From: Endomicrobiales bacterium | GTDB taxonomy: Bacteria; Elusimicrobiota; Endomicrobiia; Endomicrobiales; JAFGIL01 | Assembly (NCBI GenBank): GCA_016929635.1 | Contig: JAFGIL010000050.1 | Location: 22,067-86,066, forward strand | Direction: 5' to 3' | Length of the DNA stretch: 64,000 nucleotides | In this document: one piece after another, positions 1-64,000 of the stretch | Layout: each line of letters starts with the position of its first letter | Position numbering within the stretch: position 1 is the stretch's first letter | Notes under the pieces: generated by a model | Seen by the model: the letters and a program-made list of their open reading frames with translations, nothing else | Database searches by the model: none | What the model was told of the DNA's origin: nothing | Program-made: the position numbers and the translations under genes

Positions 1-984
1 GATATAAAAGGCAGGGATGAAATAAAGTCTTCGATTATATTGCCTTTAATATCGAAAAAGAACGTAATAGGGGTATTGTGTGCTTCACGTACAGGAAGCG
101 ATATGATATTTAACAATGCTGACCAGCGTTATGCTAATATTTTTGCCTCCCAGATCTCACAGGCAATTGAAAATGCCCAATTATACAAGCAACTTGAAAA
201 TAAAATTGAAGCGCTGAATGACGCATATTCCAAATTATCCGAAATGCAGACAGAGTTGGTTCAAGCAGAAAAATTGGCTGCTATCGGAGAGCTTGCCTCG
301 GGCGTGGCCCATGAATTGAATAATCCCCTGACCGTTGTTATTGGTTTGGTGCAGCTTATGCTGGAGGAACAGGGCATCCCTGATGAAAAAAAGATGGATT
401 TGGAAACAATTAAGGAACAAGCCGAGAGATGCAGAAGGATTATTCTTAATTTGCTGCAGTTCTCCAGGAAACATGAAACACAGAAAGCACTGGTTGATAT
501 TGAAAGTATTATTGAAAAATCATTAGAGCTGGTGGAGTATGATTTGAAAACCTCCGGTTTGATTATAGAAAGGGCATTTGGAAGTTCCGAGAAAACTGTT
601 GAAGCAGATCCATTTCAGATACAACAGGTATTTTTAAACATTATAAATAATGCATTTCATGCATCTAAAGATGTCAAAGAACCAAAATTGATTATAAAAA
701 CCAGGAAGATAGGCAATAGATTGCAGGTAAGCTTTGCGGATAACGGTACTGGTATTCCTGAAGATATTATAAAAAGAGTATTTGATCCATTTTTTACCAC
801 AAAGGATGTTAATAAAGGCACGGGTCTCGGTCTAAGCATTTCGTACGGTATAATTAAGGAACATGGCGGCGATATATATGTCCAAAGCGAGGTAGGCAAA
901 GGAAGTACTTTTTTTATTGATTTACCATGCCATGGTTCAAAAACGGAAGAATCTCATAAAGAGGAAAAAAAAGAGAGGGTATAG
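1..984 (+). CDS. sensor histidine kinase, end of a GAF-like domain + HisKA/HATPase_c; 5' end cut by window edge
   Basis: Frame 1 is open from nt 1 (DIKGRDEIKSSIILPLISKKNVIGVL). H-box ELASGVAHELNNPL, N-box FLNIINNAFHA, G-boxes DNGTGI and GTGLGLSI. Confidence 0.85.
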   Translation, partial: DIKGRDEIKSSIILPLISKKNVIGVLCASRTGSDMIFNNADQRYANIFASQISQAIENAQLYKQLENKIEALNDAYSKLSEMQTELVQAEKLAAIGELASGVAHELNNPLTVVIGLVQLMLEEQGIPDEKKMDLETIKEQAERCRRIILNLLQFSRKHETQKALVDIESIIEKSLELVEYDLKTSGLIIERAFGSSEKTVEADPFQIQQVFLNIINNAFHASKDVKEPKLIIKTRKIGNRLQVSFADNGTGIPEDIIKRVFDPFFTTKDVNKGTGLGLSISYGIIKEHGGDIYVQSEVGKGSTFFIDLPCHGSKTEESHKEEKKERV

Positions 985-1013
985 GAAAATTTCAGAACAG
1001 GAGGAACTAAAAT

Positions 1014-1931
1014 ATGTTTAAGGATATATTTGCCAGTTTATTTTTAATTACATTTTTAGCAAGCAATTGTTTTTCTGCTGATAAAAATATATCAATAGTT
1101 TTATCTTCTCAGAAAGGCATCTATAATGAGGTTCTGTCTGGTTTAGAGGGCTTTCTTAAAGGAAACGGCATATCTGCATCTTATTCTCAGCAAATATATA
1201 GTGATGATAGGAAAAAGGATATCCTTGATGACATAGAAAAAAATAATCCCGATGTAATCATTGCTTTCGGGCATGTGGCAATTAATTTTGTAAATAAAAA
1301 TATAAATAACATACCTGTAATTTATACCATGACTTTTCTGCAGGATATTGTTGAAAAGAATCCGAATTCAACCGGGGTGGTCTTGGATATGCCTGCCGAA
1401 TTAAGGATTAAAATAATAAAAAAAGTTTTCCCATCGGTAAAAAATATCGGCAGTTTATATTCTACATCTTCATCAAAGGAATATGCAAATATTCTAAAAT
1501 CCTGCAAAGCGTTAAATTTGGGATTTATTGCAAAAGAAATTATCTCGAGTAATGAAATATCAGGGGCATATGCTGAAATAGAGCCAAAGATTGATTGTTT
1601 TATGATAGTTTTTGATACAAAATTATATAATGTGCAAACAACAAAATACTTATTATTGGCAACTTTAAAAAATAACATTCCGCTTGTGGGGCTTTCATCA
1701 TTTTATACAAGAGCCGGAGCAGTAATGGCGTATGATTATGATTATAGTGATATAGGAATACAGACAGGGATGAAGGTTTTAGATATATTAAAGGGGAAGA
1801 GCCCAAGTGTTTTAGAACTGTCAATGCCGAGAAAATTATTATATTTCTTGAATACCGATTCTGCAAAAAAAATGAATATAGAGTTTTCCGCAGATGTGCT
1901 TAAAGAGGCCAGTGAAGTCTTGCGAAATTAG
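1014..1931 (+). CDS. periplasmic ABC-type substrate-binding protein (ABC_sub_bind/PF04392-like), orphan
   Basis: Signal peptide and AGGAGG RBS. Conserved block FMIVFDTKLYNVQTTKYLLLATLKNNIPLVGLSSFYTRAGAVMAY is shared with the next ORF. No permease or ATPase gene nearby. Confidence 0.6.
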   Translation: MFKDIFASLFLITFLASNCFSADKNISIVLSSQKGIYNEVLSGLEGFLKGNGISASYSQQIYSDDRKKDILDDIEKNNPDVIIAFGHVAINFVNKNINNIPVIYTMTFLQDIVEKNPNSTGVVLDMPAELRIKIIKKVFPSVKNIGSLYSTSSSKEYANILKSCKALNLGFIAKEIISSNEISGAYAEIEPKIDCFMIVFDTKLYNVQTTKYLLLATLKNNIPLVGLSSFYTRAGAVMAYDYDYSDIGIQTGMKVLDILKGKSPSVLELSMPRKLLYFLNTDSAKKMNIEFSADVLKEASEVLRN

Positions 1932-1955
1932 CTTTGTCAAGGATATTTTTTAGCC

Positions 1956-2912
1956 ATGAAAATTAGAAATACAATTTTAAATAATAAGAACCTTTTTATT
2001 TTAATATCAATTTGCATTTCATTTATGTTGATATTTATCACTTTTAGCTATTGTTCAAATAAACTTGTTATTTCAGTTGTTTATCTTGAAGAAAAAGAAA
2101 TCTATAATGTTGTAATCAACGGGTTTAGGGACTATATAATTTCTAAAAACATAGAGTTGTCATTTAATAAACATATATTTAATGAAAAAAGGCAGGAGCT
2201 GCTTTTGCAAGATATTAGAAATGAGAATCCGGATATATTGTTTGTTTTGGGCGTGAAACCCTTGCGTTATCTAAGCAGCAAAATAAAAAATATTCCTATT
2301 ATATATTCATTAATATTTTCAAAGAATCCATCTGAATTTGGTGAAAATGTTATGGGTGTGTCCATAAGCATACCGGAAGAAATCAAAGTGGCGAAACTTA
2401 AAAAAATAATGCCTAATGTGGATAAAATAGGGTGTTTCTATTCGGAAAATTCAGGTGACATATATGAAGAATTATCGAAGGCATGCACGAAAAGAAAGAT
2501 TGATCTGATATCGAAAAAAATTGCTTCAGACAAGGATTTTCCGGAAGCCTTAAAAGAAATAAATCCGAAAATCAATTGTTTTTTTGCAATTTTTGATACT
2601 AAATTATTTTTTGCACAATCTATAAAATATTTGCTGCTCCAGAGTTTAAGAGAAAATGTCCCGGTTCTCGGCCTGTCTTCATACTTTACGAAAGCCGGAG
2701 CTTTAATATCCATGGAATGCGACTATTATGATTTGGGGCTACAAGCAGGAGAGATTGCATTAAAAAGCCATAAAGGGGAACAACTGCAAAATAAAAAAGC
2801 ATTAAGGCCAAGAAAAATATCCTATTCCTTGAATCTTCTGGTTGCCAAAAGGCTGGGTATAGAGTTTTCCAAAGACATAATAGATGAAGCAAGCGAGGTA
2901 TATGGAGAGTAA
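1956..2912 (+). CDS. periplasmic ABC-type substrate-binding protein, tandem paralogue of 1014-1931
   Basis: N-terminal TM/signal. FFAIFDTKLFFAQSIKYLLLQSLRENVPVLGLSSYFTKAGALISM aligns with the upstream ORF. Confidence 0.6.
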   Translation: MKIRNTILNNKNLFILISICISFMLIFITFSYCSNKLVISVVYLEEKEIYNVVINGFRDYIISKNIELSFNKHIFNEKRQELLLQDIRNENPDILFVLGVKPLRYLSSKIKNIPIIYSLIFSKNPSEFGENVMGVSISIPEEIKVAKLKKIMPNVDKIGCFYSENSGDIYEELSKACTKRKIDLISKKIASDKDFPEALKEINPKINCFFAIFDTKLFFAQSIKYLLLQSLRENVPVLGLSSYFTKAGALISMECDYYDLGLQAGEIALKSHKGEQLQNKKALRPRKISYSLNLLVAKRLGIEFSKDIIDEASEVYGE

Positions 2913-2966
2913 CGCCTGTTTTATAAAACCGCAATGGATTATCTTATCCATTGGGGGAGGATTTAA

Positions 2967-4730
2967 GTGAAATTGAGTATCGTTACAAAAATAAATTTGT
3001 TAACAATGACCGTAATAATAATTTTTGGATTGGTTATTGGCTGGTATTTTATTAAGCATGAATCCCAGGCATTAAGCATAGAACTGGATGAGCGTATATC
3101 TGTTCTTTTAAACAGCCTTAGCATAAGCAGCGAATATCCGGTGCTAATAGGAGACAGGGAAGCCGTTGCCAGGATTGTGGATAATATAATGAACCAGAAA
3201 GATGTAATATATTGCCGTTTGGAGGACAAGGAAGGAAATTTGCTTTACCAGGCAGGATCTTTAAAGAATGAGCTTGTCAAAGTGTTTAATGCAAGCATCA
3301 AAACACTGAAAAGAGCAAAAGGAAAAGGAGACGATGAATTAATTTTCGGAGAGGAAAAAAAAGTTGAGGAAGAAATAGGGAAGATATTTTTAACCGTGTC
3401 TCTTCTGGAGCTAAATCATAAAATAAATGATGTAACCAGGGCAGTTGTAATTTTCGTGATAATTACCATAATTTTAACGTCTATGGCTAGCTCAATTTTG
3501 CTGAAATTTGTTTTAAGTGACCCTATTAACTTCCTTGTAAAAGGGACCGAAAGAATTGCAAAAGGAGATTTGAACTATAAAGTATCCGTAAAAAGCGATG
3601 ATGAAATCGGAAGATTAGGGGCTTCGTTCAATAAAATGACTGAAGATTTAAAAGGCGTTACTGTTTCAAGGGATTATGTGGATAATATCATTAATTCTAT
3701 GATTGATACTTTGATAGTTATAAATCCGGATACTACAATAAGAACAGTAAATAATGCTCTTTTGGAATTATTAGGCTATAAAGAAGATGAGTTAATTGGG
3801 AAATCTGTAATAACAATTGTCAGTAATGAAGATGCCAAATTGTTTAGCGGTCTGCAATGGGAAGAGTTGTTAAAAAAGGGATCGGTTGATAATTATGAAA
3901 TGAATTACAAAGCAAAAAGCGGTACTTATATCCCTGTTAGTTTTACGGGTTCGGTAATGAGTGATGAAAATGCAAACATTATAAGCATCGTAGGTATTGC
4001 TCGCGATATGAGGGAAGTTATGAAGTTAAAGAAACAGCTGTTGCAGTCAGAAAAAATGGCAGCTGTCGGGCAGCTGGCTGGCGGCGTGGCGCATGAAATA
4101 AATAATCCAATGAGTGTTATTTTAGGTTTCGCTCAGACTGTTGCAAGAAGAGTCAACAATGAGAAAGATCCCTTTTATATACCTCTTAAATCCATTGAAC
4201 GGGAAGCAGTAAGATGTAAGAAGCTTGTAGGCGATTTATTGACATTTTCCCGTGTTTCAAAAACCGGAAGAGAGCCAGTAGATATAAAGCTGTTAATAGA
4301 CGAAACACTAACACTGATTGAGTCAAAGTGCCGTGTAAAAAATATTAATTTAAAAAGAGATGTAGCAGATAAGTTGCCGGTAATAACGGCAAATAAAAAC
4401 CAAATTCAGCAGGTAATAGTAAATCTTTGTAATAATGCCATTGATGCGATGCAAAACGGTGGGGATTTGACTATTAAAGCCGTTGTTGAGGGAAAAGATG
4501 CTTCAGAGGGAGTTAGAATAGAAGTCACGGATACGGGGCATGGCATTCCGCTTGATATAAGAGAACGTATCTTTGAGCCGTTTTTTACTACAAAAGAGGT
4601 AGGGCAGGGGACAGGGCTTGGCTTGGGTATTAGTTATGAGATAGTACAGAAACACGGAGGAAAAATAGAAGTAGAATCTGAAGTTGATAAGGGAAGTGTT
4701 TTTAGAATAATACTACCCGTTAATAGTTAA
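2967..4730 (+). CDS. sensor histidine kinase (2 TM, HAMP, PAS, HisKA, HATPase_c)
   Basis: GTG start after a GGGAGG RBS. HAMP-like [35 protein letters not shown]-box [13 protein letters not shown]-box [10 protein letters not shown]-boxes DTGHGI and GTGLGLGI. Confidence 0.85.
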
Positions 4731-4735
4731 AAGAG

Positions 4736-5128
4736 GTGAGTGTGAAGGGGAAGAAATTAAAAATTCTGGTTGTTGATGATGAAGCCGGCGTAAGAGACTT
4801 GATAACATATCTTTTAGAATCCATGGGTTATATTATTCGTACTGCAAAAGATGGTTTGGAAGCTGTTGAGATTGTAGCAAACGAGGAATTCGACATAATT
4901 TTTTTAGATGTACACATGCCCAACATGAAAGGTACGGAAGCTCTGGAATCCATAAAGAAAATACGGCCTAAACAGACGGTAATTATATTCAGCAGCAGTT
5001 CCGATCCTTATTATGTTTTTGAGAGTCAGGCAAAACAAAAAGGTGCTTTTGATTGTCTTTATAAACCTTTTGAATTGGATGATCTGCTGAATGTCATTAA
5101 CAAAGCAGTTAACAATAAAGTGAACTAA
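4736..5128 (+). CDS. single-domain response regulator (CheY-like receiver)
   Basis: ILVVDDE, FDIIFLDVHMPNMKG and YKPF are canonical receiver residues. The start may instead be the GTG at 4742, which sits 5 nt after AAGAGG. Confidence 0.8.
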   Translation: MSVKGKKLKILVVDDEAGVRDLITYLLESMGYIIRTAKDGLEAVEIVANEEFDIIFLDVHMPNMKGTEALESIKKIRPKQTVIIFSSSSDPYYVFESQAKQKGAFDCLYKPFELDDLLNVINKAVNNKVN

Positions 5129-5139
5129 AGGAAACGAAG

Positions 5140-6291
5140 ATGAAAATTGACGAAAAAGGTAAAGCAAAAATACTCATAATAGAAGATGAAAAAGGTATCC
5201 GCAACTTTTTGAGTTACGAATTGTCACAATTGGGTTACGTGGTAAATGTTGCCGATGACGGCGAAGAAGGTGTCGGGAAAGCCAAAGAGATGAAATATGA
5301 CGTAATAATTTGCGATATAATGATGCCGAAGTTAAATGGCCTGCAGGCTTTGAAGATTATCAAAAAAGTATCGCCTGAAACCGAAGTGATAATGATTACC
5401 GGATATGCTACGGTGGAAAATGCCCTTCAGTCAATGAGGGACGGTGCCTATGGATTCATCCAGAAGCCGTTTAATACACAGGAGCTTTTTACTTTAATTG
5501 AAAAAGCGCTTGAGAAAAGCGAGTTGAGAACATTAATTGCTATTTATCAAAGCAGTCAAGCGGTTTTTTCAAAGCTCAGGCTTGAGGAACTTTTGCCTTT
5601 GATGATAAAACTATTAAAGGACGCGGTTAAAGTAAGCGATATTGTTCTTTTGCTTTTTGACCATGAAAACCAGCCCTATTTGGCCGCAGCCACTTTCTCT
5701 CTTACAAATTATTCCTTAAAAGATTTATACATTTCCATGGCTAACCGTTTATACTCTTCGGGTAAACTGCAAAAATCTTCTTTAGTTATTGATTTAAACC
5801 AGGAAAAAAGCACCTTATTCCCGGGATTGAAAATAAATCCTGATATGAAGTATTTAGCGGTTTATCCCATAACGCTGCCAAACAGAAAATTTGGGACACT
5901 TCTGGTATCACGTAAGAAAGAGTTTGAAAATTTTAATCAGACCGATAAACACAGCCTTTCTATTTTTGTTTCTCAGATGGCCCAGTCAATTGCCAATACG
6001 AAATTATTTGAACAACTGGAAATAAAAATTTCCGAACTGGAAAGTACTAACATGGAACTGGAGCAGATTAAGAAACAATTGGATTCTGCAACAATGTTGT
6101 ATCAAGCAGGCTCGGGAGTGGCTAAGGAGCTTGATATCAGCTCTGCAAAAGTCTTATCTGTTTTAAAAAGTATTTTAGAAATGGATAAATTGCCGCAGGA
6201 AATAAAGAAGCAAATCATGAAAGTTAAGGAAGAAGTCATAAGTTGCCAGGAAAAAGTAAAGAAAGATATTAAAAAAGCAAAAATCCAATAA
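5140..6291 (+). CDS. response regulator: receiver domain + uncharacterised (GAF-like?) domain + C-terminal coiled coil
   Basis: ILIIEDEKG, YDVIICDIMMPKLNG, IMITGYA and QKPF. The roughly 250-aa C-terminal part has no motif I can name. Confidence 0.7.
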   Translation: MKIDEKGKAKILIIEDEKGIRNFLSYELSQLGYVVNVADDGEEGVGKAKEMKYDVIICDIMMPKLNGLQALKIIKKVSPETEVIMITGYATVENALQSMRDGAYGFIQKPFNTQELFTLIEKALEKSELRTLIAIYQSSQAVFSKLRLEELLPLMIKLLKDAVKVSDIVLLLFDHENQPYLAAATFSLTNYSLKDLYISMANRLYSSGKLQKSSLVIDLNQEKSTLFPGLKINPDMKYLAVYPITLPNRKFGTLLVSRKKEFENFNQTDKHSLSIFVSQMAQSIANTKLFEQLEIKISELESTNMELEQIKKQLDSATMLYQAGSGVAKELDISSAKVLSVLKSILEMDKLPQEIKKQIMKVKEEVISCQEKVKKDIKKAKIQ

Positions 6292-6395
6292 ACTTCGATT
6301 TACTTGCAGTTTAGTCCTGCCTGAATAGGAACCCCAAAAACCTAAAAATCTTGATTTTTTTTAGCTCGTTGTATATAATATTTGTATATAATAAT

Positions 6396-7124
6396 ATGAA
6401 AAAGTATAAATACTTATTAGCATTATTGTTTATAGTAAAATATCCTGTTTTTGCCCAGGTATCCTTTGAAGGCAATCCTTTGATAGATGGGGTTAAAAAT
6501 CCGGCAGAGGTGGTTGTAACCGGAAGAAGCCCTGTTTTTTCATGGGAGTACGCAGGGCTTGTCAGCTCATTTACCATAACTGTAAGCGATGACAGTATAT
6601 TTTCAAATTCGGGTGAGATCTGGAACCATGTGGGTTCAACCACACTGGCCAATACTATTAACGGAGTGACACGTGTGGCGTATAATACTGATGGGGGCGC
6701 TGCTCAACTCCAGCCGGACAGAACATATTATTGGCAGGTTACGATATACGGTGAAGGTACCCAATCCACAAAAGTCAATCTTGTGTTTTCATCAGTTTCT
6801 TCGGAAGTAAATATGCCTTCGGGCAATTTAAGCCTCGCGGTTGACTGGAATAATCCATTCAATCCTTCGATTGGACAAACCACTAAATTCAGGTTCACTA
6901 CGCGAAACAGGGACAGGACGGTTCAGGTTCGAATCTTCACTTTATCCGGAGAGCTTGTAAAAACCTGGGCTGAACAGACAATGCTACAAAATGCCTGGTA
7001 CTCCGTTGAGTGGGACGGAAGAAACGATGACGGAAAAATCGTCGCACGCGGCATATACCTGGTAAACCTTATGGATGTGGGTGAGAAAAAAGGCGTTACG
7101 GAAAAAGTCATTGTGATTAAATAA
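6396..7124 (+). CDS. secreted protein with C-terminal FlgD-Ig / T9SS-sorting-domain-like module
   Basis: Start moved to the ATG at 6396 (MKKYKYLLALLFIVKYPVFAQ signal peptide). The C-terminus NPFNPSIGQTTKFRF...VQVRIFTLSGELVKTW...WDGRNDDGKIVARGIYLVNL...KVIVIK matches the FlgD_ig/Por_Secre_tail pattern. Confidence 0.6.
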   Translation: MKKYKYLLALLFIVKYPVFAQVSFEGNPLIDGVKNPAEVVVTGRSPVFSWEYAGLVSSFTITVSDDSIFSNSGEIWNHVGSTTLANTINGVTRVAYNTDGGAAQLQPDRTYYWQVTIYGEGTQSTKVNLVFSSVSSEVNMPSGNLSLAVDWNNPFNPSIGQTTKFRFTTRNRDRTVQVRIFTLSGELVKTWAEQTMLQNAWYSVEWDGRNDDGKIVARGIYLVNLMDVGEKKGVTEKVIVIK

Positions 7125-9094
7125 TGAGAAAAATATTTATATTCTTTTGTTTGCTGGTCTTGCCTGTTGAAATTTTTGCTGCAGGTACAACCGGGGCGGA
7201 TTTTCTAAAAATAGGTCCGGCAGCACGCCCGTGCGGTATGGCAGGCGCTTTTGTTGCAGTAAGCGATGAAACAAGCGGGATGTTTTGGAATCCCGCGGGC
7301 CTTGGATTTATGGTTTCTCCTGAACTGCAGACAACCTACATTCTCTGGCCGGGAGATCTTTATTACAGTTATCTTGCATATTCACATCCGACCAAGCAGG
7401 GGATATATGCCCTGGGTTTGCAATACCTTTCCGGTTCAAAAATAGAGAAATTCGTAAACGGCGCAAGCTTTGGAAGCTTAAACTATTATGACGGAGCCGC
7501 AAACGTATTGTTCTCGAGGCGTTTAAGAGAGACCCTGTCAGCAGGAGTAAATTTAAAGTACATAAAAAGCCATTTAGACAGCAGTGACGAATCAGCTCTT
7601 ACGGGAGACGTCGGGCTGTTGTATCGGACGTTTGAAGAGAGCTTTTCCTTTGGCTTATCCGGGAAAAACCTTTTTGGCAAGATCGGCAAGGACGATCTTC
7701 CGCAGGAGTTTAAAACAGGGATAGCTTACAAGTCAGATCTTCCCCAGCATTATTCAGATATATTATTCTCTATCGAAGTTGCCCAGCCGAAGGACAGCCC
7801 TGTCTACTACGCAGCAGGAATAGAGCACTGGGGAGGAAGGACTCTTGGGCTTCGCATTGGATATAAGTACATCCCAGATGATAAACAAAGAAGCAGCATG
7901 GATAATCTTTCTCCGTGGAGTGCGGGATTAAGCATAAGAGTACAAAGCTGTGCGATAGACTATTCATACCAGCCCATGGCCGCGCTGGGGAATGCGCACA
8001 GGATAACCCTTAACTGGAGGGTGTTTGGCTGGAAAACAAAGATGCGTGTAATATCCACAAAGATAAAGGCTGAACCTGTTATTTTTTCGCCGAATGGAGA
8101 CGGAGCAAAAGACAGCGTGTTCTTTATTCCTCAGGTTACAGAGATCAAAAATGTTTCTGACTGGAAACTGCAGATTAAAAGTTTGGATAACATTATAATT
8201 AAGGAGTTGTCAGGAAAAGACCTTTTGCCAAAAATACTGACATGGGAAGGCCAAACCGAGGATGACGGTCAGGTTGTTGAAGGTAAATATCATTACCAGT
8301 TTGTAGTTGAGGGGGATTCCAGAAAACGGGCCGAGTCTGGCACAGGAGAGATAACAGCTGATCTTACAGTTCCTTCTGTATCACTGGTTATTTCAACCGA
8401 AACTTTTTCACCCAACGATGACGGTTTCCAGGACAGCACAACCTTTTATGTTTCCGTAAGCGACATTTACGGGATAGACCAATGGAAGTTAAGCATTATT
8501 AATAGCCAAAATAAAAATGTAAGGGTGTTCGTTTCTACATCCAGCGAGCCTGTTGAAATTGTATGGGACGGTAAGGATGATTATTATGGAGCAGTTGTAC
8601 CTGAAGGAGAGTATAAGGTCCAGCTTCAGGTATGGGATGTTGCGGGAAATAAAGAAGTTGTTGAGTCCCAGCTTAAAGTTCAGGTTCCCGTTAAAATCAA
8701 AGAAATAATAAAGGAAGTAAAAGTAGCCGAAGACGACAGGGGGCTGGTAATAAACCTTTCAAGCAATATTCTTTATGAACGGGGGAAATACGAGGTTCAG
8801 GAAAAAGCTTATAAAGCTTTAAATGAAGTTGTGAACCTTTTAAATTCATATCCCAAAAACAACGTTTTGATAGAAGGGCATACCGATTCCATAGGAAGTA
8901 AATCCAACAACCGCACAATTTCAAGTAAACGAGCATGGGGTGTTTACAGCTATCTTGTAAAACACGGTGTTGCGCCTGCACGTCTGAAGGTTAAAGGATG
9001 GGGGGAAGAAAAGCCCATCGCTGCCAACAGTACCAGCGAAGGCAGGGCAAAAAACCGCAGGGTAGATATAATAATTCTCAAAAGTACTCAATAA
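7124..9094 (+). CDS. outer-membrane fusion protein: PorV/PorQ-like beta-barrel + 2 FlgD-Ig repeats + OmpA C-terminal peptidoglycan-binding domain
   Basis: TAATG overlap with the upstream gene. N-terminus GADFLKIGPAARPCGMAGAFVAVSDETSGMFWNPAGLGF has the PorV-family signature. Repeats IFSPNGDGAKDS and TFSPNDDGFQDS. OmpA_C: IEGHTDSIGS..NRTISSKRA..NRRVDIIIL. Confidence 0.7.
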   Translation: MRKIFIFFCLLVLPVEIFAAGTTGADFLKIGPAARPCGMAGAFVAVSDETSGMFWNPAGLGFMVSPELQTTYILWPGDLYYSYLAYSHPTKQGIYALGLQYLSGSKIEKFVNGASFGSLNYYDGAANVLFSRRLRETLSAGVNLKYIKSHLDSSDESALTGDVGLLYRTFEESFSFGLSGKNLFGKIGKDDLPQEFKTGIAYKSDLPQHYSDILFSIEVAQPKDSPVYYAAGIEHWGGRTLGLRIGYKYIPDDKQRSSMDNLSPWSAGLSIRVQSCAIDYSYQPMAALGNAHRITLNWRVFGWKTKMRVISTKIKAEPVIFSPNGDGAKDSVFFIPQVTEIKNVSDWKLQIKSLDNIIIKELSGKDLLPKILTWEGQTEDDGQVVEGKYHYQFVVEGDSRKRAESGTGEITADLTVPSVSLVISTETFSPNDDGFQDSTTFYVSVSDIYGIDQWKLSIINSQNKNVRVFVSTSSEPVEIVWDGKDDYYGAVVPEGEYKVQLQVWDVAGNKEVVESQLKVQVPVKIKEIIKEVKVAEDDRGLVINLSSNILYERGKYEVQEKAYKALNEVVNLLNSYPKNNVLIEGHTDSIGSKSNNRTISSKRAWGVYSYLVKHGVAPARLKVKGWGEEKPIAANSTSEGRAKNRRVDIIILKSTQ

Positions 9095-9128
9095 AAAATA
9101 AAAATATTTTTTAGATCAATTAAATTTA

Positions 9129-10070
9129 ATGTTGAAAAAATTGGTTCGAATACTATTAATTTTTTCCGGGCTTGTATTTCTAATATTTGCAGTATTTTTC
9201 GTTTCTTTTAAGCTTCTATTCACGCAGCAGAGATTAAAAAAGATTTTTGCCGATTTTGTCAGGGGGGGGCTGAACTGCGAATTAGTGGCAGATAAAGTCT
9301 CTTTTAGTTTTATTTCAGGTTTTGAGTTAAAGGATTTTCAATTATACAAGTATTCTGATTACCTTGATAAAAATAAATCCACAAAAGAAAAAGCAAAACC
9401 ATTTTTTACAGCCAAAAGGGCTGTTATTAAAGGGGATATGTTCCCTTTCCTGCAAAGCAGAGTAAAATTAAACGAGATTTGTATTGAATCTTTTAATATC
9501 AGGGATATTGAGGAGGGCACATTTAAAAAGTTTAAAGAATCCATGCTTTTAAAGAGTTTTAGCCGGAGGATGTCAAAAGTCCCGAAAAATGTATCAAAAA
9601 TGTATTTTATTTCACAAATGTTTTCGATTTCTGATTTCAAAATGACAAACGGAGAGCTGGATTTAAAGGGATTATTTAAAAGCGAAAAATTAACACTTAA
9701 AAATATAGATTTGTCGGCAAGAAACGTATCTTTTTCACTTCCGTTTAAACTTGAGTTATCGTTTAGCCTGGAAAAAGATAAAAAAGAGTTCGATATATCT
9801 TTGGAATGTTCTATTGACGCTCCGAACCAGAGGTTAGTAATTGAAAAAGGATTGCTGAAACGGGGAAATTCATCTATAACTATATTAGGCGGACTGCAGG
9901 ATTTTATTGATATTGAACGATTTTCGTTTTCATTCGACATTAAAGGGGATGATAAAATAGTTAATGATATTTTTGGGCTCACGGAGCAGGATATTGAAAT
10001 AAGTTTTTCTGAAGCTGATACTATGTCAGTAAACGTATCCGGGAACCTGGATGAAATAAGAATTAAATAA
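9129..10070 (+). CDS. membrane-anchored hypothetical protein (AsmA-like N-terminus?)
   Basis: N-terminal TM helix followed by a repetitive beta-rich sequence. The family call is weak. Confidence 0.4.
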   Translation: MLKKLVRILLIFSGLVFLIFAVFFVSFKLLFTQQRLKKIFADFVRGGLNCELVADKVSFSFISGFELKDFQLYKYSDYLDKNKSTKEKAKPFFTAKRAVIKGDMFPFLQSRVKLNEICIESFNIRDIEEGTFKKFKESMLLKSFSRRMSKVPKNVSKMYFISQMFSISDFKMTNGELDLKGLFKSEKLTLKNIDLSARNVSFSLPFKLELSFSLEKDKKEFDISLECSIDAPNQRLVIEKGLLKRGNSSITILGGLQDFIDIERFSFSFDIKGDDKIVNDIFGLTEQDIEISFSEADTMSVNVSGNLDEIRIK

Positions 10071-10095
10071 TTACTGTAGAGAAAAAGGATAACTA

Positions 10096-10680
10096 ATGGA
10101 TAATCCCGTTGAAATTATGGCAAAAGGGCCTAATTTTTTCTATGCAAGAGAGTATATAAAAAAAGAATACGGGGAAAAGTTCTGGCAAAAAATGATTGGC
10201 AAACTCTCTGAAGCTGATGCTGACATCTGGAGAGGCATGATAGTAGTAGTAAATAAATATCCGTTTAGTGCGTTTAAGTCTATGTATTATGCTTTATCAG
10301 ATGAGTTGAATGTAAATAAGGATTTGGAAATATCCAAAATGTATGAATATATTGCGGACAGGAGCTTAAATCTTATATTTAAAATATTTTTTAAATTCTC
10401 ACACCCTTCATTTGTTATAAGCAATTACCCAAAGTTGTGGGAAAGATTTTTTACAGGGGGAGAGGTGACAGTGCCCGTTGCAGAAAAATCACATGCTATT
10501 GTTAAATTCATATTACCGGAGATTTTTATGGACTGGCTTAACCCAGCTTGTTTGGGATTTTCAAGAAAGGCTGTTGCTCTGGCAGGCGCTAAAAATCTTA
10601 TTATGAACCAAAAAAGCAAGAAGCGTATTAGTGATAATATATGGGAAATTGAATATGAACTAAATTGGTTTGAGAGATAA
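10096..10680 (+). CDS. hypothetical cytoplasmic protein
   Basis: ATG with an upstream AAGGA and coding-like composition. No motif recognised. Confidence 0.45.
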   Translation: MDNPVEIMAKGPNFFYAREYIKKEYGEKFWQKMIGKLSEADADIWRGMIVVVNKYPFSAFKSMYYALSDELNVNKDLEISKMYEYIADRSLNLIFKIFFKFSHPSFVISNYPKLWERFFTGGEVTVPVAEKSHAIVKFILPEIFMDWLNPACLGFSRKAVALAGAKNLIMNQKSKKRISDNIWEIEYELNWFER

Positions 10681-10697
10681 AGCATTATATAAAGTTG

Positions 10698-10726
10698 TTG
10701 ACTTGCTGTTTTTAAAGAGATAAAAT
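10698..10726 (+). promoter_or_regulatory. sigma70-like promoter: TTGACT, 17-nt spacer, TAAAAT
   Basis: TTGACT at 10698-10703 and TAAAAT at 10721-10726, about 70 nt upstream of the ATG at 10794. Confidence 0.5.
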
Positions 10727-10793
10727 TTATGTGTTAATCGGGGGCGTCCCTATTGCTTAAACAGATGTGACCTATATCTGTAGTGGAGGAAAG

Positions 10794-11420
10794 ATGAAGC
10801 CGTTTGTCTGTTCATTGGGAATAGTATTTTTATTTTCTTTTCTAGCAGGCGATTCATTGTTGCAGGCAAAAGAGCCTACCAAGCTTGAGATAGAGGCAAA
10901 TAAAAAAGGCCTGGAACCTTATATGGACTACCATCCTGAAATGGATTCCTTTCCGGTAGAAGTAGAAAAAAAAGAGAAGATGGAAATCACGCCCTTTCGA
11001 ATCCCTTTTTGGTCTGGCGATAAAGAGATGGTGAAACTGGCTGTGGCTGATTTTTCGGGCAAAAATGTTTCTGCTGCTGAGTCTTCCATTGCTTCTGATT
11101 TTATACGGTCAAATTTTATTAAAAATAAAAGTTGTAAAGTAGTAGAAAGAAGCAGCATGGACACATCGCTGCAAAAAGCCAAGTATAAGAAGAAAGGGTG
11201 TTCGGAGCCAGATTGCGGTGTTAAAATGGGCAAGATTCTTAATGTCGATCAGATAGTAGTTGGAAACATATCCAAGTTGGGGAAAACATATTTTATAACA
11301 GCAAACCTTATCGAGGTTAAAACAGGCAAAATACTGAAATCAGAAGAAGCAGAGGCAAACAACTCAAAAGAAATAAAATCAGCATGTGAATATCTGTCCC
11401 AAAAACTGTCTAAAAAGTAA
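10794..11420 (+). CDS. secreted protein with CsgG/LpoB-like domain
   Basis: Start moved to the ATG at 10794, after a GGAGGA RBS, with a signal peptide. VAVADFSGKNVS..SDFIRSNFIK...ILNVDQIVVGNISKLGKTYFITANLIEVKTGKIL resembles the CsgG/LpoB fold pattern. Confidence 0.45.
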   Translation: MKPFVCSLGIVFLFSFLAGDSLLQAKEPTKLEIEANKKGLEPYMDYHPEMDSFPVEVEKKEKMEITPFRIPFWSGDKEMVKLAVADFSGKNVSAAESSIASDFIRSNFIKNKSCKVVERSSMDTSLQKAKYKKKGCSEPDCGVKMGKILNVDQIVVGNISKLGKTYFITANLIEVKTGKILKSEEAEANNSKEIKSACEYLSQKLSKK

Positions 11421-11492
11421 ACACATTTAAGATTCCCATTTTGAAATAATTTTATGTACGCTTTATTAATAATATTTTTGGAGGATAAATAA

Positions 11493-12038
11493 ATGGCTTA
11501 TATTTTCCCTTTATTGGTAATTGCATTTGTTGTTTTTGTGATTCTGGTTTATAATAAACTGACTAAATACAGGATTGCGGCTGAAAATTCATGGAAACAG
11601 ATAGACGTTCAGCTTAAAAGGCGCTATGATTTAATACCCAACCTGGTTGAGACGGCAAAAGGTTATATGAAGCATGAACAGGATACCTTAACCAAGGTAA
11701 TGGAGGCGCGCAACAGAGGCATAGCTGCTAAAACTCCTGCCGAGGCAGGAAAAGCAGAAGGCGAGATATCTGGATTATTGAGGCAGTTATTTGCGGTTGT
11801 CGAAAACTATCCTGATTTAAAAGCAAACGAGAACATGTTGAGGCTCCAGGAAGAGCTTACATCAACCGAGAATAAGATTTCATATTCCCGCGCCCACTAT
11901 AATGATGTTGTTGCCAACTACACATATTTAAAGCAGCAGTTCCCTTCAAATATTGTTGCTTCGTTTTTCAACTTCCCGGTAAAGGAATATTTTGAAATCC
12001 GGGGTGCGGAAAGGGAAGCGCCAAAAGTTAAATTTTAA
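11493..12038 (+). CDS. lemA: LemA family protein
   Basis: N-terminal TM helix. NSWKQIDVQLKRRYDLIPNLVETAKGYMKHEQ..L..V..AR and ENYPDLKANENM..LQEELT.TENKI...R..YN is the LemA signature. Confidence 0.85.
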   Translation: MAYIFPLLVIAFVVFVILVYNKLTKYRIAAENSWKQIDVQLKRRYDLIPNLVETAKGYMKHEQDTLTKVMEARNRGIAAKTPAEAGKAEGEISGLLRQLFAVVENYPDLKANENMLRLQEELTSTENKISYSRAHYNDVVANYTYLKQQFPSNIVASFFNFPVKEYFEIRGAEREAPKVKF

Positions 12039-13669
12039 TGTTCTATAGCCTTCCAGCAGAAACATACATAGAAATTCAGGAAGCATCCAAAAAAAAGACC
12101 ACACTTCTTTTGGTCTTTCTTTTTTTGCTATATTTCTTGACTTTTTACCTGATAACAGAGTTCACTCTCTTTTTCCTGCCGTATCTTTTGAAAATATCCA
12201 TTAATCCGAGCCTTTTGGGGAAGATATCCTTTATTTTAATTGTTTCTTTTTTCATGACATACTTCCATTATCAGCACACCATAAATACTGTTATACCGCA
12301 ACTGCTGCAGCTTTTTAATATCGAAGCGGCGAATCCCAATGATGAATATCATAAAAGATTTTCAAACATAGTTACCGAGCTCAGCCAGGCAACAGGTATA
12401 TATAACGTTCGGCCCGGAATTATATCAACCACATCAACCAATGCCTTCAGTATGAGTAACGGCAAAAACTTTAACTTTGTCGTAATCACCGAAGGCCTGC
12501 TTGCAAGGTTAAACCGTTCCCAGCTGGAATCCGTTGTCGCACACGAGTTTTCCCATATCCTTCACGGTGACTCGCTGCTTGCAACCCTTATATGCTCACT
12601 GTTTGGGATATTCGAGCAGATATCCGAAACTTTGAAAAGCAACAGGGTGGGGGCGGTGTTTACAAAGATACGTTTTAAAAGAAGCTCGTCTTTTTACCTG
12701 TATTTCCTGATAATCAGAATTATATGCTCTGTTTCTGTGGCGATAAGCAGGGTTGCGTCCATTTTTATTTCACGACAGAGAGAAATTCTGGCCGATGCAA
12801 CGTCAGTGAAATTAACACGCAATCCGCTCGGGTTAGCCGAAGCGCTTTATAAAATATCGAAAAAATGGCGCGGAGAAGATTTTGTAGCAAAAGGTTTTGC
12901 TGCGCTGTTTATAATGAATCCGCATGTTATTGCGCTTGATGATGAGGAAAACTGGTTTGCGGACATGTTTTCCACACATCCGCCCATAAGAGAAAGGCTT
13001 AGGACTCTTTTAAGTCTCGCAAAAGAGGATATTTATTTACTGCAGCAGGAATTACATAAGCCGGAATATAAGGTTGTTGAGTCCAGGCAGTTATGGTGGA
13101 CTGTTAATGACGGCAAATGGCTGGGGCCTTTTACCTGCCAGCAGTTAAGCGCAGTATCAGGAATAATGCCGTTATCCTGGATATGCAAAGACGGAACAAG
13201 AGACCTCAAAAGGCTGAAAGACGAACCTGAACTGGAAAGCATTATCGCTAAACCCAAGCAGGAGCAATATAACGAAATGTTAAGCTGCCCCAGGTGTAAT
13301 CAGATGCTTATTAAAAGGACATTTGAGGGAACAAGCGTATATTTTTGCATGCATTGCAAAGGGCACCTTGTAAAGGAAAAGAATTTTATTAAGATTCTTG
13401 CACGCCATTATGAACCCTTATACAAAGAGATTATTAATGAGGTTGAAGCACTTAAGAAAAAAGCTTTAACATATAAAAAACAGGCAAAGACAGTGTATGA
13501 ACTGGACAGTTTCCCGTCTTCCAAATGCCCGAAATGCGGTAAATTGATGTCAAAATATTTTCATTCTTATATAACCTTTATAGTACTTGATAAATGCCAC
13601 AACTGCAAGTTAATCTGGTTTGATGAAAAAGAGCTGGAGTATATCAACAGCCTGGTAGCTGCAAAATAG
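12038..13669 (+). CDS. M48-family (HtpX-like) membrane metalloprotease fused to a GYF_2 domain and two TFIIB-type zinc ribbons
   Basis: TAATG coupling to lemA. Contains HEFSH (HEXXH) and a downstream STHPP motif. GYF-like WWTVNDGKWLGPFTCQQL. Two ribbons: CPRC..x..CMHC and CPKC..x..CHNC..IWFDEKELE. Confidence 0.75.
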   Translation: MFYSLPAETYIEIQEASKKKTTLLLVFLFLLYFLTFYLITEFTLFFLPYLLKISINPSLLGKISFILIVSFFMTYFHYQHTINTVIPQLLQLFNIEAANPNDEYHKRFSNIVTELSQATGIYNVRPGIISTTSTNAFSMSNGKNFNFVVITEGLLARLNRSQLESVVAHEFSHILHGDSLLATLICSLFGIFEQISETLKSNRVGAVFTKIRFKRSSSFYLYFLIIRIICSVSVAISRVASIFISRQREILADATSVKLTRNPLGLAEALYKISKKWRGEDFVAKGFAALFIMNPHVIALDDEENWFADMFSTHPPIRERLRTLLSLAKEDIYLLQQELHKPEYKVVESRQLWWTVNDGKWLGPFTCQQLSAVSGIMPLSWICKDGTRDLKRLKDEPELESIIAKPKQEQYNEMLSCPRCNQMLIKRTFEGTSVYFCMHCKGHLVKEKNFIKILARHYEPLYKEIINEVEALKKKALTYKKQAKTVYELDSFPSSKCPKCGKLMSKYFHSYITFIVLDKCHNCKLIWFDEKELEYINSLVAAK

Positions 13670-13746
13670 TGCACGCTTTGACGGAATTTGAAAAATTAAT
13701 TCTATTTTTATATCATTATATAAATTAAAAAAATGAGGAGGTTCCG

Positions 13747-14330
13747 ATGAGAAGGTTTTTCATGGTTTGCAGTATTGCTATTTTTGTTTTTTCAACAGCT
13801 GTTTTTGCTACGGATTTTGCCGTGTTTGACAATCATAAATCTATAGGAGTAAAAGTTATGAAGTTTGAAAATCCCGAAGTATCGTTTCGTAAATGGAAAG
13901 ATGATACGAGGGGAAGAGAATTCGTTTTTGGATGTTTTGGAGCACAATTCGGATTATCGGATTAAATGATAGCACTGAAGGTGGAGGGCCTGTTTTATCA
14001 AAATTACAATATGATTTTCTTTCGCGTTACGAGGTTGGAAATAACTTGTTTGTTGTAAGGGGATTTGGCGTTGATTTGTCAGCGAATATTTTTATGTATG
14101 AAACTGACGATGACACCGACCCTACAGATGCAGACGCGCATTTTTATATTCGTTTTCCATTCGGAGTTGAACACTTTTTTTCAAGCAAGTACCCGAATAT
14201 ATCGTATTCTTTACAGGGTGATTTTTACATAGGCGTTCAAATGGAAGCTACGAGCGTTCCGGATCAAGCTAAAATCAGTCCGCGTTTCGGGCTTAATCCC
14301 GGCATTTATTTCCGCGTTTACTATAAATAA
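13747..14330 (+). pseudogene. small outer-membrane beta-barrel-like protein split into two overlapping ORFs (frameshift or assembly error)
   Basis: ORF1 (13747-13965) supplies the signal peptide. ORF2 is open from 13905 to 14330 in another frame and ends in a barrel-like FRVYYK. Removing the 8 nt GGATTATC (13951-13958) fuses the two frames. Confidence 0.4.
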
Positions 14331-14380
14331 TATCATTTTTCTGACATATCTTGGAAAATTTCACCTACATCCAGAATAAA

Positions 14381-15391
14381 ATGAAACTTATAAAGAGGAC
14401 TATGCTGATACTGGGAAGTATTATTCTCAGTTTTAGTATTTCCATAGCATTATTGGAGTTAGTATTAAGATATAGAAAAGTTCTTGAATTGCAGCGGTAC
14501 TCTTCTGTATATAATTTCGGAGAATACGCTATAAAAAGATTTAAAATGTCAGAAAATCCTTTACTGGGATGGGAGCATGATCCTGAATGCAAAGTAGTGC
14601 ATTATAATTCTTTTGGCAATGTTGATAAAGAGTATTTACTTGAAAAATTCGGCAATATATACCGCATTTTAGTGTTAGGCGATTCATTAACTGAGGCTGG
14701 AATTTATGTTGATGCTTTGGAAGATATCTTGAATAAATCTAAATTGGATAAAATAATAGAAGTATGGAATTGCGGGGTTGGATGTTATGATATGAAAAAC
14801 TATTATTACTATCTCCTGGAAAAGGCCATGAAGTATGACCCGGACATGGTAATAATTGGATTATGTTTAAATGATTTTGTTGAATCCCCGATAGTTTTTT
14901 CTGAAAATAAGAAAGAATTTATTGCACTTTCCGGCAAATTCTGCAGATTGCGCTTTCCCATAAATAGAACTTTACTTTTAAATTCATATGCTTATAGATT
15001 TATAATTATTGCTATTGATGAGTTTATTTACAAAAATGATAAATCAGAAGACGTATGCAGTAATGAAGATATCTCAGAGTGGGCTTTTGATATGTTTGTA
15101 AATAAAATTAAGCAGGAGGATATCAGTTTTTTGGCGATATTAATCCCTTATTTCAAAAATGATTACAGTAAACATGAGCAATTGCAATATAATCGTATTT
15201 TAAAAGCGCTGGAAAAGAATAATATAGAATATCTGGATTTACATAATGCCTTCACTAACAGGGATGACACTGTTTGGCGGACAAAAGAATATCCCGAAGA
15301 CTTTGTCCATCCTTCTGCAGAGGGGCATCGTGTTATTGCAAAAAGTATACATAAGTATTTAATGGATAATTTGGATTACTGGTATCGGTAA
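14381..15391 (+). CDS. SGNH/GDSL-family hydrolase with N-terminal membrane anchor
   Basis: Start moved to the ATG at 14381. Block I LVLGDSLTE and block V DFVHPSAEGHRVIA. Confidence 0.7.
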   Translation: MKLIKRTMLILGSIILSFSISIALLELVLRYRKVLELQRYSSVYNFGEYAIKRFKMSENPLLGWEHDPECKVVHYNSFGNVDKEYLLEKFGNIYRILVLGDSLTEAGIYVDALEDILNKSKLDKIIEVWNCGVGCYDMKNYYYYLLEKAMKYDPDMVIIGLCLNDFVESPIVFSENKKEFIALSGKFCRLRFPINRTLLLNSYAYRFIIIAIDEFIYKNDKSEDVCSNEDISEWAFDMFVNKIKQEDISFLAILIPYFKNDYSKHEQLQYNRILKALEKNNIEYLDLHNAFTNRDDTVWRTKEYPEDFVHPSAEGHRVIAKSIHKYLMDNLDYWYR

Positions 15392-15458
15392 ATATATAGA
15401 TATTGATGTGAATTTTAAAATATTGACTAAGACTGGGGTGAAATGATATTATTTAAAT

Positions 15459-16154
15459 ATGCCTAGAACAGCAAGAGTAACAGTTGAAGGGTATCCTTAT
15501 CACATAATGCAGAGGGGGAACTACGGGCAGGATATTTTTAAAACTGACCAGGACAGGCATCAGTACCTTGCCTGGATAATCGAATACAGTTTAAAATACC
15601 ACTTACAAATACTCGCCTTTTGTTTGATGAATAATCATGTTCACTTCACAGCAATACCGCAAAAAAAAGACTCTCTTTCAAAGACATTTAACATGGCACA
15701 TATGAGATACTCCCAGTATGTAAACAATAAAAATAAGACAATGGGGCATTTGTGGCAGGGGCGTTTTTATTCATGTATGCTTGATAAGAAGCATCTATTG
15801 GCAGCGTCAAGATATGTAGAGAGAAATCCTGTAAGAGCGGGTTTGGCGAAAAGGCCGTGGGAATGGGAATGGTCCAGTGCTAATGTTCACATCCATGAAA
15901 TCAGCGATAAAAATAGTCGGTTTTTGAAACTTTTTGAATATGTTGATTTAACCCCTCAGCAGTGGAAAGGCTATATAAGTGAAAACGAAGATGACTTCTT
16001 TGTCGAACAGATAGAGAGGAATACAATTTCAGGCAGGCCCGTCGGCGACGCTGATTTCATAAAAAAGTTAAAGGATAAATTTGGAATAAAAATTGAGGAG
16101 CCTGTCAGGGGCAGGCCGAAAAAGACAAGAAAAACAGGTACCGCGCCTATTTAA
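15459..16154 (+). CDS. IS200/REP-associated (RayT-type) Y1 HUH transposase
   Basis: YPYHIMQRGNYGQDIF, HUH motif LMNNHVHF, WQGRFYSCMLD, and catalytic-Tyr region SRYVERNPVRAGL. Confidence 0.8.
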   Translation: MPRTARVTVEGYPYHIMQRGNYGQDIFKTDQDRHQYLAWIIEYSLKYHLQILAFCLMNNHVHFTAIPQKKDSLSKTFNMAHMRYSQYVNNKNKTMGHLWQGRFYSCMLDKKHLLAASRYVERNPVRAGLAKRPWEWEWSSANVHIHEISDKNSRFLKLFEYVDLTPQQWKGYISENEDDFFVEQIERNTISGRPVGDADFIKKLKDKFGIKIEEPVRGRPKKTRKTGTAPI

Positions 16155-16569
16155 TGAATTCTTTTATCTTTTTTTCTAATAAATTAAAGTCTATAGGCTT
16201 TGCAATAAGATATCTGGCGCCTGAGAGAAGAGATGCTTTTCTTGATACATCATCCACTAAAAATGCTGCTACATGAATTATAGGTATATGTTTAAGGTTT
16301 TCTAACGAATTTATCCAGCGGGCAAATTCAATTCCCTGGATGTCAGGCAGCATAATATCGAGCAGAATCAAATCCGGGATGTTGTTGTCCAGCCATTTTC
16401 TTGCCGAAACCCCGTCACCTTTTAGTTCATAGTCATACCCCAGGCTTTCAAGAAAAGTCGCCATGAGCTTCTGTATCGATTCGTCGTCATCTATAACCAG
16501 TATTTTCTTTTTTTGGACATCCGCCGTCTCTGCTTTTTTGACTTTTTCTTTTTTTCCCTTATTTTTCAT
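16147..16569 (-). CDS. single-domain response regulator
   Basis: ILVIDDDES, PDLILLDIMLPDIQG and AKPIDF. It overlaps the upstream HAMP gene by 11 nt. Confidence 0.8.
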   Translation of the reverse strand: MKNKGKKEKVKKAETADVQKKKILVIDDDESIQKLMATFLESLGYDYELKGDGVSARKWLDNNIPDLILLDIMLPDIQGIEFARWINSLENLKHIPIIHVAAFLVDDVSRKASLLSGARYLIAKPIDFNLLEKKIKEFIK

Positions 16570-17155
16570 TTTCGTCCTCTTTTTTCAAGTGGCTGTCCGT
16601 AGCTGCAAAATGTGAAGTCACAGCCAGAAGATAACTCTTGATCTCAATAAACCTTTTTGTAAGTGTCTCTATGGTTTTTGCCGAATGGTCTTCTCTTATC
16701 ATATCGTTGCATTCATTTATTTTTTTTACCGCCATAGAAACCAGTTTCCTGTCGCGGGTAATAAGCTTTTCCAAAACGCTGATTGTCTCGTTATACTCTC
16801 TTACAAAATCTTTTAACAGGTCTCCTCTTCTAATCTGGATATGATGAAAGTTCCCGGCCCTGATGTCATACAATGCCTTTTCTATTTTAATTATGGGCCC
16901 TGCAACTTTGTGCGACAGATATATGCCGATAATAAAGTTTATCCCTATTATAAAAAACAGGATACCGAATAGCGTGGCGAAAAAGTCAAAAACCATGGTG
17001 GTTTTCTGCCAGTTCGAGGCTATGTTTACAAGTTTGTACATGCCCCATCCGAAAAACGTGCCTTCAATGGTAACCGCAAGAATTATTATTATTACAAACC
17101 AGAACTGGAACTTTTCTTCTATTATATAATTGGTTCTGAAAGTGCTTATCTTCAT
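16559..17155 (-). CDS. 2-TM membrane protein with HAMP-like linker and no output domain
   Basis: Two hydrophobic helices, then KVAGPIIKIEKALYDIRAGNF...DLLKDFVREYNETISVLEKL. Confidence 0.5.
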   Translation of the reverse strand: MKISTFRTNYIIEEKFQFWFVIIIILAVTIEGTFFGWGMYKLVNIASNWQKTTMVFDFFATLFGILFFIIGINFIIGIYLSHKVAGPIIKIEKALYDIRAGNFHHIQIRRGDLLKDFVREYNETISVLEKLITRDRKLVSMAVKKINECNDMIREDHSAKTIETLTKRFIEIKSYLLAVTSHFAATDSHLKKEDENEK

Positions 17156-17172
17156 CTGTCTGTCTCCCGCTT

Positions 17173-18111
17173 CTACCTGTTTAATAGAATGATATCTACT
17201 GTCTCTATTGATTTGGGGGTTATCTTTCCTTCCTCCTGTACGGTTTCATCCGTACGGATTAACATTTTTTTCAGCTTAGAGGCTATTTCTTTTGAAGTTA
17301 TTTGTGCGATTTCCTGCTCTTTGCTGTTTACAACCACCTTAACAGGGAACGCAAAATATTTCTTTTTAATGATATCGGATGCTTCCTGAAGAAGCTCTTG
17401 TCCCAGATTGCTGAACTCCTGTTCTTTTAAAACTTCAGGGCGTTCGTCATACAGATTTTTTAAATTCAGGCTTATAGTATAACCGTTATCCTTTTGATGG
17501 GCAAAACCCATTATAACAAACGGATTTTCAACAGTTGTATGAAGTTGATTTTTTGTGTCGTAATACCGCAAAATAGTTGAATACGAATAGCCAACTTCTA
17601 TTATATCCCCGCTGCTGTTCCTTCCGTTAAAAACAATGCTTTCCGGGGGCAGTCCGCTCCCCGAGTATTCCTGAAACGTATTTCCCGAATCGTCTGCAAT
17701 GACAAACTCCCACCTGGCAAGCTTTTTTGCTTCTTTTTTATTTGGTTCCTTAAATATGGATTCCAGATCGCTAAGGGGGGAAAACACTTTTACTGTTTCG
17801 CTGTAAATATGGTGCGAGCGGGGTATGATTACCTGAGGGCTTTTCACGGTTTCCGGAAGTGAATCATAAGTCTGCTTTTCCCATCCCGTAGGTTTTTTTG
17901 TAAATATCTCGGTTTCTGTTACCAGGCTATCCATTAATTCCTTGTCCTGATCAATAGGTATATTAAGCGGAGGTTTGGTGCTTTCCAGCTCCAGTACTTC
18001 CTTGCCCTTTATAATAACATCCGGCAACTCTCCCTCACTGTCCGCACCTGATTGAAGGTCAAAACATATGAGAAGAGCGAAAACAAACATTAAAATACTG
18101 AATTTTTTCAT
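17173..18111 (-). CDS. secreted protein with one degenerate FlgD-Ig-like unit
   Basis: Signal peptide. WEFVIADDSGNTFQEYSGSGLPPESIVFNGRNSSGDIIEVGYSYSTIL follows the repeat pattern of the 1015-aa neighbour. Confidence 0.5.
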   Translation of the reverse strand: MKKFSILMFVFALLICFDLQSGADSEGELPDVIIKGKEVLELESTKPPLNIPIDQDKELMDSLVTETEIFTKKPTGWEKQTYDSLPETVKSPQVIIPRSHHIYSETVKVFSPLSDLESIFKEPNKKEAKKLARWEFVIADDSGNTFQEYSGSGLPPESIVFNGRNSSGDIIEVGYSYSTILRYYDTKNQLHTTVENPFVIMGFAHQKDNGYTISLNLKNLYDERPEVLKEQEFSNLGQELLQEASDIIKKKYFAFPVKVVVNSKEQEIAQITSKEIASKLKKMLIRTDETVQEEGKITPKSIETVDIILLNR

Positions 18112-18131
18112 TTTAAACTCCTGATATATAT

Positions 18132-19274
18132 CTACTGCAGAATGTATTTAAAAGTAACGAACCCCCATTGGTCTCCCTTGTTTTTTTCAATAGGATTGAA
18201 TACCCATTTTTTAATTGCCTCAACGGCAAGCCGGTCAAGCTTACTGTAACCGGAAGTGCGTTCTACGAATACTTTGTCTCTTATAAGGCCTTCGGGCGTA
18301 ACAAAAAACTTTATTACAACATTGGCTTCGATGTTTTTTGCCCGTGCCCAGTCCGGATAAACGGGAAGGTACGATTTGACTATTTTTCTCTCGCTGACAG
18401 GGCCAGCAATCTCAACGGATTTTTTACTGACCTTTGCTTCTTTTACCGTCCCTTCAGACGTGGTATAGGATTTCTTTGCAACCGGCGTAATTACGTTTAA
18501 ATCCTGCACTTCGGCTTTCTTTAATTTCTTAAGAGTTACTCCCTTGCTGTAGCCTATACTCCTTCTTTTTGTGTATCCCATGGTAGATTTCCCTGTTACG
18601 GGGCCCTTTTTACCCAAGGAAATTGATGATTCCTTTAATTGTGATGTCCCGGATACTTTTTTAGGGGATTCTATCTCTATATTTTTTATGTCCTTGAAAG
18701 ATGCTGAAGGAGATTTTTTGGCCAGGTTTATGGGTTTACCTGCATCGGGACTCTGAACGGCAACCTTGCCTACTTCGGAGATATCTATCTCCGGTTCATC
18801 AGGAGACTGCAAGGAAAGCTGTCCCGCACTTTTGCCTTGCGTTTCCGTATCAGGTACAATTTCGGACAATTGTGTCTCCGGGGTATAACGGTCTTTCTGG
18901 TCAAGATTTATCTCGGGCCTTGACTCTAAATCGACCCTTTTATCCAGGTCTATTTTCTGGGATTGATTAATATCTATTTTTTGCTCCATATCGGGTTCTG
19001 CTATTTCCCTAAGGCCCTCTTCTTTCTGGGGGAGAAACGCCATTTTTATAAAATCCAGGACGTTCTTCGGCGGGGCCTGTGCAGGAATCTCAAGCACGTC
19101 ATGTATCGGCACGTCCGCCTCTATTTCTATAAATTCTATATCCTCAAGCAGTATCATGTTTTCGTTCTGTATCCCCTTTAAGTGCAGGAATGATGCGTAT
19201 AATAGTAAATGAAATATAATCGAAATGATCATTGATACGCTTATATTTCTTTTATCATAAGTAATTGCGTACAT
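18132..19274 (-). CDS. TonB/TolA-like energy transducer
   Basis: N-terminal TM helix, a long charged and Pro-containing linker, and a TonB_C-like end: YPDWARAKNIEANVVIKFFVTPEGLI...LDRLAVEAIKKWVFNP. Confidence 0.75.
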   Translation of the reverse strand: MYAITYDKRNISVSMIISIIFHLLLYASFLHLKGIQNENMILLEDIEFIEIEADVPIHDVLEIPAQAPPKNVLDFIKMAFLPQKEEGLREIAEPDMEQKIDINQSQKIDLDKRVDLESRPEINLDQKDRYTPETQLSEIVPDTETQGKSAGQLSLQSPDEPEIDISEVGKVAVQSPDAGKPINLAKKSPSASFKDIKNIEIESPKKVSGTSQLKESSISLGKKGPVTGKSTMGYTKRRSIGYSKGVTLKKLKKAEVQDLNVITPVAKKSYTTSEGTVKEAKVSKKSVEIAGPVSERKIVKSYLPVYPDWARAKNIEANVVIKFFVTPEGLIRDKVFVERTSGYSKLDRLAVEAIKKWVFNPIEKNKGDQWGFVTFKYILQ

Positions 19275-19276
19275 AA

Positions 19277-19699
19277 TCAGCCTCTTTGTTTCTGTTTAAC
19301 CGCGATAGATACTGTTTTAGCCCCGCTTTGTTTGCATATCTGCATTGCATCTAAAAGCCATTTATTGAGTGCCTGCTGGTCTGCCCTGATAATTACGTAT
19401 TTCTCGCTGCTTTTTTTTAATTTCTGTTGCAGAGCATATGATACTTCGTTAAAACTTAGTATTAAGTCATTTACTGCCCACGCTCCGTCACTGGTGATTG
19501 ATATGGTTATATTTTCTCTTTCCTCGTCCTCTCCTGTATATGCTTTTGGAATCTCAACATTAAGTTCAGGTTCGACAAAAAGTGGAGCAGTTATCATGAA
19601 TACCATTACCAGGACAAGCGCTATTGCAACAAGAGGTGTTATCTCAAGTTCCGTTATTGTGGAGTCAGTAAACCTGTTCTGTAAATGAGATTCTGGCAT
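19277..19699 (-). CDS. ExbD/TolR family protein
   Basis: ITPLVAIALVLVMVFMITAPL TM helix plus a periplasmic domain, in an operon with an ExbB gene. Confidence 0.8.
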   Translation of the reverse strand: MPESHLQNRFTDSTITELEITPLVAIALVLVMVFMITAPLFVEPELNVEIPKAYTGEDEERENITISITSDGAWAVNDLILSFNEVSYALQQKLKKSSEKYVIIRADQQALNKWLLDAMQICKQSGAKTVSIAVKQKQRG

Positions 19700-19708
19700 A
19701 AAAATTTC

Positions 19709-20098
19709 CTATTTTTTTCTTAAGAGAGCCACTCTCTTGGCTCCCTCCTGACGCGCAATATCAAGAATGTTTACAATCTGCTTGACCTGATTAGTGGGCG
19801 AGGCAAGAAGCATCACCATCTTGTCTTTGCTTTTCGGTATGGCATTTTTCAGGGCTTGCGGCAGCTCATCCCACAAGACACTTTTTCCGTTAACCTTGAT
19901 TTCTCCTACAGCATTTAGATTTATGGTCACATTCTCATCCTGCGCAACCTTGCCTTTGCTTTCTCCCATTCTGGAGGAGGTTATGGTAATCCCGGTCTGC
20001 GCTATGAAAGGCGCGACTACCATAAATATAATAACCAGCGTAAGGGATACGTCGACTAACGAGGTTAAATTAATTTTATTTATAGAGTCATCCTGCAT
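19709..20098 (-). CDS. ExbD/TolR family protein (second copy)
   Basis: INLTSLVDVSLTLVIIFMVVAPF followed by an ExbD-type periplasmic domain. Confidence 0.8.
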   Translation of the reverse strand: MQDDSINKINLTSLVDVSLTLVIIFMVVAPFIAQTGITITSSRMGESKGKVAQDENVTINLNAVGEIKVNGKSVLWDELPQALKNAIPKSKDKMVMLLASPTNQVKQIVNILDIARQEGAKRVALLRKK

Positions 20099-20107
20099 AA
20101 ATAATCC

Positions 20108-20719
20108 TTATTCTTTATACAAATATACCAGTATCCTCATCTGATTTGCTTCCATCATGGCGGATATGGCTTTGATCTTTTTCATAAAGAAGTTGTAGAT
20201 AACAACCGAAGGAATAGCGATTGCAAGGCCTGCTGCTGTGGTTATCAGTGCTTCGGATATTCCAGCAGCAACAACTGACGGGCCGCCTGAGCCGGAAATC
20301 GCCAGGTCATGAAACGCCTTTATTATTCCTATAACCGTACCGAACAGCCCTATAAAAGGACAGATTGTACCCATAGTACCCAGTACAGTAACGAATTGTT
20401 CCATTTCCAGGGATTTGTCCAGACGGGTTGCATTCATGAGTTCTATTAATTGTTCCTTTGGTTTCTCATAGTTTAGAATAGCCACTTCTGTAAGCGCCGC
20501 CAGAGGGCTGGCCGAGGATTTGCATAAATCCAGAACACCTTTGTAATTTTTATCCTCTATAAGCTTTTTAAGGATAGTCATAAAGTTTTCCACATCAATG
20601 TGTATCTTTCTAAAATACCACCACCTCTCAATAGCAAAGCAGACGGCAATTACCGAGCAGAGGATAAGTATTATCATTGTAAAACTTCTCCGGATTACTT
20701 CAAGCAGGTCTACTGACAT
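20108..20719 (-). CDS. MotA/TolQ/ExbB proton-channel protein
   Basis: Three TM helices. GTMGTICPFIGLFGTVIGIIKAF and EALITTAAGLAIAIP are ExbB/TolQ hallmarks. Confidence 0.85.
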   Translation of the reverse strand: MSVDLLEVIRRSFTMIILILCSVIAVCFAIERWWYFRKIHIDVENFMTILKKLIEDKNYKGVLDLCKSSASPLAALTEVAILNYEKPKEQLIELMNATRLDKSLEMEQFVTVLGTMGTICPFIGLFGTVIGIIKAFHDLAISGSGGPSVVAAGISEALITTAAGLAIAIPSVVIYNFFMKKIKAISAMMEANQMRILVYLYKE

Positions 20720-20755
20720 AAAATGCCTCCTTATTCGTTTGTGGCTTTTGGTATT

Positions 20756-23700
20756 TTATTTTACAAGTATTATCTCAACCCTTCTATTCTTTTTTCTTCC
20801 TTCAGGTGTATCGTTGGTTGCTATGGGTTTCGTATCGCCGTATCCCTTTAAAACAAACCTTTCGCGCGGGATTCCGGAATCTTTTATTATAAAGTTCATT
20901 ATTGACTCTGCCCTTTTCTCTGAAAGTATCTGATTGTTGGGAAACTCCTGGTTGCTGATAGGCACATTATCCGTATGACCTTCAATGCTTACAGTCCTGT
21001 CAGGATACCTCTTAATCAGGCTTGCAGCTTTCTGCAGCGTGGCTTTTCCTTCATCTTTTATGCTGGCTTTTGCCGTATCGAAAAGGAACTCGGCTGCAAG
21101 AGAGATAACCATGCCTCTTTTTGTTTCCGCGAAGGAATATGTCGGGGCCAGCATCTGAATGGGTTTCTCTTCCGTAAGCACTGCTACCATGGGTTTTGAT
21201 GTATCTATTTCTATTTCAACCGGGCTGCTTTCTCCCATGTTTCCGACTTCATCCCTGATGTACAGTTTGGCCGTGTATTTTCCGTCAAGAAGGCTGGCAC
21301 CCCTGTCATTTTTTCCGTACCATATAATGTTTTGAGATGGCCTTCCGCTTCCCTTGAAAACTCTTCTTGCAGGGTTCGGGCCTATCGCTTCAAGTTTCCA
21401 GTCCATAATATCGCTTGCGTCGTTATATTCAAGCGTAAACGTTGCAGTGTCTTTTTCTCCGTCTTCGTTAGGGGAGAAAAGCGTGGGAGATGCGGATAAT
21501 TTTACCTCAGGAGCGGTGTTGTCAATCTTTACCCTTTCTTTCAAGGTAGTAGTTTTGTTACCTACAATATCCTCTGCCATGAAAATGTAGTTGTAAACAC
21601 CGTCCTTAAGAGATTGTTTTTCGTTGTCTTTTCCGTCCCACAGCACATTAAGGGGAGGATTGTCCTTTCCTGAGTAGCTTCTGCACAATTTATCCTTAAC
21701 ATCGTAAATTCCTACCTTCCAGGAGACCGCAGGGCTTTCGTCCTGATACACAAGAGCAAAAGTTGCATTGTCCTTGAAATCGTCGCCGTTCGGGGAAAAT
21801 ATGCCGGGCGAAACGCTTATTGACAGCTGGGGCTTTGTTGTGTCTATTATTATATTCTGGGCTACGGTTTCCACTTTATTGCCTGCTTCATCGTCAACAA
21901 CGAAAATAAAGCTGTACCTTCCGTCTTCAAGAGTCCTTTTATCGTCATTTTCTCCCAGCCATGTAACTGATGAGGGGGGATTGCCCAGCCCGTTAAACGT
22001 ACGCATGGCGACCCTGTTTTTTTCGATCCTCAAAGCCCAGCTTTTAATTTTATTAAAGGCGCTTGCGGTAAAAGTGAACTTCACTTCGTCCTTAAAACCG
22101 TCCGAATTCGGAGAGAATATCTCCAAATCCGATTTCACTGATATAACAGGTTTTGTTGCTCCTATAACAACCTTCTGGGTCTCGCTGGTTATGCTGTTTG
22201 CAACCATGTCTTCCGCAAATACATACCATAAGTAAGTACCGTCAGGGAGAACCACCCCGTCGTCCCCTTTGCCGTCCCATACAATTCCTTTCTTTTCTAT
22301 CTCAATCCCTTTAAACGTCCTGACTGTTTTGCCTGATTCGTTCTTAATGCCCAGCTTCCATTCCTTAAGAGGGCTTGCATCGTATATTTCGAGAGAAAAC
22401 TCAACTTCATCCAGGATTCCGTCCCTGTTGGGGGAGAAAAGCATCAAAGAAGTTTTTGAATGTATAATAGGAGCGGTTCTGTCCACCTGTATGGACTCGG
22501 GGGTTGTTTTTGTTTTATTTCCAGCCACGTCCTCTGCTTCAATCAGATAGTTAAAAATACCGTCCGCAACGTTATTTTCTTCATCGTCTTTACCGTTCCA
22601 TTTGATAATGTCTTTAGGATTATCGGATTTTCCTTCAATTGCCTTTATCTGTTTTCCTGTATCGTTTATAATCGAAAGCTTCCACATAACCTGGTGGCTG
22701 TCAGTAACGTTATAAGATAAAGTTGTTATGTCGAATATTTTGTCTCCGTTAGGGGAAAATATTTTATTGTCCGCATTAACCCTGCATATAGGGGGGGTGC
22801 TGTCTAAATCAATTATCACGGGCAGGGTTGAGACTGTATTGCCCGCGCTGTCTGTTTCAGACAGGACCAGATTATACGTGCCGTCCGTGCAGGTTTTTCC
22901 TTTTTCATCCAGGCCGTCCCAGATGATTCTCTGGGGAGGGGCTTTTTTCCCGCTGAAAGTTCTTACGATCTTGCTTTGGGAGTTTAGAACGTTTAATTTC
23001 CAGTGTTCCACGGCGCTGACGTCAGCAGCGAAAATACTTATATCGATTATGTCTTTAATGCCGTCATTATTCGGGGAGAATACTTTTGGTTTGGCTTTTA
23101 TTGAAGATACCTTCGCCTCGCGCACTAGCTGCAGCTGTTTTGTTGGTGTCTGGTCCCGGTTTCCTGCATTATCCTGGGCAATTAAATAAAAATTATACAT
23201 TCCGTCATTAACGTCCAGCCCAAAATCGTCTTTGCCGTCCCATATTATTGCCGGTTTCACGTCTCCTACCCCGGAAAACGATTTTACTACGTTATTATCC
23301 TTGTCAGCGATGTTCAGGAGCCAGCTGTTTATTCCGTTTAGATCCTGGGAGGTTAGGGTAAATGTGGCTTCGTCCTTTACTCCGTCCGCGTTAGGCGAAA
23401 AGATATCAAAGTCAACATCAGCAGAAGCCTTGGGTTTTGTATGATCGATAACTATTTCCTGGGGTTCCAGGGTTTCCTCGTTACCCGCATTTGTAATAAC
23501 GCTGAAAACATAATGATACACCCCGTCAAGGACCAGTATCTTGTTTAGGTTTCTTCCGTCCCACTCAAGGCGGGCGGGAGGCTGCCCGTCGCCTTTGAAT
23601 ATCCTTAATATCTTGTTGCTTTTATCCTTTATCGTAAAAGTCCATTTACTTATATCTTCCTTGGGAGTGCTTACTTGAAGTTTAAATATAGCAACGTCGT

Positions 23701-23803
23701 TAATACCGTCGTTGTTCGGAGAAAATATGGTCTTTGCGCTGCCGGCTGAGAAACACAGCATAAGCAGGCATATCATTGAAATTATTTTCTTGTTTATTTT
23801 CAT
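20756..23803 (-). CDS. 1015-aa secreted protein: 8 tandem FlgD-Ig-like repeats + OmpA C-terminal peptidoglycan-binding domain
   Basis: Eight units start with (I/V/L)FSPN.DG..D and contain W.L.I......V..F.G...PP..I.WDGKD..G....DG.Y. The C-terminus is IEGHTDNVPI...LSEKRA...NRRVEIILVK. Confidence 0.85.
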   Translation of the reverse strand: MKINKKIISMICLLMLCFSAGSAKTIFSPNNDGINDVAIFKLQVSTPKEDISKWTFTIKDKSNKILRIFKGDGQPPARLEWDGRNLNKILVLDGVYHYVFSVITNAGNEETLEPQEIVIDHTKPKASADVDFDIFSPNADGVKDEATFTLTSQDLNGINSWLLNIADKDNNVVKSFSGVGDVKPAIIWDGKDDFGLDVNDGMYNFYLIAQDNAGNRDQTPTKQLQLVREAKVSSIKAKPKVFSPNNDGIKDIIDISIFAADVSAVEHWKLNVLNSQSKIVRTFSGKKAPPQRIIWDGLDEKGKTCTDGTYNLVLSETDSAGNTVSTLPVIIDLDSTPPICRVNADNKIFSPNGDKIFDITTLSYNVTDSHQVMWKLSIINDTGKQIKAIEGKSDNPKDIIKWNGKDDEENNVADGIFNYLIEAEDVAGNKTKTTPESIQVDRTAPIIHSKTSLMLFSPNRDGILDEVEFSLEIYDASPLKEWKLGIKNESGKTVRTFKGIEIEKKGIVWDGKGDDGVVLPDGTYLWYVFAEDMVANSITSETQKVVIGATKPVISVKSDLEIFSPNSDGFKDEVKFTFTASAFNKIKSWALRIEKNRVAMRTFNGLGNPPSSVTWLGENDDKRTLEDGRYSFIFVVDDEAGNKVETVAQNIIIDTTKPQLSISVSPGIFSPNGDDFKDNATFALVYQDESPAVSWKVGIYDVKDKLCRSYSGKDNPPLNVLWDGKDNEKQSLKDGVYNYIFMAEDIVGNKTTTLKERVKIDNTAPEVKLSASPTLFSPNEDGEKDTATFTLEYNDASDIMDWKLEAIGPNPARRVFKGSGRPSQNIIWYGKNDRGASLLDGKYTAKLYIRDEVGNMGESSPVEIEIDTSKPMVAVLTEEKPIQMLAPTYSFAETKRGMVISLAAEFLFDTAKASIKDEGKATLQKAASLIKRYPDRTVSIEGHTDNVPISNQEFPNNQILSEKRAESIMNFIIKDSGIPRERFVLKGYGDTKPIATNDTPEGRKKNRRVEIILVK

Positions 23804-23819
23804 ACAGACACTCCCCTTT

Positions 23820-26800
23820 TTATTGCCCGGAGTTGATTTTTATTTTTAGTGCCGAAATCCTTGCTTTAACTGCATCAAGCCAGTCAGGTTTGTGATTCAT
23901 CTTGGAAGCTTTACTGTAAAGCTCCTGATACAATGCAAGTGCATCCATGGTTTGACCCCTGTTCTCGTAGTATTCTCCGAGCCTGATCATCGCATTCAGC
24001 GACCAATTGTCTATATTTTCCCGGGATACAAGCTTTTTATACTCTATTTCAGCGTTTTGGTAATCGTCCATGTTATGATAATTTTCCGCAATACGGAAGG
24101 TCAGGTTCTTCCATTCCTCGCTGTCATTCTTTACTTTCTGTCTGTTTTCGTTAAAACACTCGATTGCGCGCAGGTACTGGTGCTGTTCCTCATACATTGA
24201 GGCGATTTGCATACCCAGTTCGAAATCATCCTCTTTTTTAGCGTGTTTCTTCCTGTATGTATCTAAAATACTTGCAGCTTTCTCCCAGTTTTCAGTTTCC
24301 TTATACGCCATTGCAGCGTTGTAAAGAGCAGAGCTGATAAACTCCGTGTCAGGATATTTCTGTGCCAGTGCTTCAAAGGACTGTGCTGCCAGTTCATACT
24401 CCTTTATTTTAAAGTAAGATGACGCCAAGTAGAAATATGCATACTGTATGCGACTGTCTCCGGGGAAATTTTCCACAAACCGCTTATATGCGTTAGCTGC
24501 GTCGTTATATCTTTCCAGTTTATAGTATGAATTGGCAAGATAATAATTTGAATCAGCAAATTTATCGCTTTTCTCCAGCTCGCTCATGGTGCTTTCAAGT
24601 ATATCAATTGTTTCGTTGTATTTTTTGTTCTCAAATTTATTTTTTGCAAGCCTGAACCTGATTTCTATTGATATTGCATTACTGTATCCGAACAGCATTG
24701 ACAGGTTGTTTAACGCCGCAACAGCAAGGCTTTCCGCTTCAGGCACGTCCAGGAGGGCAGTAAGGAAATCCAGTGCATCTTTGGCTTCAGGTTCATCCGT
24801 AAAATTTTCTATTAATTCTTTTAATGCTTTTACCGCCAATGTATTGCTTTTTGAATTGTAATAACATTGTGCTATGCGAAGGTTTGCCTGTGCCAGTTCG
24901 TTTTTATCTTTTGCATATTTTTCTATTATCTGCGTGTATGTCTGGATGCATTTGTCGTAATGCTGAGCTCTGAAATACGTATCAGCAACTTTCCACAAAG
25001 CTTTTGACGCCTCAGGCGACTGCGGATATTTTCTTGCTATCTCTTCCCATATATCTATTGCCTGTCCAAAGTATTCAAGCTGGTAATAGCTGAGGCCCGC
25101 GCGGAAAGCAGCGCTTGGAGCAAGAGAGTGACCCGGGTTGTTCCTGTAAAAATCCTCAAAAATGCTTAAAGCTTTTAGGTATTCCTTTCTGTTAAATAAG
25201 GTATTGGCCAGTTCATACCTATTGTATAACGTTAGTTCTTCATCAGCGTTTTCCTGGAAAGAGTTGGTTTGAATTTTATCTCTTAATTTATTTGCCTCAA
25301 GGTAATCCTTGCTTAGAAAGTATGCCCATGCAGCGCCGTCCTGTGCATATACAAGAAGCGGGTCTGCAGGATAATGGGATTTTATTAAGGAATAAAGTTC
25401 ATTGGCCTCTTTGTAAAGCCCCTGTTTAAGAAATCCTTCCGCGATATATAGATAAGTTATCAGTCTCCATGAGCTTGTCTGCAGGGGGAAGTTGTTCAGG
25501 AGGTAATGATATCCCGACACAAGAGCTGCGTCATTGCCGTTTAAGTAGTTTGCCCTGCTCATAAGGGCAAACGCGGATTCCCGGAACTCCGACGGTTTCG
25601 TGGCGTCAATCGCCCTTTGATATGCAAGAACCGCATCATCATACTTTTCAAGGTTGCTTAAAACATTTCCCAATAACAGCTCAACCTGGGGAAGAAGCTT
25701 GTCTGCTGCAAACATTTGTTTAAATGTAACAAGCGAAGCTTTTGCATCCTGCATCTTGCCCATTTTATAATAGCACCAGGCCAGTTTATACTGCGCGACA
25801 GGAGCATACCTGTTTTCGTGAAAAGAGGATACCGTATCGGCATAAGCAAAGCTTGCTTCTTTATATCTTTTCTCTGTTAAAAACGATTCTCCAATTAGAT
25901 ATAAAGCCAAAGGAGAAAACTCTGATTTTGAGTCTATCTGAAGGAATGACTGGAAGTTGCTTCTTGCCAAAAGATAGCTCTTGTTTTTCAGGTATGAACA
26001 TCCTATTTTGAATATCGCAGGGCCCCGCAGGACGCTTTGAGGGAAAAGCTGCAGAAATTTTTCGTAGGTATTGATTGCACTGATATAGTCTTCAGCGAAG
26101 AAGAAGGCTTCTCCGATGTGATAGTACGCTCTTTCCTGGTAAGCTTCGTTGTCAGGATACTTGTTTATTAACTCCCTTAACTTCTCAACCGAGAACAGGG
26201 GTTTTTTTAATTGGATTAAAATTTTGGACTGGAACAGGAGTGATTCGGGAGACTCCACTTTTTCGAGGTTTTCAAGGGCGGTTTCGTATTCGCCCAGCTC
26301 AAAGTTTGCAAGTCCGAAGACGTAGTTAAACCTCTTATCATTGTTGTAAGCGGGCTGCTTTTTTACAATTTCCTGAAGCAGCTCCTGTGCTTTTTTACAG
26401 TCTTTAAGTATCACGTAACATTGAGCTTTTAAAAGACGGATTTCGTATATAAGATATCCGTTTTTATATTTTGATTCTGCCTTTTCGAGCACATCCAGTG
26501 ACTGCCGGTAATCACCGTCATTGTAATAAATTTCTGCAATGCTTAACGCGGCGCTTTGTGCCTGCGGGTGCGACTGGTATTTGCCGGTGATACGCTGGAA
26601 CTTCTTTAATGCCTCGGAAGATTTGGGATCCATGTCATAGAGGCACTCTGCAATCATAAACTCGGCCTCTGGCACCAAATCATCCCTTGGAAACTGTTTA
26701 ATGAATATCTGGAATTGTTTTATACATGCCTCTTTGTTGGTTTCAAACATTTTTGAGGCTCTCTGGAAAAGCTCAAGCGAAGATACTTTGGGTTTATCAG

Positions 26801-26882
26801 CGGCAAAGACATTACCATCAATAAGGAATATTGTTGTAATTATTAAAATTATTAATATGGCGTATTTCAGTTTTTCATGCAT
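23820..26882 (-). CDS. 1020-aa secreted TPR-repeat protein (CpoB/YbgF-like repeats)
   Basis: Signal peptide. The whole length carries repeated A..Y.LA.CYY..G.Y..A...F..F....P motifs. Confidence 0.8.
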   Translation of the reverse strand: MHEKLKYAILIILIITTIFLIDGNVFAADKPKVSSLELFQRASKMFETNKEACIKQFQIFIKQFPRDDLVPEAEFMIAECLYDMDPKSSEALKKFQRITGKYQSHPQAQSAALSIAEIYYNDGDYRQSLDVLEKAESKYKNGYLIYEIRLLKAQCYVILKDCKKAQELLQEIVKKQPAYNNDKRFNYVFGLANFELGEYETALENLEKVESPESLLFQSKILIQLKKPLFSVEKLRELINKYPDNEAYQERAYYHIGEAFFFAEDYISAINTYEKFLQLFPQSVLRGPAIFKIGCSYLKNKSYLLARSNFQSFLQIDSKSEFSPLALYLIGESFLTEKRYKEASFAYADTVSSFHENRYAPVAQYKLAWCYYKMGKMQDAKASLVTFKQMFAADKLLPQVELLLGNVLSNLEKYDDAVLAYQRAIDATKPSEFRESAFALMSRANYLNGNDAALVSGYHYLLNNFPLQTSSWRLITYLYIAEGFLKQGLYKEANELYSLIKSHYPADPLLVYAQDGAAWAYFLSKDYLEANKLRDKIQTNSFQENADEELTLYNRYELANTLFNRKEYLKALSIFEDFYRNNPGHSLAPSAAFRAGLSYYQLEYFGQAIDIWEEIARKYPQSPEASKALWKVADTYFRAQHYDKCIQTYTQIIEKYAKDKNELAQANLRIAQCYYNSKSNTLAVKALKELIENFTDEPEAKDALDFLTALLDVPEAESLAVAALNNLSMLFGYSNAISIEIRFRLAKNKFENKKYNETIDILESTMSELEKSDKFADSNYYLANSYYKLERYNDAANAYKRFVENFPGDSRIQYAYFYLASSYFKIKEYELAAQSFEALAQKYPDTEFISSALYNAAMAYKETENWEKAASILDTYRKKHAKKEDDFELGMQIASMYEEQHQYLRAIECFNENRQKVKNDSEEWKNLTFRIAENYHNMDDYQNAEIEYKKLVSRENIDNWSLNAMIRLGEYYENRGQTMDALALYQELYSKASKMNHKPDWLDAVKARISALKIKINSGQ

Positions 26883-26888
26883 AATTTA

Positions 26889-27470
26889 TTAAATTTCCGT
26901 AAATACCTTTTTTATATTCTTAATTAATGCTTCCTTTTTAAAAGGCTTATAAAGTACTTCATTAGCCCCTGCTTTTAAAATCTTTCTTTTGCGTTCTTCG
27001 GTATTATGTGCAGCTATAGCTAAAATTTTTATATTTTTGTTTCTTTTGTGGATTGACCTGCAGATTTTAAGGCCTTCATTATCCCTGGGTGTAATGTTTA
27101 CAACTACTAAGTCTGGGTTGAACTCGCTGATTGCCTGGCCTGCCTGGAAACCGTCAGAAGCGGTTTTTGTTAAATATTTATACTTATTTATGGTATTTCT
27201 GATTGATTTTTCAATATTTTTTAAAGTTTTATGATCCTTATCCACAATAAGCACCTTAATAAATGTGGATTTTGTTGATTCAAGGTCTTTGGGTATGGGA
27301 AAGTCATTTTTCTTTAAAAATTCAATCAAATCTTCTTTTGTTATTCTTCTATGGCCGCCCAGGGTTTTATATGCAGTAAGCTTGCCGGAGTTTATCCAGT
27401 CCACAATCGTTGGTGTACTGACACCGCAAATCCTGCTTATCTGGTATGTTGTGAAGTAAATACGTTCCAT
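26889..27470 (-). CDS. excisionase/MerR-type HTH + pseudo-receiver domain regulator
   Basis: HTH_17-like YQISRICGVSTPTIVDWINSGKLTAYKTLGGHRRI. In the receiver, the phospho-acceptor position reads PDLVVVNITP (Asn, not Asp) and the Thr/Ser position reads AIAAH. The conserved Lys (YKPF) is retained. Confidence 0.7.
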   Translation of the reverse strand: MERIYFTTYQISRICGVSTPTIVDWINSGKLTAYKTLGGHRRITKEDLIEFLKKNDFPIPKDLESTKSTFIKVLIVDKDHKTLKNIEKSIRNTINKYKYLTKTASDGFQAGQAISEFNPDLVVVNITPRDNEGLKICRSIHKRNKNIKILAIAAHNTEERKRKILKAGANEVLYKPFKKEALIKNIKKVFTEI

Positions 27471-27722
27471 AGGAATATGGTTTTTTTATAGAATCTTATG
27501 AATTTGCATTATTTGGTGTTTTTTGTGTTCTAAACTAACTATAACAGACAAACCTGTCAGTGTCAACATTTTTAATATCTGCCAAAAACCCGGATATTTT
27601 GACACGAAAATCAGAAGAAGAAGTTTTTAAGTTGAAAATAATTGCTAAAATCAGTATAATAATGATTCATTGTGAAAATGAGTACCCCGGTTTTCTGCGA
27701 AAACTGAACGAAGGGCGAAGAA

Positions 27723-27814
<92 letters not shown>

Positions 27815-28363
27815 CTACGCCCTACATGGCTTCGTCTGGCAAGTCCTCGATTCGCTTGTTTTTTACCACTTGACTGAGTTTAATGAATTATATAGAATAT
27901 GCGAATTGAAAATAGATGGTGGACGATTATGATGAAAATCTTCACTGTTTTTTTAAGTATTTTCTATATATTTTCTTATCTGAATTCCGGATATTTTTCA
28001 TATGATTCCAAATCAGATGATTATGTAATATCCAGGCCTTTCTATTTCACGAACTTATCTATAAACAAAAAAACTAGAAAAAACAGTACTGTAAACAAGA
28101 TGAGTCAATATTTAAATAAGTATACTCTTGTTTATGCTAAAACTAACTTCCTTTCAGGCATTTTTTTAAAAGTAGCAGACAAAACGAGTTTATTCGCACA
28201 CTTTTTACAAAACTTGCCTCTTTATCCGATACCGCCACCGGCTTTCTATTCTTTGTAGTAACCCTTACAAACAGTTCTCCAAAACAAATTTCTAAATTTA
28301 TATCCAATCTCATAGTACAGGAGAAATGAGATATATTTTTTATTTTTAAAAGAGGTGATTAAT

Positions 28364-28540
28364 ATGAGCAGGAAGTATCTGAAAGTTGTCCTGATTTTTT
28401 TGATATTTGCGTTTACTTTAACAAGCTGTATGAAAAAACAATCAGATGAAACAATTAGAAAGGCAATAAAAGATAAAAAATCCGCTAAAAATCAAAAAGC
28501 TGAACAGAGCATCCCTCCGGAAGATGCTATTTATTACTAA
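28364..28540 (+). CDS. small lipoprotein
   Basis: AAGAGGTG RBS and lipobox LTSC (MSRKYLKVVLIFLIFAFTLTSC). Confidence 0.45.
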   Translation: MSRKYLKVVLIFLIFAFTLTSCMKKQSDETIRKAIKDKKSAKNQKAEQSIPPEDAIYY

Positions 28541-28572
28541 AATCTAATTAGGTTAAATGGAGGTATTGGAAG

Positions 28573-28794
28573 ATGAACGAAAATATTGAGATTAAAAAGG
28601 AAGAGTATACTCCGAACAGCATTGTGTTCGGGTGGCTGATATTGGTTTTTGGAAGCATTCCGCTTATTATGGGTATCGGCGAGAAAAGAGATTTGATGCT
28701 GCTTATTGGCACAATTATGGAGTTGATAGCGGTTATTATGCTAATAGTTGGATACAAAAGAGCGTCTCAAAAGGAGGTGATTAAAAATGGGTAA
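28573..28794 (+). CDS. small 2-TM membrane protein
   Basis: GGAGG RBS and two hydrophobic helices. Confidence 0.45.
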   Translation: MNENIEIKKEEYTPNSIVFGWLILVFGSIPLIMGIGEKRDLMLLIGTIMELIAVIMLIVGYKRASQKEVIKNG

Positions 28795-28936
28795 AGACAA
28801 GAACAAAAACAAGCTCGATAAAAAAGACCATCAGAAAGTTCAGTCTCAACCTGGGTTTCAGTCACAACAACCTCAACAGGCTCAGTCAACTCAACAGACT
28901 GGCCACCCGGCAAGCCAGACACAGAAACCTAAGTAA
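28787..28936 (+). CDS. 49-aa Lys/Gln-rich small protein (not in the ORF track)
   Basis: ATG 7 nt after AAGGAGGTG. It overlaps the end of the previous ORF by 8 nt. Sequence MGKDKNKNKLDKKDHQKVQSQPGFQSQQPQQAQSTQQTGHPASQTQKPK. Confidence 0.3.
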   Translation: MGKDKNKNKLDKKDHQKVQSQPGFQSQQPQQAQSTQQTGHPASQTQKPK

Positions 28937-29119
28937 ACAAGACTGATCCTGCCAGAAGATTTTTATGCTTTATTCCCGAACTTCAGGGAAACGGGAGATT
29001 CTAATCAGGGTATATCTTGCTGTGTTTAAGAACACAAGACAGGTAAAGCTGCCGCCTGAACCCGAAAACTAATTCCGTAAGCAAGGCAGCTGTTATTTGC
29101 TATAATATTAACAGCTAAT

Positions 29120-30493
29120 ATGATTAAAAGGTTTATAATACTATTTTTAATATCGTTATTATTCGGATTACTGAGCTTATATTCAGGATTTAACGTTCAA
29201 CAGGCATCTATCGTCTCCGTATTTCTTATGTCCATCTTAGGTACGCTTTTTTTCTGGCATTTCAGGATTAGCTTTGTTTTTATTGGGGTCGGGCTTTTAT
29301 TCTTAATCCATGCAATCGATATGGAAAGCTTCCTTAAATACTCGTCCCTGGATGTGATACTTTTTCTTGTAGGAATGATGATACTTGTTGCCATGATGAA
29401 GGAAGCGGGTTTTTTCACCTGGCTCATAACAATGATCCTTAGGGTGCAGAACCTTACGGGCCCAAAGTTCCTGTTTATAATAATGGCAGTGTCTTTTCTC
29501 TTGTCCGGAATTACAGGTGAAGTAAGTTCCATAATGATAATAGTCACTGTTATACTTGAGATTACATATTTTCTTGATGTAAATCCCGTACCTCTTATAA
29601 TATCTTCAATCCTTGCTACTAATATCGGTTCAGCTGCTACGGTAATGGGTAATCCCATAGGAATACTGATTGCCATCAGGGGGGACCTTACTTTTGAGGA
29701 TTTTATTACGTATGCAATGCCGATATCTATTGTGGTATTGATTTTTAGCAGTCTTGTTATTTTATTTATTTACAGAAAGTATCTTGCCGAAGTAACGGAA
29801 AAGATAAAGGAAAACGGTAATGAACCGGCATTTAGATATTTGATTTCGGTTCCGGCAGACAGAAAGACAAAAATATCAATCGCTGTTTTTGCCGTTACAG
29901 TACTTTTAATCAGCCTTCACAGGAGGTTCGAGATTCTCCTTAATCTCGATGAAAACGCGCTTTTAATAATGATACCCATTATATCCTCGGGATTCATAAT
30001 GATATACAGGCATGACAAAGCTCAGCAATATATAGAAAAAGAGGTGGAGTGGAACTCACTTTTGTTTTTCATGTTTCTTTTTGCCATGGCAGGGGTTGTG
30101 CAGGCAAGCGGACTGGCTGACGTTTTCATAAAGAAATCAATTTCATTAACTAATAACCACCCAAGGCTGCTTTTGGGAGTAATACTTATTTCAAGCAGTA
30201 TCCTTTCAAGCGTGCTTGATAACGTTGTAGTGGTTGCCTCATATGTACCCATTATTAAGAGCCTTGAGGTATATTATAAGAATCTTGAGTATTTATGGTG
30301 GGCTTTGCTTTTTGGTGCGTGTTACGGGGGAAATATTACCGTAATAGGATCCACGGCTAACATAATTGCACTTGGGCTTTTGGAAAAGAGGGCGAATATA
30401 AAGATAGGCTTAAGGGTGTGGCTTAAAGCCGGGATTTTAGTAGGGCTCATCAGTATAGCACTGGCTTATCTTATACTTATTCTAGAGTTTTAA
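29120..30493 (+). CDS. ArsB/NhaD/CitMHS-superfamily ion transporter (about 12 TM)
   Basis: Highly hydrophobic, 457 aa. It has internal duplication-like halves with NIGSAATVMGNPIG and GGNITVIGSTANI hairpin-type motifs. Confidence 0.6.
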   Translation: MIKRFIILFLISLLFGLLSLYSGFNVQQASIVSVFLMSILGTLFFWHFRISFVFIGVGLLFLIHAIDMESFLKYSSLDVILFLVGMMILVAMMKEAGFFTWLITMILRVQNLTGPKFLFIIMAVSFLLSGITGEVSSIMIIVTVILEITYFLDVNPVPLIISSILATNIGSAATVMGNPIGILIAIRGDLTFEDFITYAMPISIVVLIFSSLVILFIYRKYLAEVTEKIKENGNEPAFRYLISVPADRKTKISIAVFAVTVLLISLHRRFEILLNLDENALLIMIPIISSGFIMIYRHDKAQQYIEKEVEWNSLLFFMFLFAMAGVVQASGLADVFIKKSISLTNNHPRLLLGVILISSSILSSVLDNVVVVASYVPIIKSLEVYYKNLEYLWWALLFGACYGGNITVIGSTANIIALGLLEKRANIKIGLRVWLKAGILVGLISIALAYLILILEF

Positions 30494-30495
30494 TC

Positions 30496-31116
30496 TCACA
30501 TTTCTATGCCGGATATGATGTTTGTTATTCCTTTGCGGATCATCATGACCGCTATAGCAGCAAGCAGCAGCGCCATTACTTTGGATAGCGATTTCGAGCC
30601 GGTATCTCCCAACAATTTCCTTAAAATATTGGAAAAGTAAAAAATAATTCCTGCAAGCAGTATATTGATAAATACTGAAATTAGGGTTGCATAAAACCCG
30701 TATTCAGGTATTAGTATCAGTGATGTTGTAAGCACGGCCGGGCCCACTATTAAAGGAGTACCAAGCGGGACTGCTCCTAATTCTTTTGACGGCCGGCGCC
30801 TTATTTTATCAGAACTTATAATATCTATTATTGCAATACAGAAAAGCACTGCTCCTCCGCCGATCATGAAATCCCCTGTTGTAATACCGAGGAATCGTAA
30901 AATACTTTTTCCTAGAATGATGAATCCGACAGCTACGCATAAAGCTGTAGTCATTGACTGAATGATTACTTTTGACTTCTCATTTTTTTCCAAATCCTGG
31001 GTAAAAGAAACAAAAATAGGAAGTACTCCAATGGCGTCCACAGCTACAAACAGAGGGATAAAAGCTAAAAGTATATTTTTTATAAACATTCTATTTCTCA
31101 CTGATAAAATCTTCAA
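30496..31116 (-). CDS. MarC/UPF0056 family membrane protein
   Basis: 206 aa with six TM helices. N-terminus FIPLFVAVDAIGVLPIF is typical of MarC. Confidence 0.65.
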   Translation of the reverse strand: MKILSVRNRMFIKNILLAFIPLFVAVDAIGVLPIFVSFTQDLEKNEKSKVIIQSMTTALCVAVGFIILGKSILRFLGITTGDFMIGGGAVLFCIAIIDIISSDKIRRRPSKELGAVPLGTPLIVGPAVLTTSLILIPEYGFYATLISVFINILLAGIIFYFSNILRKLLGDTGSKSLSKVMALLLAAIAVMMIRKGITNIISGIEM

Positions 31117-31179
31117 AAGTTCATGAATTGCAGCTGTATTATAACAAAAAAAATTACTTTATACAATGCAAAATACAGA

Positions 31180-31208
31180 TTGACTAAACTATCAATATTA
31201 GATATACT
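31180..31208 (+). promoter_or_regulatory. sigma70-like promoter: TTGACT, 17-nt spacer, TATACT
   Basis: TTGACT at 31180-31185 and TATACT at 31203-31208, 33 nt upstream of the ATG at 31241. Confidence 0.55.
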
Positions 31209-31240
31209 CTTGCTTTCTAAAATAAACGAAAAAAGGCAAA

Positions 31241-32344
31241 ATGAGCTCTTCGCATAAGAAAATAATCATAGGGGTAGAGACAGAGGCATACAGTATAAAC
31301 CTTTCAGATTATGCTATAGGCAGGCGTTACTCTAAACACAGGCCGGGTACCCGTGAAATAGGGGAAAGGTTTTTGCGTGATAGTTCAATCGGAAGTGAGT
31401 ATAACAGCAAGCCTTTTACAACCGTAAGGGAAGCGTTTTTTCTGCTCAAATCAGGGTTCAGGAAATACCTGCACAGGGTATATCATAGCTCAAACTCCAA
31501 CAATAACCACCCTGTCCCTCTTCTTGTAGGCACATGGACCAACCATTTTGCAGGGACCCATCTTCATGTTTCGATTGCAAAGAAGAAGCTTACATACAAG
31601 GAAGCTTCATCTTTAGCATGGCACATACACGACCACATTCCTTTTCTTATAGCTGTTGCTGCCAACTCCCCTGTGTGGAGAAGAAAAATATCAAACAAGG
31701 CGTCAAACAGGATACTCTATGGAACGAAAAAGTATTTTACTCCGGTAAAAAAGGGCCGGCTTGAGATAAAAGACAAAGCAGAAGTGACCTATAACCACAG
31801 GAGGAAATCAAAACCACCCACGCTTGAGCTTCGGGTTTTTGATTCAAATATTCCTGAATATACCGTGGTGCTTTTATGTTTTATAAAGGCTATAAGTCTT
31901 AGATGGTTGAAAGGAAAATCTGCTATCAATAATATCACATATAAGGAATACATGCAGTCGCGCAATAATGCAGCGAATTTAGGTATGAAAGCCAAGCTGT
32001 GCTGGAATAATGAATGGATATCGGTTCGCAAATATCTTGACAGATTTTTGTGGGCATACAGGGATGAGTTTGATCTTATGGATATACCTGAGGATATTTA
32101 CGAAGTACTCCGATTAATTAAGCTTGGATATAACGGTTCGAAAGTCATTTATGATGCAGCTATATTTGCACAAAAGGAGTATCCGAAAGTGTGGGAAAAG
32201 GAGTTTGCGAGACTTTATGATAAAGCATTGGAAGAGCTGTTGAACGGAAATTCCATTCACAATTTTGCTAACTCCCTTAAACTAAAATTACCCGAAACAG
32301 AAAACGTATGGCTTGGAAGAAGAAGGGCCTCAATAGACGAATAA
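31241..32344 (+). CDS. carboxylate-amine ligase (glutamate-cysteine ligase family 2-like)
   Basis: IIIGVETEAY, GTHLHVSI and LELRVFDSN fit the GCS2 pattern. This is a motif-level call only. Confidence 0.5.
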   Translation: MSSSHKKIIIGVETEAYSINLSDYAIGRRYSKHRPGTREIGERFLRDSSIGSEYNSKPFTTVREAFFLLKSGFRKYLHRVYHSSNSNNNHPVPLLVGTWTNHFAGTHLHVSIAKKKLTYKEASSLAWHIHDHIPFLIAVAANSPVWRRKISNKASNRILYGTKKYFTPVKKGRLEIKDKAEVTYNHRRKSKPPTLELRVFDSNIPEYTVVLLCFIKAISLRWLKGKSAINNITYKEYMQSRNNAANLGMKAKLCWNNEWISVRKYLDRFLWAYRDEFDLMDIPEDIYEVLRLIKLGYNGSKVIYDAAIFAQKEYPKVWEKEFARLYDKALEELLNGNSIHNFANSLKLKLPETENVWLGRRRASIDE

Positions 32345-32409
32345 TAACCACAATTCATTTTTAAGTTTTATATGTATTATAAATAGGAAGGAAAAGATAG
32401 GTCCGCAGG

Positions 32410-33414
32410 TTATTTTATTTCAATCCAGGTGGTGTATACGAAGGTGCTTTTTCCCTGCAGTTTTTTCTCGATGTTTACGACCTGCCAGATATGTTTTGGA
32501 GCCAGCATTTTTTCCATATCACGCTTGTCTTTCAGCTGCGCCTGATTTATTTTATTTATTTTTATAAGATTATCCAGTTCCCTTTTTGTTAGGTTTTTTG
32601 CTCCGATTCCTTCCAGTTTGTATATCGGGTTTTGAGAAGCAAAAATATAAAAATACTCCCTGCCTTTTGTATTTTTCAGAATAAATAAATCTTTTGTATT
32701 AGGCACCCAGTTGTCCAGGGCCTGTTTAACGGGATTGCTGCTCGTGTAATAATCAGCATTTGGAAACCGCCTCAGTGCCTCGCCGGACGAATTGACTGAA
32801 TATATGTACAAATAACAGATATCGCTGGGTTTTGTATAAATTGCGAAGTGGTTTCCTAATTCTATTCCATCGCCTTCATTTATATGCAGCCTGTTTCCTT
32901 TTTCGTTTTCAAAATATAGAAGGAAATCAATTGATAGTTCTCTATTTTTGTCTTCCGTTATTCTTTTAAACTCTTCAATCGGGATTTTTAAAAGAACAGA
33001 TGCCTTGAATTTATCATTTTCTGATTTTATATACCAGTCGTCAGGAGACGTTTTTGTAAAGAACGCGTCTGCCCTCAGGGAGCTGCGTGTTTTTGCATCG
33101 CCTTTTGCGAATTCTATGCCGTCTTTTTTGGAATATATTTCTATACTTCTGTCAAAGGAATTAATATCAACCTTGCAGTGTTTTGCAAATACTTCTATAG
33201 CATTGCTGACTGCTTCGTTTTTTGCGTCATCCTTGGAAGTAAGCATGCCGGAATGCCCGACAGCGTATATATATTTATCTTTTGTGATTATTGATTTCTG
33301 AAGCCATTCTGGAGGTTCTTTAAGGGAATCGAATAAGACCCACGCTTCAGATTGACGGATAGTTATAAAAAATACCGAAACCGCAATTATTGCCGTAAGT
33401 ATGTATTTGTTCAT
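32410..33414 (-). CDS. secreted hypothetical protein
   Basis: Signal peptide MNKYILTAIIAVSVFFITIRQSEA. Last gene of a three-gene minus-strand operon. Confidence 0.5.
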   Translation of the reverse strand: MNKYILTAIIAVSVFFITIRQSEAWVLFDSLKEPPEWLQKSIITKDKYIYAVGHSGMLTSKDDAKNEAVSNAIEVFAKHCKVDINSFDRSIEIYSKKDGIEFAKGDAKTRSSLRADAFFTKTSPDDWYIKSENDKFKASVLLKIPIEEFKRITEDKNRELSIDFLLYFENEKGNRLHINEGDGIELGNHFAIYTKPSDICYLYIYSVNSSGEALRRFPNADYYTSSNPVKQALDNWVPNTKDLFILKNTKGREYFYIFASQNPIYKLEGIGAKNLTKRELDNLIKINKINQAQLKDKRDMEKMLAPKHIWQVVNIEKKLQGKSTFVYTTWIEIK

Positions 33415-33422
33415 TATTCCGT

Positions 33423-33716
33423 TTATGGCTTCTTTTTAAAAAGTTTTTGCCACTGTTCATACGCCTTGTCAGCTTCTCCGCTGCCCTTGGTCGGGGACGG
33501 GCTGTCTATGAACTGGAAATCTTCACAAAAATTTGCTTTCTCCTTGTCTATAATTGCTTCCACGTCGTTAACTTCACACTGGTTTGGTTTATGTATATTA
33601 TAGAACCTGCAGTTTAAACAGACGTGCATATCCGAGTTACACTTGAGGCACGTTTCTCTTATGCCCGGCTGAGTCAAGCCTTCCCAGCTGTTATGGCACT
33701 TATGGCAGTATTTCAT
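33423..33716 (-). CDS. small Cys-rich zinc-ribbon protein
   Basis: Three CxxC pairs (CHKC, CLKC, CLNC) plus two further Cys in 97 aa. Confidence 0.5.
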   Translation of the reverse strand: MKYCHKCHNSWEGLTQPGIRETCLKCNSDMHVCLNCRFYNIHKPNQCEVNDVEAIIDKEKANFCEDFQFIDSPSPTKGSGEADKAYEQWQKLFKKKP

Positions 33717-33784
33717 ATTTTTCTAATTCCTATTCTTATGCATGCCATGTTTACGTCAGGTAAAAAGTTATATGTCAACTTTTT

Positions 33785-34504
33785 CTATTTCATGTAAATA
33801 TTGAAAATATCTTTCATGTGGGCGATCATTTCGTCATCGATAAGGGCAAGCGAGATATGTTTTGCAAAGCAGTCCAGCTCCAGAAGCACGTTTATCTTCA
33901 TATTCTTGATTTCCGGGCTGGAGAATCTGTGGCTCAGGGTTTTATTTACAATCTGGATTTCCCTGTAAAGGTTTTTAAGTTTTTCCAGCTCCCAGTCCGG
34001 GGTGCCGCCGGTTCTTGTTATAAGGTATTGCGCCATTAAATACATCGTGATTACGCGGTATTTTACTTCGCTGATGGAAGAAAACGGGAGGTGATAGTAT
34101 GTCATAGGTTTGAGCATGTCGAGTATGGGGCATCCTGAGGTTGCCATGTACAAACCGACGATCGAGCTGACGCCTTCTTCAATAGTTGTTTTTTTAGAGT
34201 AGTTTCTTAAGGGGCTTGTTATTTCTATTTCAACTTTAGTATCGGATGTTATGTCTTTAAACAAATCGATAACTTCGACCATGTTTTTTGCTATGGGGCA
34301 ATACTTAACGGTCTTTGTATCTAGCGTGCAGTTTGAACATTGCCGGTATTTCAGTTCCGCCCAGGAGGGATATTTATCTTTTTCCCTGATGACTAAGTTA
34401 AGGGATTTCTGTTCGAGGGCAATCGGGCAGTTTATAACCTTGCCTTCGGGCAATTTAAATTTATATTCATAATTGATTGTTTTTATTGTTTGACTTTTAT
34501 CCAT
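33785..34504 (-). CDS. hypothetical protein with conserved-looking Cys motifs
   Basis: 239 aa with NCPIAL, QCSNCT..KYCPIA and SGCPILD. No family recognised. Confidence 0.5.
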   Translation of the reverse strand: MDKSQTIKTINYEYKFKLPEGKVINCPIALEQKSLNLVIREKDKYPSWAELKYRQCSNCTLDTKTVKYCPIAKNMVEVIDLFKDITSDTKVEIEITSPLRNYSKKTTIEEGVSSIVGLYMATSGCPILDMLKPMTYYHLPFSSISEVKYRVITMYLMAQYLITRTGGTPDWELEKLKNLYREIQIVNKTLSHRFSSPEIKNMKINVLLELDCFAKHISLALIDDEMIAHMKDIFNIYMK

Positions 34505-34630
34505 TTTATCAATCCTTTTTGTTCTTTTATTGATTAATTTTACATATTTTCTATTGGAATTGCAACATCTTTGCCGGTAATTCTTGTTTTTTACCGATTA
34601 ATGTTGTATAATTATTCTTCGATTTAGAAG

Positions 34631-34703
34631 GGGCCGGTAGTTCAGTTGGGAGAACGCTTCGTTCGCAACGAAGAGGTCGCCGGTTCGAATCCGGTCCGGT
34701 CCA
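34631..34703 (+). tRNA. tRNA-Ala (anticodon CGC), CCA not encoded
   Basis: Acceptor GGGCCGG/CCGGTCC with the G3:U70 alanine identity pair. Anticodon loop TTCGCAA, T loop TTCGAAT, discriminator A. Confidence 0.9.
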
Positions 34704-34736
34704 TAATTCGTATTTCGTCCGATGAAAAAGGCTTTC

Positions 34737-34813
34737 GTAGGGGTGGGCTTGCCCACCCGATTAATTTGTTTTAGATCGAGTATTTTTTAATGGGCGGATA
34801 AATCCGCCCCTAC
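34737..34813. repeat. pair of inverted REP-like elements (GTAG + GC-rich hairpin)
   Basis: GTAGGGGTGGGCTTGCCCACCC (34737-34758) faces the reverse complement of GTAGGGGCGGATTTATCCGCCC (34792-34813). Confidence 0.6.
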
Positions 34814-34877
34814 GACCAAATAATAAAAGTTTTTAAGCAATCTTCAGTGGTTGACGAGATACGAGATACGAGGATTT

Positions 34878-36539
34878 ATGTCATACGTTGTATTAGCTAG
34901 GCGTTTCCGCCCGCAAAATTTTGACGATATAATCGGACAGAGCCACGTTTCCAAAACTTTAAAGAATGCCATTCTGGAAAACCGCGTTGCCCATGCGTAT
35001 TTATTCAGCGGGCCGCGTGGTGTAGGTAAAACCACAACAGCACGCATACTTGCAAAAGCATTGAACTGCAAGCAGGGGCCCACGGCAAAGCCGTGCGATA
35101 AATGCCCCAACTGCCAGGAAATAATAAACGGTTCAAGCGTTGACGTGCTGGAGATAGACGGCGCTTCAAACAGGGGCATTGATGAGATACGCGCTTTAAG
35201 AGAGAACGTAAAGTTTGCACCCGCTTCCGGCAAATACAAAGTATATATAATAGACGAAGCACACCAGATAACGGACGCGGCTTTCAACGCACTGCTTAAA
35301 ACCCTGGAAGAGCCGCCTTCACACGTGATTTTTATTTTGGCAACAACAGATCCCCAGAAAATTCCGATTACTATCCTGTCGCGCTGCCAGAGATACCGCT
35401 TCAGGCTGCTTTCATCAAAAGAGATAATGACAACTCTTGAAAAAATATCAAAAACGGAAAAATTTGAAATTGACCACGAAGCATTGCAGATAATTACCGA
35501 AACGTCCGGAGGGTCTCTCAGAGACGCCTTAAGCCTTCTGGATCAGCTGGCTTCCTTTGTTTCTGGACATATAAAAATCCAGGACATCCAGAGCCTTCTG
35601 GGCTTTTTGCCGAAAGAAATCATTTATAACGCGACTAAGTCGTTTGCTGAGCACGACTCAGCCAGAATAATTTCCCTGATTAAGGAAATTGCTGAAGAAG
35701 GCTACAGCCTGATGCAGTTTGCAAGGGATTTAAGGGAGCATTTCAGGCGCATTCTTTTAAATAAAATCAGTCCGTCTGTCCTGGAGCTGTCCACCGAAGA
35801 AAAGAGGATGCTGGAAGAACAGAAGTCGGTGTTTCCTGAAGCGTGGCTGATACGCTCGGGCAATCTTCTTTCAAAAATGATTGATGAGATGCGCTGGAGC
35901 GACCAGCCGAGGCTGATATTGGAACTCTATCTCTTGAGGCTCGCGCAGCCTTACGTTGGTTTGGACGAGTTGGTTGACAGGCTGGAAAAACTTGGGGAAA
36001 ATGTCCCTGTCGATGCCATCCCCGATGAAACCTCCCGAACCAGGGACCCAGAAAAAAAAATTCCTGAAAAAATAAAAGCTGTTGAGAAAGAGGAAAAAAT
36101 TGAAAGCAGCGGTGCTCTGCATCAGTTTGCCGATACCTGGGAGCAGGTTCTTGCTGAACTCAGGCGTACGAATCCTCTTGCGGGCAATTTACTGGAAGAC
36201 ACTTTTGTGCATGAAGTTGTAAACGGGAGCATGGTTCTTTGCGTAAAGAACGAACTGCAGCAGGAAACGGTTAAGCGAAACCAGGGATCAATTGAAAAAG
36301 TAATAAATAATAAGTCCGGGAAAGATTTAAGGTTAAAAACCATAATAAAAAAGGGAATTCCGCAGGTCTCTTCCGGGAACGATGAAACCGAAATAGTCAT
36401 TAAAGAAGAAAACACGGTACAGCAGAACCAGGAGGTATTCCGGATAGAAGGCAATATCTCCAATACGGATGAGGTTTTGCCGCCGGATATAAAAAAAATT
36501 GCGGATAAGTTCCAGGGTAAAGTTACAAGAAAGAGATGA
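34878..36539 (+). CDS. dnaX: DNA polymerase III subunit gamma/tau
   Basis: Start moved to the ATG at 34878. YVVLARRFRPQNFDDIIGQ, Walker A GPRGVGKTT, Zn module CDKCPNC, Walker B YIIDEAH, SRC motif ILSRCQ. Confidence 0.9.
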   Translation: MSYVVLARRFRPQNFDDIIGQSHVSKTLKNAILENRVAHAYLFSGPRGVGKTTTARILAKALNCKQGPTAKPCDKCPNCQEIINGSSVDVLEIDGASNRGIDEIRALRENVKFAPASGKYKVYIIDEAHQITDAAFNALLKTLEEPPSHVIFILATTDPQKIPITILSRCQRYRFRLLSSKEIMTTLEKISKTEKFEIDHEALQIITETSGGSLRDALSLLDQLASFVSGHIKIQDIQSLLGFLPKEIIYNATKSFAEHDSARIISLIKEIAEEGYSLMQFARDLREHFRRILLNKISPSVLELSTEEKRMLEEQKSVFPEAWLIRSGNLLSKMIDEMRWSDQPRLILELYLLRLAQPYVGLDELVDRLEKLGENVPVDAIPDETSRTRDPEKKIPEKIKAVEKEEKIESSGALHQFADTWEQVLAELRRTNPLAGNLLEDTFVHEVVNGSMVLCVKNELQQETVKRNQGSIEKVINNKSGKDLRLKTIIKKGIPQVSSGNDETEIVIKEENTVQQNQEVFRIEGNISNTDEVLPPDIKKIADKFQGKVTRKR

Positions 36540-36611
36540 ACCCAGCCCTTCCTGAGAACAGACAGAACAAATCCGATGAATCCAATAAAATACGGCGCAG
36601 GAGACACTTAG

Positions 36612-37208
36612 GTGAAAAGGCCTAATCCAATAGAAAGAATGATAAACTCTTTTAAGCAGCTTCCGAGTGTCGGCCCGAAGATGGCTGAGCGCCTCAGCTA
36701 TTTTATCTTAAAAGCTCACGGTTCCTTTGTTGATGAGCTGATAGATTCGATTAAAAACGCGCGCAAGCAGATTCATGTCTGCAGCAGGTGTTATAACTTA
36801 ACCGAAGTGGACCCGTGTTCAATATGCAGCGATGAGAAGCGGGAAAAGTCTTTGTTGTGCGTAGTTGAGACACCTCAAGATCTTTTATCAATAAGCAACG
36901 TGAAAAACTATAACGGGCTTTATTTTGTTTTAGGGGGAGCACTTTCGCCCCTTGATGGCATAGGCCCCGACGATTTAAGGGTAAGGGAGTTGATTAATCG
37001 TATAAAAAATGATAGAATTGGCGAGGTTATTATTGCTACGGATGCGGACTCAAAGGGTGAAACTACAGCGTTATTCCTTTCTGAACAGATTAAACCATTA
37101 AATGTTAGAGTAACCCGCCTTGGTTACGGGCTGCCTGTCGGAGGAGACCTTGAGTATGCTGACGAGGTGACCTTAACCCGTGCAATTGAAAGCCGCAAAG
37201 AGATGTAA
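36612..37208 (+). CDS. recR: recombination protein RecR
   Basis: LPSVGPKMAERL helix-hairpin-helix, C4 finger CSRCYNLTEVDPCSIC, and Toprim VVETPQDL...ATDADSKGE. Confidence 0.9.
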   Translation: MKRPNPIERMINSFKQLPSVGPKMAERLSYFILKAHGSFVDELIDSIKNARKQIHVCSRCYNLTEVDPCSICSDEKREKSLLCVVETPQDLLSISNVKNYNGLYFVLGGALSPLDGIGPDDLRVRELINRIKNDRIGEVIIATDADSKGETTALFLSEQIKPLNVRVTRLGYGLPVGGDLEYADEVTLTRAIESRKEM

Positions 37209-37230
37209 TAAACAGGAAAAAGGGGAAAAA

Positions 37231-37824
37231 ATGAAAAAAATTCTTGGTGCTGTTTTGGTTTTGTTTCTTTGCAGTAATGTTTATGCCGATTATTTCGTGC
37301 CGAAATTATGCCTTGATTTTAACGGGAATTTTGATACGGAAGTATTTGGAATAACAGTTAATTCAGATGCTTCCAGCGGTATGGGATTGGGTTTAGAGTT
37401 ACTTAGCGGCACAAAAGAAGATGTTATGTTCGGGGCCGGATTTGAATACCAGGTCATGAGAAAGATAACATCGATAGCCGGCGTGGATGTCAGCGACCAG
37501 GATATGAAGTTCGGGTTTCTCCCTTTTTACGGTACTCTAAGGTTCAATGTTAATACGCAGAAGAATGATCTAACACCGTTTTTCAGGTTTAATCTTGGCT
37601 ATAATGCTTTTTCTGCAAACAGTGCATTTAAAGGGGGGTCTTCATTAACAGGTGGATTGTACTATGCCTTAGGCGGCGGCGTAACGTTTAAAAATAATGT
37701 CAACCTTGAATTGCTGTACTCCGTTTGTAACGGAAAAGAGAAAGCCTATGGGATCACTGCTGATGAAAAGTATTCAAAGCTTGGAGTAACGATAGGCGTA
37801 CTTATTGATATTGATAAAAAGTAG
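37231..37824 (+). CDS. small outer-membrane beta-barrel protein
   Basis: Start moved to the ATG at 37231 (MKKILGAVLVLFLCSNVYA). Alternating beta-strand pattern with Gly/aromatic-rich segments. Confidence 0.5.
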   Translation: MKKILGAVLVLFLCSNVYADYFVPKLCLDFNGNFDTEVFGITVNSDASSGMGLGLELLSGTKEDVMFGAGFEYQVMRKITSIAGVDVSDQDMKFGFLPFYGTLRFNVNTQKNDLTPFFRFNLGYNAFSANSAFKGGSSLTGGLYYALGGGVTFKNNVNLELLYSVCNGKEKAYGITADEKYSKLGVTIGVLIDIDKK

Positions 37825-37850
37825 CAGCAATATATAAATGTAAATGAATC

Positions 37851-37930
37851 GCAGATAATCACTGATGTAAGTCACAGATTTCCACTGATTTTATCTGTGG
37901 TTATCTGCTTAAAATTTGTGATAATCTGTG
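37851..37930. repeat. imperfect inverted repeats upstream of porG
   Basis: GCAGATAATCAC (37851-62) pairs with GTGGTTATCTGC (37897-908). CACAGAT (37873-79) pairs with ATCTGTG (37893-99). A third copy is GTGATAATCTGTG. Confidence 0.5.
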
Positions 37931-37947
37931 TATACAAGGAGATATCA

Positions 37948-38556
37948 ATGGCTAATGACAGAATGATTGAGATACGTTGGCACGGAAGAGGAGGGCAGGG
38001 GGCAAAAACAGCTGCTCTTCTGTTTGCAGAGGCTGTTCTTTCCACAGGTAAGTATGTTCAGGCTTTTCCAGAATACGGCCCGGAGCGAATGGGCGCGCCT
38101 GTGCAGTCGTTTAACAGAATCAGTGAACAGCCGATAACTCTGCACTGCGCGATAACGGAACCCAGCTTTGTGGTTGTACTTGACCCTACACTAATGGATA
38201 GCGTTCCTGTAGTCGAGGGGCTTCGTAAGGACGGGAAGGTAATTGTAAATACGCAGTTTTCTGCAAAAGAAATAGCTGCTAAACTAAAAGTTTCCTCGGA
38301 TAAAGTTTTTGTCGTAAATGCTTCCAAAATTGCAATGGATACCATAGGCCTTAATATTCCCAATACCCCGATGCTTGGTGCATTGGTAAAAGTTATAGGG
38401 GACCTGGATATAGAGGGTGTTTTGAAAGATACACGTCATAAGCTTGAGCAGAAGTTCAGGCATAAACCCCAGGTTATTGACGGTAATCTGGAATCAATCA
38501 AGCGCGCATATAATGAAGTACAAAGCGAACAGGCTGTTGCAGCTAAAAATGCATAA
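37948..38556 (+). CDS. porG: 2-oxoacid (pyruvate):ferredoxin oxidoreductase, gamma subunit
   Basis: Start moved to the ATG at 37948, after AAGGAG. IRWHGRGGQGAKTAA..LA.A and PEYGPERMGAP are gamma-subunit hallmarks. Confidence 0.85.
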   Translation: MANDRMIEIRWHGRGGQGAKTAALLFAEAVLSTGKYVQAFPEYGPERMGAPVQSFNRISEQPITLHCAITEPSFVVVLDPTLMDSVPVVEGLRKDGKVIVNTQFSAKEIAAKLKVSSDKVFVVNASKIAMDTIGLNIPNTPMLGALVKVIGDLDIEGVLKDTRHKLEQKFRHKPQVIDGNLESIKRAYNEVQSEQAVAAKNA

Positions 38557-38571
38557 TTACACATGTTTTTT

Positions 38572-38657
38572 GTAGTGTAGGGGCTTGTCCCCGTAAAATA
38601 GATAGTTTATTATGTTAAAGTATAATATTTTTTACGGCCACAAGGGCCTACACTACA
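38572..38657. repeat. inverted REP-like pair in the porG-porD spacer
   Basis: GTAGTGTAGGGGCTTGTCCCCGTAAAA ... TTTTACGGCCACAAGGGCCTACACTAC. Each arm is GTAG plus a small hairpin, and the stem bases differ between arms in a compensatory way (GGGC/CCCC vs GCCC/GGCC). Confidence 0.55.
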
Positions 38658-38689
38658 AAATATTTGAGTTAAAATGGAGGAAAAAGATA

Positions 38690-38983
38690 ATGGTTAAAGA
38701 TCATAAAATGGGCTGGAAAGACCTTCCCGAAGGCGACCGTTTGGAAGCAGGTACTGCGGCAAACTTCAAAACAGGGGATTGGCGCAGTGAAAAACCGGTC
38801 TGGAACAAGGACAAATGCATCCAATGCATGATTTGCTGGATTGATTGTCCTGACAGTGCGATTATAATAAAAGACGGGAAAGTCGCAGGCATAGATTACG
38901 ACCACTGCAAAGGATGCGGTATTTGCGCAAAAGAATGCCCTCCAAAAGTCCGGGCAATTACGATGGAGAAGGAAAAAAAATAA
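38690..38983 (+). CDS. porD: 2-oxoacid:ferredoxin oxidoreductase, delta subunit (2x[4Fe-4S] ferredoxin)
   Basis: Start moved to the ATG at 38690, after GGAGG. Cluster motifs CIQCMICWIDCP and CKGCGICAKECP. Confidence 0.85.
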   Translation: MVKDHKMGWKDLPEGDRLEAGTAANFKTGDWRSEKPVWNKDKCIQCMICWIDCPDSAIIIKDGKVAGIDYDHCKGCGICAKECPPKVRAITMEKEKK

Positions 38984-38987
38984 ATTT

Positions 38988-39065
38988 TAGCGGATAGCGT
39001 TTAGCGTATAGCGGATAGAAAAGCAAAATATCCCCTATACGCTATCCGCTCTACGCTCTACGCTA
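38988..39065. repeat. inverted arrays of 7-nt sub-repeats (porD-porA spacer)
   Basis: TAGCGGA TAGCGTT TAGCGTA TAGCGGA faces TATACGC TATCCGC TCTACGC TCTACGC. Confidence 0.7.
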
Positions 39066-39076
39066 GGGAGAAAGAA

Positions 39077-40276
39077 ATGGTACAAACCACTACTAAAAAC
39101 GGAATAATAGTTGCAAAAACAGGAAATGAGATTATGGCAGAAGCCATGCGCCAGATAGCGCCCGATGTTGTTGCAGCATACCCTATTACGCCTGCAACCG
39201 AGATTGTACAGATATTCTCGCAGTTTGTTGCGGACGGCCTGGTCCCGACGGAGTTCGTGGCTGTTGAAAGCGAGCATTCCGCAATGTCTGCGTGCATTGG
39301 TTCATCAGCTGCAGGTGCGCGCACGATGACAGGGACATCATCACAGGGGCTGGCACTTATGCACGAGATGCTTTATATAGCAGCAGGGCTAAGGCTCCCG
39401 ATAGTTGTTGCTCTGGTGAACAGGGCGCTTTCAAGCCCGATTAACATCCACGGAGACCATTCGGATACGATGGGTTCGCGCGATGCCGGCTGGATTCAGA
39501 TTTATTCGGAGAATTCGCAGGAAGCGTATGATAACCTGATTCAGGCTATCAGGATAGCAGAAAAAGCAAAAATCCCCGCAATGGTCACAACGGACGGTTT
39601 CATAATTAGCCACTGCATGGAAGTGGTTGAGAAGATTCCCGATGAAGACGTTAAGAAATTCATAGGTGAATACAAGCCAGAAAGGCCTCTTCTTGATTAT
39701 AAAAAACCTTTTTCTGTAGGCGCCATTGACCTGCAGGATTACTACTTTGAGCACCGTTATCAGCTTATAGACGCAATGGAGAAAGCAAAACCCATAGTGC
39801 TTGAGGTTGCCGAGGATTTCAAAAAGGAGTTTAACCGGGAATACGGCTTTTATGAAAAGTATAAAATGGACGATGCTGACATAGCTATAGTTGTTATTGG
39901 CTCTGCTGCAGGTACCGCTAAAGTTGCGGTTGATGATATCAGGAAAAAGGGAGTGAAGGCAGGACTTATAAAATTGCGCGTTTTTCGCCCGTTTCCTCAC
40001 AAGGAGCTTGCGCAAGAGCTTTCCAATCTGAAAGCAGTTGCTGTTCTTGACAGGTGCGACTCGAACTCCGGCGCTCCCGCACCTCTTTACCTTGAAGTAA
40101 CGTCCGCACTTTACACTCACTGCAAGAGCGAATGCCCGAAAGTTATTAATTATGTGTACGGCTTGGGCGGAAGGGACATTGACCTTCATCACATAGCATA
40201 TGTTTACGATATGCTCGGGAAAATAAAAACCGGCACACAGATTAAAAAAGTTGTAAACTACGTCAATTTAAGATAA
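39077..40276 (+). CDS. porA: 2-oxoacid:ferredoxin oxidoreductase, alpha subunit
   Basis: GNEIMAEAMRQIAPDVVAAYPITPATEI, ESEHSAMSACIG.S.AGAR..T.TSSQGL.LM.E. Confidence 0.9.
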   Translation: MVQTTTKNGIIVAKTGNEIMAEAMRQIAPDVVAAYPITPATEIVQIFSQFVADGLVPTEFVAVESEHSAMSACIGSSAAGARTMTGTSSQGLALMHEMLYIAAGLRLPIVVALVNRALSSPINIHGDHSDTMGSRDAGWIQIYSENSQEAYDNLIQAIRIAEKAKIPAMVTTDGFIISHCMEVVEKIPDEDVKKFIGEYKPERPLLDYKKPFSVGAIDLQDYYFEHRYQLIDAMEKAKPIVLEVAEDFKKEFNREYGFYEKYKMDDADIAIVVIGSAAGTAKVAVDDIRKKGVKAGLIKLRVFRPFPHKELAQELSNLKAVAVLDRCDSNSGAPAPLYLEVTSALYTHCKSECPKVINYVYGLGGRDIDLHHIAYVYDMLGKIKTGTQIKKVVNYVNLR

Positions 40277-40277
40277 T

Positions 40278-40357
40278 AGCTATCAGATTTCAGCTGTCAG
40301 CGATCAGCCGAAAAATTTTTTGTTTTACTGAAAGCTGAAGACTGAGAGCTGAAAGCT
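40278..40357. repeat. inverted arrays of 7-nt sub-repeats (porA-porB spacer)
   Basis: AGCTATC AGATTTC AGCTGTC AGCGATC faces GAAAGCT GAAGACT GAGAGCT GAAAGCT. Confidence 0.7.
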
Positions 40358-40373
40358 TTTAAGGGAGAGATAA

Positions 40374-41294
40374 ATGGCAAATTTAAAACAGTTATCGCAA
40401 AAAGAAGAACTTTTTACAGGAGGCCACCGCCTCTGCGCAGGGTGCGGGGCAGGTATTGTTGCAAGGCAGACATTGCTTGCCACAGACACACCTGTTGTCG
40501 TGGCAAATGCTACGGGATGCCTGGAAGTTGCATCCACAATATTTCCTTATACTGCATGGAAGGTTCCATGGATACATTCAGCGTTTGAGAACGCAGGGGC
40601 AACATGCAGCGGAGTTGAAGCAGCTTATAAAAGCCTGAAACGCCAGGGCAAGATTAAGGATGAGATAAGGTTCATTGCTTTTGGCGGAGACGGCGGTACA
40701 TACGATATTGGCCTTCAGTCCCTTTCAGGTGCAATGGAACGGCGTCACAGGATGCTTTATATCTGTTATAATAACGAAGCATATATGAACACAGGAATTC
40801 AAAGAAGCGGAGCTACCCCTCGCGGAGCCCATACCACAACCGCTCCTGCGGGAAAAGTCAAGCAGGGAAAAGAGCAGTTCAGGAAGGATTTGACTGCTAT
40901 CATGGTAGCACACAATCTGCCTTTTGCAGCGCAGGCTTCAATCGGATACTGGAACGATTACATCACGAAGGTCCAGAAAGCCCTTAATACTGACGGACCG
41001 ACATTTATTAATGTAATCCAGCCCTGCCGTCTTGGATGGGGCTATAAACCGGAGGATACAATTCAAGTGGGAAAGCTTGCTGTTGAAACGTGCATCTGGC
41101 CCGTTTATGAAGTTGTTAACGGAAAATACAAGATAAATATGAAGCCTAAAGAGAAAAAGCCTGTTACAGAGTTTTTCAAGCTTCAGGCGCGCTTTAAACA
41201 CCTTTTGAAACCGGAAAATAAGGAAATAGTTGACTCTATCCAGGCAGAAGTTGACCGCAAGTGGGAAAATCTGCTAAAATTGGAAACTCTTTGA
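40374..41294 (+). CDS. porB: 2-oxoacid:ferredoxin oxidoreductase, beta subunit (TPP-binding)
   Basis: GHRLCAGCG, GGDGGTYDIG and YICYNNEAYMNTGIQRS are beta-subunit TPP/Fe-S motifs. Confidence 0.9.
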   Translation: MANLKQLSQKEELFTGGHRLCAGCGAGIVARQTLLATDTPVVVANATGCLEVASTIFPYTAWKVPWIHSAFENAGATCSGVEAAYKSLKRQGKIKDEIRFIAFGGDGGTYDIGLQSLSGAMERRHRMLYICYNNEAYMNTGIQRSGATPRGAHTTTAPAGKVKQGKEQFRKDLTAIMVAHNLPFAAQASIGYWNDYITKVQKALNTDGPTFINVIQPCRLGWGYKPEDTIQVGKLAVETCIWPVYEVVNGKYKINMKPKEKKPVTEFFKLQARFKHLLKPENKEIVDSIQAEVDRKWENLLKLETL

Positions 41295-41300
41295 ACTAGT

Positions 41301-41399
41301 TGTAAGTCATAAGCTGTAAGTTATAAGTTTTAAACGATAAGGATTAAGTAAAAAGCGGGTTTGTTTTTTGTCTTATCACTTAAAACTTACCGCTTATCA
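41301..41399. repeat. inverted arrays of 7-nt sub-repeats downstream of porB
   Basis: TGTAAG TCATAAG CTGTAAG TTATAAG (TTTTAAA CGATAAG GATTAAG TAAAAAG) faces CTTATCA CTTAAAA CTTACCG CTTATCA. Confidence 0.7.
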
Positions 41400-41408
41400 C
41401 TGTTGTTA

Positions 41409-41515
41409 TGATTCTGGCGTAGCTCAATGGGCCGCTGTGCGACGAATAAGGAGCACGAGGTTGGCGGCTGGGCCGAGATGTGAGGCCCCAGAAGGAGCTT
41501 GCTCCAACATTGAGC
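41409..41515 (+). ncRNA. candidate structured RNA / tRNA-derived element: 19-nt copy of the tRNA-Asn 5' end followed by a GC-rich four-way-junction fold
   Basis: TGATTCTGGCGTAGCTCAA (41409-27) is identical to 41575-93. The closing helix GCTCAATG (41422-29) / CATTGAGC (41508-15) encloses three hairpins: GCCGC..GCGGC, GGGCC..GGCCC and GGAG-CTTG-CTCC. Confidence 0.4.
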
Positions 41516-41578
41516 CAAAAGCAGAATATAGAAAAATAGGGAAAGTTTAAATATAGTTTAATAGTATCACCGTTTGAT

Positions 41579-41650
41579 TCTGGCGTAGCTCAACGGTGGA
41601 GCATTCGGCTGTTAACCGAAGGGTTGCTGGTTCGAATCCAGCCGCCAGAG
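41579..41650 (+). tRNA. tRNA-Asn (anticodon GTT), CCA not encoded
   Basis: Acceptor TCTGGCG/CGCCAGA, D stem GCTC/GAGC, anticodon stem TTCGG/CCGAA with loop CTGTTAA, T arm GCTGG-TTCGAAT-CCAGC, discriminator G. Confidence 0.88.
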
Positions 41651-41809
41651 TTGATTTTTTTATCGTCGACAGTGAACTTAACCCTCATTGGACGATCGAA
41701 CTTAAACCATTTGCTGATTAATGTCAGCAGGTGGTTTTTTTGTTTGTAATGAAGATATAAAAAGAGTATAATGCTACTATAAAAAGTTATTGCAATATAA
41801 GGTGAATTT

Positions 41810-42568
41810 ATGACACAATGGTATGAAGAGCTATATAAAAATTATGCAACTCAATACGATAAAGAGTCTTTTACAAAGGGAACTATAACAGAAGTTGATT
41901 TTATAGAAAGTGAAATCAATAGTAATAGAAATATCAAAATCCTTGATATTGGATGCGGTACAGGACGGCACTCCATAGAACTTGCCAAACGAGGATATAC
42001 AGTAACAGGGATAGATTTGTCTGAATCACAATTAAACGCGGCAAGAAAGAAAGCTTTGAATGAGAGACTAAACATCAATTTTGTTCAGGCGGATGCGAGG
42101 AAATCAATTTTCAATAACGAGTTTGATTTGGCTATTATGCTTTGCGAAGGCGGGTTTTCATTAATGGAGACAGATAAGATGAATTATCAAATACTTGAAA
42201 ACGCAAGCAAAGCGCTGGAATTAAAAGGAAAGTTTATCTTTACGTGTTTAAACGCGTTGTACCCATTATTCCATGATTTAAAAGAGTTTTTAAATACTAA
42301 TGAACAAGCGGGAACATCAACACAGGAATGTAATTTTGATATAATGACATTCAGAGAAAACTCTACTTATGAAGTGGTAGATGATGACGGCAATAAAAAA
42401 CTGCTTAATTGTAATGAACGATTCTACACCCCCACTGAAATTAGATGGTATCTTGAAACACTTGGATTTAATAAAATTGATATATATGGCTGCGATATAG
42501 GTGTGTTTGACAGAAACAGAAAACTGACCACTAATGATTTTGAAATGCTGGTCGTTGCAGAAAAATAA
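41810..42568 (+). CDS. class I SAM-dependent methyltransferase
   Basis: Motif I ILDIGCGTGRHSIELAKRGYTVTGIDLS. Motif II/III region NFVQADARK..FDLAIML. Confidence 0.8.
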   Translation: MTQWYEELYKNYATQYDKESFTKGTITEVDFIESEINSNRNIKILDIGCGTGRHSIELAKRGYTVTGIDLSESQLNAARKKALNERLNINFVQADARKSIFNNEFDLAIMLCEGGFSLMETDKMNYQILENASKALELKGKFIFTCLNALYPLFHDLKEFLNTNEQAGTSTQECNFDIMTFRENSTYEVVDDDGNKKLLNCNERFYTPTEIRWYLETLGFNKIDIYGCDIGVFDRNRKLTTNDFEMLVVAEK

Positions 42569-42586
42569 TATGGAACTATAAAACTT

Positions 42587-44284
42587 ATGCATTATCTTGA
42601 CGAAACTCATATACTTTTGTTTTTAGTTCAGCTTTCGATTATACTCATTTTAACAAGAGGGCTTGGAGAGCTTTTTCGTAAATGGAACCAGCCGACTCTT
42701 ACAGCTGAACTTTTAGTAGGTATTATGCTTGGCCCGACAATTCTCGGGCGGTTTTTCCCACAGGTAATGAACTCAATATTTCCCGCAGACCCTATTCAGC
42801 AGAACATGCTTGAAACGGTTGCATGGATAGGCGTGCTCTTTCTTCTTCTTGATACAGGACTTGAGATAGATTTTTCTGTAGCATGGCGGCAGCGCGGGAA
42901 TGCTTTAGTGATATCATTGTCGGATATAGCAATACCGATAATAATAGCATTTATCCCCGCATACTTTTTGCCGGATTCATATCTGGCAGACCCGGATCGC
43001 AGGATAATCTTTTCGCTGTTTCTGGCGGTAGTGATGACTATTAGCGCTCTTCCTGTATCTTCTCGTGTTCTGCATGACCTTAAACTTTTAAAAACGGATA
43101 TCGGTTTTCTAATAATGTCGGCACTTACCGTAAACGATATAATAGGGTGGGTACTGTTTACCATTATTATAGGGATTTTTACACAGTCCGGAATAGATAT
43201 TCCGCATATTTTTGTGATGATGGCTGTAACCATAGGTTTTGCGGTAGTAGCGCTTGCTTTTGGCAGGAAAATGTCAACAAATGTTCTTAGATTTTTTAAT
43301 AAAGTAAAACTTCCTGAACCAGGAACCTCTTTTACATTTGCTTGTATTCTGGCGCTTGTTTTTGGAGCCATAACTCAGGGTATAGGAATACATGCGTTAT
43401 TTGGTTTTCTCATAGCAGGTATAGTTATTGGAGAAGCAAAGAATTTAAGAGCAGAAGCCAGGGCAACTATCTCGCAGATGGTACACGCACTTTTCGTTCC
43501 TGTATTTTTTGCTAATATAGGATTAAAGCTGGATTTTATAGCAGATTTTGACATTTTATTAATTTCTTTGATTACCGTTATAGGAATATTCGGAAGGTAT
43601 ATTGGCGCGTGGATTGGGACTTCCTTAACAAAGGTTGAAAGAATAAACAGAAATATTATAGCAATTGCACATACCCCGGGCGGAATGATGGAAATAGTCG
43701 TTGCCCTTCTTGCGCTTGAAATGGGACTCATACTACCGAAAGTTTTTGTTGCTATTGCATTCAGCGCAGTGTTTTCATCGGTTATACTTGGCCCATGGAT
43801 AAGGTTTGCCATGAACCGCAGAAAAAAGATACCCTTTATGGAATACATTTCTAATGCTTATACAACGGCGCTGCGTTCCAGCACGGTTTCAGGAGCGATA
43901 AAAGAGCTTGTAAGCGCAGTAGCTCGCACAGATATGCAGGATGCTGTTATGTGTATGGAAAATGAAGCGCTTAAGCGGGAAGATGAATACTCTACCGGAG
44001 TCGGCAGAGGGGTAGCTATACCTCATGTACGGTGCCCCCATGTTAAAGAACCTGTTATAGTGTTTGGGTATTCAAAAACTGGGATAGAGTGGAATTCTAT
44101 CGACGGTAAGCCTGTTCATTTTGTGTTTCTTCTTATTTCTCCTGAAAAAGCTGCTGGAATTCATTTGGAAATATTGTCTAAAATAGTAACTGTTATGCAG
44201 GATGTTAATAACCAGAAACGCCTGGCTAAAGCTGCTTTGGAACAGTATCTTGAGAAAGAACTGAAAAATATATTTTGGAGTTAG
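42587..44284 (+). CDS. cation:proton antiporter (CPA2/Kef-type) fused to a C-terminal PTS EIIA(Ntr/Fru)-type regulatory domain
   Basis: About 12 TM helices with LLVGIMLGP and LLLDTGLEID. The C-terminal domain has GVGRGVAIPH, the EIIA-2 active-site His context, and VHFVFLLISP. Confidence 0.75.
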   Translation: MHYLDETHILLFLVQLSIILILTRGLGELFRKWNQPTLTAELLVGIMLGPTILGRFFPQVMNSIFPADPIQQNMLETVAWIGVLFLLLDTGLEIDFSVAWRQRGNALVISLSDIAIPIIIAFIPAYFLPDSYLADPDRRIIFSLFLAVVMTISALPVSSRVLHDLKLLKTDIGFLIMSALTVNDIIGWVLFTIIIGIFTQSGIDIPHIFVMMAVTIGFAVVALAFGRKMSTNVLRFFNKVKLPEPGTSFTFACILALVFGAITQGIGIHALFGFLIAGIVIGEAKNLRAEARATISQMVHALFVPVFFANIGLKLDFIADFDILLISLITVIGIFGRYIGAWIGTSLTKVERINRNIIAIAHTPGGMMEIVVALLALEMGLILPKVFVAIAFSAVFSSVILGPWIRFAMNRRKKIPFMEYISNAYTTALRSSTVSGAIKELVSAVARTDMQDAVMCMENEALKREDEYSTGVGRGVAIPHVRCPHVKEPVIVFGYSKTGIEWNSIDGKPVHFVFLLISPEKAAGIHLEILSKIVTVMQDVNNQKRLAKAALEQYLEKELKNIFWS

Positions 44285-44364
44285 CATTAGATGTAGTTTT
44301 ATTGATTTCTTCTGGCGTTTGTAAATAAATTTATAATATGTATAATAGATGAAGGTATATAAAT

Positions 44365-44730
44365 ATGAAAGATAAAACAAAAGGTCAGATAGAAGCGTTT
44401 ATTTGCGAAGCAATAATAAAGTTTGAAAAAGAATACATGGGCAGAGGGCCCACGGAGACAAAGGCCTATGTTATAAAAGACATGATTTTTGTTAGGCTTA
44501 AAGGTGTTCTTACTCCAGCGGAAGAACAGTTGTCAAAGTCCGCTGAAGGAGCGGATTTAATCAAAAAAACAAGGGTCAGGCTGCTGGAAGGCGCAAGGAT
44601 TCTTTTAGAGAATATAGTTGCTGATATAACTGAATGCCAGGTAAAAAGCCTTCATACTGATATAAGCACAAAAACCGGTGAAAGAGTGATTATATTTACA
44701 CTTGATCAAAACCTTGAAGAGAAAATTTGA
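44365..44730 (+). CDS. DUF2294 (MpsC-like) family protein
   Basis: QIEAFICEAIIKFEKEYMGRGPTETKAYVIKDMIFVRLKGVLTPAEEQL. Paralogue of 47875-48234. Confidence 0.65.
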   Translation: MKDKTKGQIEAFICEAIIKFEKEYMGRGPTETKAYVIKDMIFVRLKGVLTPAEEQLSKSAEGADLIKKTRVRLLEGARILLENIVADITECQVKSLHTDISTKTGERVIIFTLDQNLEEKI

Positions 44731-44755
44731 CAAAAGAATCGGTTTAATGTATACT
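44727..44755 (+). promoter_or_regulatory. near-consensus sigma70 promoter: TTGACA, 17-nt spacer, TATACT
   Basis: TTGACA at 44727-32 overlaps the stop codon of the DUF2294 gene. TATACT is at 44750-55. The predicted start site lies about 10 nt before leader unit A. Confidence 0.6.
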
Positions 44756-44771
44756 AGACAAAACTAAATAC

Positions 44772-44877
44772 GGAAGACAAAGCAAAGCCTCTTAAATACT
44801 GCAGAGGAGTTGCTAAGTAAGCCAATATCAATATTTCACAGTTCTTTTTTAAGGGCAGGAATTAGATATTGGTTTTT
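44772..44877 (+). promoter_or_regulatory. structured leader unit A (5' hairpin + long helix + U-run)
   Basis: GGAAGACAAAGC..., hairpin AGCAA-AG-CCTCT/AGAGG-AG-TTGCT, conserved AAGTAAGCC, helix CCAATATC (44822-29)/GATATTGG (44865-72), then TTTTT. Confidence 0.5.
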
Positions 44878-44885
44878 AATTTTTT

Positions 44886-44993
44886 GGAAGACTAAGCGAG
44901 TATCCGAAAATCAGGGTAGTCACAAAGTAAGCCAACATTAAAAAATTCAAGTTCTCTGCTTAATGGAGAGCAGAATTTAATGTTGGTTTTTTT
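44886..44993 (+). promoter_or_regulatory. structured leader unit B (tandem copy of unit A)
   Basis: GGAAGACTAAGC..., conserved AAGTAAGCC, helix CCAACATTAAA (44932-42)/TTTAATGTTGG (44976-86), then TTTTTTT. It lies 44 nt upstream of pckG. Confidence 0.5.
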
Positions 44994-45037
44994 ATTTTTA
45001 ACAAAATAAAAATAAAAACTAAAAGGAGGATGTAATC

Positions 45038-46906
45038 ATGGAATGTAAGAGCGTAGATTTGTTGAAAGAAAAATGTAGTCCGGAGAGTTATGAAAAGTTA
45101 ATGAAGCTTAATAACGTTAAGTTGCATGACTTTGTAACAAAATATGTGGAGTTGTGCAATCCTGATTCTGTATATGTGTGTAATGATTCAGATGAGGATA
45201 AACAGTATATCAGAAACAAGGCAATCGAAAATAAAGAAGAATGGAAGCTTGCAATTGATGGCCATACAATACATTTTGACGGGCCTAAAGATCAGGCAAG
45301 AGACAAGGCAAATACAAAGTATCTTATTCCAGCGGGGTCAAATCTGGGAAGTTTAAATTCAATTGACAAAACTGAAGGGGCAAATGAAGTTCATGGATAT
45401 TTAAAAAATATTATGGCCGGCAAAGAGATGTATGTTCTATTCTTTTGTCTTGGACCCACAAACTCAGAGTTCTCACTGCCATGCGTGCAGATAACTGATT
45501 CCAGCTATGTCGGGCATTCAGAATATATTTTATATCGCAGCGGATATGAACAATTTAATAATATAGGTGATTCTCCGGATTTTTTCAGGTATGTTCACAG
45601 CGCAGGGGAGCTGGAAAATGGTGTAAGTAAGAATGTAGATAAAAGAAGGGTATATGTAGATCTTGGAGATAATATTGTATACAGTACAAATACACAATAC
45701 GCCGGAAATACGGTTGGGCTTAAAAAGCTTTCCCTAAGGCTTGCAATCAATAAAGCAGCAAAGGAAGGATGGCTCGCGGAACATATGCTTCTTATGGGCA
45801 TACACGGCAAGAATAAACGCAAAACATATTTTGCAGGCGCGTTTCCAAGCGCGTGCGGCAAAACATCTACTGCTATGCTAAAAGGCGAAACAATTGTAGG
45901 AGATGATATAGCATATTTAAGAAAGAAAGACGGAGTTATCTATGGAGCAAACGTAGAATGCGGAATATTTGGAATTATCCAGGACGTTAATACGCAAAAT
46001 GATCCGGTTATTTGGGATACGCTTACCAATCCGGGAGAGGCGATATTTTCAAATGTGTTATTAACAGAAGATAACATCCCTCGCTGGCTTGGAGATGGAA
46101 GAGAAGTCCCTAACAAAGGCATTAACTATAACGGTGAATGGATTAAAGGTAACGAGGTTTCATATGCTCACAAGAACGCGCGCTATACCGTAAGTCTTTA
46201 TAACTTAAAAAACACTGACCCTAAACTTGATGATCCAAATGGTGTTGAGGTTAAAGGCATAATATATGGAGGCAGAGATTCCAGTATCTGGCCGCCTGTT
46301 CAGCAGGCATATAACTGGGCTCACGGAGTTGTTACCATGGGCGCATCTTTAGAATCAGAAACCACTGCTGCTACATTAGGAAAGGAAGGGGTAAGGGTGT
46401 TTAATCCTATGTCAAATCTAGATTTTGTGGCTATTCCGATCGGACAGTATGTTAACAGCCATATTAAGTTTGCGCAGGAAGTGTCTTCCCCTCCTTTAAT
46501 ATTTGCTGTAAATTATTTTCAGAAGGAAAACAACAAATACTTAACAGGCATGGAAGATAAACGTGTATGGGTTAAGTGGATGGAGCAGCGCGTAAATAAT
46601 GATGTGGGTGCAATTGAAACTCCTACAGGTTATGTTCCATATTTAAAGGATCTTGAGGTTTTATTTAAAGAAGTTTTAAATAAAGACTATACAATGCAGG
46701 ATTATCTTAAGCAATTTACTGTTAAAGTTCCTGAAAACCTAGAGAAAATTGAAAGGATTACAGAAATATATAAAACAAAAGTAAAAGACACTCCTGAAGA
46801 ATTGTTTAAAATTCTAAAAGAGCAGAAAGAAAGGTTGGAAGCAGCAAGAGAAAAACATGGAGAATATATTTCTCCTGTAATCTTTGCAGGCAACAAACAG
46901 GCTTAA
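45038..46906 (+). CDS. pckG: phosphoenolpyruvate carboxykinase (GTP)
   Basis: AAGGAGG RBS, 622 aa. Kinase-1a loop AFPSACGKTS. GDDIAYL, YGGRDS and NYF.K motifs match GTP-PEPCK. Confidence 0.9.
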   Translation: MECKSVDLLKEKCSPESYEKLMKLNNVKLHDFVTKYVELCNPDSVYVCNDSDEDKQYIRNKAIENKEEWKLAIDGHTIHFDGPKDQARDKANTKYLIPAGSNLGSLNSIDKTEGANEVHGYLKNIMAGKEMYVLFFCLGPTNSEFSLPCVQITDSSYVGHSEYILYRSGYEQFNNIGDSPDFFRYVHSAGELENGVSKNVDKRRVYVDLGDNIVYSTNTQYAGNTVGLKKLSLRLAINKAAKEGWLAEHMLLMGIHGKNKRKTYFAGAFPSACGKTSTAMLKGETIVGDDIAYLRKKDGVIYGANVECGIFGIIQDVNTQNDPVIWDTLTNPGEAIFSNVLLTEDNIPRWLGDGREVPNKGINYNGEWIKGNEVSYAHKNARYTVSLYNLKNTDPKLDDPNGVEVKGIIYGGRDSSIWPPVQQAYNWAHGVVTMGASLESETTAATLGKEGVRVFNPMSNLDFVAIPIGQYVNSHIKFAQEVSSPPLIFAVNYFQKENNKYLTGMEDKRVWVKWMEQRVNNDVGAIETPTGYVPYLKDLEVLFKEVLNKDYTMQDYLKQFTVKVPENLEKIERITEIYKTKVKDTPEELFKILKEQKERLEAAREKHGEYISPVIFAGNKQA

Positions 46907-46968
46907 TAAATACTCGCGTTGAGCAGGTTTTTAAAGTGAAATTCTTTTAAAACAGGAGGAATAATTTA

Positions 46969-47865
46969 ATGAATAAGCAATCCGTAAGATATACAAGGCT
47001 TCATGACGTAGATTTTTTTAAGAGAGGTAAGGTTCGCGAAATATATTTTTCTGATGATAATTACTTAATGGTGGCAACAGACAGAATTTCCTGTTTTGAT
47101 GTTGTTTTGCCAACAGATATTCCAGATAAAGGTAAGGTCTTAACAAATCTCTCCTTGTTTTGGTTTAAGATTCTGGAAGATATTATTGGTAATCACTTAA
47201 TAACCGCGGATACAGCTAAAATGCCTCAAAATCTTCATAAGTATAAAGATGTGTTAGACGGCCGTTCTATGCTTGTTAAGAAAGCCAAGCCTCTGCCTGT
47301 GGAATGTATTGTTCGCGGATACTTGTCGGGATCTGGCTGGAAAGAGTATATAAAATCAGAGTCAGTTTGCGGAATAAAATTACCATCTGGTCTTAAGGAA
47401 TCGGATAAACTGCCTGAACCAATATTTACCCCTTCAACAAAAGCCGAGTCAGGCCATGATATAAATGTAGCGCAGGATTACGTAGAAAAAGAAATAGGAA
47501 AAGAACTCGCCGACAAAATCAAAAAACTAAGTTTAGATATTTACAAAAAGGCAAGCGGGTACGCTGATTCAAAAGGCATAATCCTTGCTGACACAAAGTT
47601 TGAGTTCGGGTTTTGCGGTGATGAGCTGATTATAATTGATGAGGTATTAACCCCCGATTCTTCACGTTTCTGGCCTAAAGATGAATATGTGCCAGGCAAA
47701 TCCCAGCCTAGTTTTGACAAACAGTTTGTAAGGGATTATTTGGAAACTCTTGACTGGGATAAAACACCTCCGGGCCCGGAACTTCCGGATGATATAGTAA
47801 ACAAAACTTCTGAGAAATATCTGTATGCTTATAAAATACTTACCGGTAAGGAGCTGGGAGTTTAA
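46969..47865 (+). CDS. purC: phosphoribosylaminoimidazole-succinocarboxamide (SAICAR) synthase
   Basis: [39 protein letters not shown] and [12 protein letters not shown]. Confidence 0.9.
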
Positions 47866-47874
47866 AAAATACCC

Positions 47875-48234
47875 ATGAACAAAACGATCAAATCTAAGGT
47901 TGAAACAGAAATAAGTCAGGCAATGGCAAAGTTGTTGGAACAAAAAATGGGCGAATACGCCAGCACTGTTACGACAGAGGCTTTAGTCGATACTATAATA
48001 GTACGTTTTAAGGGTATTTTACCTCCCGCAGAAAAAGTTTTGATTAAGAATTATGAAGGCTTAAAGCTTATTAAGGAACTGAAAGAAAAGCTTATAGAAA
48101 AAGCCCGGCCTTCTATGGAAATCATGATAAAGACTATTACTGGTATAGAAGTTGAGGATGTTTATTCGAGTTTTAATGCTGAAGAAAACGAACGGATAGA
48201 AGTGTTTACGTTAAAGGAAAGATTAGAAGAATAA
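47875..48234 (+). CDS. DUF2294 (MpsC-like) family protein, second paralogue
   Basis: Same architecture as 44365-44730: EISQAMAKLLEQKMGEYASTVTTEALVDTIIVRFKGILPPAEKVL. Confidence 0.6.
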   Translation: MNKTIKSKVETEISQAMAKLLEQKMGEYASTVTTEALVDTIIVRFKGILPPAEKVLIKNYEGLKLIKELKEKLIEKARPSMEIMIKTITGIEVEDVYSSFNAEENERIEVFTLKERLEE

Positions 48235-48236
48235 TT

Positions 48237-48827
48237 ATGAAGACACTTTTGATTACTCCTGAAAAATATACTCAAGCAAGAGATCAAAGCATGATACAAA
48301 AAAATCCTCAAGGGGAAAGCCCCGTCATTTGTAAGACAGCTTATATTCATCCTGCATCAGTAATTGTAGGCAATGTTAAAATAGGAAAGAAAGTGTTTGT
48401 GGGCCCGGGTGCAGTAATAAGAGCTGATGAGCCTGGCAGCAAAATAGTAATAGATGATAACTGTAATGTACAGGACAGAGTTGTTATTCATGCGCTTGAG
48501 AAAAGTGTAGTGCAGATAAACAAAAACACATCTTTGGCTCATGGTTCTATTATTCACGGTCCATGTAAGATAGGTAAAAACTGCTTTATCGGTTTTGGAT
48601 CGGTAGTGTTTGATTCGGAACTTAAAAACGGTGTAATCGTAAAACACTTAGCGGTAGTGGAAAAGGCTGTCTTGTCTTCTGCTAAAGTTGTTGAGTCGTC
48701 ACAATTAGTTAATAATAAAAGCGTTTGTGTTAAGTTGAAGCGAACCAATAAAGCTCTGGTTAAGTTTGCTTCAGGTGTTGTGGATATTAATATTAAACTC
48801 GCAAAAGGGTACGGAAAAAAGTCTTGA
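48237..48827 (+). CDS. gamma-class carbonic anhydrase-like left-handed beta-helix protein
   Basis: Hexapeptide repeats with IRADEPGSKIVIDDNCNVQDRVVIHAL and AHGSIIHGP. This is the RADEG...NVQD.V.IH gamma-CA/CcmM N-terminal signature, including the His ligand positions. Confidence 0.75.
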   Translation: MKTLLITPEKYTQARDQSMIQKNPQGESPVICKTAYIHPASVIVGNVKIGKKVFVGPGAVIRADEPGSKIVIDDNCNVQDRVVIHALEKSVVQINKNTSLAHGSIIHGPCKIGKNCFIGFGSVVFDSELKNGVIVKHLAVVEKAVLSSAKVVESSQLVNNKSVCVKLKRTNKALVKFASGVVDINIKLAKGYGKKS

Positions 48828-48855
48828 TGATAAATTTTGTTGTGTGAGGCATAAT

Positions 48856-49944
48856 ATGGCAAAAAAACTATTTATTGCGGCTACAGGAAGCAATGTAGGC
48901 AAAACATCGATAGCGCTGGGTTTAATGTATCTCTTACGGAAAAAATACAAAAGAGTTGGCTTTATTAAGCCTGTTTCCCAGAGATTTGTAGAAGTGTCAA
49001 AAAACAAAGTCGGCGAAGATGCTAGGCTGATGAAAGAGTGCTTTAAGCTTAATTATCAGTTAAGTGACATGAATCCTGTTGTTGTTGAAAAGGGCCTTAC
49101 CACAAAGCACATAAATGGAGAAATCAAGATATCTTTAGAAAATAGAATACAACATGCATATAAACAAATTGAAAAGGATGCTGATTTAGTTTTGATTGAA
49201 GGCAGCGGACACGCCGGGGTCGGATCAGTTATGGGTATGTCAAACGCTCATGTGGCAAGAATGCTTGATGCAAAAGTTATACTGGTTTGTGAAGGCGGGA
49301 TTGGAAGGGCAGTAGACAAGATGTCACTGGATAAAGCGCTTTTCGAACAAAAAGGTTGTCAGATTGCAGGTGTGGTAGTTAATAAAGTATTGCAAACGAA
49401 ATATCAAAAAATTTCAGGTTTACTTAAAAAGTGGTTCAATAAAAATAAAATACCGCTTTGCGGTATCCTGCCATATAGCTCCTGTCTTTCAGTTCCATCT
49501 CTTTTTACTATAGCAAAAGAGATAAAAGCAGTTGTAGAGAACGGTGAAAAGTATTTAGAACAAAATGTCGAAAAAATAATCGTAGGAGCAATGCAGCCGG
49601 ATACACTGCTTGATATATTGAAAAGCATAGATCAAAAAATATTGCTTATTGCTTCCAGTGACAGGGTAGATATTCTTACGGCTGTGTTATCAAAATGCCA
49701 TGCAAATAATAATATTGCGGGTATATTACTTTCAGGTAACAGAGAACTTCCCGAAAGTATTAAAGATATTCTTAAAATAGTAAATATGCCTATTTTAAGA
49801 GCAGATAAAGATGTATATGAGTTAGCGTCTCAAGTTCATGAGTTAACTACTAAAATAACGATTAGGGATACTAATAAAATCAAAACGTTGTATGAACTTG
49901 TTGAGGAATATATGGATATTGATGCTATAAATGAATCATTATAA
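48856..49944 (+). CDS. Pta N-terminal-like protein (CobQ/MinD-type P-loop + DRTGG domain)
   Basis: Start moved to the ATG at 48856. LFIAATGSNVGKTSIALGL, LIEGSGHAGVGS, DRVDILTAVL. There is no phosphotransacetylase catalytic domain. Confidence 0.6.
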   Translation: MAKKLFIAATGSNVGKTSIALGLMYLLRKKYKRVGFIKPVSQRFVEVSKNKVGEDARLMKECFKLNYQLSDMNPVVVEKGLTTKHINGEIKISLENRIQHAYKQIEKDADLVLIEGSGHAGVGSVMGMSNAHVARMLDAKVILVCEGGIGRAVDKMSLDKALFEQKGCQIAGVVVNKVLQTKYQKISGLLKKWFNKNKIPLCGILPYSSCLSVPSLFTIAKEIKAVVENGEKYLEQNVEKIIVGAMQPDTLLDILKSIDQKILLIASSDRVDILTAVLSKCHANNNIAGILLSGNRELPESIKDILKIVNMPILRADKDVYELASQVHELTTKITIRDTNKIKTLYELVEEYMDIDAINESL

Positions 49945-49997
49945 TAATGAATGTAATAAAGTTGCAGGCAAATTTTACTCATAAGTTGCGGTGAAAA

Positions 49998-50024
49998 TTG
50001 ACCCACCCATATCAGGTGGGTCAA
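49998..50024. terminator. 10-bp hairpin TTGACCCACC/GGTGGGTCAA; the T-run is only on the minus-strand side
   Basis: 54 nt after the stop of the DRTGG gene. GAAAA lies on the 5' side and TTCC on the 3' side. Confidence 0.4.
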
Positions 50025-50127
50025 TTCCTGGGCTAAAGCTCTGCAATTACAGAAAATAGCCTATTTATTTTGCCAATCTGATACAAAATTGAATGCGTAT
50101 TTGCTTTGGCATGGGTGTATAAAATAG

Positions 50128-50232
50128 GTTCGAGCTACGTTCACTCGGGGGAGCCATGTTTTAAGCTCGAACTTTCGAGCAAGAGAATTAACCAGCTTTT
50201 ATCCCGCGTGAGGGGCCAAAGCTGGTTTTTTC
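50128..50232 (+). ncRNA. candidate small RNA or attenuator with mutually exclusive helices and an intrinsic terminator
   Basis: GTTCGAGCT (50128-36)/AGCTCGAAC (50164-72) competes with GCTCGAA (50165-71)/TTCGAGC (50174-80). Terminator AACCAGCTTT (50190-99)/AAAGCTGGTT (50218-27), with a T-run running on to 50232. Confidence 0.4.
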
Positions 50233-50248
50233 TTTGACAGTAAATGGG

Positions 50249-50301
50249 CAATGTCACTCCCCGGGAGCAGCCCAAAGGGATTCTCCCGGGGTGGGACATT
50301 G
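50249..50301. repeat. 19-nt inverted repeat
   Basis: CAATGTCACTCCCCGGGAG, 15 nt, CTCCCGGGGTGGGACATTG. 16 of 19 positions are complementary. Confidence 0.6.
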
Positions 50302-50351
50302 GGAATCACGGAATGTAACAGGTTCAAATATAGCCCAAATATGTCTCAATG

Positions 50352-50376
50352 TCTCTAAAATCAATGATTTTAGAGA
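50352..50376. promoter_or_regulatory. perfect 12+1+12 palindrome, operator-like
   Basis: TCTCTAAAATCA-A-TGATTTTAGAGA. It is preceded by ATGTCTC-A-ATGTCTC. GTCTCTG boxes recur at 50480 and 50490, just upstream of tcmP. Confidence 0.45.
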
Positions 50377-50551
50377 TCGAGAATTAACAAGCGATTCAGT
50401 GCAAATCCAACCATTTACCTGCAAATCTTGCCCTACCGCAAAACCTTGCTACTAAATTCTTAAAGTATTTTGATATAATGTCTCTGCTAGTCTCTGTATA
50501 TTCGGAGAATTTGCTATTAACAATTCAAATAGGTATAATTTTATTATAATT

Positions 50552-51658
50552 ATGATTACAACCAACTTTTTTGACCAGCAATCTGATTTAACCGCGTCCA
50601 AAATATTAATTTATCAAAAATATCTTAAAAACTATTTACCGAAGGTTTTGATGCAATATGGCAAATGCTTTATTGCAGACTTTTTTTGTGGTCCTGGAAA
50701 GAATGGAGAAAATCCGGGAAGTCCATTGATACTATTAGATGAGGCAAAGAATATTTTAGAAAGCCCAGTATTACGGCAGAAATGGCCAAATCCAGAAGTA
50801 GTCGTTCTTTTTAGTGATTCAAATAAATCGCATATAGAAAATTTAACTCTTACTCTAAAACAGAGCGATTATCCAAAAGAAATAAAAATAATAGGCCCTA
50901 TTTGTGAAGGGTTTGATTCTATTTTAGAAAAATCCAAGCAAATTTATTCTAGCATAAAGGAACCTAAATTTTTCTTTCTGGATCCATTTACATATTCTGA
51001 AGTTACTATGGAAAATGTTAAGTGCTTAATCGATGTAATTGCAGCAGAGGTTTTACTTTTTCTACCAACATTTCATTCTTTTCGTTTTGTAAAATGTGCA
51101 GACGCGTCTCCAAAACTTAAAGAATTTTTAGAAGCATTTACAACAAAAGGCTGTGCAAATTATTCTGATATATTTGACTTTAATGAATCAATTAGAAGTA
51201 AGCTGCTTTCCGATCTAAACTTAAAGTATGTTAGTGCAATAGGTTTGGATGGTGGAGCAAAAAAGAATGCATTGTTTTATTTAACTAAACATATAACCGG
51301 CAAATTGCTTATGGATAGGCTGGTGTGGAAGATTGCGTATGATGGTGTTACGGTAAAAGCAAAAAAAGATATAGAGCCGACTTTATTTGATTTATCTCCT
51401 TTGTCTGATAATTTTTCTGAAAAGAAGGATTTGATAGAAAATTATGTTAAAGATAAGAAATGTGTAACTAATGTTGAAATCATTGAATTTGTAGCTATAA
51501 ATGGTTTTACTACTAAATATGCAAATGATATATTAAAAGATATGAAAAAGCAGGGTTTGATTCAAGTTGAATATAAAGATAGTAGCAAAACTCATGGTCT
51601 GTATATATCTGATGCACATTGGAATAATGAGCTTTCGATAATAAAATATAAGGAATAA
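50552..51658 (+). CDS. tcmP: three-Cys-motif partner protein TcmP-like (Rossmann methyltransferase-like N-domain + C-terminal wHTH-like domain)
   Basis: FFDQQSDLTASKILIYQKYLKNYL...FIADFFCGPGKNGENPGSPLILL matches my recollection of the TIGR04474 N-terminus. FFLDPFTY is motif IV-like. Immediately followed by a Gp37/Gp68 gene. Confidence 0.65.
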   Translation: MITTNFFDQQSDLTASKILIYQKYLKNYLPKVLMQYGKCFIADFFCGPGKNGENPGSPLILLDEAKNILESPVLRQKWPNPEVVVLFSDSNKSHIENLTLTLKQSDYPKEIKIIGPICEGFDSILEKSKQIYSSIKEPKFFFLDPFTYSEVTMENVKCLIDVIAAEVLLFLPTFHSFRFVKCADASPKLKEFLEAFTTKGCANYSDIFDFNESIRSKLLSDLNLKYVSAIGLDGGAKKNALFYLTKHITGKLLMDRLVWKIAYDGVTVKAKKDIEPTLFDLSPLSDNFSEKKDLIENYVKDKKCVTNVEIIEFVAINGFTTKYANDILKDMKKQGLIQVEYKDSSKTHGLYISDAHWNNELSIIKYKE

Positions 51659-51660
51659 TT

Positions 51661-52380
51661 ATGGGTATAAATTCTTCTATTGAATGGACAGAATCGACAT
51701 GGAATCCGGTAACCGGATGCACAAAAGTGAGTCCGGGATGTAAAAATTGTTATGCTGAACGCATGGCTATGCGTTTGCAGGCAATGGGGCAACCTAATTA
51801 TAAAAATGGGTTTAAGGTTAGCTTACATCCTCATGTGTTAGAGTATCCTCTGAAATGGCAAAAATCTCAAATGATTTTTGTGAATTCCATGAGTGATTTA
51901 TTTCATCCTGATGTTCCGGATGAATTCATTATAAAAGTGTTTAATGTAATGAATGAGGCTCAATGGCATATTTTTCAGGTGCTAACAAAAAGAGCAGAGA
52001 GGTTAGAAAAACTATCCGGGAAACTAAATTGGACTGATAATATATGGATGGGAGTGAGTGTTGAAAATGCATCTTACAGGTATAGAATCGATCATTTAAG
52101 AAAAACTGATGCTGATATAAAATTTATTTCATTTGAGCCTTTACTTGGATCTACAGAAGAGCTTAACTTAACAGGAATTGATTGGGTAATAGTAGGTGGT
52201 GAATCCGGGCCTGGGGCAAGATATATGGATAAGGATTGGGTGATAGAAATTAAAAAACAATGCATCGATTCAAATATAAAATTCTTCTTTAAACAATGGG
52301 GTGGCGTTAACAAAAAGAAAACCGGCAGAGTGCTTGAGGGCAAAACTTGGAGTCAGATGCCAGCCCTAGCATTTACATAA
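51661..52380 (+). CDS. phage Gp37/Gp68 family (DUF5131) three-Cys protein
   Basis: SSIEWTESTWNPVTGCTKVSPGCKNCYAERMA (Cx6Cx2C), IFVNSMSDLFH, FQVLTKR, ISFEPLLG and WVIVGGESGPGAR are the family hallmark blocks. Confidence 0.85.
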   Translation: MGINSSIEWTESTWNPVTGCTKVSPGCKNCYAERMAMRLQAMGQPNYKNGFKVSLHPHVLEYPLKWQKSQMIFVNSMSDLFHPDVPDEFIIKVFNVMNEAQWHIFQVLTKRAERLEKLSGKLNWTDNIWMGVSVENASYRYRIDHLRKTDADIKFISFEPLLGSTEELNLTGIDWVIVGGESGPGARYMDKDWVIEIKKQCIDSNIKFFFKQWGGVNKKKTGRVLEGKTWSQMPALAFT

Positions 52381-52393
52381 AATAGGTTTTTAT

Positions 52394-52759
52394 TTAACCT
52401 TCCTTAATTTCCTTCCACATTTCCTGTTGTTTATTCCAGTCGATTTCTGAAGAAAGTTTGCGTATGGTGTGTTCGCCGAGTTTGGATATGGCGGGCTTTT
52501 CTGCGAGCAGTATTTCTTCCTGTATTTTAGGAGAGAGCAGAAGTAGCTTCAACAGCTGGCATATGCGGCCTCTGCTTAAAGGGATATATTTAAGCAGTCC
52601 TTCCATGCGGCTTATGTTATTATCTTGGCAGAACTTCTGAAGTTGATAGGCTAAAACAAGATGCTTGCGGAGCCTGGGCATTTTGGCAGAAACTTCGGCT
52701 GCCCTGCGTTTGGATTTAAACCTGACAGCGGCAAGGTCTATCTTAAATTCGAACCTCAT
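52394..52759 (-). CDS. ParB/KorB-like HTH-domain protein
   Basis: LSRGRICQLLKLLLLSPKIQEEIL...ISKLGEHTIRKL follows the ParB HTH pattern (srs.vs..LrLL.L.p.iqe.l). ATGA overlap with the upstream recombinase fragment. Confidence 0.5.
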   Translation of the reverse strand: MRFEFKIDLAAVRFKSKRRAAEVSAKMPRLRKHLVLAYQLQKFCQDNNISRMEGLLKYIPLSRGRICQLLKLLLLSPKIQEEILLAEKPAISKLGEHTIRKLSSEIDWNKQQEMWKEIKEG

Positions 52760-53307
52760 CCTGCCCCCTTCTTGACTTCCTCATTCAAAAGCTTTATGCC
52801 GTTTTCGTTCAGCGTTAAACCAAGCGTTCCGGTTTGGGAGTCATAATCTACTTCTTTAAGCAGGAAATCCAGTATACGCTTTTGTTCCGCAGGAAACAGC
52901 GTATCCCATATGGGCGAGGTTATAACCATTGCCCTTTGAAGGTCGCTTTGGTCTATAAGGCTGTCCTGTAATTCAGACTTTTTGGCTTTAAACCTGCTTA
53001 AGGATTGTTCGCTGTCTTTAAGCTCCTCTTTTAAGCTAAGCAGCCTGTTGTTTAAAGAGATATCCTTCGATTTGCTTCTATCCAGCGCCTCTATATGCCT
53101 GCCTAAATCGGAAATTTTACTTTCCAGCCCGGCCTGCTCTTTATTGAGCTTATCTATCTGCTTTTCAAGCGAGCTCTTCAGCTCGTTTACCTGTTCATAT
53201 TTCATGGTAGAAGATTTATCTGCAATTTCTTTTAAACAGTTGATAGCTGCTCTTTCTATTGCAAGCGCATTTAAGGATTTTGTAGGGCAGGTGTCCGTCT
53301 TCAGCGC
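52756..53307 (-). pseudogene. 5'-truncated large serine recombinase (only the Zn-ribbon tail, coiled coil and C-terminal region remain)
   Basis: The frame is open upstream of the annotated Met, back to the stop at 53308-10 (ALKTDTCPTKSLNALAIERAAINCLKEIADKSST-MKYEQ...). A long coiled coil follows, then IWDTLFPAEQKRILDFLLKEVDY. The resolvase catalytic domain is absent. Confidence 0.6.
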
Positions 53308-53346
53308 CTATTGGAATAGTTTGATGTTAAGTTAAGCTAAAGAAAG

Positions 53347-53389
53347 CGGGGGTTCAAGGGGGAATCCTTCCCCCTTGAACCCCCTTTTT
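53347..53389. terminator. very strong 17-bp GC-rich hairpin + T-run, with no gene to terminate
   Basis: GGGGGTTCAAGGGGGAA-TCC-TTCCCCCTTGAACCCCC-TTTTTA. It sits at the truncation point of the recombinase remnant. Confidence 0.55.
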
Positions 53390-53649
53390 AACTCATTTTC
53401 TAAACATTATACAAATGTCACACCGCTCTGTCTACCAATTCGGGGGAACTCTAGACTGATGATTCGGACCCTAACATAAGAAAAATAGCAGAAATAAAGA
53501 AAGAGGTACAAAAGATAAAAAATGACCGCCTGCTGGAGCAAAAAAACGAAGGCGAGGACGAAGATGAGGATTGAAAAAGCTATATTTGATATATGTTTTG
53601 TAAATGTGTATAATTTTGTATAGTTATAGTATAAAACGGAGGGATACAT

Positions 53650-54486
53650 ATGCTAAAAAAATATTCTATATTATTTATATTTGCCGCTCTGGGATTAGGT
53701 TTTGTTGCCTGTGCAAAGAAACAGGTCGTAAAAGAAGAGCCAAAAACTGAAGCCGTAAAGATAGAAGAAAGCGATGATGCGGTTAAATTTATTGATGCTG
53801 CTGGAAATACGGTGAAGGAAATAGAATTAGGAAAAAAAGAAGAATATAAAGATGTGCCAGGTATGACTGGTAAAATAAGGTTTGAGTCTAAGGTATACAA
53901 GGTAGTTCCGGAAAGCAAGGATTATGTTGGAATTGTTGATTTTAAAATTGAAAGAGCATTTGATCTTGCTGTTTCCACTAGGATTTTCAGTTATTATGAT
54001 AGGGAAGGCAATGTTTTGTGGCAGAAAAAGGGTATCGCCAGTCATAATTATGATGATTTCCATGTTAGGATATCCAGCGATGGGAATCGTATTTTTATTG
54101 TAACGCGTAAGCATTTGTATGTAGGTCCGGGAGCACCTTCTTTAAACTGGCCTGTTGTTTATAATCAGAAAGGCGATGTTGTGTGGGCTTTTGGTGAATA
54201 TACAGAAGTTTCACAAATTGCCATTACAAAAAATGGCAAATATGGACTTATACGCGGGGAAAAAAAGGAAAACGGCAAAGAAGTGAGTGGAATACTATTT
54301 TTTGAAATTGATAATAAAAAAACAGAGTTTTTTGAAATAAATATTGACAATTTGGGTGCAATGGGCAGAATATCCGATGATGGTCATGCTACTGTTTATG
54401 ATGTAGATCTCAAAATACTGGATAAGAATTCATGGCCCTTTAAAGTAGAAAGAATTGAAACTACTGTAAAAGAATTCCAGCTTTAA
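53650..54486 (+). CDS. lipoprotein, hypothetical
   Basis: GGAGGG RBS and lipobox LGFVAC. Confidence 0.55.
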   Translation: MLKKYSILFIFAALGLGFVACAKKQVVKEEPKTEAVKIEESDDAVKFIDAAGNTVKEIELGKKEEYKDVPGMTGKIRFESKVYKVVPESKDYVGIVDFKIERAFDLAVSTRIFSYYDREGNVLWQKKGIASHNYDDFHVRISSDGNRIFIVTRKHLYVGPGAPSLNWPVVYNQKGDVVWAFGEYTEVSQIAITKNGKYGLIRGEKKENGKEVSGILFFEIDNKKTEFFEINIDNLGAMGRISDDGHATVYDVDLKILDKNSWPFKVERIETTVKEFQL

Positions 54487-54489
54487 AAC

Positions 54490-56076
54490 ATGAGATTAAA
54501 ACTTAATTTATTGTTTTTATTAGTTATCGCAGTTAATTCTTTTTCGGAAGAATTGCCATTTTCTGCTAAAACAATATCCACAGATTATGGTCCGCGTGTT
54601 CATCCTACTAAACATGTATGGAACTTTCATCACGGGATTGATTATAATCCAATGCAGGGAGATGCTGATAAAGGATTGCCTGTAAAAGCTGTTGAATCCG
54701 GAGTTGTGAAAGATATTCATTATGATGAGTCCGGTGGCGGCTGGATTATAACTGTAAGGTCACAAAATAACCTCTGGCAATATATGCATATATTTGATAA
54801 TGAAAATTTATCCAGTTCAGGTGAGTTTAAACTAGGAATGATAAACGATACAATCTATATTGAAAGAAATAATGTAGAAAACTGGGGAAGAAGAACAATT
54901 AAGATAAAAGATACCGTTGTTCAAGGTGAACCGATAGCTCCTGTCGGCACATCAGGAATCGGAACCGGCGCCCATTTACATTTGGGTTTAAATTATGGAG
55001 ATGACAATCCTCTGGTATATCTTAACCACGATATGAGCGATTTTAAGGTTATCATGGAAAACCCAAAAGATAACGCGGTATTAAAGCAATCCGATTTAAC
55101 GGAAAGTTTTCCCATAAAATTCAAGGTTGATGCATTACAAGGTAAAGATTTGGATAAGATAGACTTGTTTCTAGATGGACAGAATTTAGCCGCATTCAGT
55201 TATGGCGGAAAGCCTGGCGAAGACAAAAAATTGATGCTTGAATCAAACGAAGATACTAATGGAGTAAAACCAGTAGCAGGAACCTTTGAAGACGAATTTG
55301 TGTTTATCCATGATTTTTCAAATCTTAAGGAAGGCGAACATACTATCAGAATTACGGCAAAAAACATTAATAATAAGGATTATGTTTCAGATCATCGATT
55401 TAACATTGAAAAAGAAGACGAATCTTCTGGGAGTAATATTAGGTGGTATAAGTATGACAAGTATTGGATCAAAGGGAAATGGAGATTGACATCTAGCGTG
55501 GACTTAGGAGGGATTGCGTTCGGCGATCCATTCGAAGGATATACACAAACCACAGATATTTATACCGTTAGTATTGCATTGGTTATAAAGGAAATAAATG
55601 TAGATGGATGCAGCGTAAAAGGTTCGGCTAAGATACATGTGGAAAAAACCGGAGCTAAGAATGAAAATAGTGAAATGGTTACAGATGTTAGAATAGATTT
55701 TGGCGATTTTGATGATGGAAATAATTGTTACGTAATCTTTGACAAAAGTATTATACCGGGCGAATCTGAATACCAGTTTTGCAAGGTTAAAAGTATTGGG
55801 CAAGATATGATTTCTTTTGAGAAAAAATATAAAGTAAATAGTGAGATTAATACTGTAGATTTTCAGTTTGAAGGTAAATTAAAAGAATGTGCAGTCGATT
55901 TTGAAGAATGGAAAAAAACAAAGGAGTATCAGAATGCTGTGGAAGAAATCCGAAAACTTTATGGAGATTCTGGCGAATATATGATAAAAATGATGGAACA
56001 GGCTAAAAGAGCTGAGCTTGAGAAAAATAGTTGGGCTAATTTTATTCAAGCAGTTAAAACTAAAATAAACTTTTAA
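54490..56076 (+). CDS. M23-family metallopeptidase with a large uncharacterised C-terminal extension
   Basis: Signal peptide. HHGIDY (HxxxD) and GTGAHLHLG (HxH). Confidence 0.75.
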   Translation: MRLKLNLLFLLVIAVNSFSEELPFSAKTISTDYGPRVHPTKHVWNFHHGIDYNPMQGDADKGLPVKAVESGVVKDIHYDESGGGWIITVRSQNNLWQYMHIFDNENLSSSGEFKLGMINDTIYIERNNVENWGRRTIKIKDTVVQGEPIAPVGTSGIGTGAHLHLGLNYGDDNPLVYLNHDMSDFKVIMENPKDNAVLKQSDLTESFPIKFKVDALQGKDLDKIDLFLDGQNLAAFSYGGKPGEDKKLMLESNEDTNGVKPVAGTFEDEFVFIHDFSNLKEGEHTIRITAKNINNKDYVSDHRFNIEKEDESSGSNIRWYKYDKYWIKGKWRLTSSVDLGGIAFGDPFEGYTQTTDIYTVSIALVIKEINVDGCSVKGSAKIHVEKTGAKNENSEMVTDVRIDFGDFDDGNNCYVIFDKSIIPGESEYQFCKVKSIGQDMISFEKKYKVNSEINTVDFQFEGKLKECAVDFEEWKKTKEYQNAVEEIRKLYGDSGEYMIKMMEQAKRAELEKNSWANFIQAVKTKINF

Positions 56077-56570
56077 GCTATAAATAAAGCAAATAATAAA
56101 CTAAATGAAAGTTTTAAGAATATACGCAAAAAATATGCAGTGATAACCTGGAAAAAGTCTTTGTCGCATGCCATAATTTATTCAAAAGATAATAAAATAT
56201 AATAAAACATGGAATTGTCGGGGTGTGTTGCTGGTGACAGAGTATAATTAACTGAAAATACAATATAAAGTTAACTAAAAAAATCCAAAATGCCAGACAT
56301 AAACGCCGCATTTTCGTGTATTTTCACCAGAATCGGCGGACAGACAAGCCGAATTTTTCCTTGTCTTGTAAATTCCGGTTCGAGCCTTCGGACATAACCG
56401 AAAAATCATGCTAAAAGATCTCTCTGTTTTGGCCTTATGTAACATAGAACTATTGTAAGATCAGCTTAATATAGCGCTGGAAACAGAGGTACAGTTACGT
56501 CCTGCCACCCCCACGGGAGTATTGTTTTTATCGTCAATAGAAATGTCAACATCTATAAACGTTCGAACTA

Positions 56571-56608
56571 AAAGCCATTTATTTGCAAAAATAATGAATG
56601 GCTTTTTT
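56571..56608 (+). terminator. intrinsic-terminator-like hairpin AAAGCCATT...AATGGCTTT + T-run
   Basis: It ends about 70 nt before phoB, and no annotated plus-strand gene ends here. Confidence 0.45.
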
Positions 56609-56679
56609 ATTATATACTTGTTGAAACTAAGAAGATGTTATATAATATGTAAAATAAACAATAACGAGGTTAATTTTCT

Positions 56680-57363
56680 ATGAATAATTTTATAGTTATA
56701 TTGGAAGATGAGGTTGATATAGCTGACTTGGTGTCTATACATTTGAAAAAATCCGGTTTTAAAGTGGAGTTATATGATAATTCAAAATCATTTTTTAAAA
56801 GTATTGCTAAAAAAAGGCCTGATCTAATAATACTTGATATTATGCTTCCGGATATGGATGGGTATGAGGTCTGCAAGGAGCTTAAAAAGAATGATGCATA
56901 TTCTTCTATCCCGATAATAATGCTTACTGCAAAGGGTGAAGAGATTGATAAAATATTAGGGCTTGAACTTGGAGCTGATGATTACGTAACAAAACCGTTT
57001 TCTCCAAAAGAGCTGGTTGCCAGGGTTAAAGCTGTCTTAAGGCGGGGTGTTGTAAAGCAGAATACTAAAAAAGTATCTATAGGAAATGATGTCCAGATTG
57101 ATTCTGATAAATTTTCAGTAACAGTAAAAGGCAAAAAGATTGACCTCACAACCACTGAGTTTAAAATACTCGAACTATTCGCAATAAATAAAGGTAAAGT
57201 ATTTACTAGAGAGCAAATACTGGATCATCTCTGGGGGCAGGAAAAAGCAGTAATAGACAGGACTATAGACGTACATATAAGACATTTAAGAGAGAAGATG
57301 GGTGATTCAGTATCAAAGCTTATTAAGAATATTAGAGGCGTTGGATATAAACTAGAGGAATAG
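56680..57363 (+). CDS. phoB: OmpR-family response regulator, phosphate regulon type
   Basis: Receiver (ILEDEVD, PDLIILDIMLPDMDG, TKPF) plus a winged helix (LTTTEFKILELF, VFTREQILDHLWG, IDVHIRHLREK, IRGVGYKL). Context with phoR and pstSCA. Confidence 0.75.
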   Translation: MNNFIVILEDEVDIADLVSIHLKKSGFKVELYDNSKSFFKSIAKKRPDLIILDIMLPDMDGYEVCKELKKNDAYSSIPIIMLTAKGEEIDKILGLELGADDYVTKPFSPKELVARVKAVLRRGVVKQNTKKVSIGNDVQIDSDKFSVTVKGKKIDLTTTEFKILELFAINKGKVFTREQILDHLWGQEKAVIDRTIDVHIRHLREKMGDSVSKLIKNIRGVGYKLEE

Positions 57364-57367
57364 GTAA

Positions 57368-59101
57368 ATGGGCAAATCAATATTTTCAAAAATATTAGGC
57401 GGTTATTTTTTAATAATTCTCATTGTTATAGCATTTTTACTTATCTTTTCTTTCCATTCAATTAAAACACATTATATTAATACACTTACTGAAACTTTAA
57501 AAAACCATGCTGAGTATGCATTACTGGGAGTTACCCCCCTTTTTAAAGATAATAAAATAACAGATTTGCAGGAACTATTGGTTAAAACGGCAAATAAAAC
57601 TAATACCAGGCTGACGATTATTGATAAAAGCGGAAAAGTGCTTGTTGATTCAGAGGAAAACCCGGATATCATGGACAACCATAGAAGCAGGCATGAGATA
57701 AAGGAAGCATTTTCCGGGAATACAGGCACTTCGCTACGTTACAGCAATACGCTAAAAAAATATATGCTTTATGTAGCTGTGCCTATTTATGCAGGAAATG
57801 AAGTAAAAGGTGTTTTAAGAGTTAGTATGTTTATTAGAGATATTGATACTTTGATTGGAATGCTTAAAAAAAACATTATGCATATGGCAATTATATTGCT
57901 GATAGTTACACTTATGATTTCATTATTGTTTTCAAAAAGCCTTTCAAAGCCTATCAAAGAGTTGGGCATTATGGCAAATAAAGTGGCTTCCGGAGATTTT
58001 TCATCAAGGATATTTATAAAGAATAAAGATGAACTAAAAACCCTTGGCGATAATCTTAACAATATGACGGAAAAAATAAGTAATTTATTTAATGAGCTGT
58101 CTCTTCAAAAAGAGGAACTAAAAACAATAATAAATTCGATTGCAGAAGGGCTGGCAGTATTTGGAGAAGACGGCAAAATAATTATGTGCAATAAGGCTCT
58201 TGAAGAAATATTTAAGTCAAATACTTTGGAAGGCAAATTATACTGGGAAGTGATAAGAGATAATGCTATAAGTAATTTTATTAAACAGGCTCTAAGTAAG
58301 AAAACAAATATTATTAATGAGATAACCTCAGACAACAAAAACTATATTTGTAATATTGTGTTCTTAAATGCCCGCAACGAAGCTATTTTTACACTTCATG
58401 ATATAACAGAGCTTAAGCAAATAGAGTCCGTAAAGAAAGATTTTGTAACAAACGTATCTCATGAGATGCGAACGCCTCTTACAGCGATAAAAGGGTTTGC
58501 TGAAACCTTGAAAGAAAATGCAAGAGGTGAAGATGCACATTATGTTGATGTAATACAAAAACATTCTGAAAGACTTATAAATATTGTTAATGACCTTTTG
58601 GTATTATCAAGGCTTGAAAGCAGAAGTTTTTCGCTTGAATTATCAAGTATAGATATAATGAAACTCATTAAAGATGTAGCTGTAATGTTTGATGAAAAGA
58701 TAAAAGAAAAAGGCCTTGATTTACAAATAGATGCTGTATCTAACATTAAACCTATAAAAGCTGATCCATTCAGACTTGAGCAGGTATTTATAAACCTTAT
58801 TGATAATTCAATAAAATATACAGAAAAAGGTATTATAAGAATTGATTTATCTCAAGATGAAAAGAATACTATAATAACTATAAAAGATACCGGAATAGGT
58901 ATTCCCAAAGAACACCTGCCTCGTATATTTGAACGATTCTACGTTGTAGATAAATCCCGTTCCAGAAAACTTGGCGGTACCGGCCTTGGGCTTTCAATAG
59001 TGAAGCACATAATAAACCTGCATAAAGGCGGCATAGATATAGAAAGTCGGCAAGGTTCTGGAACAACCTTTACAATTACCATCCCATCAGACTTATCTTA
59101 G
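57368..59101 (+). CDS. phoR: phosphate regulon sensor histidine kinase
   Basis: 2 TM helices, HAMP, PAS, H-box DFVTNVSHEMRTPLTAIKGFAETL, N-box NLIDNSIKYT, G-boxes DTGIGI and GGTGLGLSIV. Confidence 0.75.
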   Translation: MGKSIFSKILGGYFLIILIVIAFLLIFSFHSIKTHYINTLTETLKNHAEYALLGVTPLFKDNKITDLQELLVKTANKTNTRLTIIDKSGKVLVDSEENPDIMDNHRSRHEIKEAFSGNTGTSLRYSNTLKKYMLYVAVPIYAGNEVKGVLRVSMFIRDIDTLIGMLKKNIMHMAIILLIVTLMISLLFSKSLSKPIKELGIMANKVASGDFSSRIFIKNKDELKTLGDNLNNMTEKISNLFNELSLQKEELKTIINSIAEGLAVFGEDGKIIMCNKALEEIFKSNTLEGKLYWEVIRDNAISNFIKQALSKKTNIINEITSDNKNYICNIVFLNARNEAIFTLHDITELKQIESVKKDFVTNVSHEMRTPLTAIKGFAETLKENARGEDAHYVDVIQKHSERLINIVNDLLVLSRLESRSFSLELSSIDIMKLIKDVAVMFDEKIKEKGLDLQIDAVSNIKPIKADPFRLEQVFINLIDNSIKYTEKGIIRIDLSQDEKNTIITIKDTGIGIPKEHLPRIFERFYVVDKSRSRKLGGTGLGLSIVKHIINLHKGGIDIESRQGSGTTFTITIPSDLS

Positions 59102-59177
59102 TTTTACACTCAAATTCTTAACAGAAAAATAATATTCCCTTAAAATGGGATTAATTTTCATTTTATATCATTTTAGT

Positions 59178-59642
59178 ATGAAAATTAATTCTATTGAAGA
59201 ATTTATTCCACTGGTAAAAGCAGTAGCAAGAAAGTACGCTCGATACGGCGTACTGTTCGATGATCTTGTCCAGGAAGGAATGCTTGGTGTTATTGAGGCA
59301 AAAGAAAGGTATCATGACAGCAAAAAAGCCAAGCCCACTACTTATGCGACTTATTGGATAAAAAAGAAAATTATTGATTATATACAAAAGGAGAATTCTA
59401 TTAACGTATCTGATATCAACGAATTTGAAAACAATCTTTCTTACTCGGATGCTGCTTCTGCTGAAAAGGAAGTATGTATTCCTGATGAATTGCCTGAAAC
59501 TGAAAAACAAATATTAGATCTATTTATCAATAGAAGAAAGACACTTAGCGAAATCGCTGATTTTTTAGATATGCGCAGGGAAAAGGTAAGGCAGTTAAAA
59601 AATAAGGCTGTTAGAATACTAAGAGGTAAAAAATTAATATGA
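59178..59642 (+). CDS. small sigma-70-family sigma factor (regions 2 and 4 only)
   Basis: DLVQEGMLGVIEAKERY...YATYWIKKKI (region 2) and LPETEKQILDLF...LSEIADFLDMRREKVRQLKNKAVRILR (region 4). The start is ambiguous: ATG at 59145 or 59178. Confidence 0.65.
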   Translation: MKINSIEEFIPLVKAVARKYARYGVLFDDLVQEGMLGVIEAKERYHDSKKAKPTTYATYWIKKKIIDYIQKENSINVSDINEFENNLSYSDAASAEKEVCIPDELPETEKQILDLFINRRKTLSEIADFLDMRREKVRQLKNKAVRILRGKKLI

Positions 59643-59746
59643 AATTAACATTTCATTTATACCTGCTTAACCATAAAATCGTATAACTAAATTAGAAGGC
59701 ATGAATGTCGACTTCAGGCCTTAAATCTAAATAAAGAGAGGTGAAA

Positions 59747-59950
59747 ATGAAAGTAGGTTTAAAAGAATCATTCCCGGTTTTGCGGGAAGTGCTCTTAAGA
59801 AACCTGAAAGCAAATGCTGAAGATTTACTGGCAGCAGCTGAAAGGTTCAAAGAGTATAAAAACAATGAAGAACTAATATCCGAACTGAAAGAAACTTTAA
59901 AAAGAGTTGAAAACAGTATTCGGATAACCAACTTAATGCTTAGCAGATAG
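59747..59950 (+). CDS. small helical protein, paralogue A
   Basis: RBS AGAGAGGTG. Shares NL...A...Y.N..EL.S....TL..VE.SI..T with the next ORF. Confidence 0.45.
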   Translation: MKVGLKESFPVLREVLLRNLKANAEDLLAAAERFKEYKNNEELISELKETLKRVENSIRITNLMLSR

Positions 59951-59999
59951 GCATTAAGCATTTGAAAATTAGAAAATTAAAATAAAAAGGAAAACAGTC

Positions 60000-60215
60000 G
60001 TGAATGAAAGAGAAAGGAAATCAATTAAGTTTTTGAAAGAAATGTTCAAAAATAATCTTGAAGAGAGCATTGGAGAGATGCAAACAGCTAAGGGCAAGCT
60101 TGATAGTTACGAAAATACAGCTGAATTGTTAAGTGATATCAATGGCACTCTTCACAATGTTGAACATAGTATTGAATTAACAAAAACAATAATTGGTTTA
60201 AACAAGGAGAACTAA
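60000..60215 (+). CDS. small helical protein, paralogue B
   Basis: GTG start. Aligns with 59747-59950 at roughly 30% identity by eye. Confidence 0.4.
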   Translation: MNERERKSIKFLKEMFKNNLEESIGEMQTAKGKLDSYENTAELLSDINGTLHNVEHSIELTKTIIGLNKEN

Positions 60216-60217
60216 AA

Positions 60218-61432
60218 ATGAAAAGAATATCGGTATTAAGCATCTTTATGATGCTATTGTTTAGTATAGCTCAAGCAGGTGAAATTGATAAGTTAGTACA
60301 GCATTTAATGAAAGAAGGCGTGATTAAGCCGGCAGATGCACAGCTTATCTTGACTGAAACAAAAGAGGATAACAGGGTTAAGATGGCTCAGGGTGAACTT
60401 GATACATTGCCGTCATGGATACAAACGATGAAGATAGGCGGTGATTTAAGGTTTCGTTATCAGAATGAAGATAAAGGAACATACAGAAGAGAAAGAACAA
60501 GAATCCGCTTCAGGCTTAAAGGTGAGGCGTCATCAGTGCAGGGTTGGAAAGTCGGATGGGGACTTGCAACAGGCGGAGAGGATCCTCGCTCAACGAATCA
60601 GACATTAGATGCCGGTTTTGAAACAAAGAGGCTTATGCTTGATTATGCATACGGTGCATATAGCGGGCTAAAAGGCCTTACAGTAAACATGGGTAAGATT
60701 CCGGTTAAATCAGCTATAACGCTGTATAGTGATTTAATGTGGGATGGAGATATCGCTGTTGAGGGTTTATCCGCATACTATGAATCAAATCCCGGAAATT
60801 TGCAGTTTTTCGCAAACGTAGATTATTTAATAATGGATTACGTTGATAATGGCAATGATCCTTCAATGGTATTGGTACAGCCGGGGGTTGTAGCAAAGAT
60901 AGGAGAAAATGCAAAACTTAAACTTTCTGTTGGCCAGTATGCTTTATCGGGAGAAGAAAATGCTCCTATATTTGCTGCATCATCAGGAGGTTCAGGTAAT
61001 ACATTATCCGGCGGGAAATATGTATATAGTTATAACTGTATGACAACAGGCTTTAAATTAAGCTTTAGCAATCTTCATTTTGAAGAAGTTTCCTTGTTTG
61101 GAGATTATGTTTCAAATCCGGATCCTTCAGAAGCAAATACAGGGACATTGTTCGGTATAGTGTTTGGTAACAAAAAGGTTAGTTCCTCGGGACAGTGGCA
61201 GGTAAAAGCTCTACAGAGGAATCTTGGAGCAGATGCATGGATGGACTGGCTGCCGGATTCTGATGCAAGAAGCGGCAAAACAGATACAGCTGGACCGGAG
61301 GTTATTTTCACATATGGTGTAGCCAAAAACATAACATTTGGTATTGATTACTATATCAATGGCGAAGCTGAGGAAGAAGCAGGTGATGAGAAACACGATT
61401 TAGCACAATTTGATCTTATATATAAGTTCTAA
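60218..61432 (+). CDS. outer-membrane porin, possibly phosphate-selective by context
   Basis: Signal peptide, an N-terminal helical segment, a beta-strand-rich body and a C-terminal DLIYKF. It lies between phoR and pstS. Confidence 0.6.
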   Translation: MKRISVLSIFMMLLFSIAQAGEIDKLVQHLMKEGVIKPADAQLILTETKEDNRVKMAQGELDTLPSWIQTMKIGGDLRFRYQNEDKGTYRRERTRIRFRLKGEASSVQGWKVGWGLATGGEDPRSTNQTLDAGFETKRLMLDYAYGAYSGLKGLTVNMGKIPVKSAITLYSDLMWDGDIAVEGLSAYYESNPGNLQFFANVDYLIMDYVDNGNDPSMVLVQPGVVAKIGENAKLKLSVGQYALSGEENAPIFAASSGGSGNTLSGGKYVYSYNCMTTGFKLSFSNLHFEEVSLFGDYVSNPDPSEANTGTLFGIVFGNKKVSSSGQWQVKALQRNLGADAWMDWLPDSDARSGKTDTAGPEVIFTYGVAKNITFGIDYYINGEAEEEAGDEKHDLAQFDLIYKF

Positions 61433-61464
61433 AATGGAAAAATAAATAAAAGGAGATTAAGAAA

Positions 61465-62271
61465 ATGAAGAAAATTTTATTAAGTCTAATGGCAGTAAGT
61501 TTGTTTACAAACATGGTATTTGCAGGCGGAAGTATTACAATTGCAGGTTCAACTACAGTGCTTCCTATAGCACAGGTAACATCTGAAGTATTTATGGACA
61601 ATAATCCGGGTATTGATATTTCTGTGCGTGGCGGTGGTTCAAGCGTAGGTATAGCTTCTTTAATAGCAGGAACATGCGATATTGGAGATGCATCAAGGGC
61701 AATTAAGGACAAGGAAATAGCAAAAGCTGTAGATAATGGTATTCAACCCAAAGCCCATGTAGTAGCAATGGACGGTATCGCAGTTATTGTGCATCCTTCA
61801 AATGGAATAAACAAGATTTCAAAGAAAGATTTGAAATCTATTTTTACTGGAAAAATATCTGACTGGTCACAAGTAGGCGGCAGCGGCGGTAAAATAGTTG
61901 TGATGAGCCGTGACAGCGCCAGCGGGACATACGAAGCATTTATGGGGCTTGCTTTAGATGGTTCAAAAACAAGATCTGACTCGCTATTACAAGCATCAAA
62001 TCAAGCGGTAGCAAGTGTGGTTTCAAGAACGCCAGGAGCTATAGGTTATGTTGGTTTAGGTTATGTAACTTCTCAAGTTAAATCAATACCTGTAAACGGC
62101 ATAGAATGTACTAAGGCTACGGTTCTTTCGGGTGAATATCCGTTATCAAGGCCTCTTTTTATGTATACAAACGGTGAGCCTGAGGGTGTTGTTAAAGAGT
62201 ATATGGATTTTGTAAAAAGCGCGGAAGGGCAGAAACTCGCCGAAGAACAAGGGTTCGTAGGCTTGAAGTAA
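61465..62271 (+). CDS. pstS: phosphate ABC transporter substrate-binding protein
   Basis: ITIAGSTTVLPIAQ, VRGGGSSVGI, DIGDASR, SRDSASGTYE, GAIGYVGLGYV and YPLSRPLFMY. Confidence 0.9.
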   Translation: MKKILLSLMAVSLFTNMVFAGGSITIAGSTTVLPIAQVTSEVFMDNNPGIDISVRGGGSSVGIASLIAGTCDIGDASRAIKDKEIAKAVDNGIQPKAHVVAMDGIAVIVHPSNGINKISKKDLKSIFTGKISDWSQVGGSGGKIVVMSRDSASGTYEAFMGLALDGSKTRSDSLLQASNQAVASVVSRTPGAIGYVGLGYVTSQVKSIPVNGIECTKATVLSGEYPLSRPLFMYTNGEPEGVVKEYMDFVKSAEGQKLAEEQGFVGLK

Positions 62272-62282
62272 TATAAAAAAAT

Positions 62283-62323
62283 GCAGAAGCAAAGCTTCTG
62301 CTAAGAGCTCCGCGAATGCGGAG
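62283..62323 (+). terminator. two consecutive hairpins after pstS (attenuator or mRNA stabiliser)
   Basis: GCAGAAGC-AAA-GCTTCTGC (62283-301) and CTCCGC-GAAT-GCGGAG (62308-23). Two further hairpins follow before pstC. Confidence 0.5.
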
Positions 62324-62403
62324 ATCAACCCTCCCCAAACATATGGAATGCGGGTTTTTATAATCTGCATTCTGTATGTATTAGAGGGAAGCATACAGGC
62401 AGA

Positions 62404-63312
62404 ATGATAATGATTGATGCAATAAAATTCAGGAATTATAAAGAAAATACCTATAAGTGGATATTTACAATACTTGCCTTTTCGTCACTTGTTTTTTTGG
62501 TAGGTATTATTATTGTTTTATTTAAGGAAGGGCTGCCTATATTTAAAGAAGTTAATTTATTCAAGTTTCTATTTGGAAAATCATGGTATCCCACTTATGA
62601 TCCTCCGGAGTTTGGTATTTTCCCGCTTATGCTTGCTTCGTTTTGGGTTATGATTGGTGCGACAATAGTTTGTGTCCCTTTGGGAATTGGAAGTGCTCTT
62701 TACCTGCATGAACTTGCAAGTTTTAAGCAAAGAGCATTTTTAAAACCCTTAATTGAGATGCTTGCGGGCGTGCCTTCGATTGTATATGGATTTTTTGGAA
62801 TGGTTATAGTTGCTCCGTTTATACAAAAACTTTTTAATATTCCTGTAGGTTTGAGTTTGTTTACTGCAAGCATGATACTCGGTATAATGGCTGTTCCTAC
62901 TGTTTGCAGTATAACGGAAGACGCTTTAAGTTATGTGCCAAAAAGCTTTAGGGAAGCATCGTTTGCTGTCGGTGCTAACAGGTGGCAGACACTTACAAAA
63001 GTTATTATTCCTGCTGCCGGATCAGGTATTTCAACAGCCATAATACTTGGTATGAGCAGAATTGTGGGTGAAACAATGACTGTTTTAATGGTATCTGGGG
63101 GTGCAGCGATTATTCCTAAATCAATATTTGACCCAGTGCGCCCTATGACTGCTACTATTGCAGCAGAAATGGGTGAATGTGCTATGGGGTCAAAACATTT
63201 TCACGCACTTTTTGCTATTGGATTAATACTATTTTTAGTGACATTATTCTTTAATATAATAGCTGAAATAATAAGCAGAAGGTACAGATTAAAACTAGGG
63301 CTAGGCAGATGA
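62404..63312 (+). CDS. pstC: phosphate ABC transporter permease PstC
   Basis: Six TM helices and the EAA-type loop ITEDALSYVPKSFREASFAVGANRWQT. Confidence 0.88.
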   Translation: MIMIDAIKFRNYKENTYKWIFTILAFSSLVFLVGIIIVLFKEGLPIFKEVNLFKFLFGKSWYPTYDPPEFGIFPLMLASFWVMIGATIVCVPLGIGSALYLHELASFKQRAFLKPLIEMLAGVPSIVYGFFGMVIVAPFIQKLFNIPVGLSLFTASMILGIMAVPTVCSITEDALSYVPKSFREASFAVGANRWQTLTKVIIPAAGSGISTAIILGMSRIVGETMTVLMVSGGAAIIPKSIFDPVRPMTATIAAEMGECAMGSKHFHALFAIGLILFLVTLFFNIIAEIISRRYRLKLGLGR

Positions 63313-64000
63313 GAAAAAATGATATTATTCAACAAGCCGGATTTATATTGCTTTTATTGAGCACATTAATTACTTTGTTTTTTCTGGGTGCAATATTATA
63401 TTTCGTGTTTATCAGAGGCATAGGTGTAATCTCATGGGAATTTCTTACTGAAGTTCCAAGAAGGGCAATGACTCAAGGCGGTGTAGCTCCTGCCATCTTA
63501 GGTACGTTTTATCTTGTTATGGGAGCAATATTATTTGCACTTCCACTCGGGCTTGCATGTGCAATATACTTGTGTGAATACAGTCCTAAAAGCTATGTAC
63601 TAAATATTATACGTTTAAGCATAAATAATCTTGCTGGTGTACCTTCCGTAGTTTTCGGGCTTTTCGGCATGGCTGTATTTGTAAATTACTTTGGTTTTGG
63701 TGTGTCAATATTGTCGGGAAGCCTTACGCTTGCAATGCTTATTTTACCTAGTATTATTTCTGCTTCTCAGGAAGCTTTAATAGCTGTGCAGCATTCATTA
63801 AGGGAAGCATCATTTGCATTAGGTGCAACACAGTGGCAGACTATTAAGAAAATAGTCATACCTACAGCATTACCTGGTATATTAACTGGTGTTATTTTAA
63901 GTGTAGGCAGGGCTGCAGGTGAAACTGCCCCAATCTTGTTTACAGCAGCAACATTTTATAAAAGAGGGTATCCTGATTCCATTTTTTCGGAAGTTATGGC
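63309..64000 (+). CDS. pstA: phosphate ABC transporter permease PstA; 3' end cut by window edge
   Basis: ATGA overlap with pstC. My translation reads MRKNDIIQQAGFILLLLSTLITLFFLGAILYFVFIRGIGVISWEFLTEVPRRAMTQGGVAPAILGT... and contains SLREASFALGATQWQT. The frame is open to nt 64000. Confidence 0.85.
   Translation, partial: MRKNDIIQQAGFILLLLSTLITLFFLGAILYFVFIRGIGVISWEFLTEVPRRAMTQGGVAPAILGTFYLVMGAILFALPLGLACAIYLCEYSPKSYVLNIIRLSINNLAGVPSVVFGLFGMAVFVNYFGFGVSILSGSLTLAMLILPSIISASQEALIAVQHSLREASFALGATQWQTIKKIVIPTALPGILTGVILSVGRAAGETAPILFTAATFYKRGYPDSIFSEVM

Follow-up and report, generated by a model that had tools for sequence, protein, structure and literature searches.

A Ten-Gene Operon Predicted To Encode a Third Tol/Ton-Type Motor with Its Own Periplasmic Partner Proteins in an Uncultured Member of the Elusimicrobiota

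Gene content and features of the operon

Ten tightly packed genes, g1 to g10, occupy positions 16147 to 27470 of the window, that is, of the whole stretch of 64,000 nucleotides analyzed here, which stems from an uncultured sediment bacterium of the Endomicrobiales (Elusimicrobiota). All ten are encoded on the minus strand, as are all features of the operon given below. The intergenic spacing ranges from -11 to +36 nt, and the open reading frame coordinates and domain calls agree with the co-directional arrangement and the gene classes listed in the preliminary description. The set is flanked by a promoter-like site (27538 to 27566; TTGACA, 17 nt, TATAGT, with a TG), a consensus match only with 11 of 12 matches that lies about 68 nt upstream of g1, and by a terminator-like hairpin (16099 to 16117), a pattern match only that is located about 30 nt past the stop codon of g10. 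The source sediment metagenome is the sole sequencing run that contains DNA of this operon, and none of the sampled words of this DNA was found in the sister metatranscriptome. No description of the operon was found in the literature searched.

Three of the genes are of a regulatory or signaling type. According to domain searches and its sequence, g1 (26889 to 27470) combines an HTH_17 domain of the excisionase/MerR type with a Response_reg domain, which is called a pseudo-receiver because an Asn stands at the phospho-acceptor position (LVVVN). From its sequence, g9 (16559 to 17155; 198 aa) is a membrane protein in which two hydrophobic helices precede a HAMP-like segment; it also has a coiled coil and is devoid of an output domain. 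Its sole database support is a weak match to positions 158 to 250 of the CpxA profile (E value of 1.9e-4), and Pfam HAMP gave no match. A domain search identified g10 (16147 to 16569) as a single-domain receiver with an intact phospho-acceptor Asp.

The motor is encoded by g4, g5, and g6, all of which satisfy their family-level Pfam domains. An ExbB/TolQ-family proton channel (MotA_ExbB) was identified in a domain search of g4 (20108 to 20719), which is followed by two different ExbD/TolR paralogues. In the first, g5 (19709 to 20098), the transmembrane Asp is present (LVDVSL) and conserved among orthologues; in the second, g6 (19277 to 19699), it is replaced by Ala (PLVAIAL), a residue loss shared with loci L019, L109, and L110, and most orthologues retain the Asp. 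The 380-aa transducer g7 (18132 to 19274) is TonB/TolA-like. Its N-terminal transmembrane helix has an SxxxH motif that is conserved among orthologues and is immediately followed by a conserved acidic motif; a charged linker then extends over about 260 aa and leads to a TonB_C domain at residues 304 to 377 (nt 18144 to 18365). This domain scores 51 bits with the TonB C-terminal model TIGR01352 (cut-off, 27.1), and its fold was predicted by AlphaFold2 with a pLDDT above 90.

The largest proteins are encoded upstream of the motor. The secreted TPR protein g2 (23820 to 26882) is a 1020-aa array of YbgF/CpoB-like units, in which TIGR02795 (YbgF) was found in 11 stretches (264.7 bits), as compared to about 250 aa for CpoB. 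Distant g2 matches of about 1000 aa in Bacteroidota (P0145 and P0153) have no ExbBD neighbors and do not represent the same system. The secreted 1015-aa protein g3 (20756 to 23803) is composed of eight FlgD-Ig/type-B-CTD-like repeats (nt 21152 to 23725) and an OmpA peptidoglycan-binding domain (residues 907 to 1007; nt 20783 to 21085). The repeats start at residues 27, 135, 242, 349, 456, 563, 669, and 776, with a period of 106 to 108 aa and pairwise identities of 25 to 39%. In 13 orthologues, the OmpA domain retains its peptidoglycan-binding Asp and Arg without exception, and no lipobox Cys is conserved in the signal peptide. The absence of this Cys implies that g3 is not a Pal-type outer membrane lipoprotein, so that the Pal-equivalent position assigned to it in the preliminary description could not be maintained. 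As a whole, g3 matches the T9SS type-B sorting domain TIGR04131 with 67.5 bits (cut-off, 35); the best stretch lies in repeat 1, and the repeats are internal and tandem.

Like Lsa66 (LIC10258) of Leptospira, g3 carries FlgD-Ig-type repeats followed by an OmpA domain, and Lsa66_OmpA (NF053608) is its top NCBIfam match (276.9 bits). Lsa66 was reported to bind extracellular matrix and plasminogen (PMC3130794), and g3 might thus be mainly an adhesin or surface antigen of this type that lies beside the motor operon for unrelated reasons, a role that would be in line with the occurrence of Ig-OmpA giants without motor genes in Spirochaetes. The two proteins differ in the number of repeats and in genomic context. 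Such a role is very improbable, since the score is far under the 700 bits required by the equivalog model, and there is neither a barrel nor a lipobox that would bring g3 to the cell surface. Furthermore, g3 is found between the TPR gene and exbB in every locus of its operon variant (variant A, see below) that covers this stretch; in the window, 16 and 36 nt separate it from these two neighbors.

The last component, g8 (17173 to 18111), is a secreted protein of 312 aa that had no match in Pfam, and a PDB sequence search with its profile returned nothing significant. The motif GELPDVIIKG (nt 18004 to 18033) lies behind the signal peptide, and a disordered linker then leads to a FlgD-like Ig domain, which is followed by an OmpA-like fold that is degenerate. 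The AlphaFold2 model has pLDDT values above 90 for most of residues 100 to 312, and its Foldseek matches are MotB/MotS/OmpA-like domains and FlgD. The Ig unit aligns to each of the eight g3 repeats, and the OmpA-like fold is free of the canonical peptidoglycan-binding Asp and Arg. An alignment of g8 homologues revealed that the motif is conserved past the signal peptide as [DE]V[VI][IV]K[GA]; it resembles the N-terminal boxes of the receptors and of TolB of the same genome and can be described as TonB-box-like. About 48 of the 301 sampled genomes of the phylum encode a g8 homologue of full length, and the more distant family members bear only the names "bacterium" or Elusimicrobia.

Relation to the Tol-Pal and Ton systems of the host genome

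A canonical Tol-Pal set, comprising Pal, YbgF, TolA-like, TolB, and TolQ-like genes, was identified on contig C56. Its Pal (TIGR02802; 134.8 bits, cut-off of 125.35) and YbgF (100.3 bits, cut-off of 90.1) exceed their thresholds, and the TolB-like gene on the same contig scores 323 bits, with a cut-off of 343. Contig C22 harbors a receptor-like gene with an ExbB-ExbD-ExbD-TonB set. In addition to this gene, seven PF00593 receptors are encoded elsewhere in the genome, and the same search found none on C75, the 96-kb contig of the window, which agrees with the earlier claim that a TonB-dependent receptor gene is absent. Since the Tol-Pal and the receptor-linked Ton sets lie on other contigs and C75 is free of receptors, the operon is, as judged from sequence, a third system that is paralogous to both. 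In the preliminary description, a separate Tol-Pal cluster combined with an adjacent receptor was to be taken as the sign of an ordinary uptake system; such a cluster does exist elsewhere in the genome, but there is no adjacent receptor.

The motor proteins score below the cut-offs of all equivalog models. TolQ (TIGR02796) gave 114.1 bits for g4 (cut-off, 221), TolR (TIGR02801) gave 57.5 and 66.3 bits for g5 and g6 (cut-off, 127.3), and the ExbB and ExbD equivalogs remained below threshold as well. In a phylogenetic tree, the ExbB proteins of the cluster form a clade of their own, apart from the TolQ-like and ExbB paralogues of the genome (support, 98/96).

The operon resembles Tol-Pal in its TolQ/ExbB-family channel and TolR/ExbD proteins and in the build of its transducer, in which an SxxxH helix and a long linker precede a C-terminal domain of the TonB/TolA type. 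Both systems also have YbgF/CpoB-type TPR units, an OmpA-type peptidoglycan-binding domain, and a secreted partner, namely, TolB in Tol-Pal and g8 here, that bears a short, conserved motif of strand-like character close to its N terminus. Nevertheless, it differs from Tol-Pal in several respects in addition to the equivalog scores and the presence of a genuine set elsewhere. Domain searches detected no TolB propeller among the ten proteins. The OmpA protein, with its eight Ig domains, is not a lipoprotein, and most relatives do without it. The TPR protein has about four times the length of CpoB, and the operon has two different ExbD proteins as well as its own signaling genes.

With the Ton system, the operon shares the motor families, the TonB_C domain, and a duplicated exbD, the latter being also a feature of the receptor-linked cluster on C22. 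An ordinary duplicated Ton system would use ExbB-ExbD-TonB to energize unlinked TonB-dependent receptors or other outer membrane transporters for uptake, with the TPR and Ig proteins as accessories. In the Vibrio TonB2 clusters, TtpC and TPR proteins serve as accessory factors. Such a system would be consistent with the TonB_C score and the conserved SxxxH of g7, and given the number of receptors in the genome, several of them may share energizers. We consider it improbable, however, because C22 already provides a receptor-linked set, and no receptor was found either on the 96-kb contig or beside the core genes of the 23 related loci with flanks examined. In addition, the inheritance of g2 and g8 is strictly tied to that of the motor, and both the long g7 linker and the YbgF-like TPR protein recall a Tol system more than a Ton system.

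Conservation and variants among relatives

The synteny survey proposed in the preliminary description was carried out and showed that the system is conserved across part of the phylum Elusimicrobiota. A core of six genes, encoding the TPR, ExbB, ExbD, ExbD, TonB-like, and small Ig/OmpA-like proteins (g2 and g4 to g8), is present in all 20 loci fetched from the genomes of relatives, as well as in L001, L019, and L115, and three genomes have two copies of it. An orthologue of g2 was found in every fetched locus that reaches upstream of the motor genes, and in variant B it is located directly upstream of ExbB. The module occurs in at least three architectures: variant A, to which g3 and the co-occurring g9 are confined; the core alone; and the core with a PorV-family barrel and a giant protein upstream. 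The receiver g10 accompanies variant A and some core-only loci, whereas g1 was found, among the loci examined, only in the same-family relative L095.

The machine had initially been described as built around the giant Ig-OmpA protein, but 13 of the 20 fetched loci contain the core without g3. A survey of named genomes with the g3 alignment returned, among the matches listed, at least one useful Elusimicrobia locus and at least one mislabeled "Clostridia" locus, and the spirochete loci served as a negative synteny control, in which no motor genes were found near the Ig-OmpA giants. The gene neighborhoods thus indicate that g3 is an accessory part and not the center of the machine.

Two loci, L114 and L115, have a PorV_fam barrel (95 and 122 bits, respectively; cut-off, 90) directly upstream of the TPR gene. 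The barrel carries a FlgD-Ig domain at its C terminus, and giants, 1893 and 1803 aa long, are encoded ahead of it. A 191-aa gene that follows the g8 homologue of L115 is not related to g9. In the window itself, positions 7124 to 9094 encode a fusion of a PorV_fam barrel (149 bits) with Ig and OmpA domains, with a CTD-like protein upstream, and at least 14 PorV_fam barrels are present in the host genome. The presence of a barrel and a giant beside the core in at least two loci is as compatible with a surface-protein machine as with a tether. In a surface-protein or gliding-type machine, functionally analogous to T9SS/GldLM or Agl-Glt, Ig/CTD-type surface proteins carried by PorV-family barrels would be secreted, attached, or moved by the power of the motor, the TPR scaffold, and the TonB-like arm, and in variant A, g3 would be a periplasmic docking rod.

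The TIGR04131 score of g3 is also in line with such a machine, as is the composition of the Agl-Glt core complex, in which one TolQ-like, two TolR-like, a TonB-like transducer, and a large secreted TPR protein are likewise encoded in one operon, a likeness of composition only and not of orthology (PMC3169522). The ancestral core complex of Glt corresponds to aglRQS and gltD/E/C/G and has no known function outside Myxococcus (PMC3169522). The similarity to Agl/Glt suggested in the preliminary description holds for gene composition only. With the one family model available, that of the AgmX/PglI C-terminal domain (NF033768), g7 scores 20.9 bits, which is below the cut-off of 40. Moreover, the operon is devoid of Glt outer membrane barrel genes, an FHA domain, and cytoplasmic coupling genes, no GltA/B/H/K-type genes were seen, and its Ig/OmpA-like partners have not been reported for the Glt core. 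Other observations also speak against a surface-protein machine, which we regard as possible but unlikely. Barrel and cargo genes are both absent from the operon, and in 11 of the 13 core-only loci examined, the genes upstream are housekeeping genes. Core-negative Elusimicrobiota genomes still carry up to 10 PorV_fam barrels (4 to 10 in 10 of the 12 sampled), so that, in general, the core is not a prerequisite for these barrels. A search for the T9SS translocon domain SprA_N gave no match, but it was uninformative because the control genomes were equally silent.

A parallel in gene order is available. The succession of a gene for a TPR protein, one resembling tolQ, two different tolR-like genes, and a transducer gene was described as a recurring layout of uncharacterized force transducers (PMC12204202). 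The vWA-type force transducers of the PVC group share this layout and an SHLS-type helix with the operon (PMC12204202). The operon differs from them in that the C-terminal domain is TonB_C and not vWA, in the Ig/OmpA-like protein encoded next to it, and in the phylum.

A candidate force transducer of the periplasm

Sequence analysis thus indicates that the ten-gene operon is real and that it encodes a third proton-driven motor of the Tol/Ton type with its own periplasmic partner proteins. The best reading, to which we assign about an even chance of being correct, is that the operon encodes a periplasmic force transducer akin to Tol-Pal, which would act on partners of its own, and not an uptake system. 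An ExbB pentamer with a g5/g6 pair, for which we infer a heterodimer, would turn proton flow into movement of g7. This protein would be coupled to the motor via its SxxxH transmembrane helix, and its linker would span the periplasm. Its targets would be the secreted g2, as a YbgF-like TPR scaffold, and g8, as an adaptor, and not a TonB-dependent receptor. The latter protein may act in a TolB-like manner, its Ig and degenerate OmpA-like domains displaying the TonB-box-like strand near the N terminus. In the variant with g3, a peptidoglycan-anchored rod of eight Ig domains would be added, and this variant may be controlled by g9 and g10, the HAMP-like protein and the receiver, and by the pseudo-receiver HTH regulator g1. 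The likely output would be mechanical work on the envelope, such as the tethering or organization of the outer membrane, the peptidoglycan, or outer membrane protein complexes, and not nutrient import. The missing peptidoglycan-binding residues in the OmpA-like domain of g8 and the core-only variants, which have no peptidoglycan anchor within the operon, count against this reading.

The docking of the g8 box to TonB_C was assessed using L098, in which only one TAG codon stands between g7 and g8 within a shared reading frame, providing a natural read-through chimera of the g7 C-terminal domain and the g8 N terminus. Mixed alignments of g7 and g8 were misaligned by MAFFT and discarded, and the run was done with g7 rows only. 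In the resulting AlphaFold2 model, the g8 box was disordered (pLDDT below 50) and formed no strand; the docking thus received no support from this test, which is a weak one, since the construct was a workaround in one chain and its g8 part had no alignment depth. A more far-reaching proposal, which is speculative and unlikely to be correct, is that the operon represents a third class of Ton/Tol-type transducers. In this class, the g7 arm would pull g8, a soluble TolB analogue built from different folds, via the TonB-box-like strand and would control the tethering of the peptidoglycan-anchored g3 rod or of PorV-family barrel complexes, gated by the HAMP protein and the receiver wired directly to the motor.

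Tol-Pal and Ton are the two textbook routes by which inner membrane energy is delivered to the outer membrane of diderm bacteria. Comparative work has argued that more systems with 5:2 motors await discovery (PMC12204202). The operon described here is a candidate for a further system. Its conserved six-gene module has a TonB-type arm without a receptor, brings a TPR scaffold of its own, and includes an Ig/OmpA-like partner that is new, and it is found in a deep-branching, almost uncultured phylum. If the contact between g7 and g8 is real, the principle of capturing a box strand, as known for TonB and TolA, would have been reused with a third kind of partner, and the module would offer a handle on how Elusimicrobiota organize an outer membrane that is rich in PorV-family barrels.

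Gene content of the operon

The operon consists of ten ORFs between positions 16147 and 27470, just as the preliminary description had it; all are on the minus strand, and the intergenic gaps are -11 to +36 nt. Numbered from the upstream end, Pfam and NCBIfam annotate g1 (26889-27470) as an HTH_17 domain fused to a receiver, g2 as a TPR protein of 1020 aa in which 11 stretches match the YbgF model TIGR02795, g3 as a 1015-aa protein with FlgD_ig/CHU_C/Big matches and a C-terminal OmpA domain, g4 as MotA_ExbB, g5 and g6 as ExbD (ExbD1 and ExbD2), g7 (380 aa) as a protein with a TonB_C domain at residues 304-377, and g10 (16147-16569) as a second receiver. The proteins g8 (312 aa) and g9 (198 aa) have no Pfam match. 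The g1 receiver has Asn in place of the phospho-acceptor Asp (LVVVN), and that of g10 has the Asp intact (LLD). Two hydrophobic helices, a HAMP-like segment and a coiled coil can be recognized in g9, for which the sole database support is a weak match to positions 158-250 of the CpxA profile (E 1.9e-4). By pattern matching only, a strong promoter-like site was located 68 nt 5' of g1 and a terminator-like hairpin 30 nt 3' of g10. On the plus strand, an IS200-like Y1 transposase gene (15459-16154; 231 aa, PF01797) runs towards the operon, and 8 nt at the 3' end of g10 belong to both genes. Many single-domain and hybrid receiver genes are found at 1-6300 of the window and upstream on its contig, C75, and the g1-type HTH_17-receiver has two paralogues elsewhere in the genome (C75:19541 and C21:5645).

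The repeats of g3 start at residues 27, 135, 242, 349, 456, 563, 669 and 776. Given that they share 25-39% pairwise identity at a period of 106-108 aa, the array is an old and diverged one.

A third motor system in the genome

The genome comprises 2.23 Mb in 77 contigs; homologues are labelled Elusimicrobia, and the DNA was found in one sequencing run only, a sediment metagenome. A Tol-Pal system with a lipoprotein CpoB has been published for Elusimicrobia (PMC12204202). According to the preliminary description, the operon would be an ordinary uptake system if a separate tolQRAB-pal cluster existed elsewhere together with a receptor gene just outside the window. Separate Tol-Pal genes do exist, on contig C56, where Pal (TIGR02802, 134.8 bits versus a cut-off of 125.35), YbgF (100.3 versus 90.1), TolB (323 versus 343), a TolA-like and a TolQ-like protein are encoded; a search for PF00593 receptors on the 96-kb contig of the window returned none, and the seven receptors of this family are all on other contigs. 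These canonical Tol-Pal genes (C56:17298-21130) are arranged as pal, ybgF, tolA-like, tolB and tolQ-like, without an adjacent tolR; the only free TolR-like gene is a lone one at C31:150400-150801, adjoining a single-domain receiver. A further set, on contig C22, begins with a 773-aa receptor-like protein and continues with ExbB, two ExbD proteins and a 195-aa TonB. A maximum-likelihood tree places the ExbB proteins of such operons in a clade of their own (98/96 support), to the exclusion of the TolQ-like and ExbB paralogues of the genome. The separate motor sets on C56 and C22, the lack of a receptor on the contig and the distinct ExbB clade therefore identify the operon as a third motor system, which is neither the Tol-Pal system of the cell nor its receptor-linked Ton set.

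All g7 orthologues keep an SxxxH motif in the transmembrane helix and, behind it, an acidic V-[DE]-[LF]-[IL]-[DE] motif at the position at which a 'motor box' has been placed (PMC12204202); the C-terminal domain of g7 and a conserved preceding strand (VEIxGPL) are predicted with confidence by AlphaFold2. The transmembrane Asp is kept in ExbD1 and, in most relatives, also in ExbD2. In g6 (19277-19699) the proton-carrying Asp is replaced by Ala, as it is in the loci L019, L109 and L110, and it is not lost in the same-family relative L095; this distribution suggests recurrent loss of the Asp from one of the two ExbD proteins. A pair of ExbD1 and ExbD2, if formed, would have a single Asp in the system of the window. 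Two near-identical operons from different assemblies, L001 (14386-14148 region) and L101, have LVGV versus LVDV at the critical transmembrane Asp of ExbD1, a difference that may reflect either an error in sequencing or a genuine inactivating variant.

Conserved core and accessory modules in Elusimicrobiota

Full-length g8 homologues (E below 1e-20) occur in about 48 of 301 genomes of the phylum and are missing from most of the small genomes in the order to which the window belongs. Twenty regions of 15-20 kb around g8 matches were compared, and a constant core of a TPR protein (1000-1300 aa), ExbB, two ExbD proteins, a TonB-like protein and a g8-like protein is conserved in all of them. Seven of these loci, as well as the window, additionally contain the Ig-OmpA protein, g9 and g10; the Ig-OmpA gene is placed between the TPR gene and exbB wherever the locus extends that far, and in locus L098 g9 and g10 sit between exbB and exbD. 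A g3 homologue with 43% identity was found in the same nine-gene order in another Elusimicrobiota assembly. The Ig-OmpA protein is absent from the other 13 loci, and three genomes possess one copy each of both kinds. Related Ig-OmpA giants of 1300-1770 aa are present in Spirochaetes without TPR or motor neighbours. The proposal of a machine built around the giant Ig-OmpA protein is thus not borne out: synteny across related loci identifies this protein as an accessory module and not as the centre of the machine. In Alkalispirochaeta (L002, 15371-16810) the gene downstream of a 1776-aa Ig-OmpA giant encodes a POTRA-domain protein of 479 aa rather than a motor component. The g3-to-g10 part of the operon is also present in locus L019 (DAOVHK010000053.1), where a short g3 fragment is 56% identical to the g3 of the window. 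This contig bears the label Clostridia bacterium, probably through misbinning of Elusimicrobiota DNA.

A less likely alternative for the operon, for which several observations speak, is a role of the surface-protein or gliding type. Outer-membrane barrels of the PorV family are tied to the core in some relatives, since in L114 and L115, the two loci in which this arrangement was confirmed, a PorV/PorQ-family barrel with a C-terminal FlgD-Ig domain is encoded directly upstream of the TPR gene, with a giant protein of 1893 or 1803 aa encoded before it. The g3 repeats are CTD-like, and such barrels are numerous, with at least 14 in the window's genome, many with long extensions, and 9-32 in other core-carrying genomes. 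However, 10 of the 12 core-negative genomes sampled also have 4-10 of them, which argues against a general dependence of the barrels on the core. At 6351-9094 (plus strand) the window encodes a 257-aa secreted protein with a FlgD-Ig/CTD-like end, whose stop codon overlaps the start of a gene for a 656-aa fusion of a PorV/PorQ-family barrel (NF033709, 149 bits versus 90), two FlgD-Ig domains and OmpA.

The secreted protein g8 and relation to known systems

In an alignment of 24 g8 family members, the signal peptide is followed by a conserved motif with the consensus G-x-L-x-E-V-V-I-K-G, which reads GELPDVIIKG in the window; after it come a linker of low conservation with KPxLxI, an Ig unit and a C-terminal domain ending in ERVEIxxxNR. 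In the AlphaFold2 model most of residues 100-312 have a pLDDT above 90, and residues 20-44 are below 50. Foldseek matched the C-terminal half of the protein to OmpA-like domains, MotB and MotS among them (e.g. 3oon, TM-score 0.76), and the middle to FlgD. In BLASTP the Ig unit aligned to each g3 repeat, and one alignment extended to the first part of the OmpA domain of g3, so g8 has the look of a g3 relative with only one repeat. Asp and Arg, the canonical residues for peptidoglycan binding and invariant among g3 orthologues, are missing in g8 (VNSK versus GHTD in g3; SKEIA versus EKRAE).

The N-terminal motif of g8 resembles the N-terminal boxes of the genome's receptors (IPVIVTASK, LDEIVVRE, EVFLSLS) and of its TolB (ADVYLSLSA), a resemblance that makes it a putative TonB box only. 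Docking of the g7 TonB_C domain on this box was modelled on L098, in which g7 and g8 are in frame with one TAG codon between them. For the chimera, in which read-through joins the C-terminal domain of g7 to the N-terminus of g8, an alignment of g7 rows only was used, and mixed alignments, misaligned by MAFFT, were set aside. The TonB_C part folded and the box region was disordered without a strand, in a monomer model of an artificial construct with the signal peptide as linker and no alignment depth for g8. The chimera model, a weak test, does not support docking, and we now consider the box hypothesis less likely than not.

In composition the operon matches the Glt 'core complex' (PMC3169522), which has no assigned function outside Myxococcus; it also matches the 'TPR, tolQ, two tolR, transducer' arrangement of vWA transducers (PMC12204202), a likeness in layout alone. 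For g7, the score with the AgmX/PglI-type model NF033768 is below the cut-off. The literature searched contains no description of the operon. It encodes a Tol/Ton-type motor that is conserved, has paralogues in the genome and comes with secreted partners of its own but without a receptor, and it is best classed within the Tol/Ton kind of system, as a variant not described before in that literature. Its TonB-like arm, g7, would act on the operon's own secreted partners, with g8 in a TolB-like adaptor role, and the output may be mechanical work on the envelope.

What the first reader, a model, noticed from the sequence alone, without database searches (positions are those of the whole stretch)
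37851..41399. Every spacer of the porGDAB operon carries an inverted array, three of them built from 7-nt sub-repeats
- porD/porA spacer: TAGCGGA TAGCGTT TAGCGTA TAGCGGA (38988-39015) faces TATACGC TATCCGC TCTACGC TCTACGC (39036-39063).
- porA/porB spacer: AGCTATC AGATTTC AGCTGTC AGCGATC (40278-40305) faces GAAAGCT GAAGACT GAGAGCT GAAAGCT (40330-40357).
- After porB: TGTAAG TCATAAG CTGTAAG TTATAAG, continuing in heptad register to 41355, faces CTTATCA CTTAAAA CTTACCG CTTATCA (41372-41399).
- The porG upstream region and the porG/porD spacer carry analogous inverted repeats (CAGATAA/CACAGAT units and TGTAG-TGTAG plus hairpin).

Each spacer uses a different invariant core (TAGCG, AGC..TC, TAAG) but the same design: four heptads, an AT-rich gap of about 15-25 nt, then four inverted heptads. 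Complementarity between arms is concentrated in the invariant core positions (4-6 of 7 per heptad). The elements could therefore be bulged RNA hairpins that process or stabilise cistron segments, or symmetric protein-binding arrays. I did not see this heptad design in the other intergenic regions of the window.
Basis: seen in the sequence. Interest (0 to 1): 0.62.

Follow-up and report, generated by a model that had tools for sequence, protein, structure and literature searches.

The report
Empty heptad-repeat hairpin cassettes between por genes
The hairpins between the pyruvate-oxidoreductase genes are real, but they are not special to this operon: they are gene-less copies of a genome-wide selfish-looking cassette whose full form encloses a small "23S rRNA intervening-sequence" gene between two mirror-image runs of a 7-base word.

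Summary
All five por spacers hold long imperfect hairpins at the stated coordinates, and three have arms made of four 7-nt units. They are 5 of the only 6 such inverted repeats in the 64-kb window.

The design is not specific to por. In the 2.23-Mb genome, period-7 arrays number 95 against 3 in shuffled sequence, and periods 8-12 give 0-2. About 60% of arrays face an inverted partner within 130 nt. All 21 hairpin loci lying outside the ORFs I called sit between co-directional genes, usually filling the gap from stop codon to ribosome-binding site. Nine more lie in frame inside giant secreted-protein genes.

All five strong PF05635 (23S-rRNA-IVS protein, Avd-like) genes of the genome are enclosed by such arms. 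The por D/A arm matches 24 nt exactly to the arm of an ORF-bearing cassette in a relative. The post-porB hairpin sits where three relatives carry an ORF-bearing cassette. Relatives with por-spacer hairpins have 5-10 PF05635 genes; por-compact relatives mostly have none.

My best reading is ORF-less IVS-type cassettes that are co-transcribed and probably cut by RNase III. Cleavage and mobility are inferred. No RNA data exist, and I found no sense-strand G·U bias.

The parts
37851..37930 (+). Nested inverted repeat upstream of porG, built from roughly 8-nt CAGATnAT / CACTGATn units. It is not heptad-built.
   Evidence: the repeat finder D1, I11 and I13. Fold -30.4 kcal/mol, z -2.66. The motif GCAGATAATCACAGAT (<=2 mismatches) occurs 21 times in the genome against 2 in shuffled sequence.
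37948..38556 (+). porG (gamma subunit)
   Evidence: Pfam PF01558 POR, E 1e-41
38568..38660 (+). REPIN-like hairpin in the porG/porD spacer. It consists of two inverted copies of TGTAGTGTAGG-GGCTTGTCCCC-GTAAAA, and each copy has its own small internal palindrome. It is not heptad-built.
   Evidence: 27 of 31 arm positions complementary. Fold -39.6 kcal/mol, z -4.71. 33 matches (28 nt, <=6 mismatches) to its 5' arm in the genome against 0 in shuffled sequence. No Y1 transposase gene of the assembly is flanked by this sequence.
38690..38983 (+). porD (delta, 2x[4Fe-4S])
   Evidence: Pfam Fer4 families
38988..39065 (+). ORF-less heptad-arm hairpin of the TAGCGnn word family, with 4+4 units and a 16-nt loop. 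It starts 4 nt after the porD stop codon and ends directly before the GGGAG ribosome-binding site of porA.
   Evidence: I2, 81%; z -4.0. There are 12 arrays of this word in G000, including the arms around the PF05635 gene at C59:18859-19167. A 24-nt exact match links 38988-39011 to the 5' arm of an ORF-bearing cassette in G002 (L120:190-213). G007 has the same word in its por D/A and A/B spacers.
39077..40276 (+). porA (alpha)
   Evidence: Pfam POR_N and PFOR_II
40278..40357 (+). ORF-less heptad-arm hairpin with AGCTnTC / GAnAGCT words, 4+4 units and a loop of about 25 nt. It starts 1 nt after the porA stop codon. The porB ribosome-binding site lies 5 nt after the 3' arm.
   Evidence: I9, I10; z -2.7. 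Arrays with related words occur at C31:2641, C55:9305, C59:45879, C66:52203 and C70:3105. No ORF-bearing copy of this word was seen in G000.
40374..41294 (+). porB (beta, TPP-binding)
   Evidence: Pfam TPP_enzyme_C
41298..41401 (+). ORF-less heptad-arm hairpin after porB, with units AGTTGTA AGTCATA AGCTGTA AGTTATA facing CTTATCA CTTAAAA CTTACCG CTTATCA. It is the positional counterpart of an ORF-bearing PF05635 cassette in G001, G002 and G007.
   Evidence: I3, 83%; z -3.4. The relatives carry [AGTnATG arms]-PF05635 ORF-[inverted arms] directly before the same tRNA-Asn. The outer arm ends and the tRNA flank align across the four genomes.
41578..41651 (+). tRNA-Asn(GUU). It anchors the orthology of the post-porB element.
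   Evidence: ARAGORN and Rfam, 70 bits

Best explanation
The three heptad hairpins (porD/porA, porA/porB and after porB) are ORF-less copies of an IVS-type cassette. The full form of that cassette is [4-5 tandem 7-nt words] - small PF05635 four-helix-bundle gene - [the same words inverted]. Such cassettes sit at junctions between co-directional genes, so that the upstream stop codon and the downstream ribosome-binding site stay intact. They persist vertically, they also turn up at new loci, and they lose the ORF, which leaves a solo hairpin of about 80-100 nt. The other two por spacers hold members of two different dispersed hairpin-repeat families.

Because none of the hairpins is followed by a U-tract, they should be transcribed as part of the por mRNA and fold into 23-31-bp imperfect stems. 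By analogy with ORF-bearing 23S rRNA intervening sequences, the stems are probably cut by RNase III, which would split the polycistron at each junction. I judge the net effect on por expression to be tolerated rather than designed.

Shown: the anatomy, the statistics, the genome-wide class, the link to PF05635, the positional orthology, and the presence/absence pattern among relatives. Inferred: transcription through the elements, RNase III cleavage, the direction of ORF loss, and any mobility mechanism.
For: - **Period specificity.** There are 95 arrays of period 7 against 3 in shuffled sequence, and 0-2 for periods 8-12.
- **Inverted partners.** 57-62 of the 95 arrays have an inverted partner within 130 nt, against 2 for reverse-only and 6-7 for complement-only controls.
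- **Shared design.** 35 hairpin loci have a median arm of 25 nt, a median loop of 26 nt, 83% complementarity, and loops that are 72% A+T.
- **Gene context.** All 21 hairpin loci outside called ORFs lie between co-directional genes, typically 0-10 nt after a stop codon and 2-18 nt before the next start. The flanking pairs are functional partners, such as P-II|AmtB, AHAS large|small subunit, V-ATPase B|D and UppS|CdsA.
- **Link to PF05635 in G000.** All five strong PF05635 genes are flanked by inverted heptad arms, each with a different word.
- **Link to PF05635 in relatives.** In relatives of the same order, 19 of 20 PF05635 genes have arms above shuffled controls. In a phylum-wide sample the figure is 23 of 28. 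Period 7 predominates, with some period 8.
- **Arm identity.** The por D/A arm matches 24 nt exactly to the arm of an ORF-bearing cassette in G002.
- **Positional orthology.** The post-porB hairpin occupies the site of ORF-bearing cassettes in G001, G002 and G007.
- **ORF decay.** Three of the five G000 PF05635 genes carry an in-frame stop.
- **Co-occurrence.** Genomes with heptad hairpins or arrays at por (G000, G001, G002, G005, G007) have 5-10 PF05635 genes. Of the 16 por-compact genomes, 12 have none, three have one and one has four.
- **Read-through.** No terminator-type U-tracts follow the hairpins.
- **Literature.** RNase III excises ORF-bearing IVS stems from 23S rRNA, and the IVS ORF undergoes reductive evolution (PMC4990558).
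Against: - No transcript data cover this organism. Metatranscriptomes of the same study hold nothing of por, and no RNA run exists for a relative's cassette.
- No RNase III gene was found in this 90%-complete assembly, although 11 of 12 relatives have one.
- Stem mismatches show no excess of G:T over A:C on the sense strand (28 against 23, p=0.58), and sense and antisense folds are equally stable. Nothing therefore indicates selection on the RNA structure as such.
- The A/B word family has no ORF-bearing copy in G000, so descent from a cassette is inferred by class, not shown for that element.
- No target-site duplication or transposase was identified, so the mobility mechanism is unknown.
- The correlation between PF05635 counts and por hairpins is confounded by phylogeny and genome reduction, because most por-compact genomes belong to one family.
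Confidence: 0.62

Rival explanations
1. The hairpins are selected intercistronic RNA elements of the por operon. They would act as processing sites or 3'/5' stabilisers that set the relative amounts of the four subunit mRNAs, as REP hairpins do in the E. coli malEFG operon.
For: Every por spacer is occupied. Hairpins recur in the same por spacers in five lineages while the word differs. The stems end just before free ribosome-binding sites. They are not terminators.
Against: The same elements lie in many unrelated operons and in frame inside coding sequence. Sixteen of 21 examined relatives run por with 20-50-nt spacers and no hairpin. Stem mismatches show no sense-strand G.U bias. The arms are shared with ORF-bearing cassettes located elsewhere.
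Confidence: 0.12
2. The heptad arrays are binding sites, as RNA or as DNA, for the ring-forming PF05635 proteins, with each protein lineage reading its own 7-nt word. On this reading the ORF-less por hairpins are trans-acting targets of such proteins encoded elsewhere. For example, the TAGCG-armed gene at C59 would act on the por D/A spacer.
For: Protein identity and arm similarity co-vary (Spearman 0.26; Mantel test, 1 of 2000 permutations reach the observed value). Pairs of proteins that are 61-78% identical, from different taxonomic families, keep the same word. This holds even for pairs at different loci, such as G000 ribBA|ribH against G002 next to a purQ-like gene (my reading of the translated flanks). 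Arms hold 4-5 units, and S23p is a homopentamer (PMC4990558, citing Lin 2006).
Against: Inheritance of the cassette as a unit explains the same correlation. Three of the five PF05635 genes in G000, including the TAGCG-armed one, carry in-frame stops. Several abundant word families (CTCGATn, CCAAATn, TCAGCnn) have no cognate gene in the assembly. No binding has ever been reported in the papers I found.
Confidence: 0.16
3. The arrays are plain by-products of replication slippage on 7-nt units, that is, heptameric simple-sequence repeats. They would have no mobility and no link to any gene, and the inverted arrangement would arise locally by template switching.
For: Heptamer repeats are the most over-represented long simple-sequence repeats in many prokaryotes, and this has been ascribed to polymerase slippage (Mrazek 2007, as summarised in PMC4679880 and PMC4692102). 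Unit numbers and variable positions differ between copies.
Against: About 60% of arrays are paired in inverted orientation, against 2-7% in controls. The same words recur at 8 or more dispersed loci and in other genomes, with a 24-nt exact match. All five strong PF05635 genes are enclosed by such arms. Placement is strongly biased toward co-directional gene junctions.
Confidence: 0.05

Closest known systems
ORF-bearing intervening sequences (IVS) of 23S rRNA (Leptospira, Coxiella burnetii, Xanthomonas, Brucella; PMC4990558)
   Same: [quoted passage not shown] The cargo, when present, is an S23p/PF05635 four-helix-bundle ORF. Distribution among relatives is sporadic. The ORF decays: in Coxiella it shows reductive evolution, and here three of five genes carry stops. 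Insertion sites are ones where an interrupted transcript is tolerated.
   Different: The elements here sit in mRNA operon junctions, before a tRNA, and even in frame inside protein genes, not in rRNA helices. Their stems are built from tandem 7-nt words. Most copies lack the ORF. RNase III excision is not shown.
Inverted pairs of GGGAATC heptamer arrays in Xanthomonas (Rehm et al. 2015, PMC4692102) and heptameric long simple-sequence repeats in general (Mrazek 2007; cyanobacterial STRR; TAACTGA repeats of Beggiatoaceae, PMC4679880)
   Same: They are tandem 7-nt units in intergenic DNA. In Xanthomonas 70-75 loci are convergent inverted pairs able to form stem-loops. The repeat type is kept while length and sequence vary between relatives.
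   Different: Those genomes are dominated by one word, whereas this genome has at least 10 word families. No link to a PF05635 gene, to ORF-less versus ORF-bearing forms, or to in-frame coding copies is described in those papers.
REP/REPIN elements with RAYT transposases (PMC3116915)
   Same: They are short dispersed extragenic hairpins between co-directional genes. The porG/porD spacer hairpin has the REPIN layout of two inverted imperfect palindromes. G000 has seven Y1_Tnp genes, and two of them are flanked by other palindrome families.
   Different: The heptad hairpins have no palindromic REP unit and many unrelated words, and their gene-bearing form carries PF05635 rather than a Y1 transposase. 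No Y1 gene in the assembly is flanked by the TGTAGTGTAGG sequence.
Rickettsia palindromic elements (RPE); from memory: Ogata et al. 2000
   Same: They are hairpin-forming repeats that also insert in frame into protein-coding genes without destroying them. This is seen here in eight giant-protein paralogs.
   Different: RPEs are copies of a 100-150-nt consensus. Here only the architecture and a 7-nt word are shared.

Membership tests
Heptameric tandem repeats / inverted heptamer pairs (Mrazek 2007; Rehm 2015) | At least 3-4 tandem units of 7 nt, with period 7 in excess over other periods | tested here: met
   95 arrays of period 7 against 3 in shuffled sequence; periods 8-12 give 0-2
Heptameric tandem repeats / inverted heptamer pairs (Mrazek 2007; Rehm 2015) | Two arrays in convergent (inverted) orientation close together | tested here: met
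   57-62 of 95 arrays have an inverted partner, against 2-7 in controls
Heptameric tandem repeats / inverted heptamer pairs (Mrazek 2007; Rehm 2015) | One dominant word per genome (GGGAATC, TAACTGA) | tested here: not met
   At least 10 word families are present in G000
IVS-type element (23S rRNA intervening sequence) | Bordered by complementary sequences that form a long stem | tested here: met
   Arms of 23-31 nt, 81-83% complementary; fold z -2.7 to -4.0
IVS-type element (23S rRNA intervening sequence) | Carries an S23p / PF05635 ORF | tested here: not met
   The por copies have loops of 16-49 nt and no ORF. Sister elements with the same arm design do carry the ORF.
IVS-type element (23S rRNA intervening sequence) | Inserted in an rRNA helix | tested here: not met
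   The elements lie in mRNA spacers between por genes and before tRNA-Asn
IVS-type element (23S rRNA intervening sequence) | Excised from the transcript by RNase III without re-ligation | not testable with these tools
   No RNA data are available. rnc was not found in this assembly but is present in 11 of 12 relatives.
REP / REPIN-RAYT | Unit is an imperfect palindrome; a RAYT gene is flanked by the same REP | tested here: not met
   Heptad arms are not palindromic units. Only the CCCGTTCCCGGAACGGG and GGGACAGACAC families flank Y1_Tnp genes.
MITE | Terminal inverted repeats plus a target-site duplication, derived from a transposase-encoding IS | tested here: inconclusive
   Inverted termini are present. 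No duplication is visible at the por junctions when compared with empty spacers of relatives. The gene-bearing form encodes PF05635, not a known transposase.
Intrinsic terminator | G+C-rich stem followed by a U-tract | tested here: not met
   None of the spacer hairpins is called as a terminator. A T-run follows only 6 of 70 element ends genome-wide.
Any Rfam family | Covariance-model match at the gathering score | tested here: not met
   Only sub-threshold hits to generic miRNA-precursor hairpins

The most novel reading that the evidence does not exclude
PF05635 four-helix-bundle proteins and prokaryotic heptamer repeats may be two halves of one system. Each ring-forming protein lineage would recognise its own 7-nt word in arrays of 4-5 units, and would help to maintain, move or process the cassette. 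On this reading the ORF-less hairpins that fill por and many other operon junctions, and that sit in frame inside genes, are trans-dependent satellites of those proteins. This would explain both the long-noted excess of heptamer repeats and the function of the IVS protein family.
Probability: 0.2. Interest if true: 0.85.

Novelty: new variant of a known kind. Interest (0 to 1): 0.62.

Why it matters
Heptamer repeats are reported as the most over-represented long simple-sequence repeats in prokaryotes, and their cause is unknown. The 23S-IVS protein family (also Avd-like) is widespread and has no known function. This locus shows the two as parts of one element type, and it gives three concrete handles.

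- An essential operon has every junction occupied by hairpin repeats, three of them ORF-less heptad cassettes.
- One site is ORF-less here and ORF-bearing in three relatives.
- In-frame copies occur at the same two sites of paralogous giant genes.

For annotation, the finding warns that such spacers are not operon-specific regulators. For RNA biology, it predicts RNase III-type fragmentation of ordinary polycistronic mRNAs at these sites.

Tried and rejected
- **RNA evidence.** Two run searches for the window found only metatranscriptomes of the same study, and they hold nothing of por. A search for a cassette of relative G023 found no RNA run.
- **Rfam.** Nothing was found at gathering or E-value thresholds.
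- **Terminators and promoters.** Counts are no higher than in shuffled sequence, and none lies at the hairpins.
- **G.U asymmetry test for RNA-level selection.** The result was negative or underpowered.
- **RNase III gene in G000.** Not found with PF14622, PF00636 or a signature-motif scan. I treat this as probable assembly incompleteness.
- **RAYT link for the porG/porD hairpin family.** None was found.
- **Target-site duplications at por junctions.** None is visible, and relatives are too diverged for a clean comparison of empty and filled sites.
- **Close relatives for covariation analysis.** None is held; the nearest PorA is 78% identical.
- **Elhai et al. 2008.** This paper on small dispersed repeats in Nostoc could not be read.
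- **My crude ORF caller.** It over-extends starts, so some 'coding' labels are artefacts. Only the nine copies in the giant genes were verified as truly in frame.

Full report
**1. The observation**

The four genes are a genuine por operon: gamma (PF01558), delta (2x Fer4), alpha (POR_N, PFOR_II) and beta (TPP_enzyme_C). Their coordinates are 37948-38556, 38690-38983, 39077-40276 and 40374-41294.

The repeat finder gives arms of 31 nt at 81% complementarity (D/A), 23-24 nt at 79-83% (A/B) and 29 nt at 83% (after porB). It also finds 14-nt direct repeats, that is two heptads, inside each arm. As RNA the five spacers fold at -28 to -40 kcal/mol, with z-scores of -2.7 to -4.7 against dinucleotide shuffles.

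A scan of my own (arms >=20 nt, >=75% complementary, loop <=60 nt) finds six such inverted repeats in the 64-kb window. Five of them are the por spacers.

**2. The design is genome-wide**

The window is C75:22067-86066 of a 2.23-Mb, 77-contig, 39% G+C assembly. Its nearest PorA relatives are Endomicrobia-type MAGs, at 74-78% amino-acid identity.

- The same scan gives 218 inverted repeats in the genome, against 48 in locally shuffled sequence.
- Arrays of at least four units with at least 76% self-match number 95 for period 7, against 3 in shuffled sequence. Periods 8-12 give 0-2, and period 6 gives 25 against 12.
- They form 76 loci with at least ten different words: TAGCGnn, CTCGATn, CCAAATn, ACAGnAG, TCAGGAG, TCAGCnn, GTAAGnn, AGAGTAG, GACAAAT and GAGACnA.
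- 57-62 of the 95 arrays have an inverted partner within 130 nt. Controls give 2 for a reversed query and 6-7 for a complemented query.
- Each por word recurs elsewhere. For example, there are 12 TAGCG/CGCTA arrays at eight loci.

The other two por spacers hold different dispersed repeat sequences. The G/D 5' arm TGTAGTGTAGG..CCGTAAAA has 33 matches against 0 in shuffled sequence. The GCAGATAATCACAGAT motif upstream of porG has 21 matches against 2.

In the source metagenome, contig depth jumps from about 12 to 65-270 exactly at the spacers. This agrees with multi-copy sequence.

**3. Where the elements sit**

Among loci outside the ORFs I called, all 21 hairpins and 18 of 21 single arrays lie between co-directional genes. 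The background for spacers of at least 60 nt is 469 co-directional against 124 other.

The elements usually begin 0-10 nt after a stop codon and end 2-18 nt before the next start. In por, the downstream ribosome-binding site lies free just beyond the 3' arm. The flanking pairs are functional partners: P-II|AmtB, acetolactate synthase large|small subunit, V-ATPase B|D and UppS|CdsA. One hairpin follows GTP cyclohydrolase I.

Nine further copies lie in frame inside an eight-member paralog family of giant secreted proteins. They occupy two fixed variable sites. Different paralogs carry different word families at the same site, and one paralog lacks the insert at each site.

**4. The link to a gene**

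Three pairs of arrays lie about 350 nt apart and enclose a 120-aa ORF. The ORF of one pair (C71) scanned against Pfam matches PF05635 (23S rRNA intervening-sequence protein, E 2e-42) with a weaker bAvd-like match, and the PF05635 scan of the genome recovers all three.

The genome has five strong PF05635 genes. All five are flanked by inverted heptad arms, each with a different word: GTACAAA, CGTATCT, TAGCGTA, GAGACnA and GTCCTAA. Three of the five carry an in-frame stop.

The pattern holds in relatives.

- In relatives of the same order, 19 of 20 PF05635 genes have flanking arms above every shuffled control. Thirteen pass my stricter cut of at least 19 of 24 complementary positions with period 7.
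- In a phylum-wide sample, 23 of 28 genes have such arms. Of the 22 with at least 19 of 24 complementary positions, 13 are period 7, 5 are period 8 and 1 is period 9.
- Protein identity and arm similarity co-vary (Mantel test, 1 of 2000 permutations).
- One orthologous pair (G001 and G004, apparently between purN- and purB-like genes by my reading of the translated flanks) keeps the same word at 78% protein identity.
- Another pair keeps the TAGCG word at different loci: G000 between ribBA and ribH by my reading of the flanking ORFs, and G002 next to a purQ-like gene by the same kind of reading. These proteins are 71% identical.

**5. The por hairpins are ORF-less members of this class**

- The por D/A 5' arm (38988-39011) matches 24 nt exactly to the 5' arm of the ORF-bearing TAGCG cassette of G002. 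The por loop AAAAGCAAAA resembles that cassette's leader AAAGCAAAAAAATG.
- Downstream of porB, the genomes G001, G002 and G007 carry [AGTnATG x4]-PF05635 ORF-[inverted arms] directly before tRNA-Asn.
- G000 has at the same place an ORF-less hairpin whose units (AGTTGTA, AGTTATA) differ at one position from those of G001 (AGTTGTG, AGTTATG). The outer arm ends and the tRNA flank align across the four genomes.
- Heptad hairpins occupy the por D/A and A/B spacers in G001 (TGAGTnn), G005 (AGAGnAT / CCTCTAA), G007 (TAGCGnn) and L003 (AGTGAAR). Sixteen other relatives have compact spacers without hairpins.
- All five genomes with hairpins or arrays at por have 5-10 PF05635 genes. Of the 16 por-compact genomes, 12 have none, three have one and one has four. 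Every value in the first group exceeds every value in the second. Phylogeny confounds this comparison.

**6. Mechanism**

Three things are shown. The elements are inverted DNA repeats that would fold in either strand's transcript. They are not terminators. They respect stop codons, ribosome-binding sites and reading frames.

The rest is inferred from the closest characterised relatives, the ORF-bearing IVS of 23S rRNA. Those are bordered by complementary sequences and excised by RNase III, and their ORF decays (PMC4990558). I therefore expect co-transcription with por and cleavage within the stems. I regard the elements as tolerated selfish cassettes, not as a por-specific regulatory design.

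Several points count against strong claims.

- No RNA data exist.
- rnc was not found in this 90%-complete assembly, though it is present in 11 of 12 relatives.
- Stem mismatches show no sense-strand G.U excess (28 against 23), and neither strand folds better than the other.
- No transposase or target-site duplication explains mobility. The genome has one reverse transcriptase and seven Y1 transposase genes, none of them linked to heptad arms.

**7. Comparison with the literature and with this scan**

Three things are already described: the over-representation of heptamer repeats (Mrazek 2007, via PMC4679880 and PMC4692102); inverted GGGAATC pairs in Xanthomonas (PMC4692102); and ORF-bearing rRNA IVS (PMC4990558).

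My literature searches found no paper tying heptad arrays to PF05635 cassettes. Earlier agents of this scan reached the same link in other genomes. I treated their notes as leads and re-derived the link here from this genome and its relatives.

This locus adds four things:

- an essential operon with every junction occupied by hairpin repeats, three of them ORF-less heptad cassettes;
- a site that is ORF-less here and ORF-bearing in three relatives;
- in-frame coding copies at fixed sites of paralogs;
- a test of co-variation between arm word and protein lineage.

Noticed in passing
outside the window: C63:30285-52421(-), C16:70311-92660(-), C54, C19, C2, C25, C50, C58: This is an eight-member paralog family of giant secreted proteins, up to about 7,400 aa, with no Pfam hit in the first 600 aa of the one paralog scanned (C63). 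The N-terminal domain has two fixed variable sites that are encoded by heptad hairpins of different word families in different paralogs. The insert is absent from one paralog at each site. A third site holds a different hairpin repeat (AAATGGGGACTGTCCC).
   Followed up: partly
window 41403-41540: The stretch between the post-porB hairpin and tRNA-Asn starts with a copy of the first 20 nt of that tRNA (GATTCTGGCGTAGCTCAATGG). It then runs into a G+C-rich segment that is also present in G001 (L093:5210-5320), with what look like compensatory stem changes. There is no Rfam match. In G001 and G002 the tRNA-Asn itself appears to be interrupted after the anticodon loop by a long insert.
   Followed up: no
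window 15483-15827 (ORF 15459-16154, +): This is one of seven Y1_Tnp (IS200/RAYT-type) genes in the genome. Elsewhere, two of them (C47:9159-9431 and C22:47071-47400) are flanked on both sides by dispersed palindrome families (CCCGTTCCCGGAACGGG and GGGACAGACAC), as in REP-RAYT systems.
   Followed up: partly
window 50249-50301: This is the only long inverted repeat of the window outside por: CAATGTCACTCCCCGGGAGCAGCCC / GGGATTCTCCCGGGGTGGGACATTG, with a 3-nt loop. A near-copy lies at C7:17011-17063.
   Followed up: no
window 28956-29098: A c-di-AMP riboswitch (Rfam RF00379, 48.5 bits) lies upstream of the ORF at 29120-30493.
   Followed up: no
whole assembly G000: No RNase III gene was found (PF14622, PF00636 and a signature-motif scan), although 11 of 12 relatives have one. 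The assembly is 90% complete, so this may be a gap, not a loss.
   Followed up: partly
C59:12525-12659, C32:1948-2045 (outside the window): These are long one-sided ACAGTAG/ACAGCAG arrays of 14-19 units that my scan labelled as single arrays; I did not inspect them further. They are much longer than the 4-5-unit cassette arms.
   Followed up: no
contig ends (C4:2-61, C28:30-85, C59:3-62, C63:42-108, C75:96389-96444): The hairpin repeat GTAGGGCGAGGCTTTAGCCTCGC sits at many contig ends. It probably causes assembly breaks.
   Followed up: no
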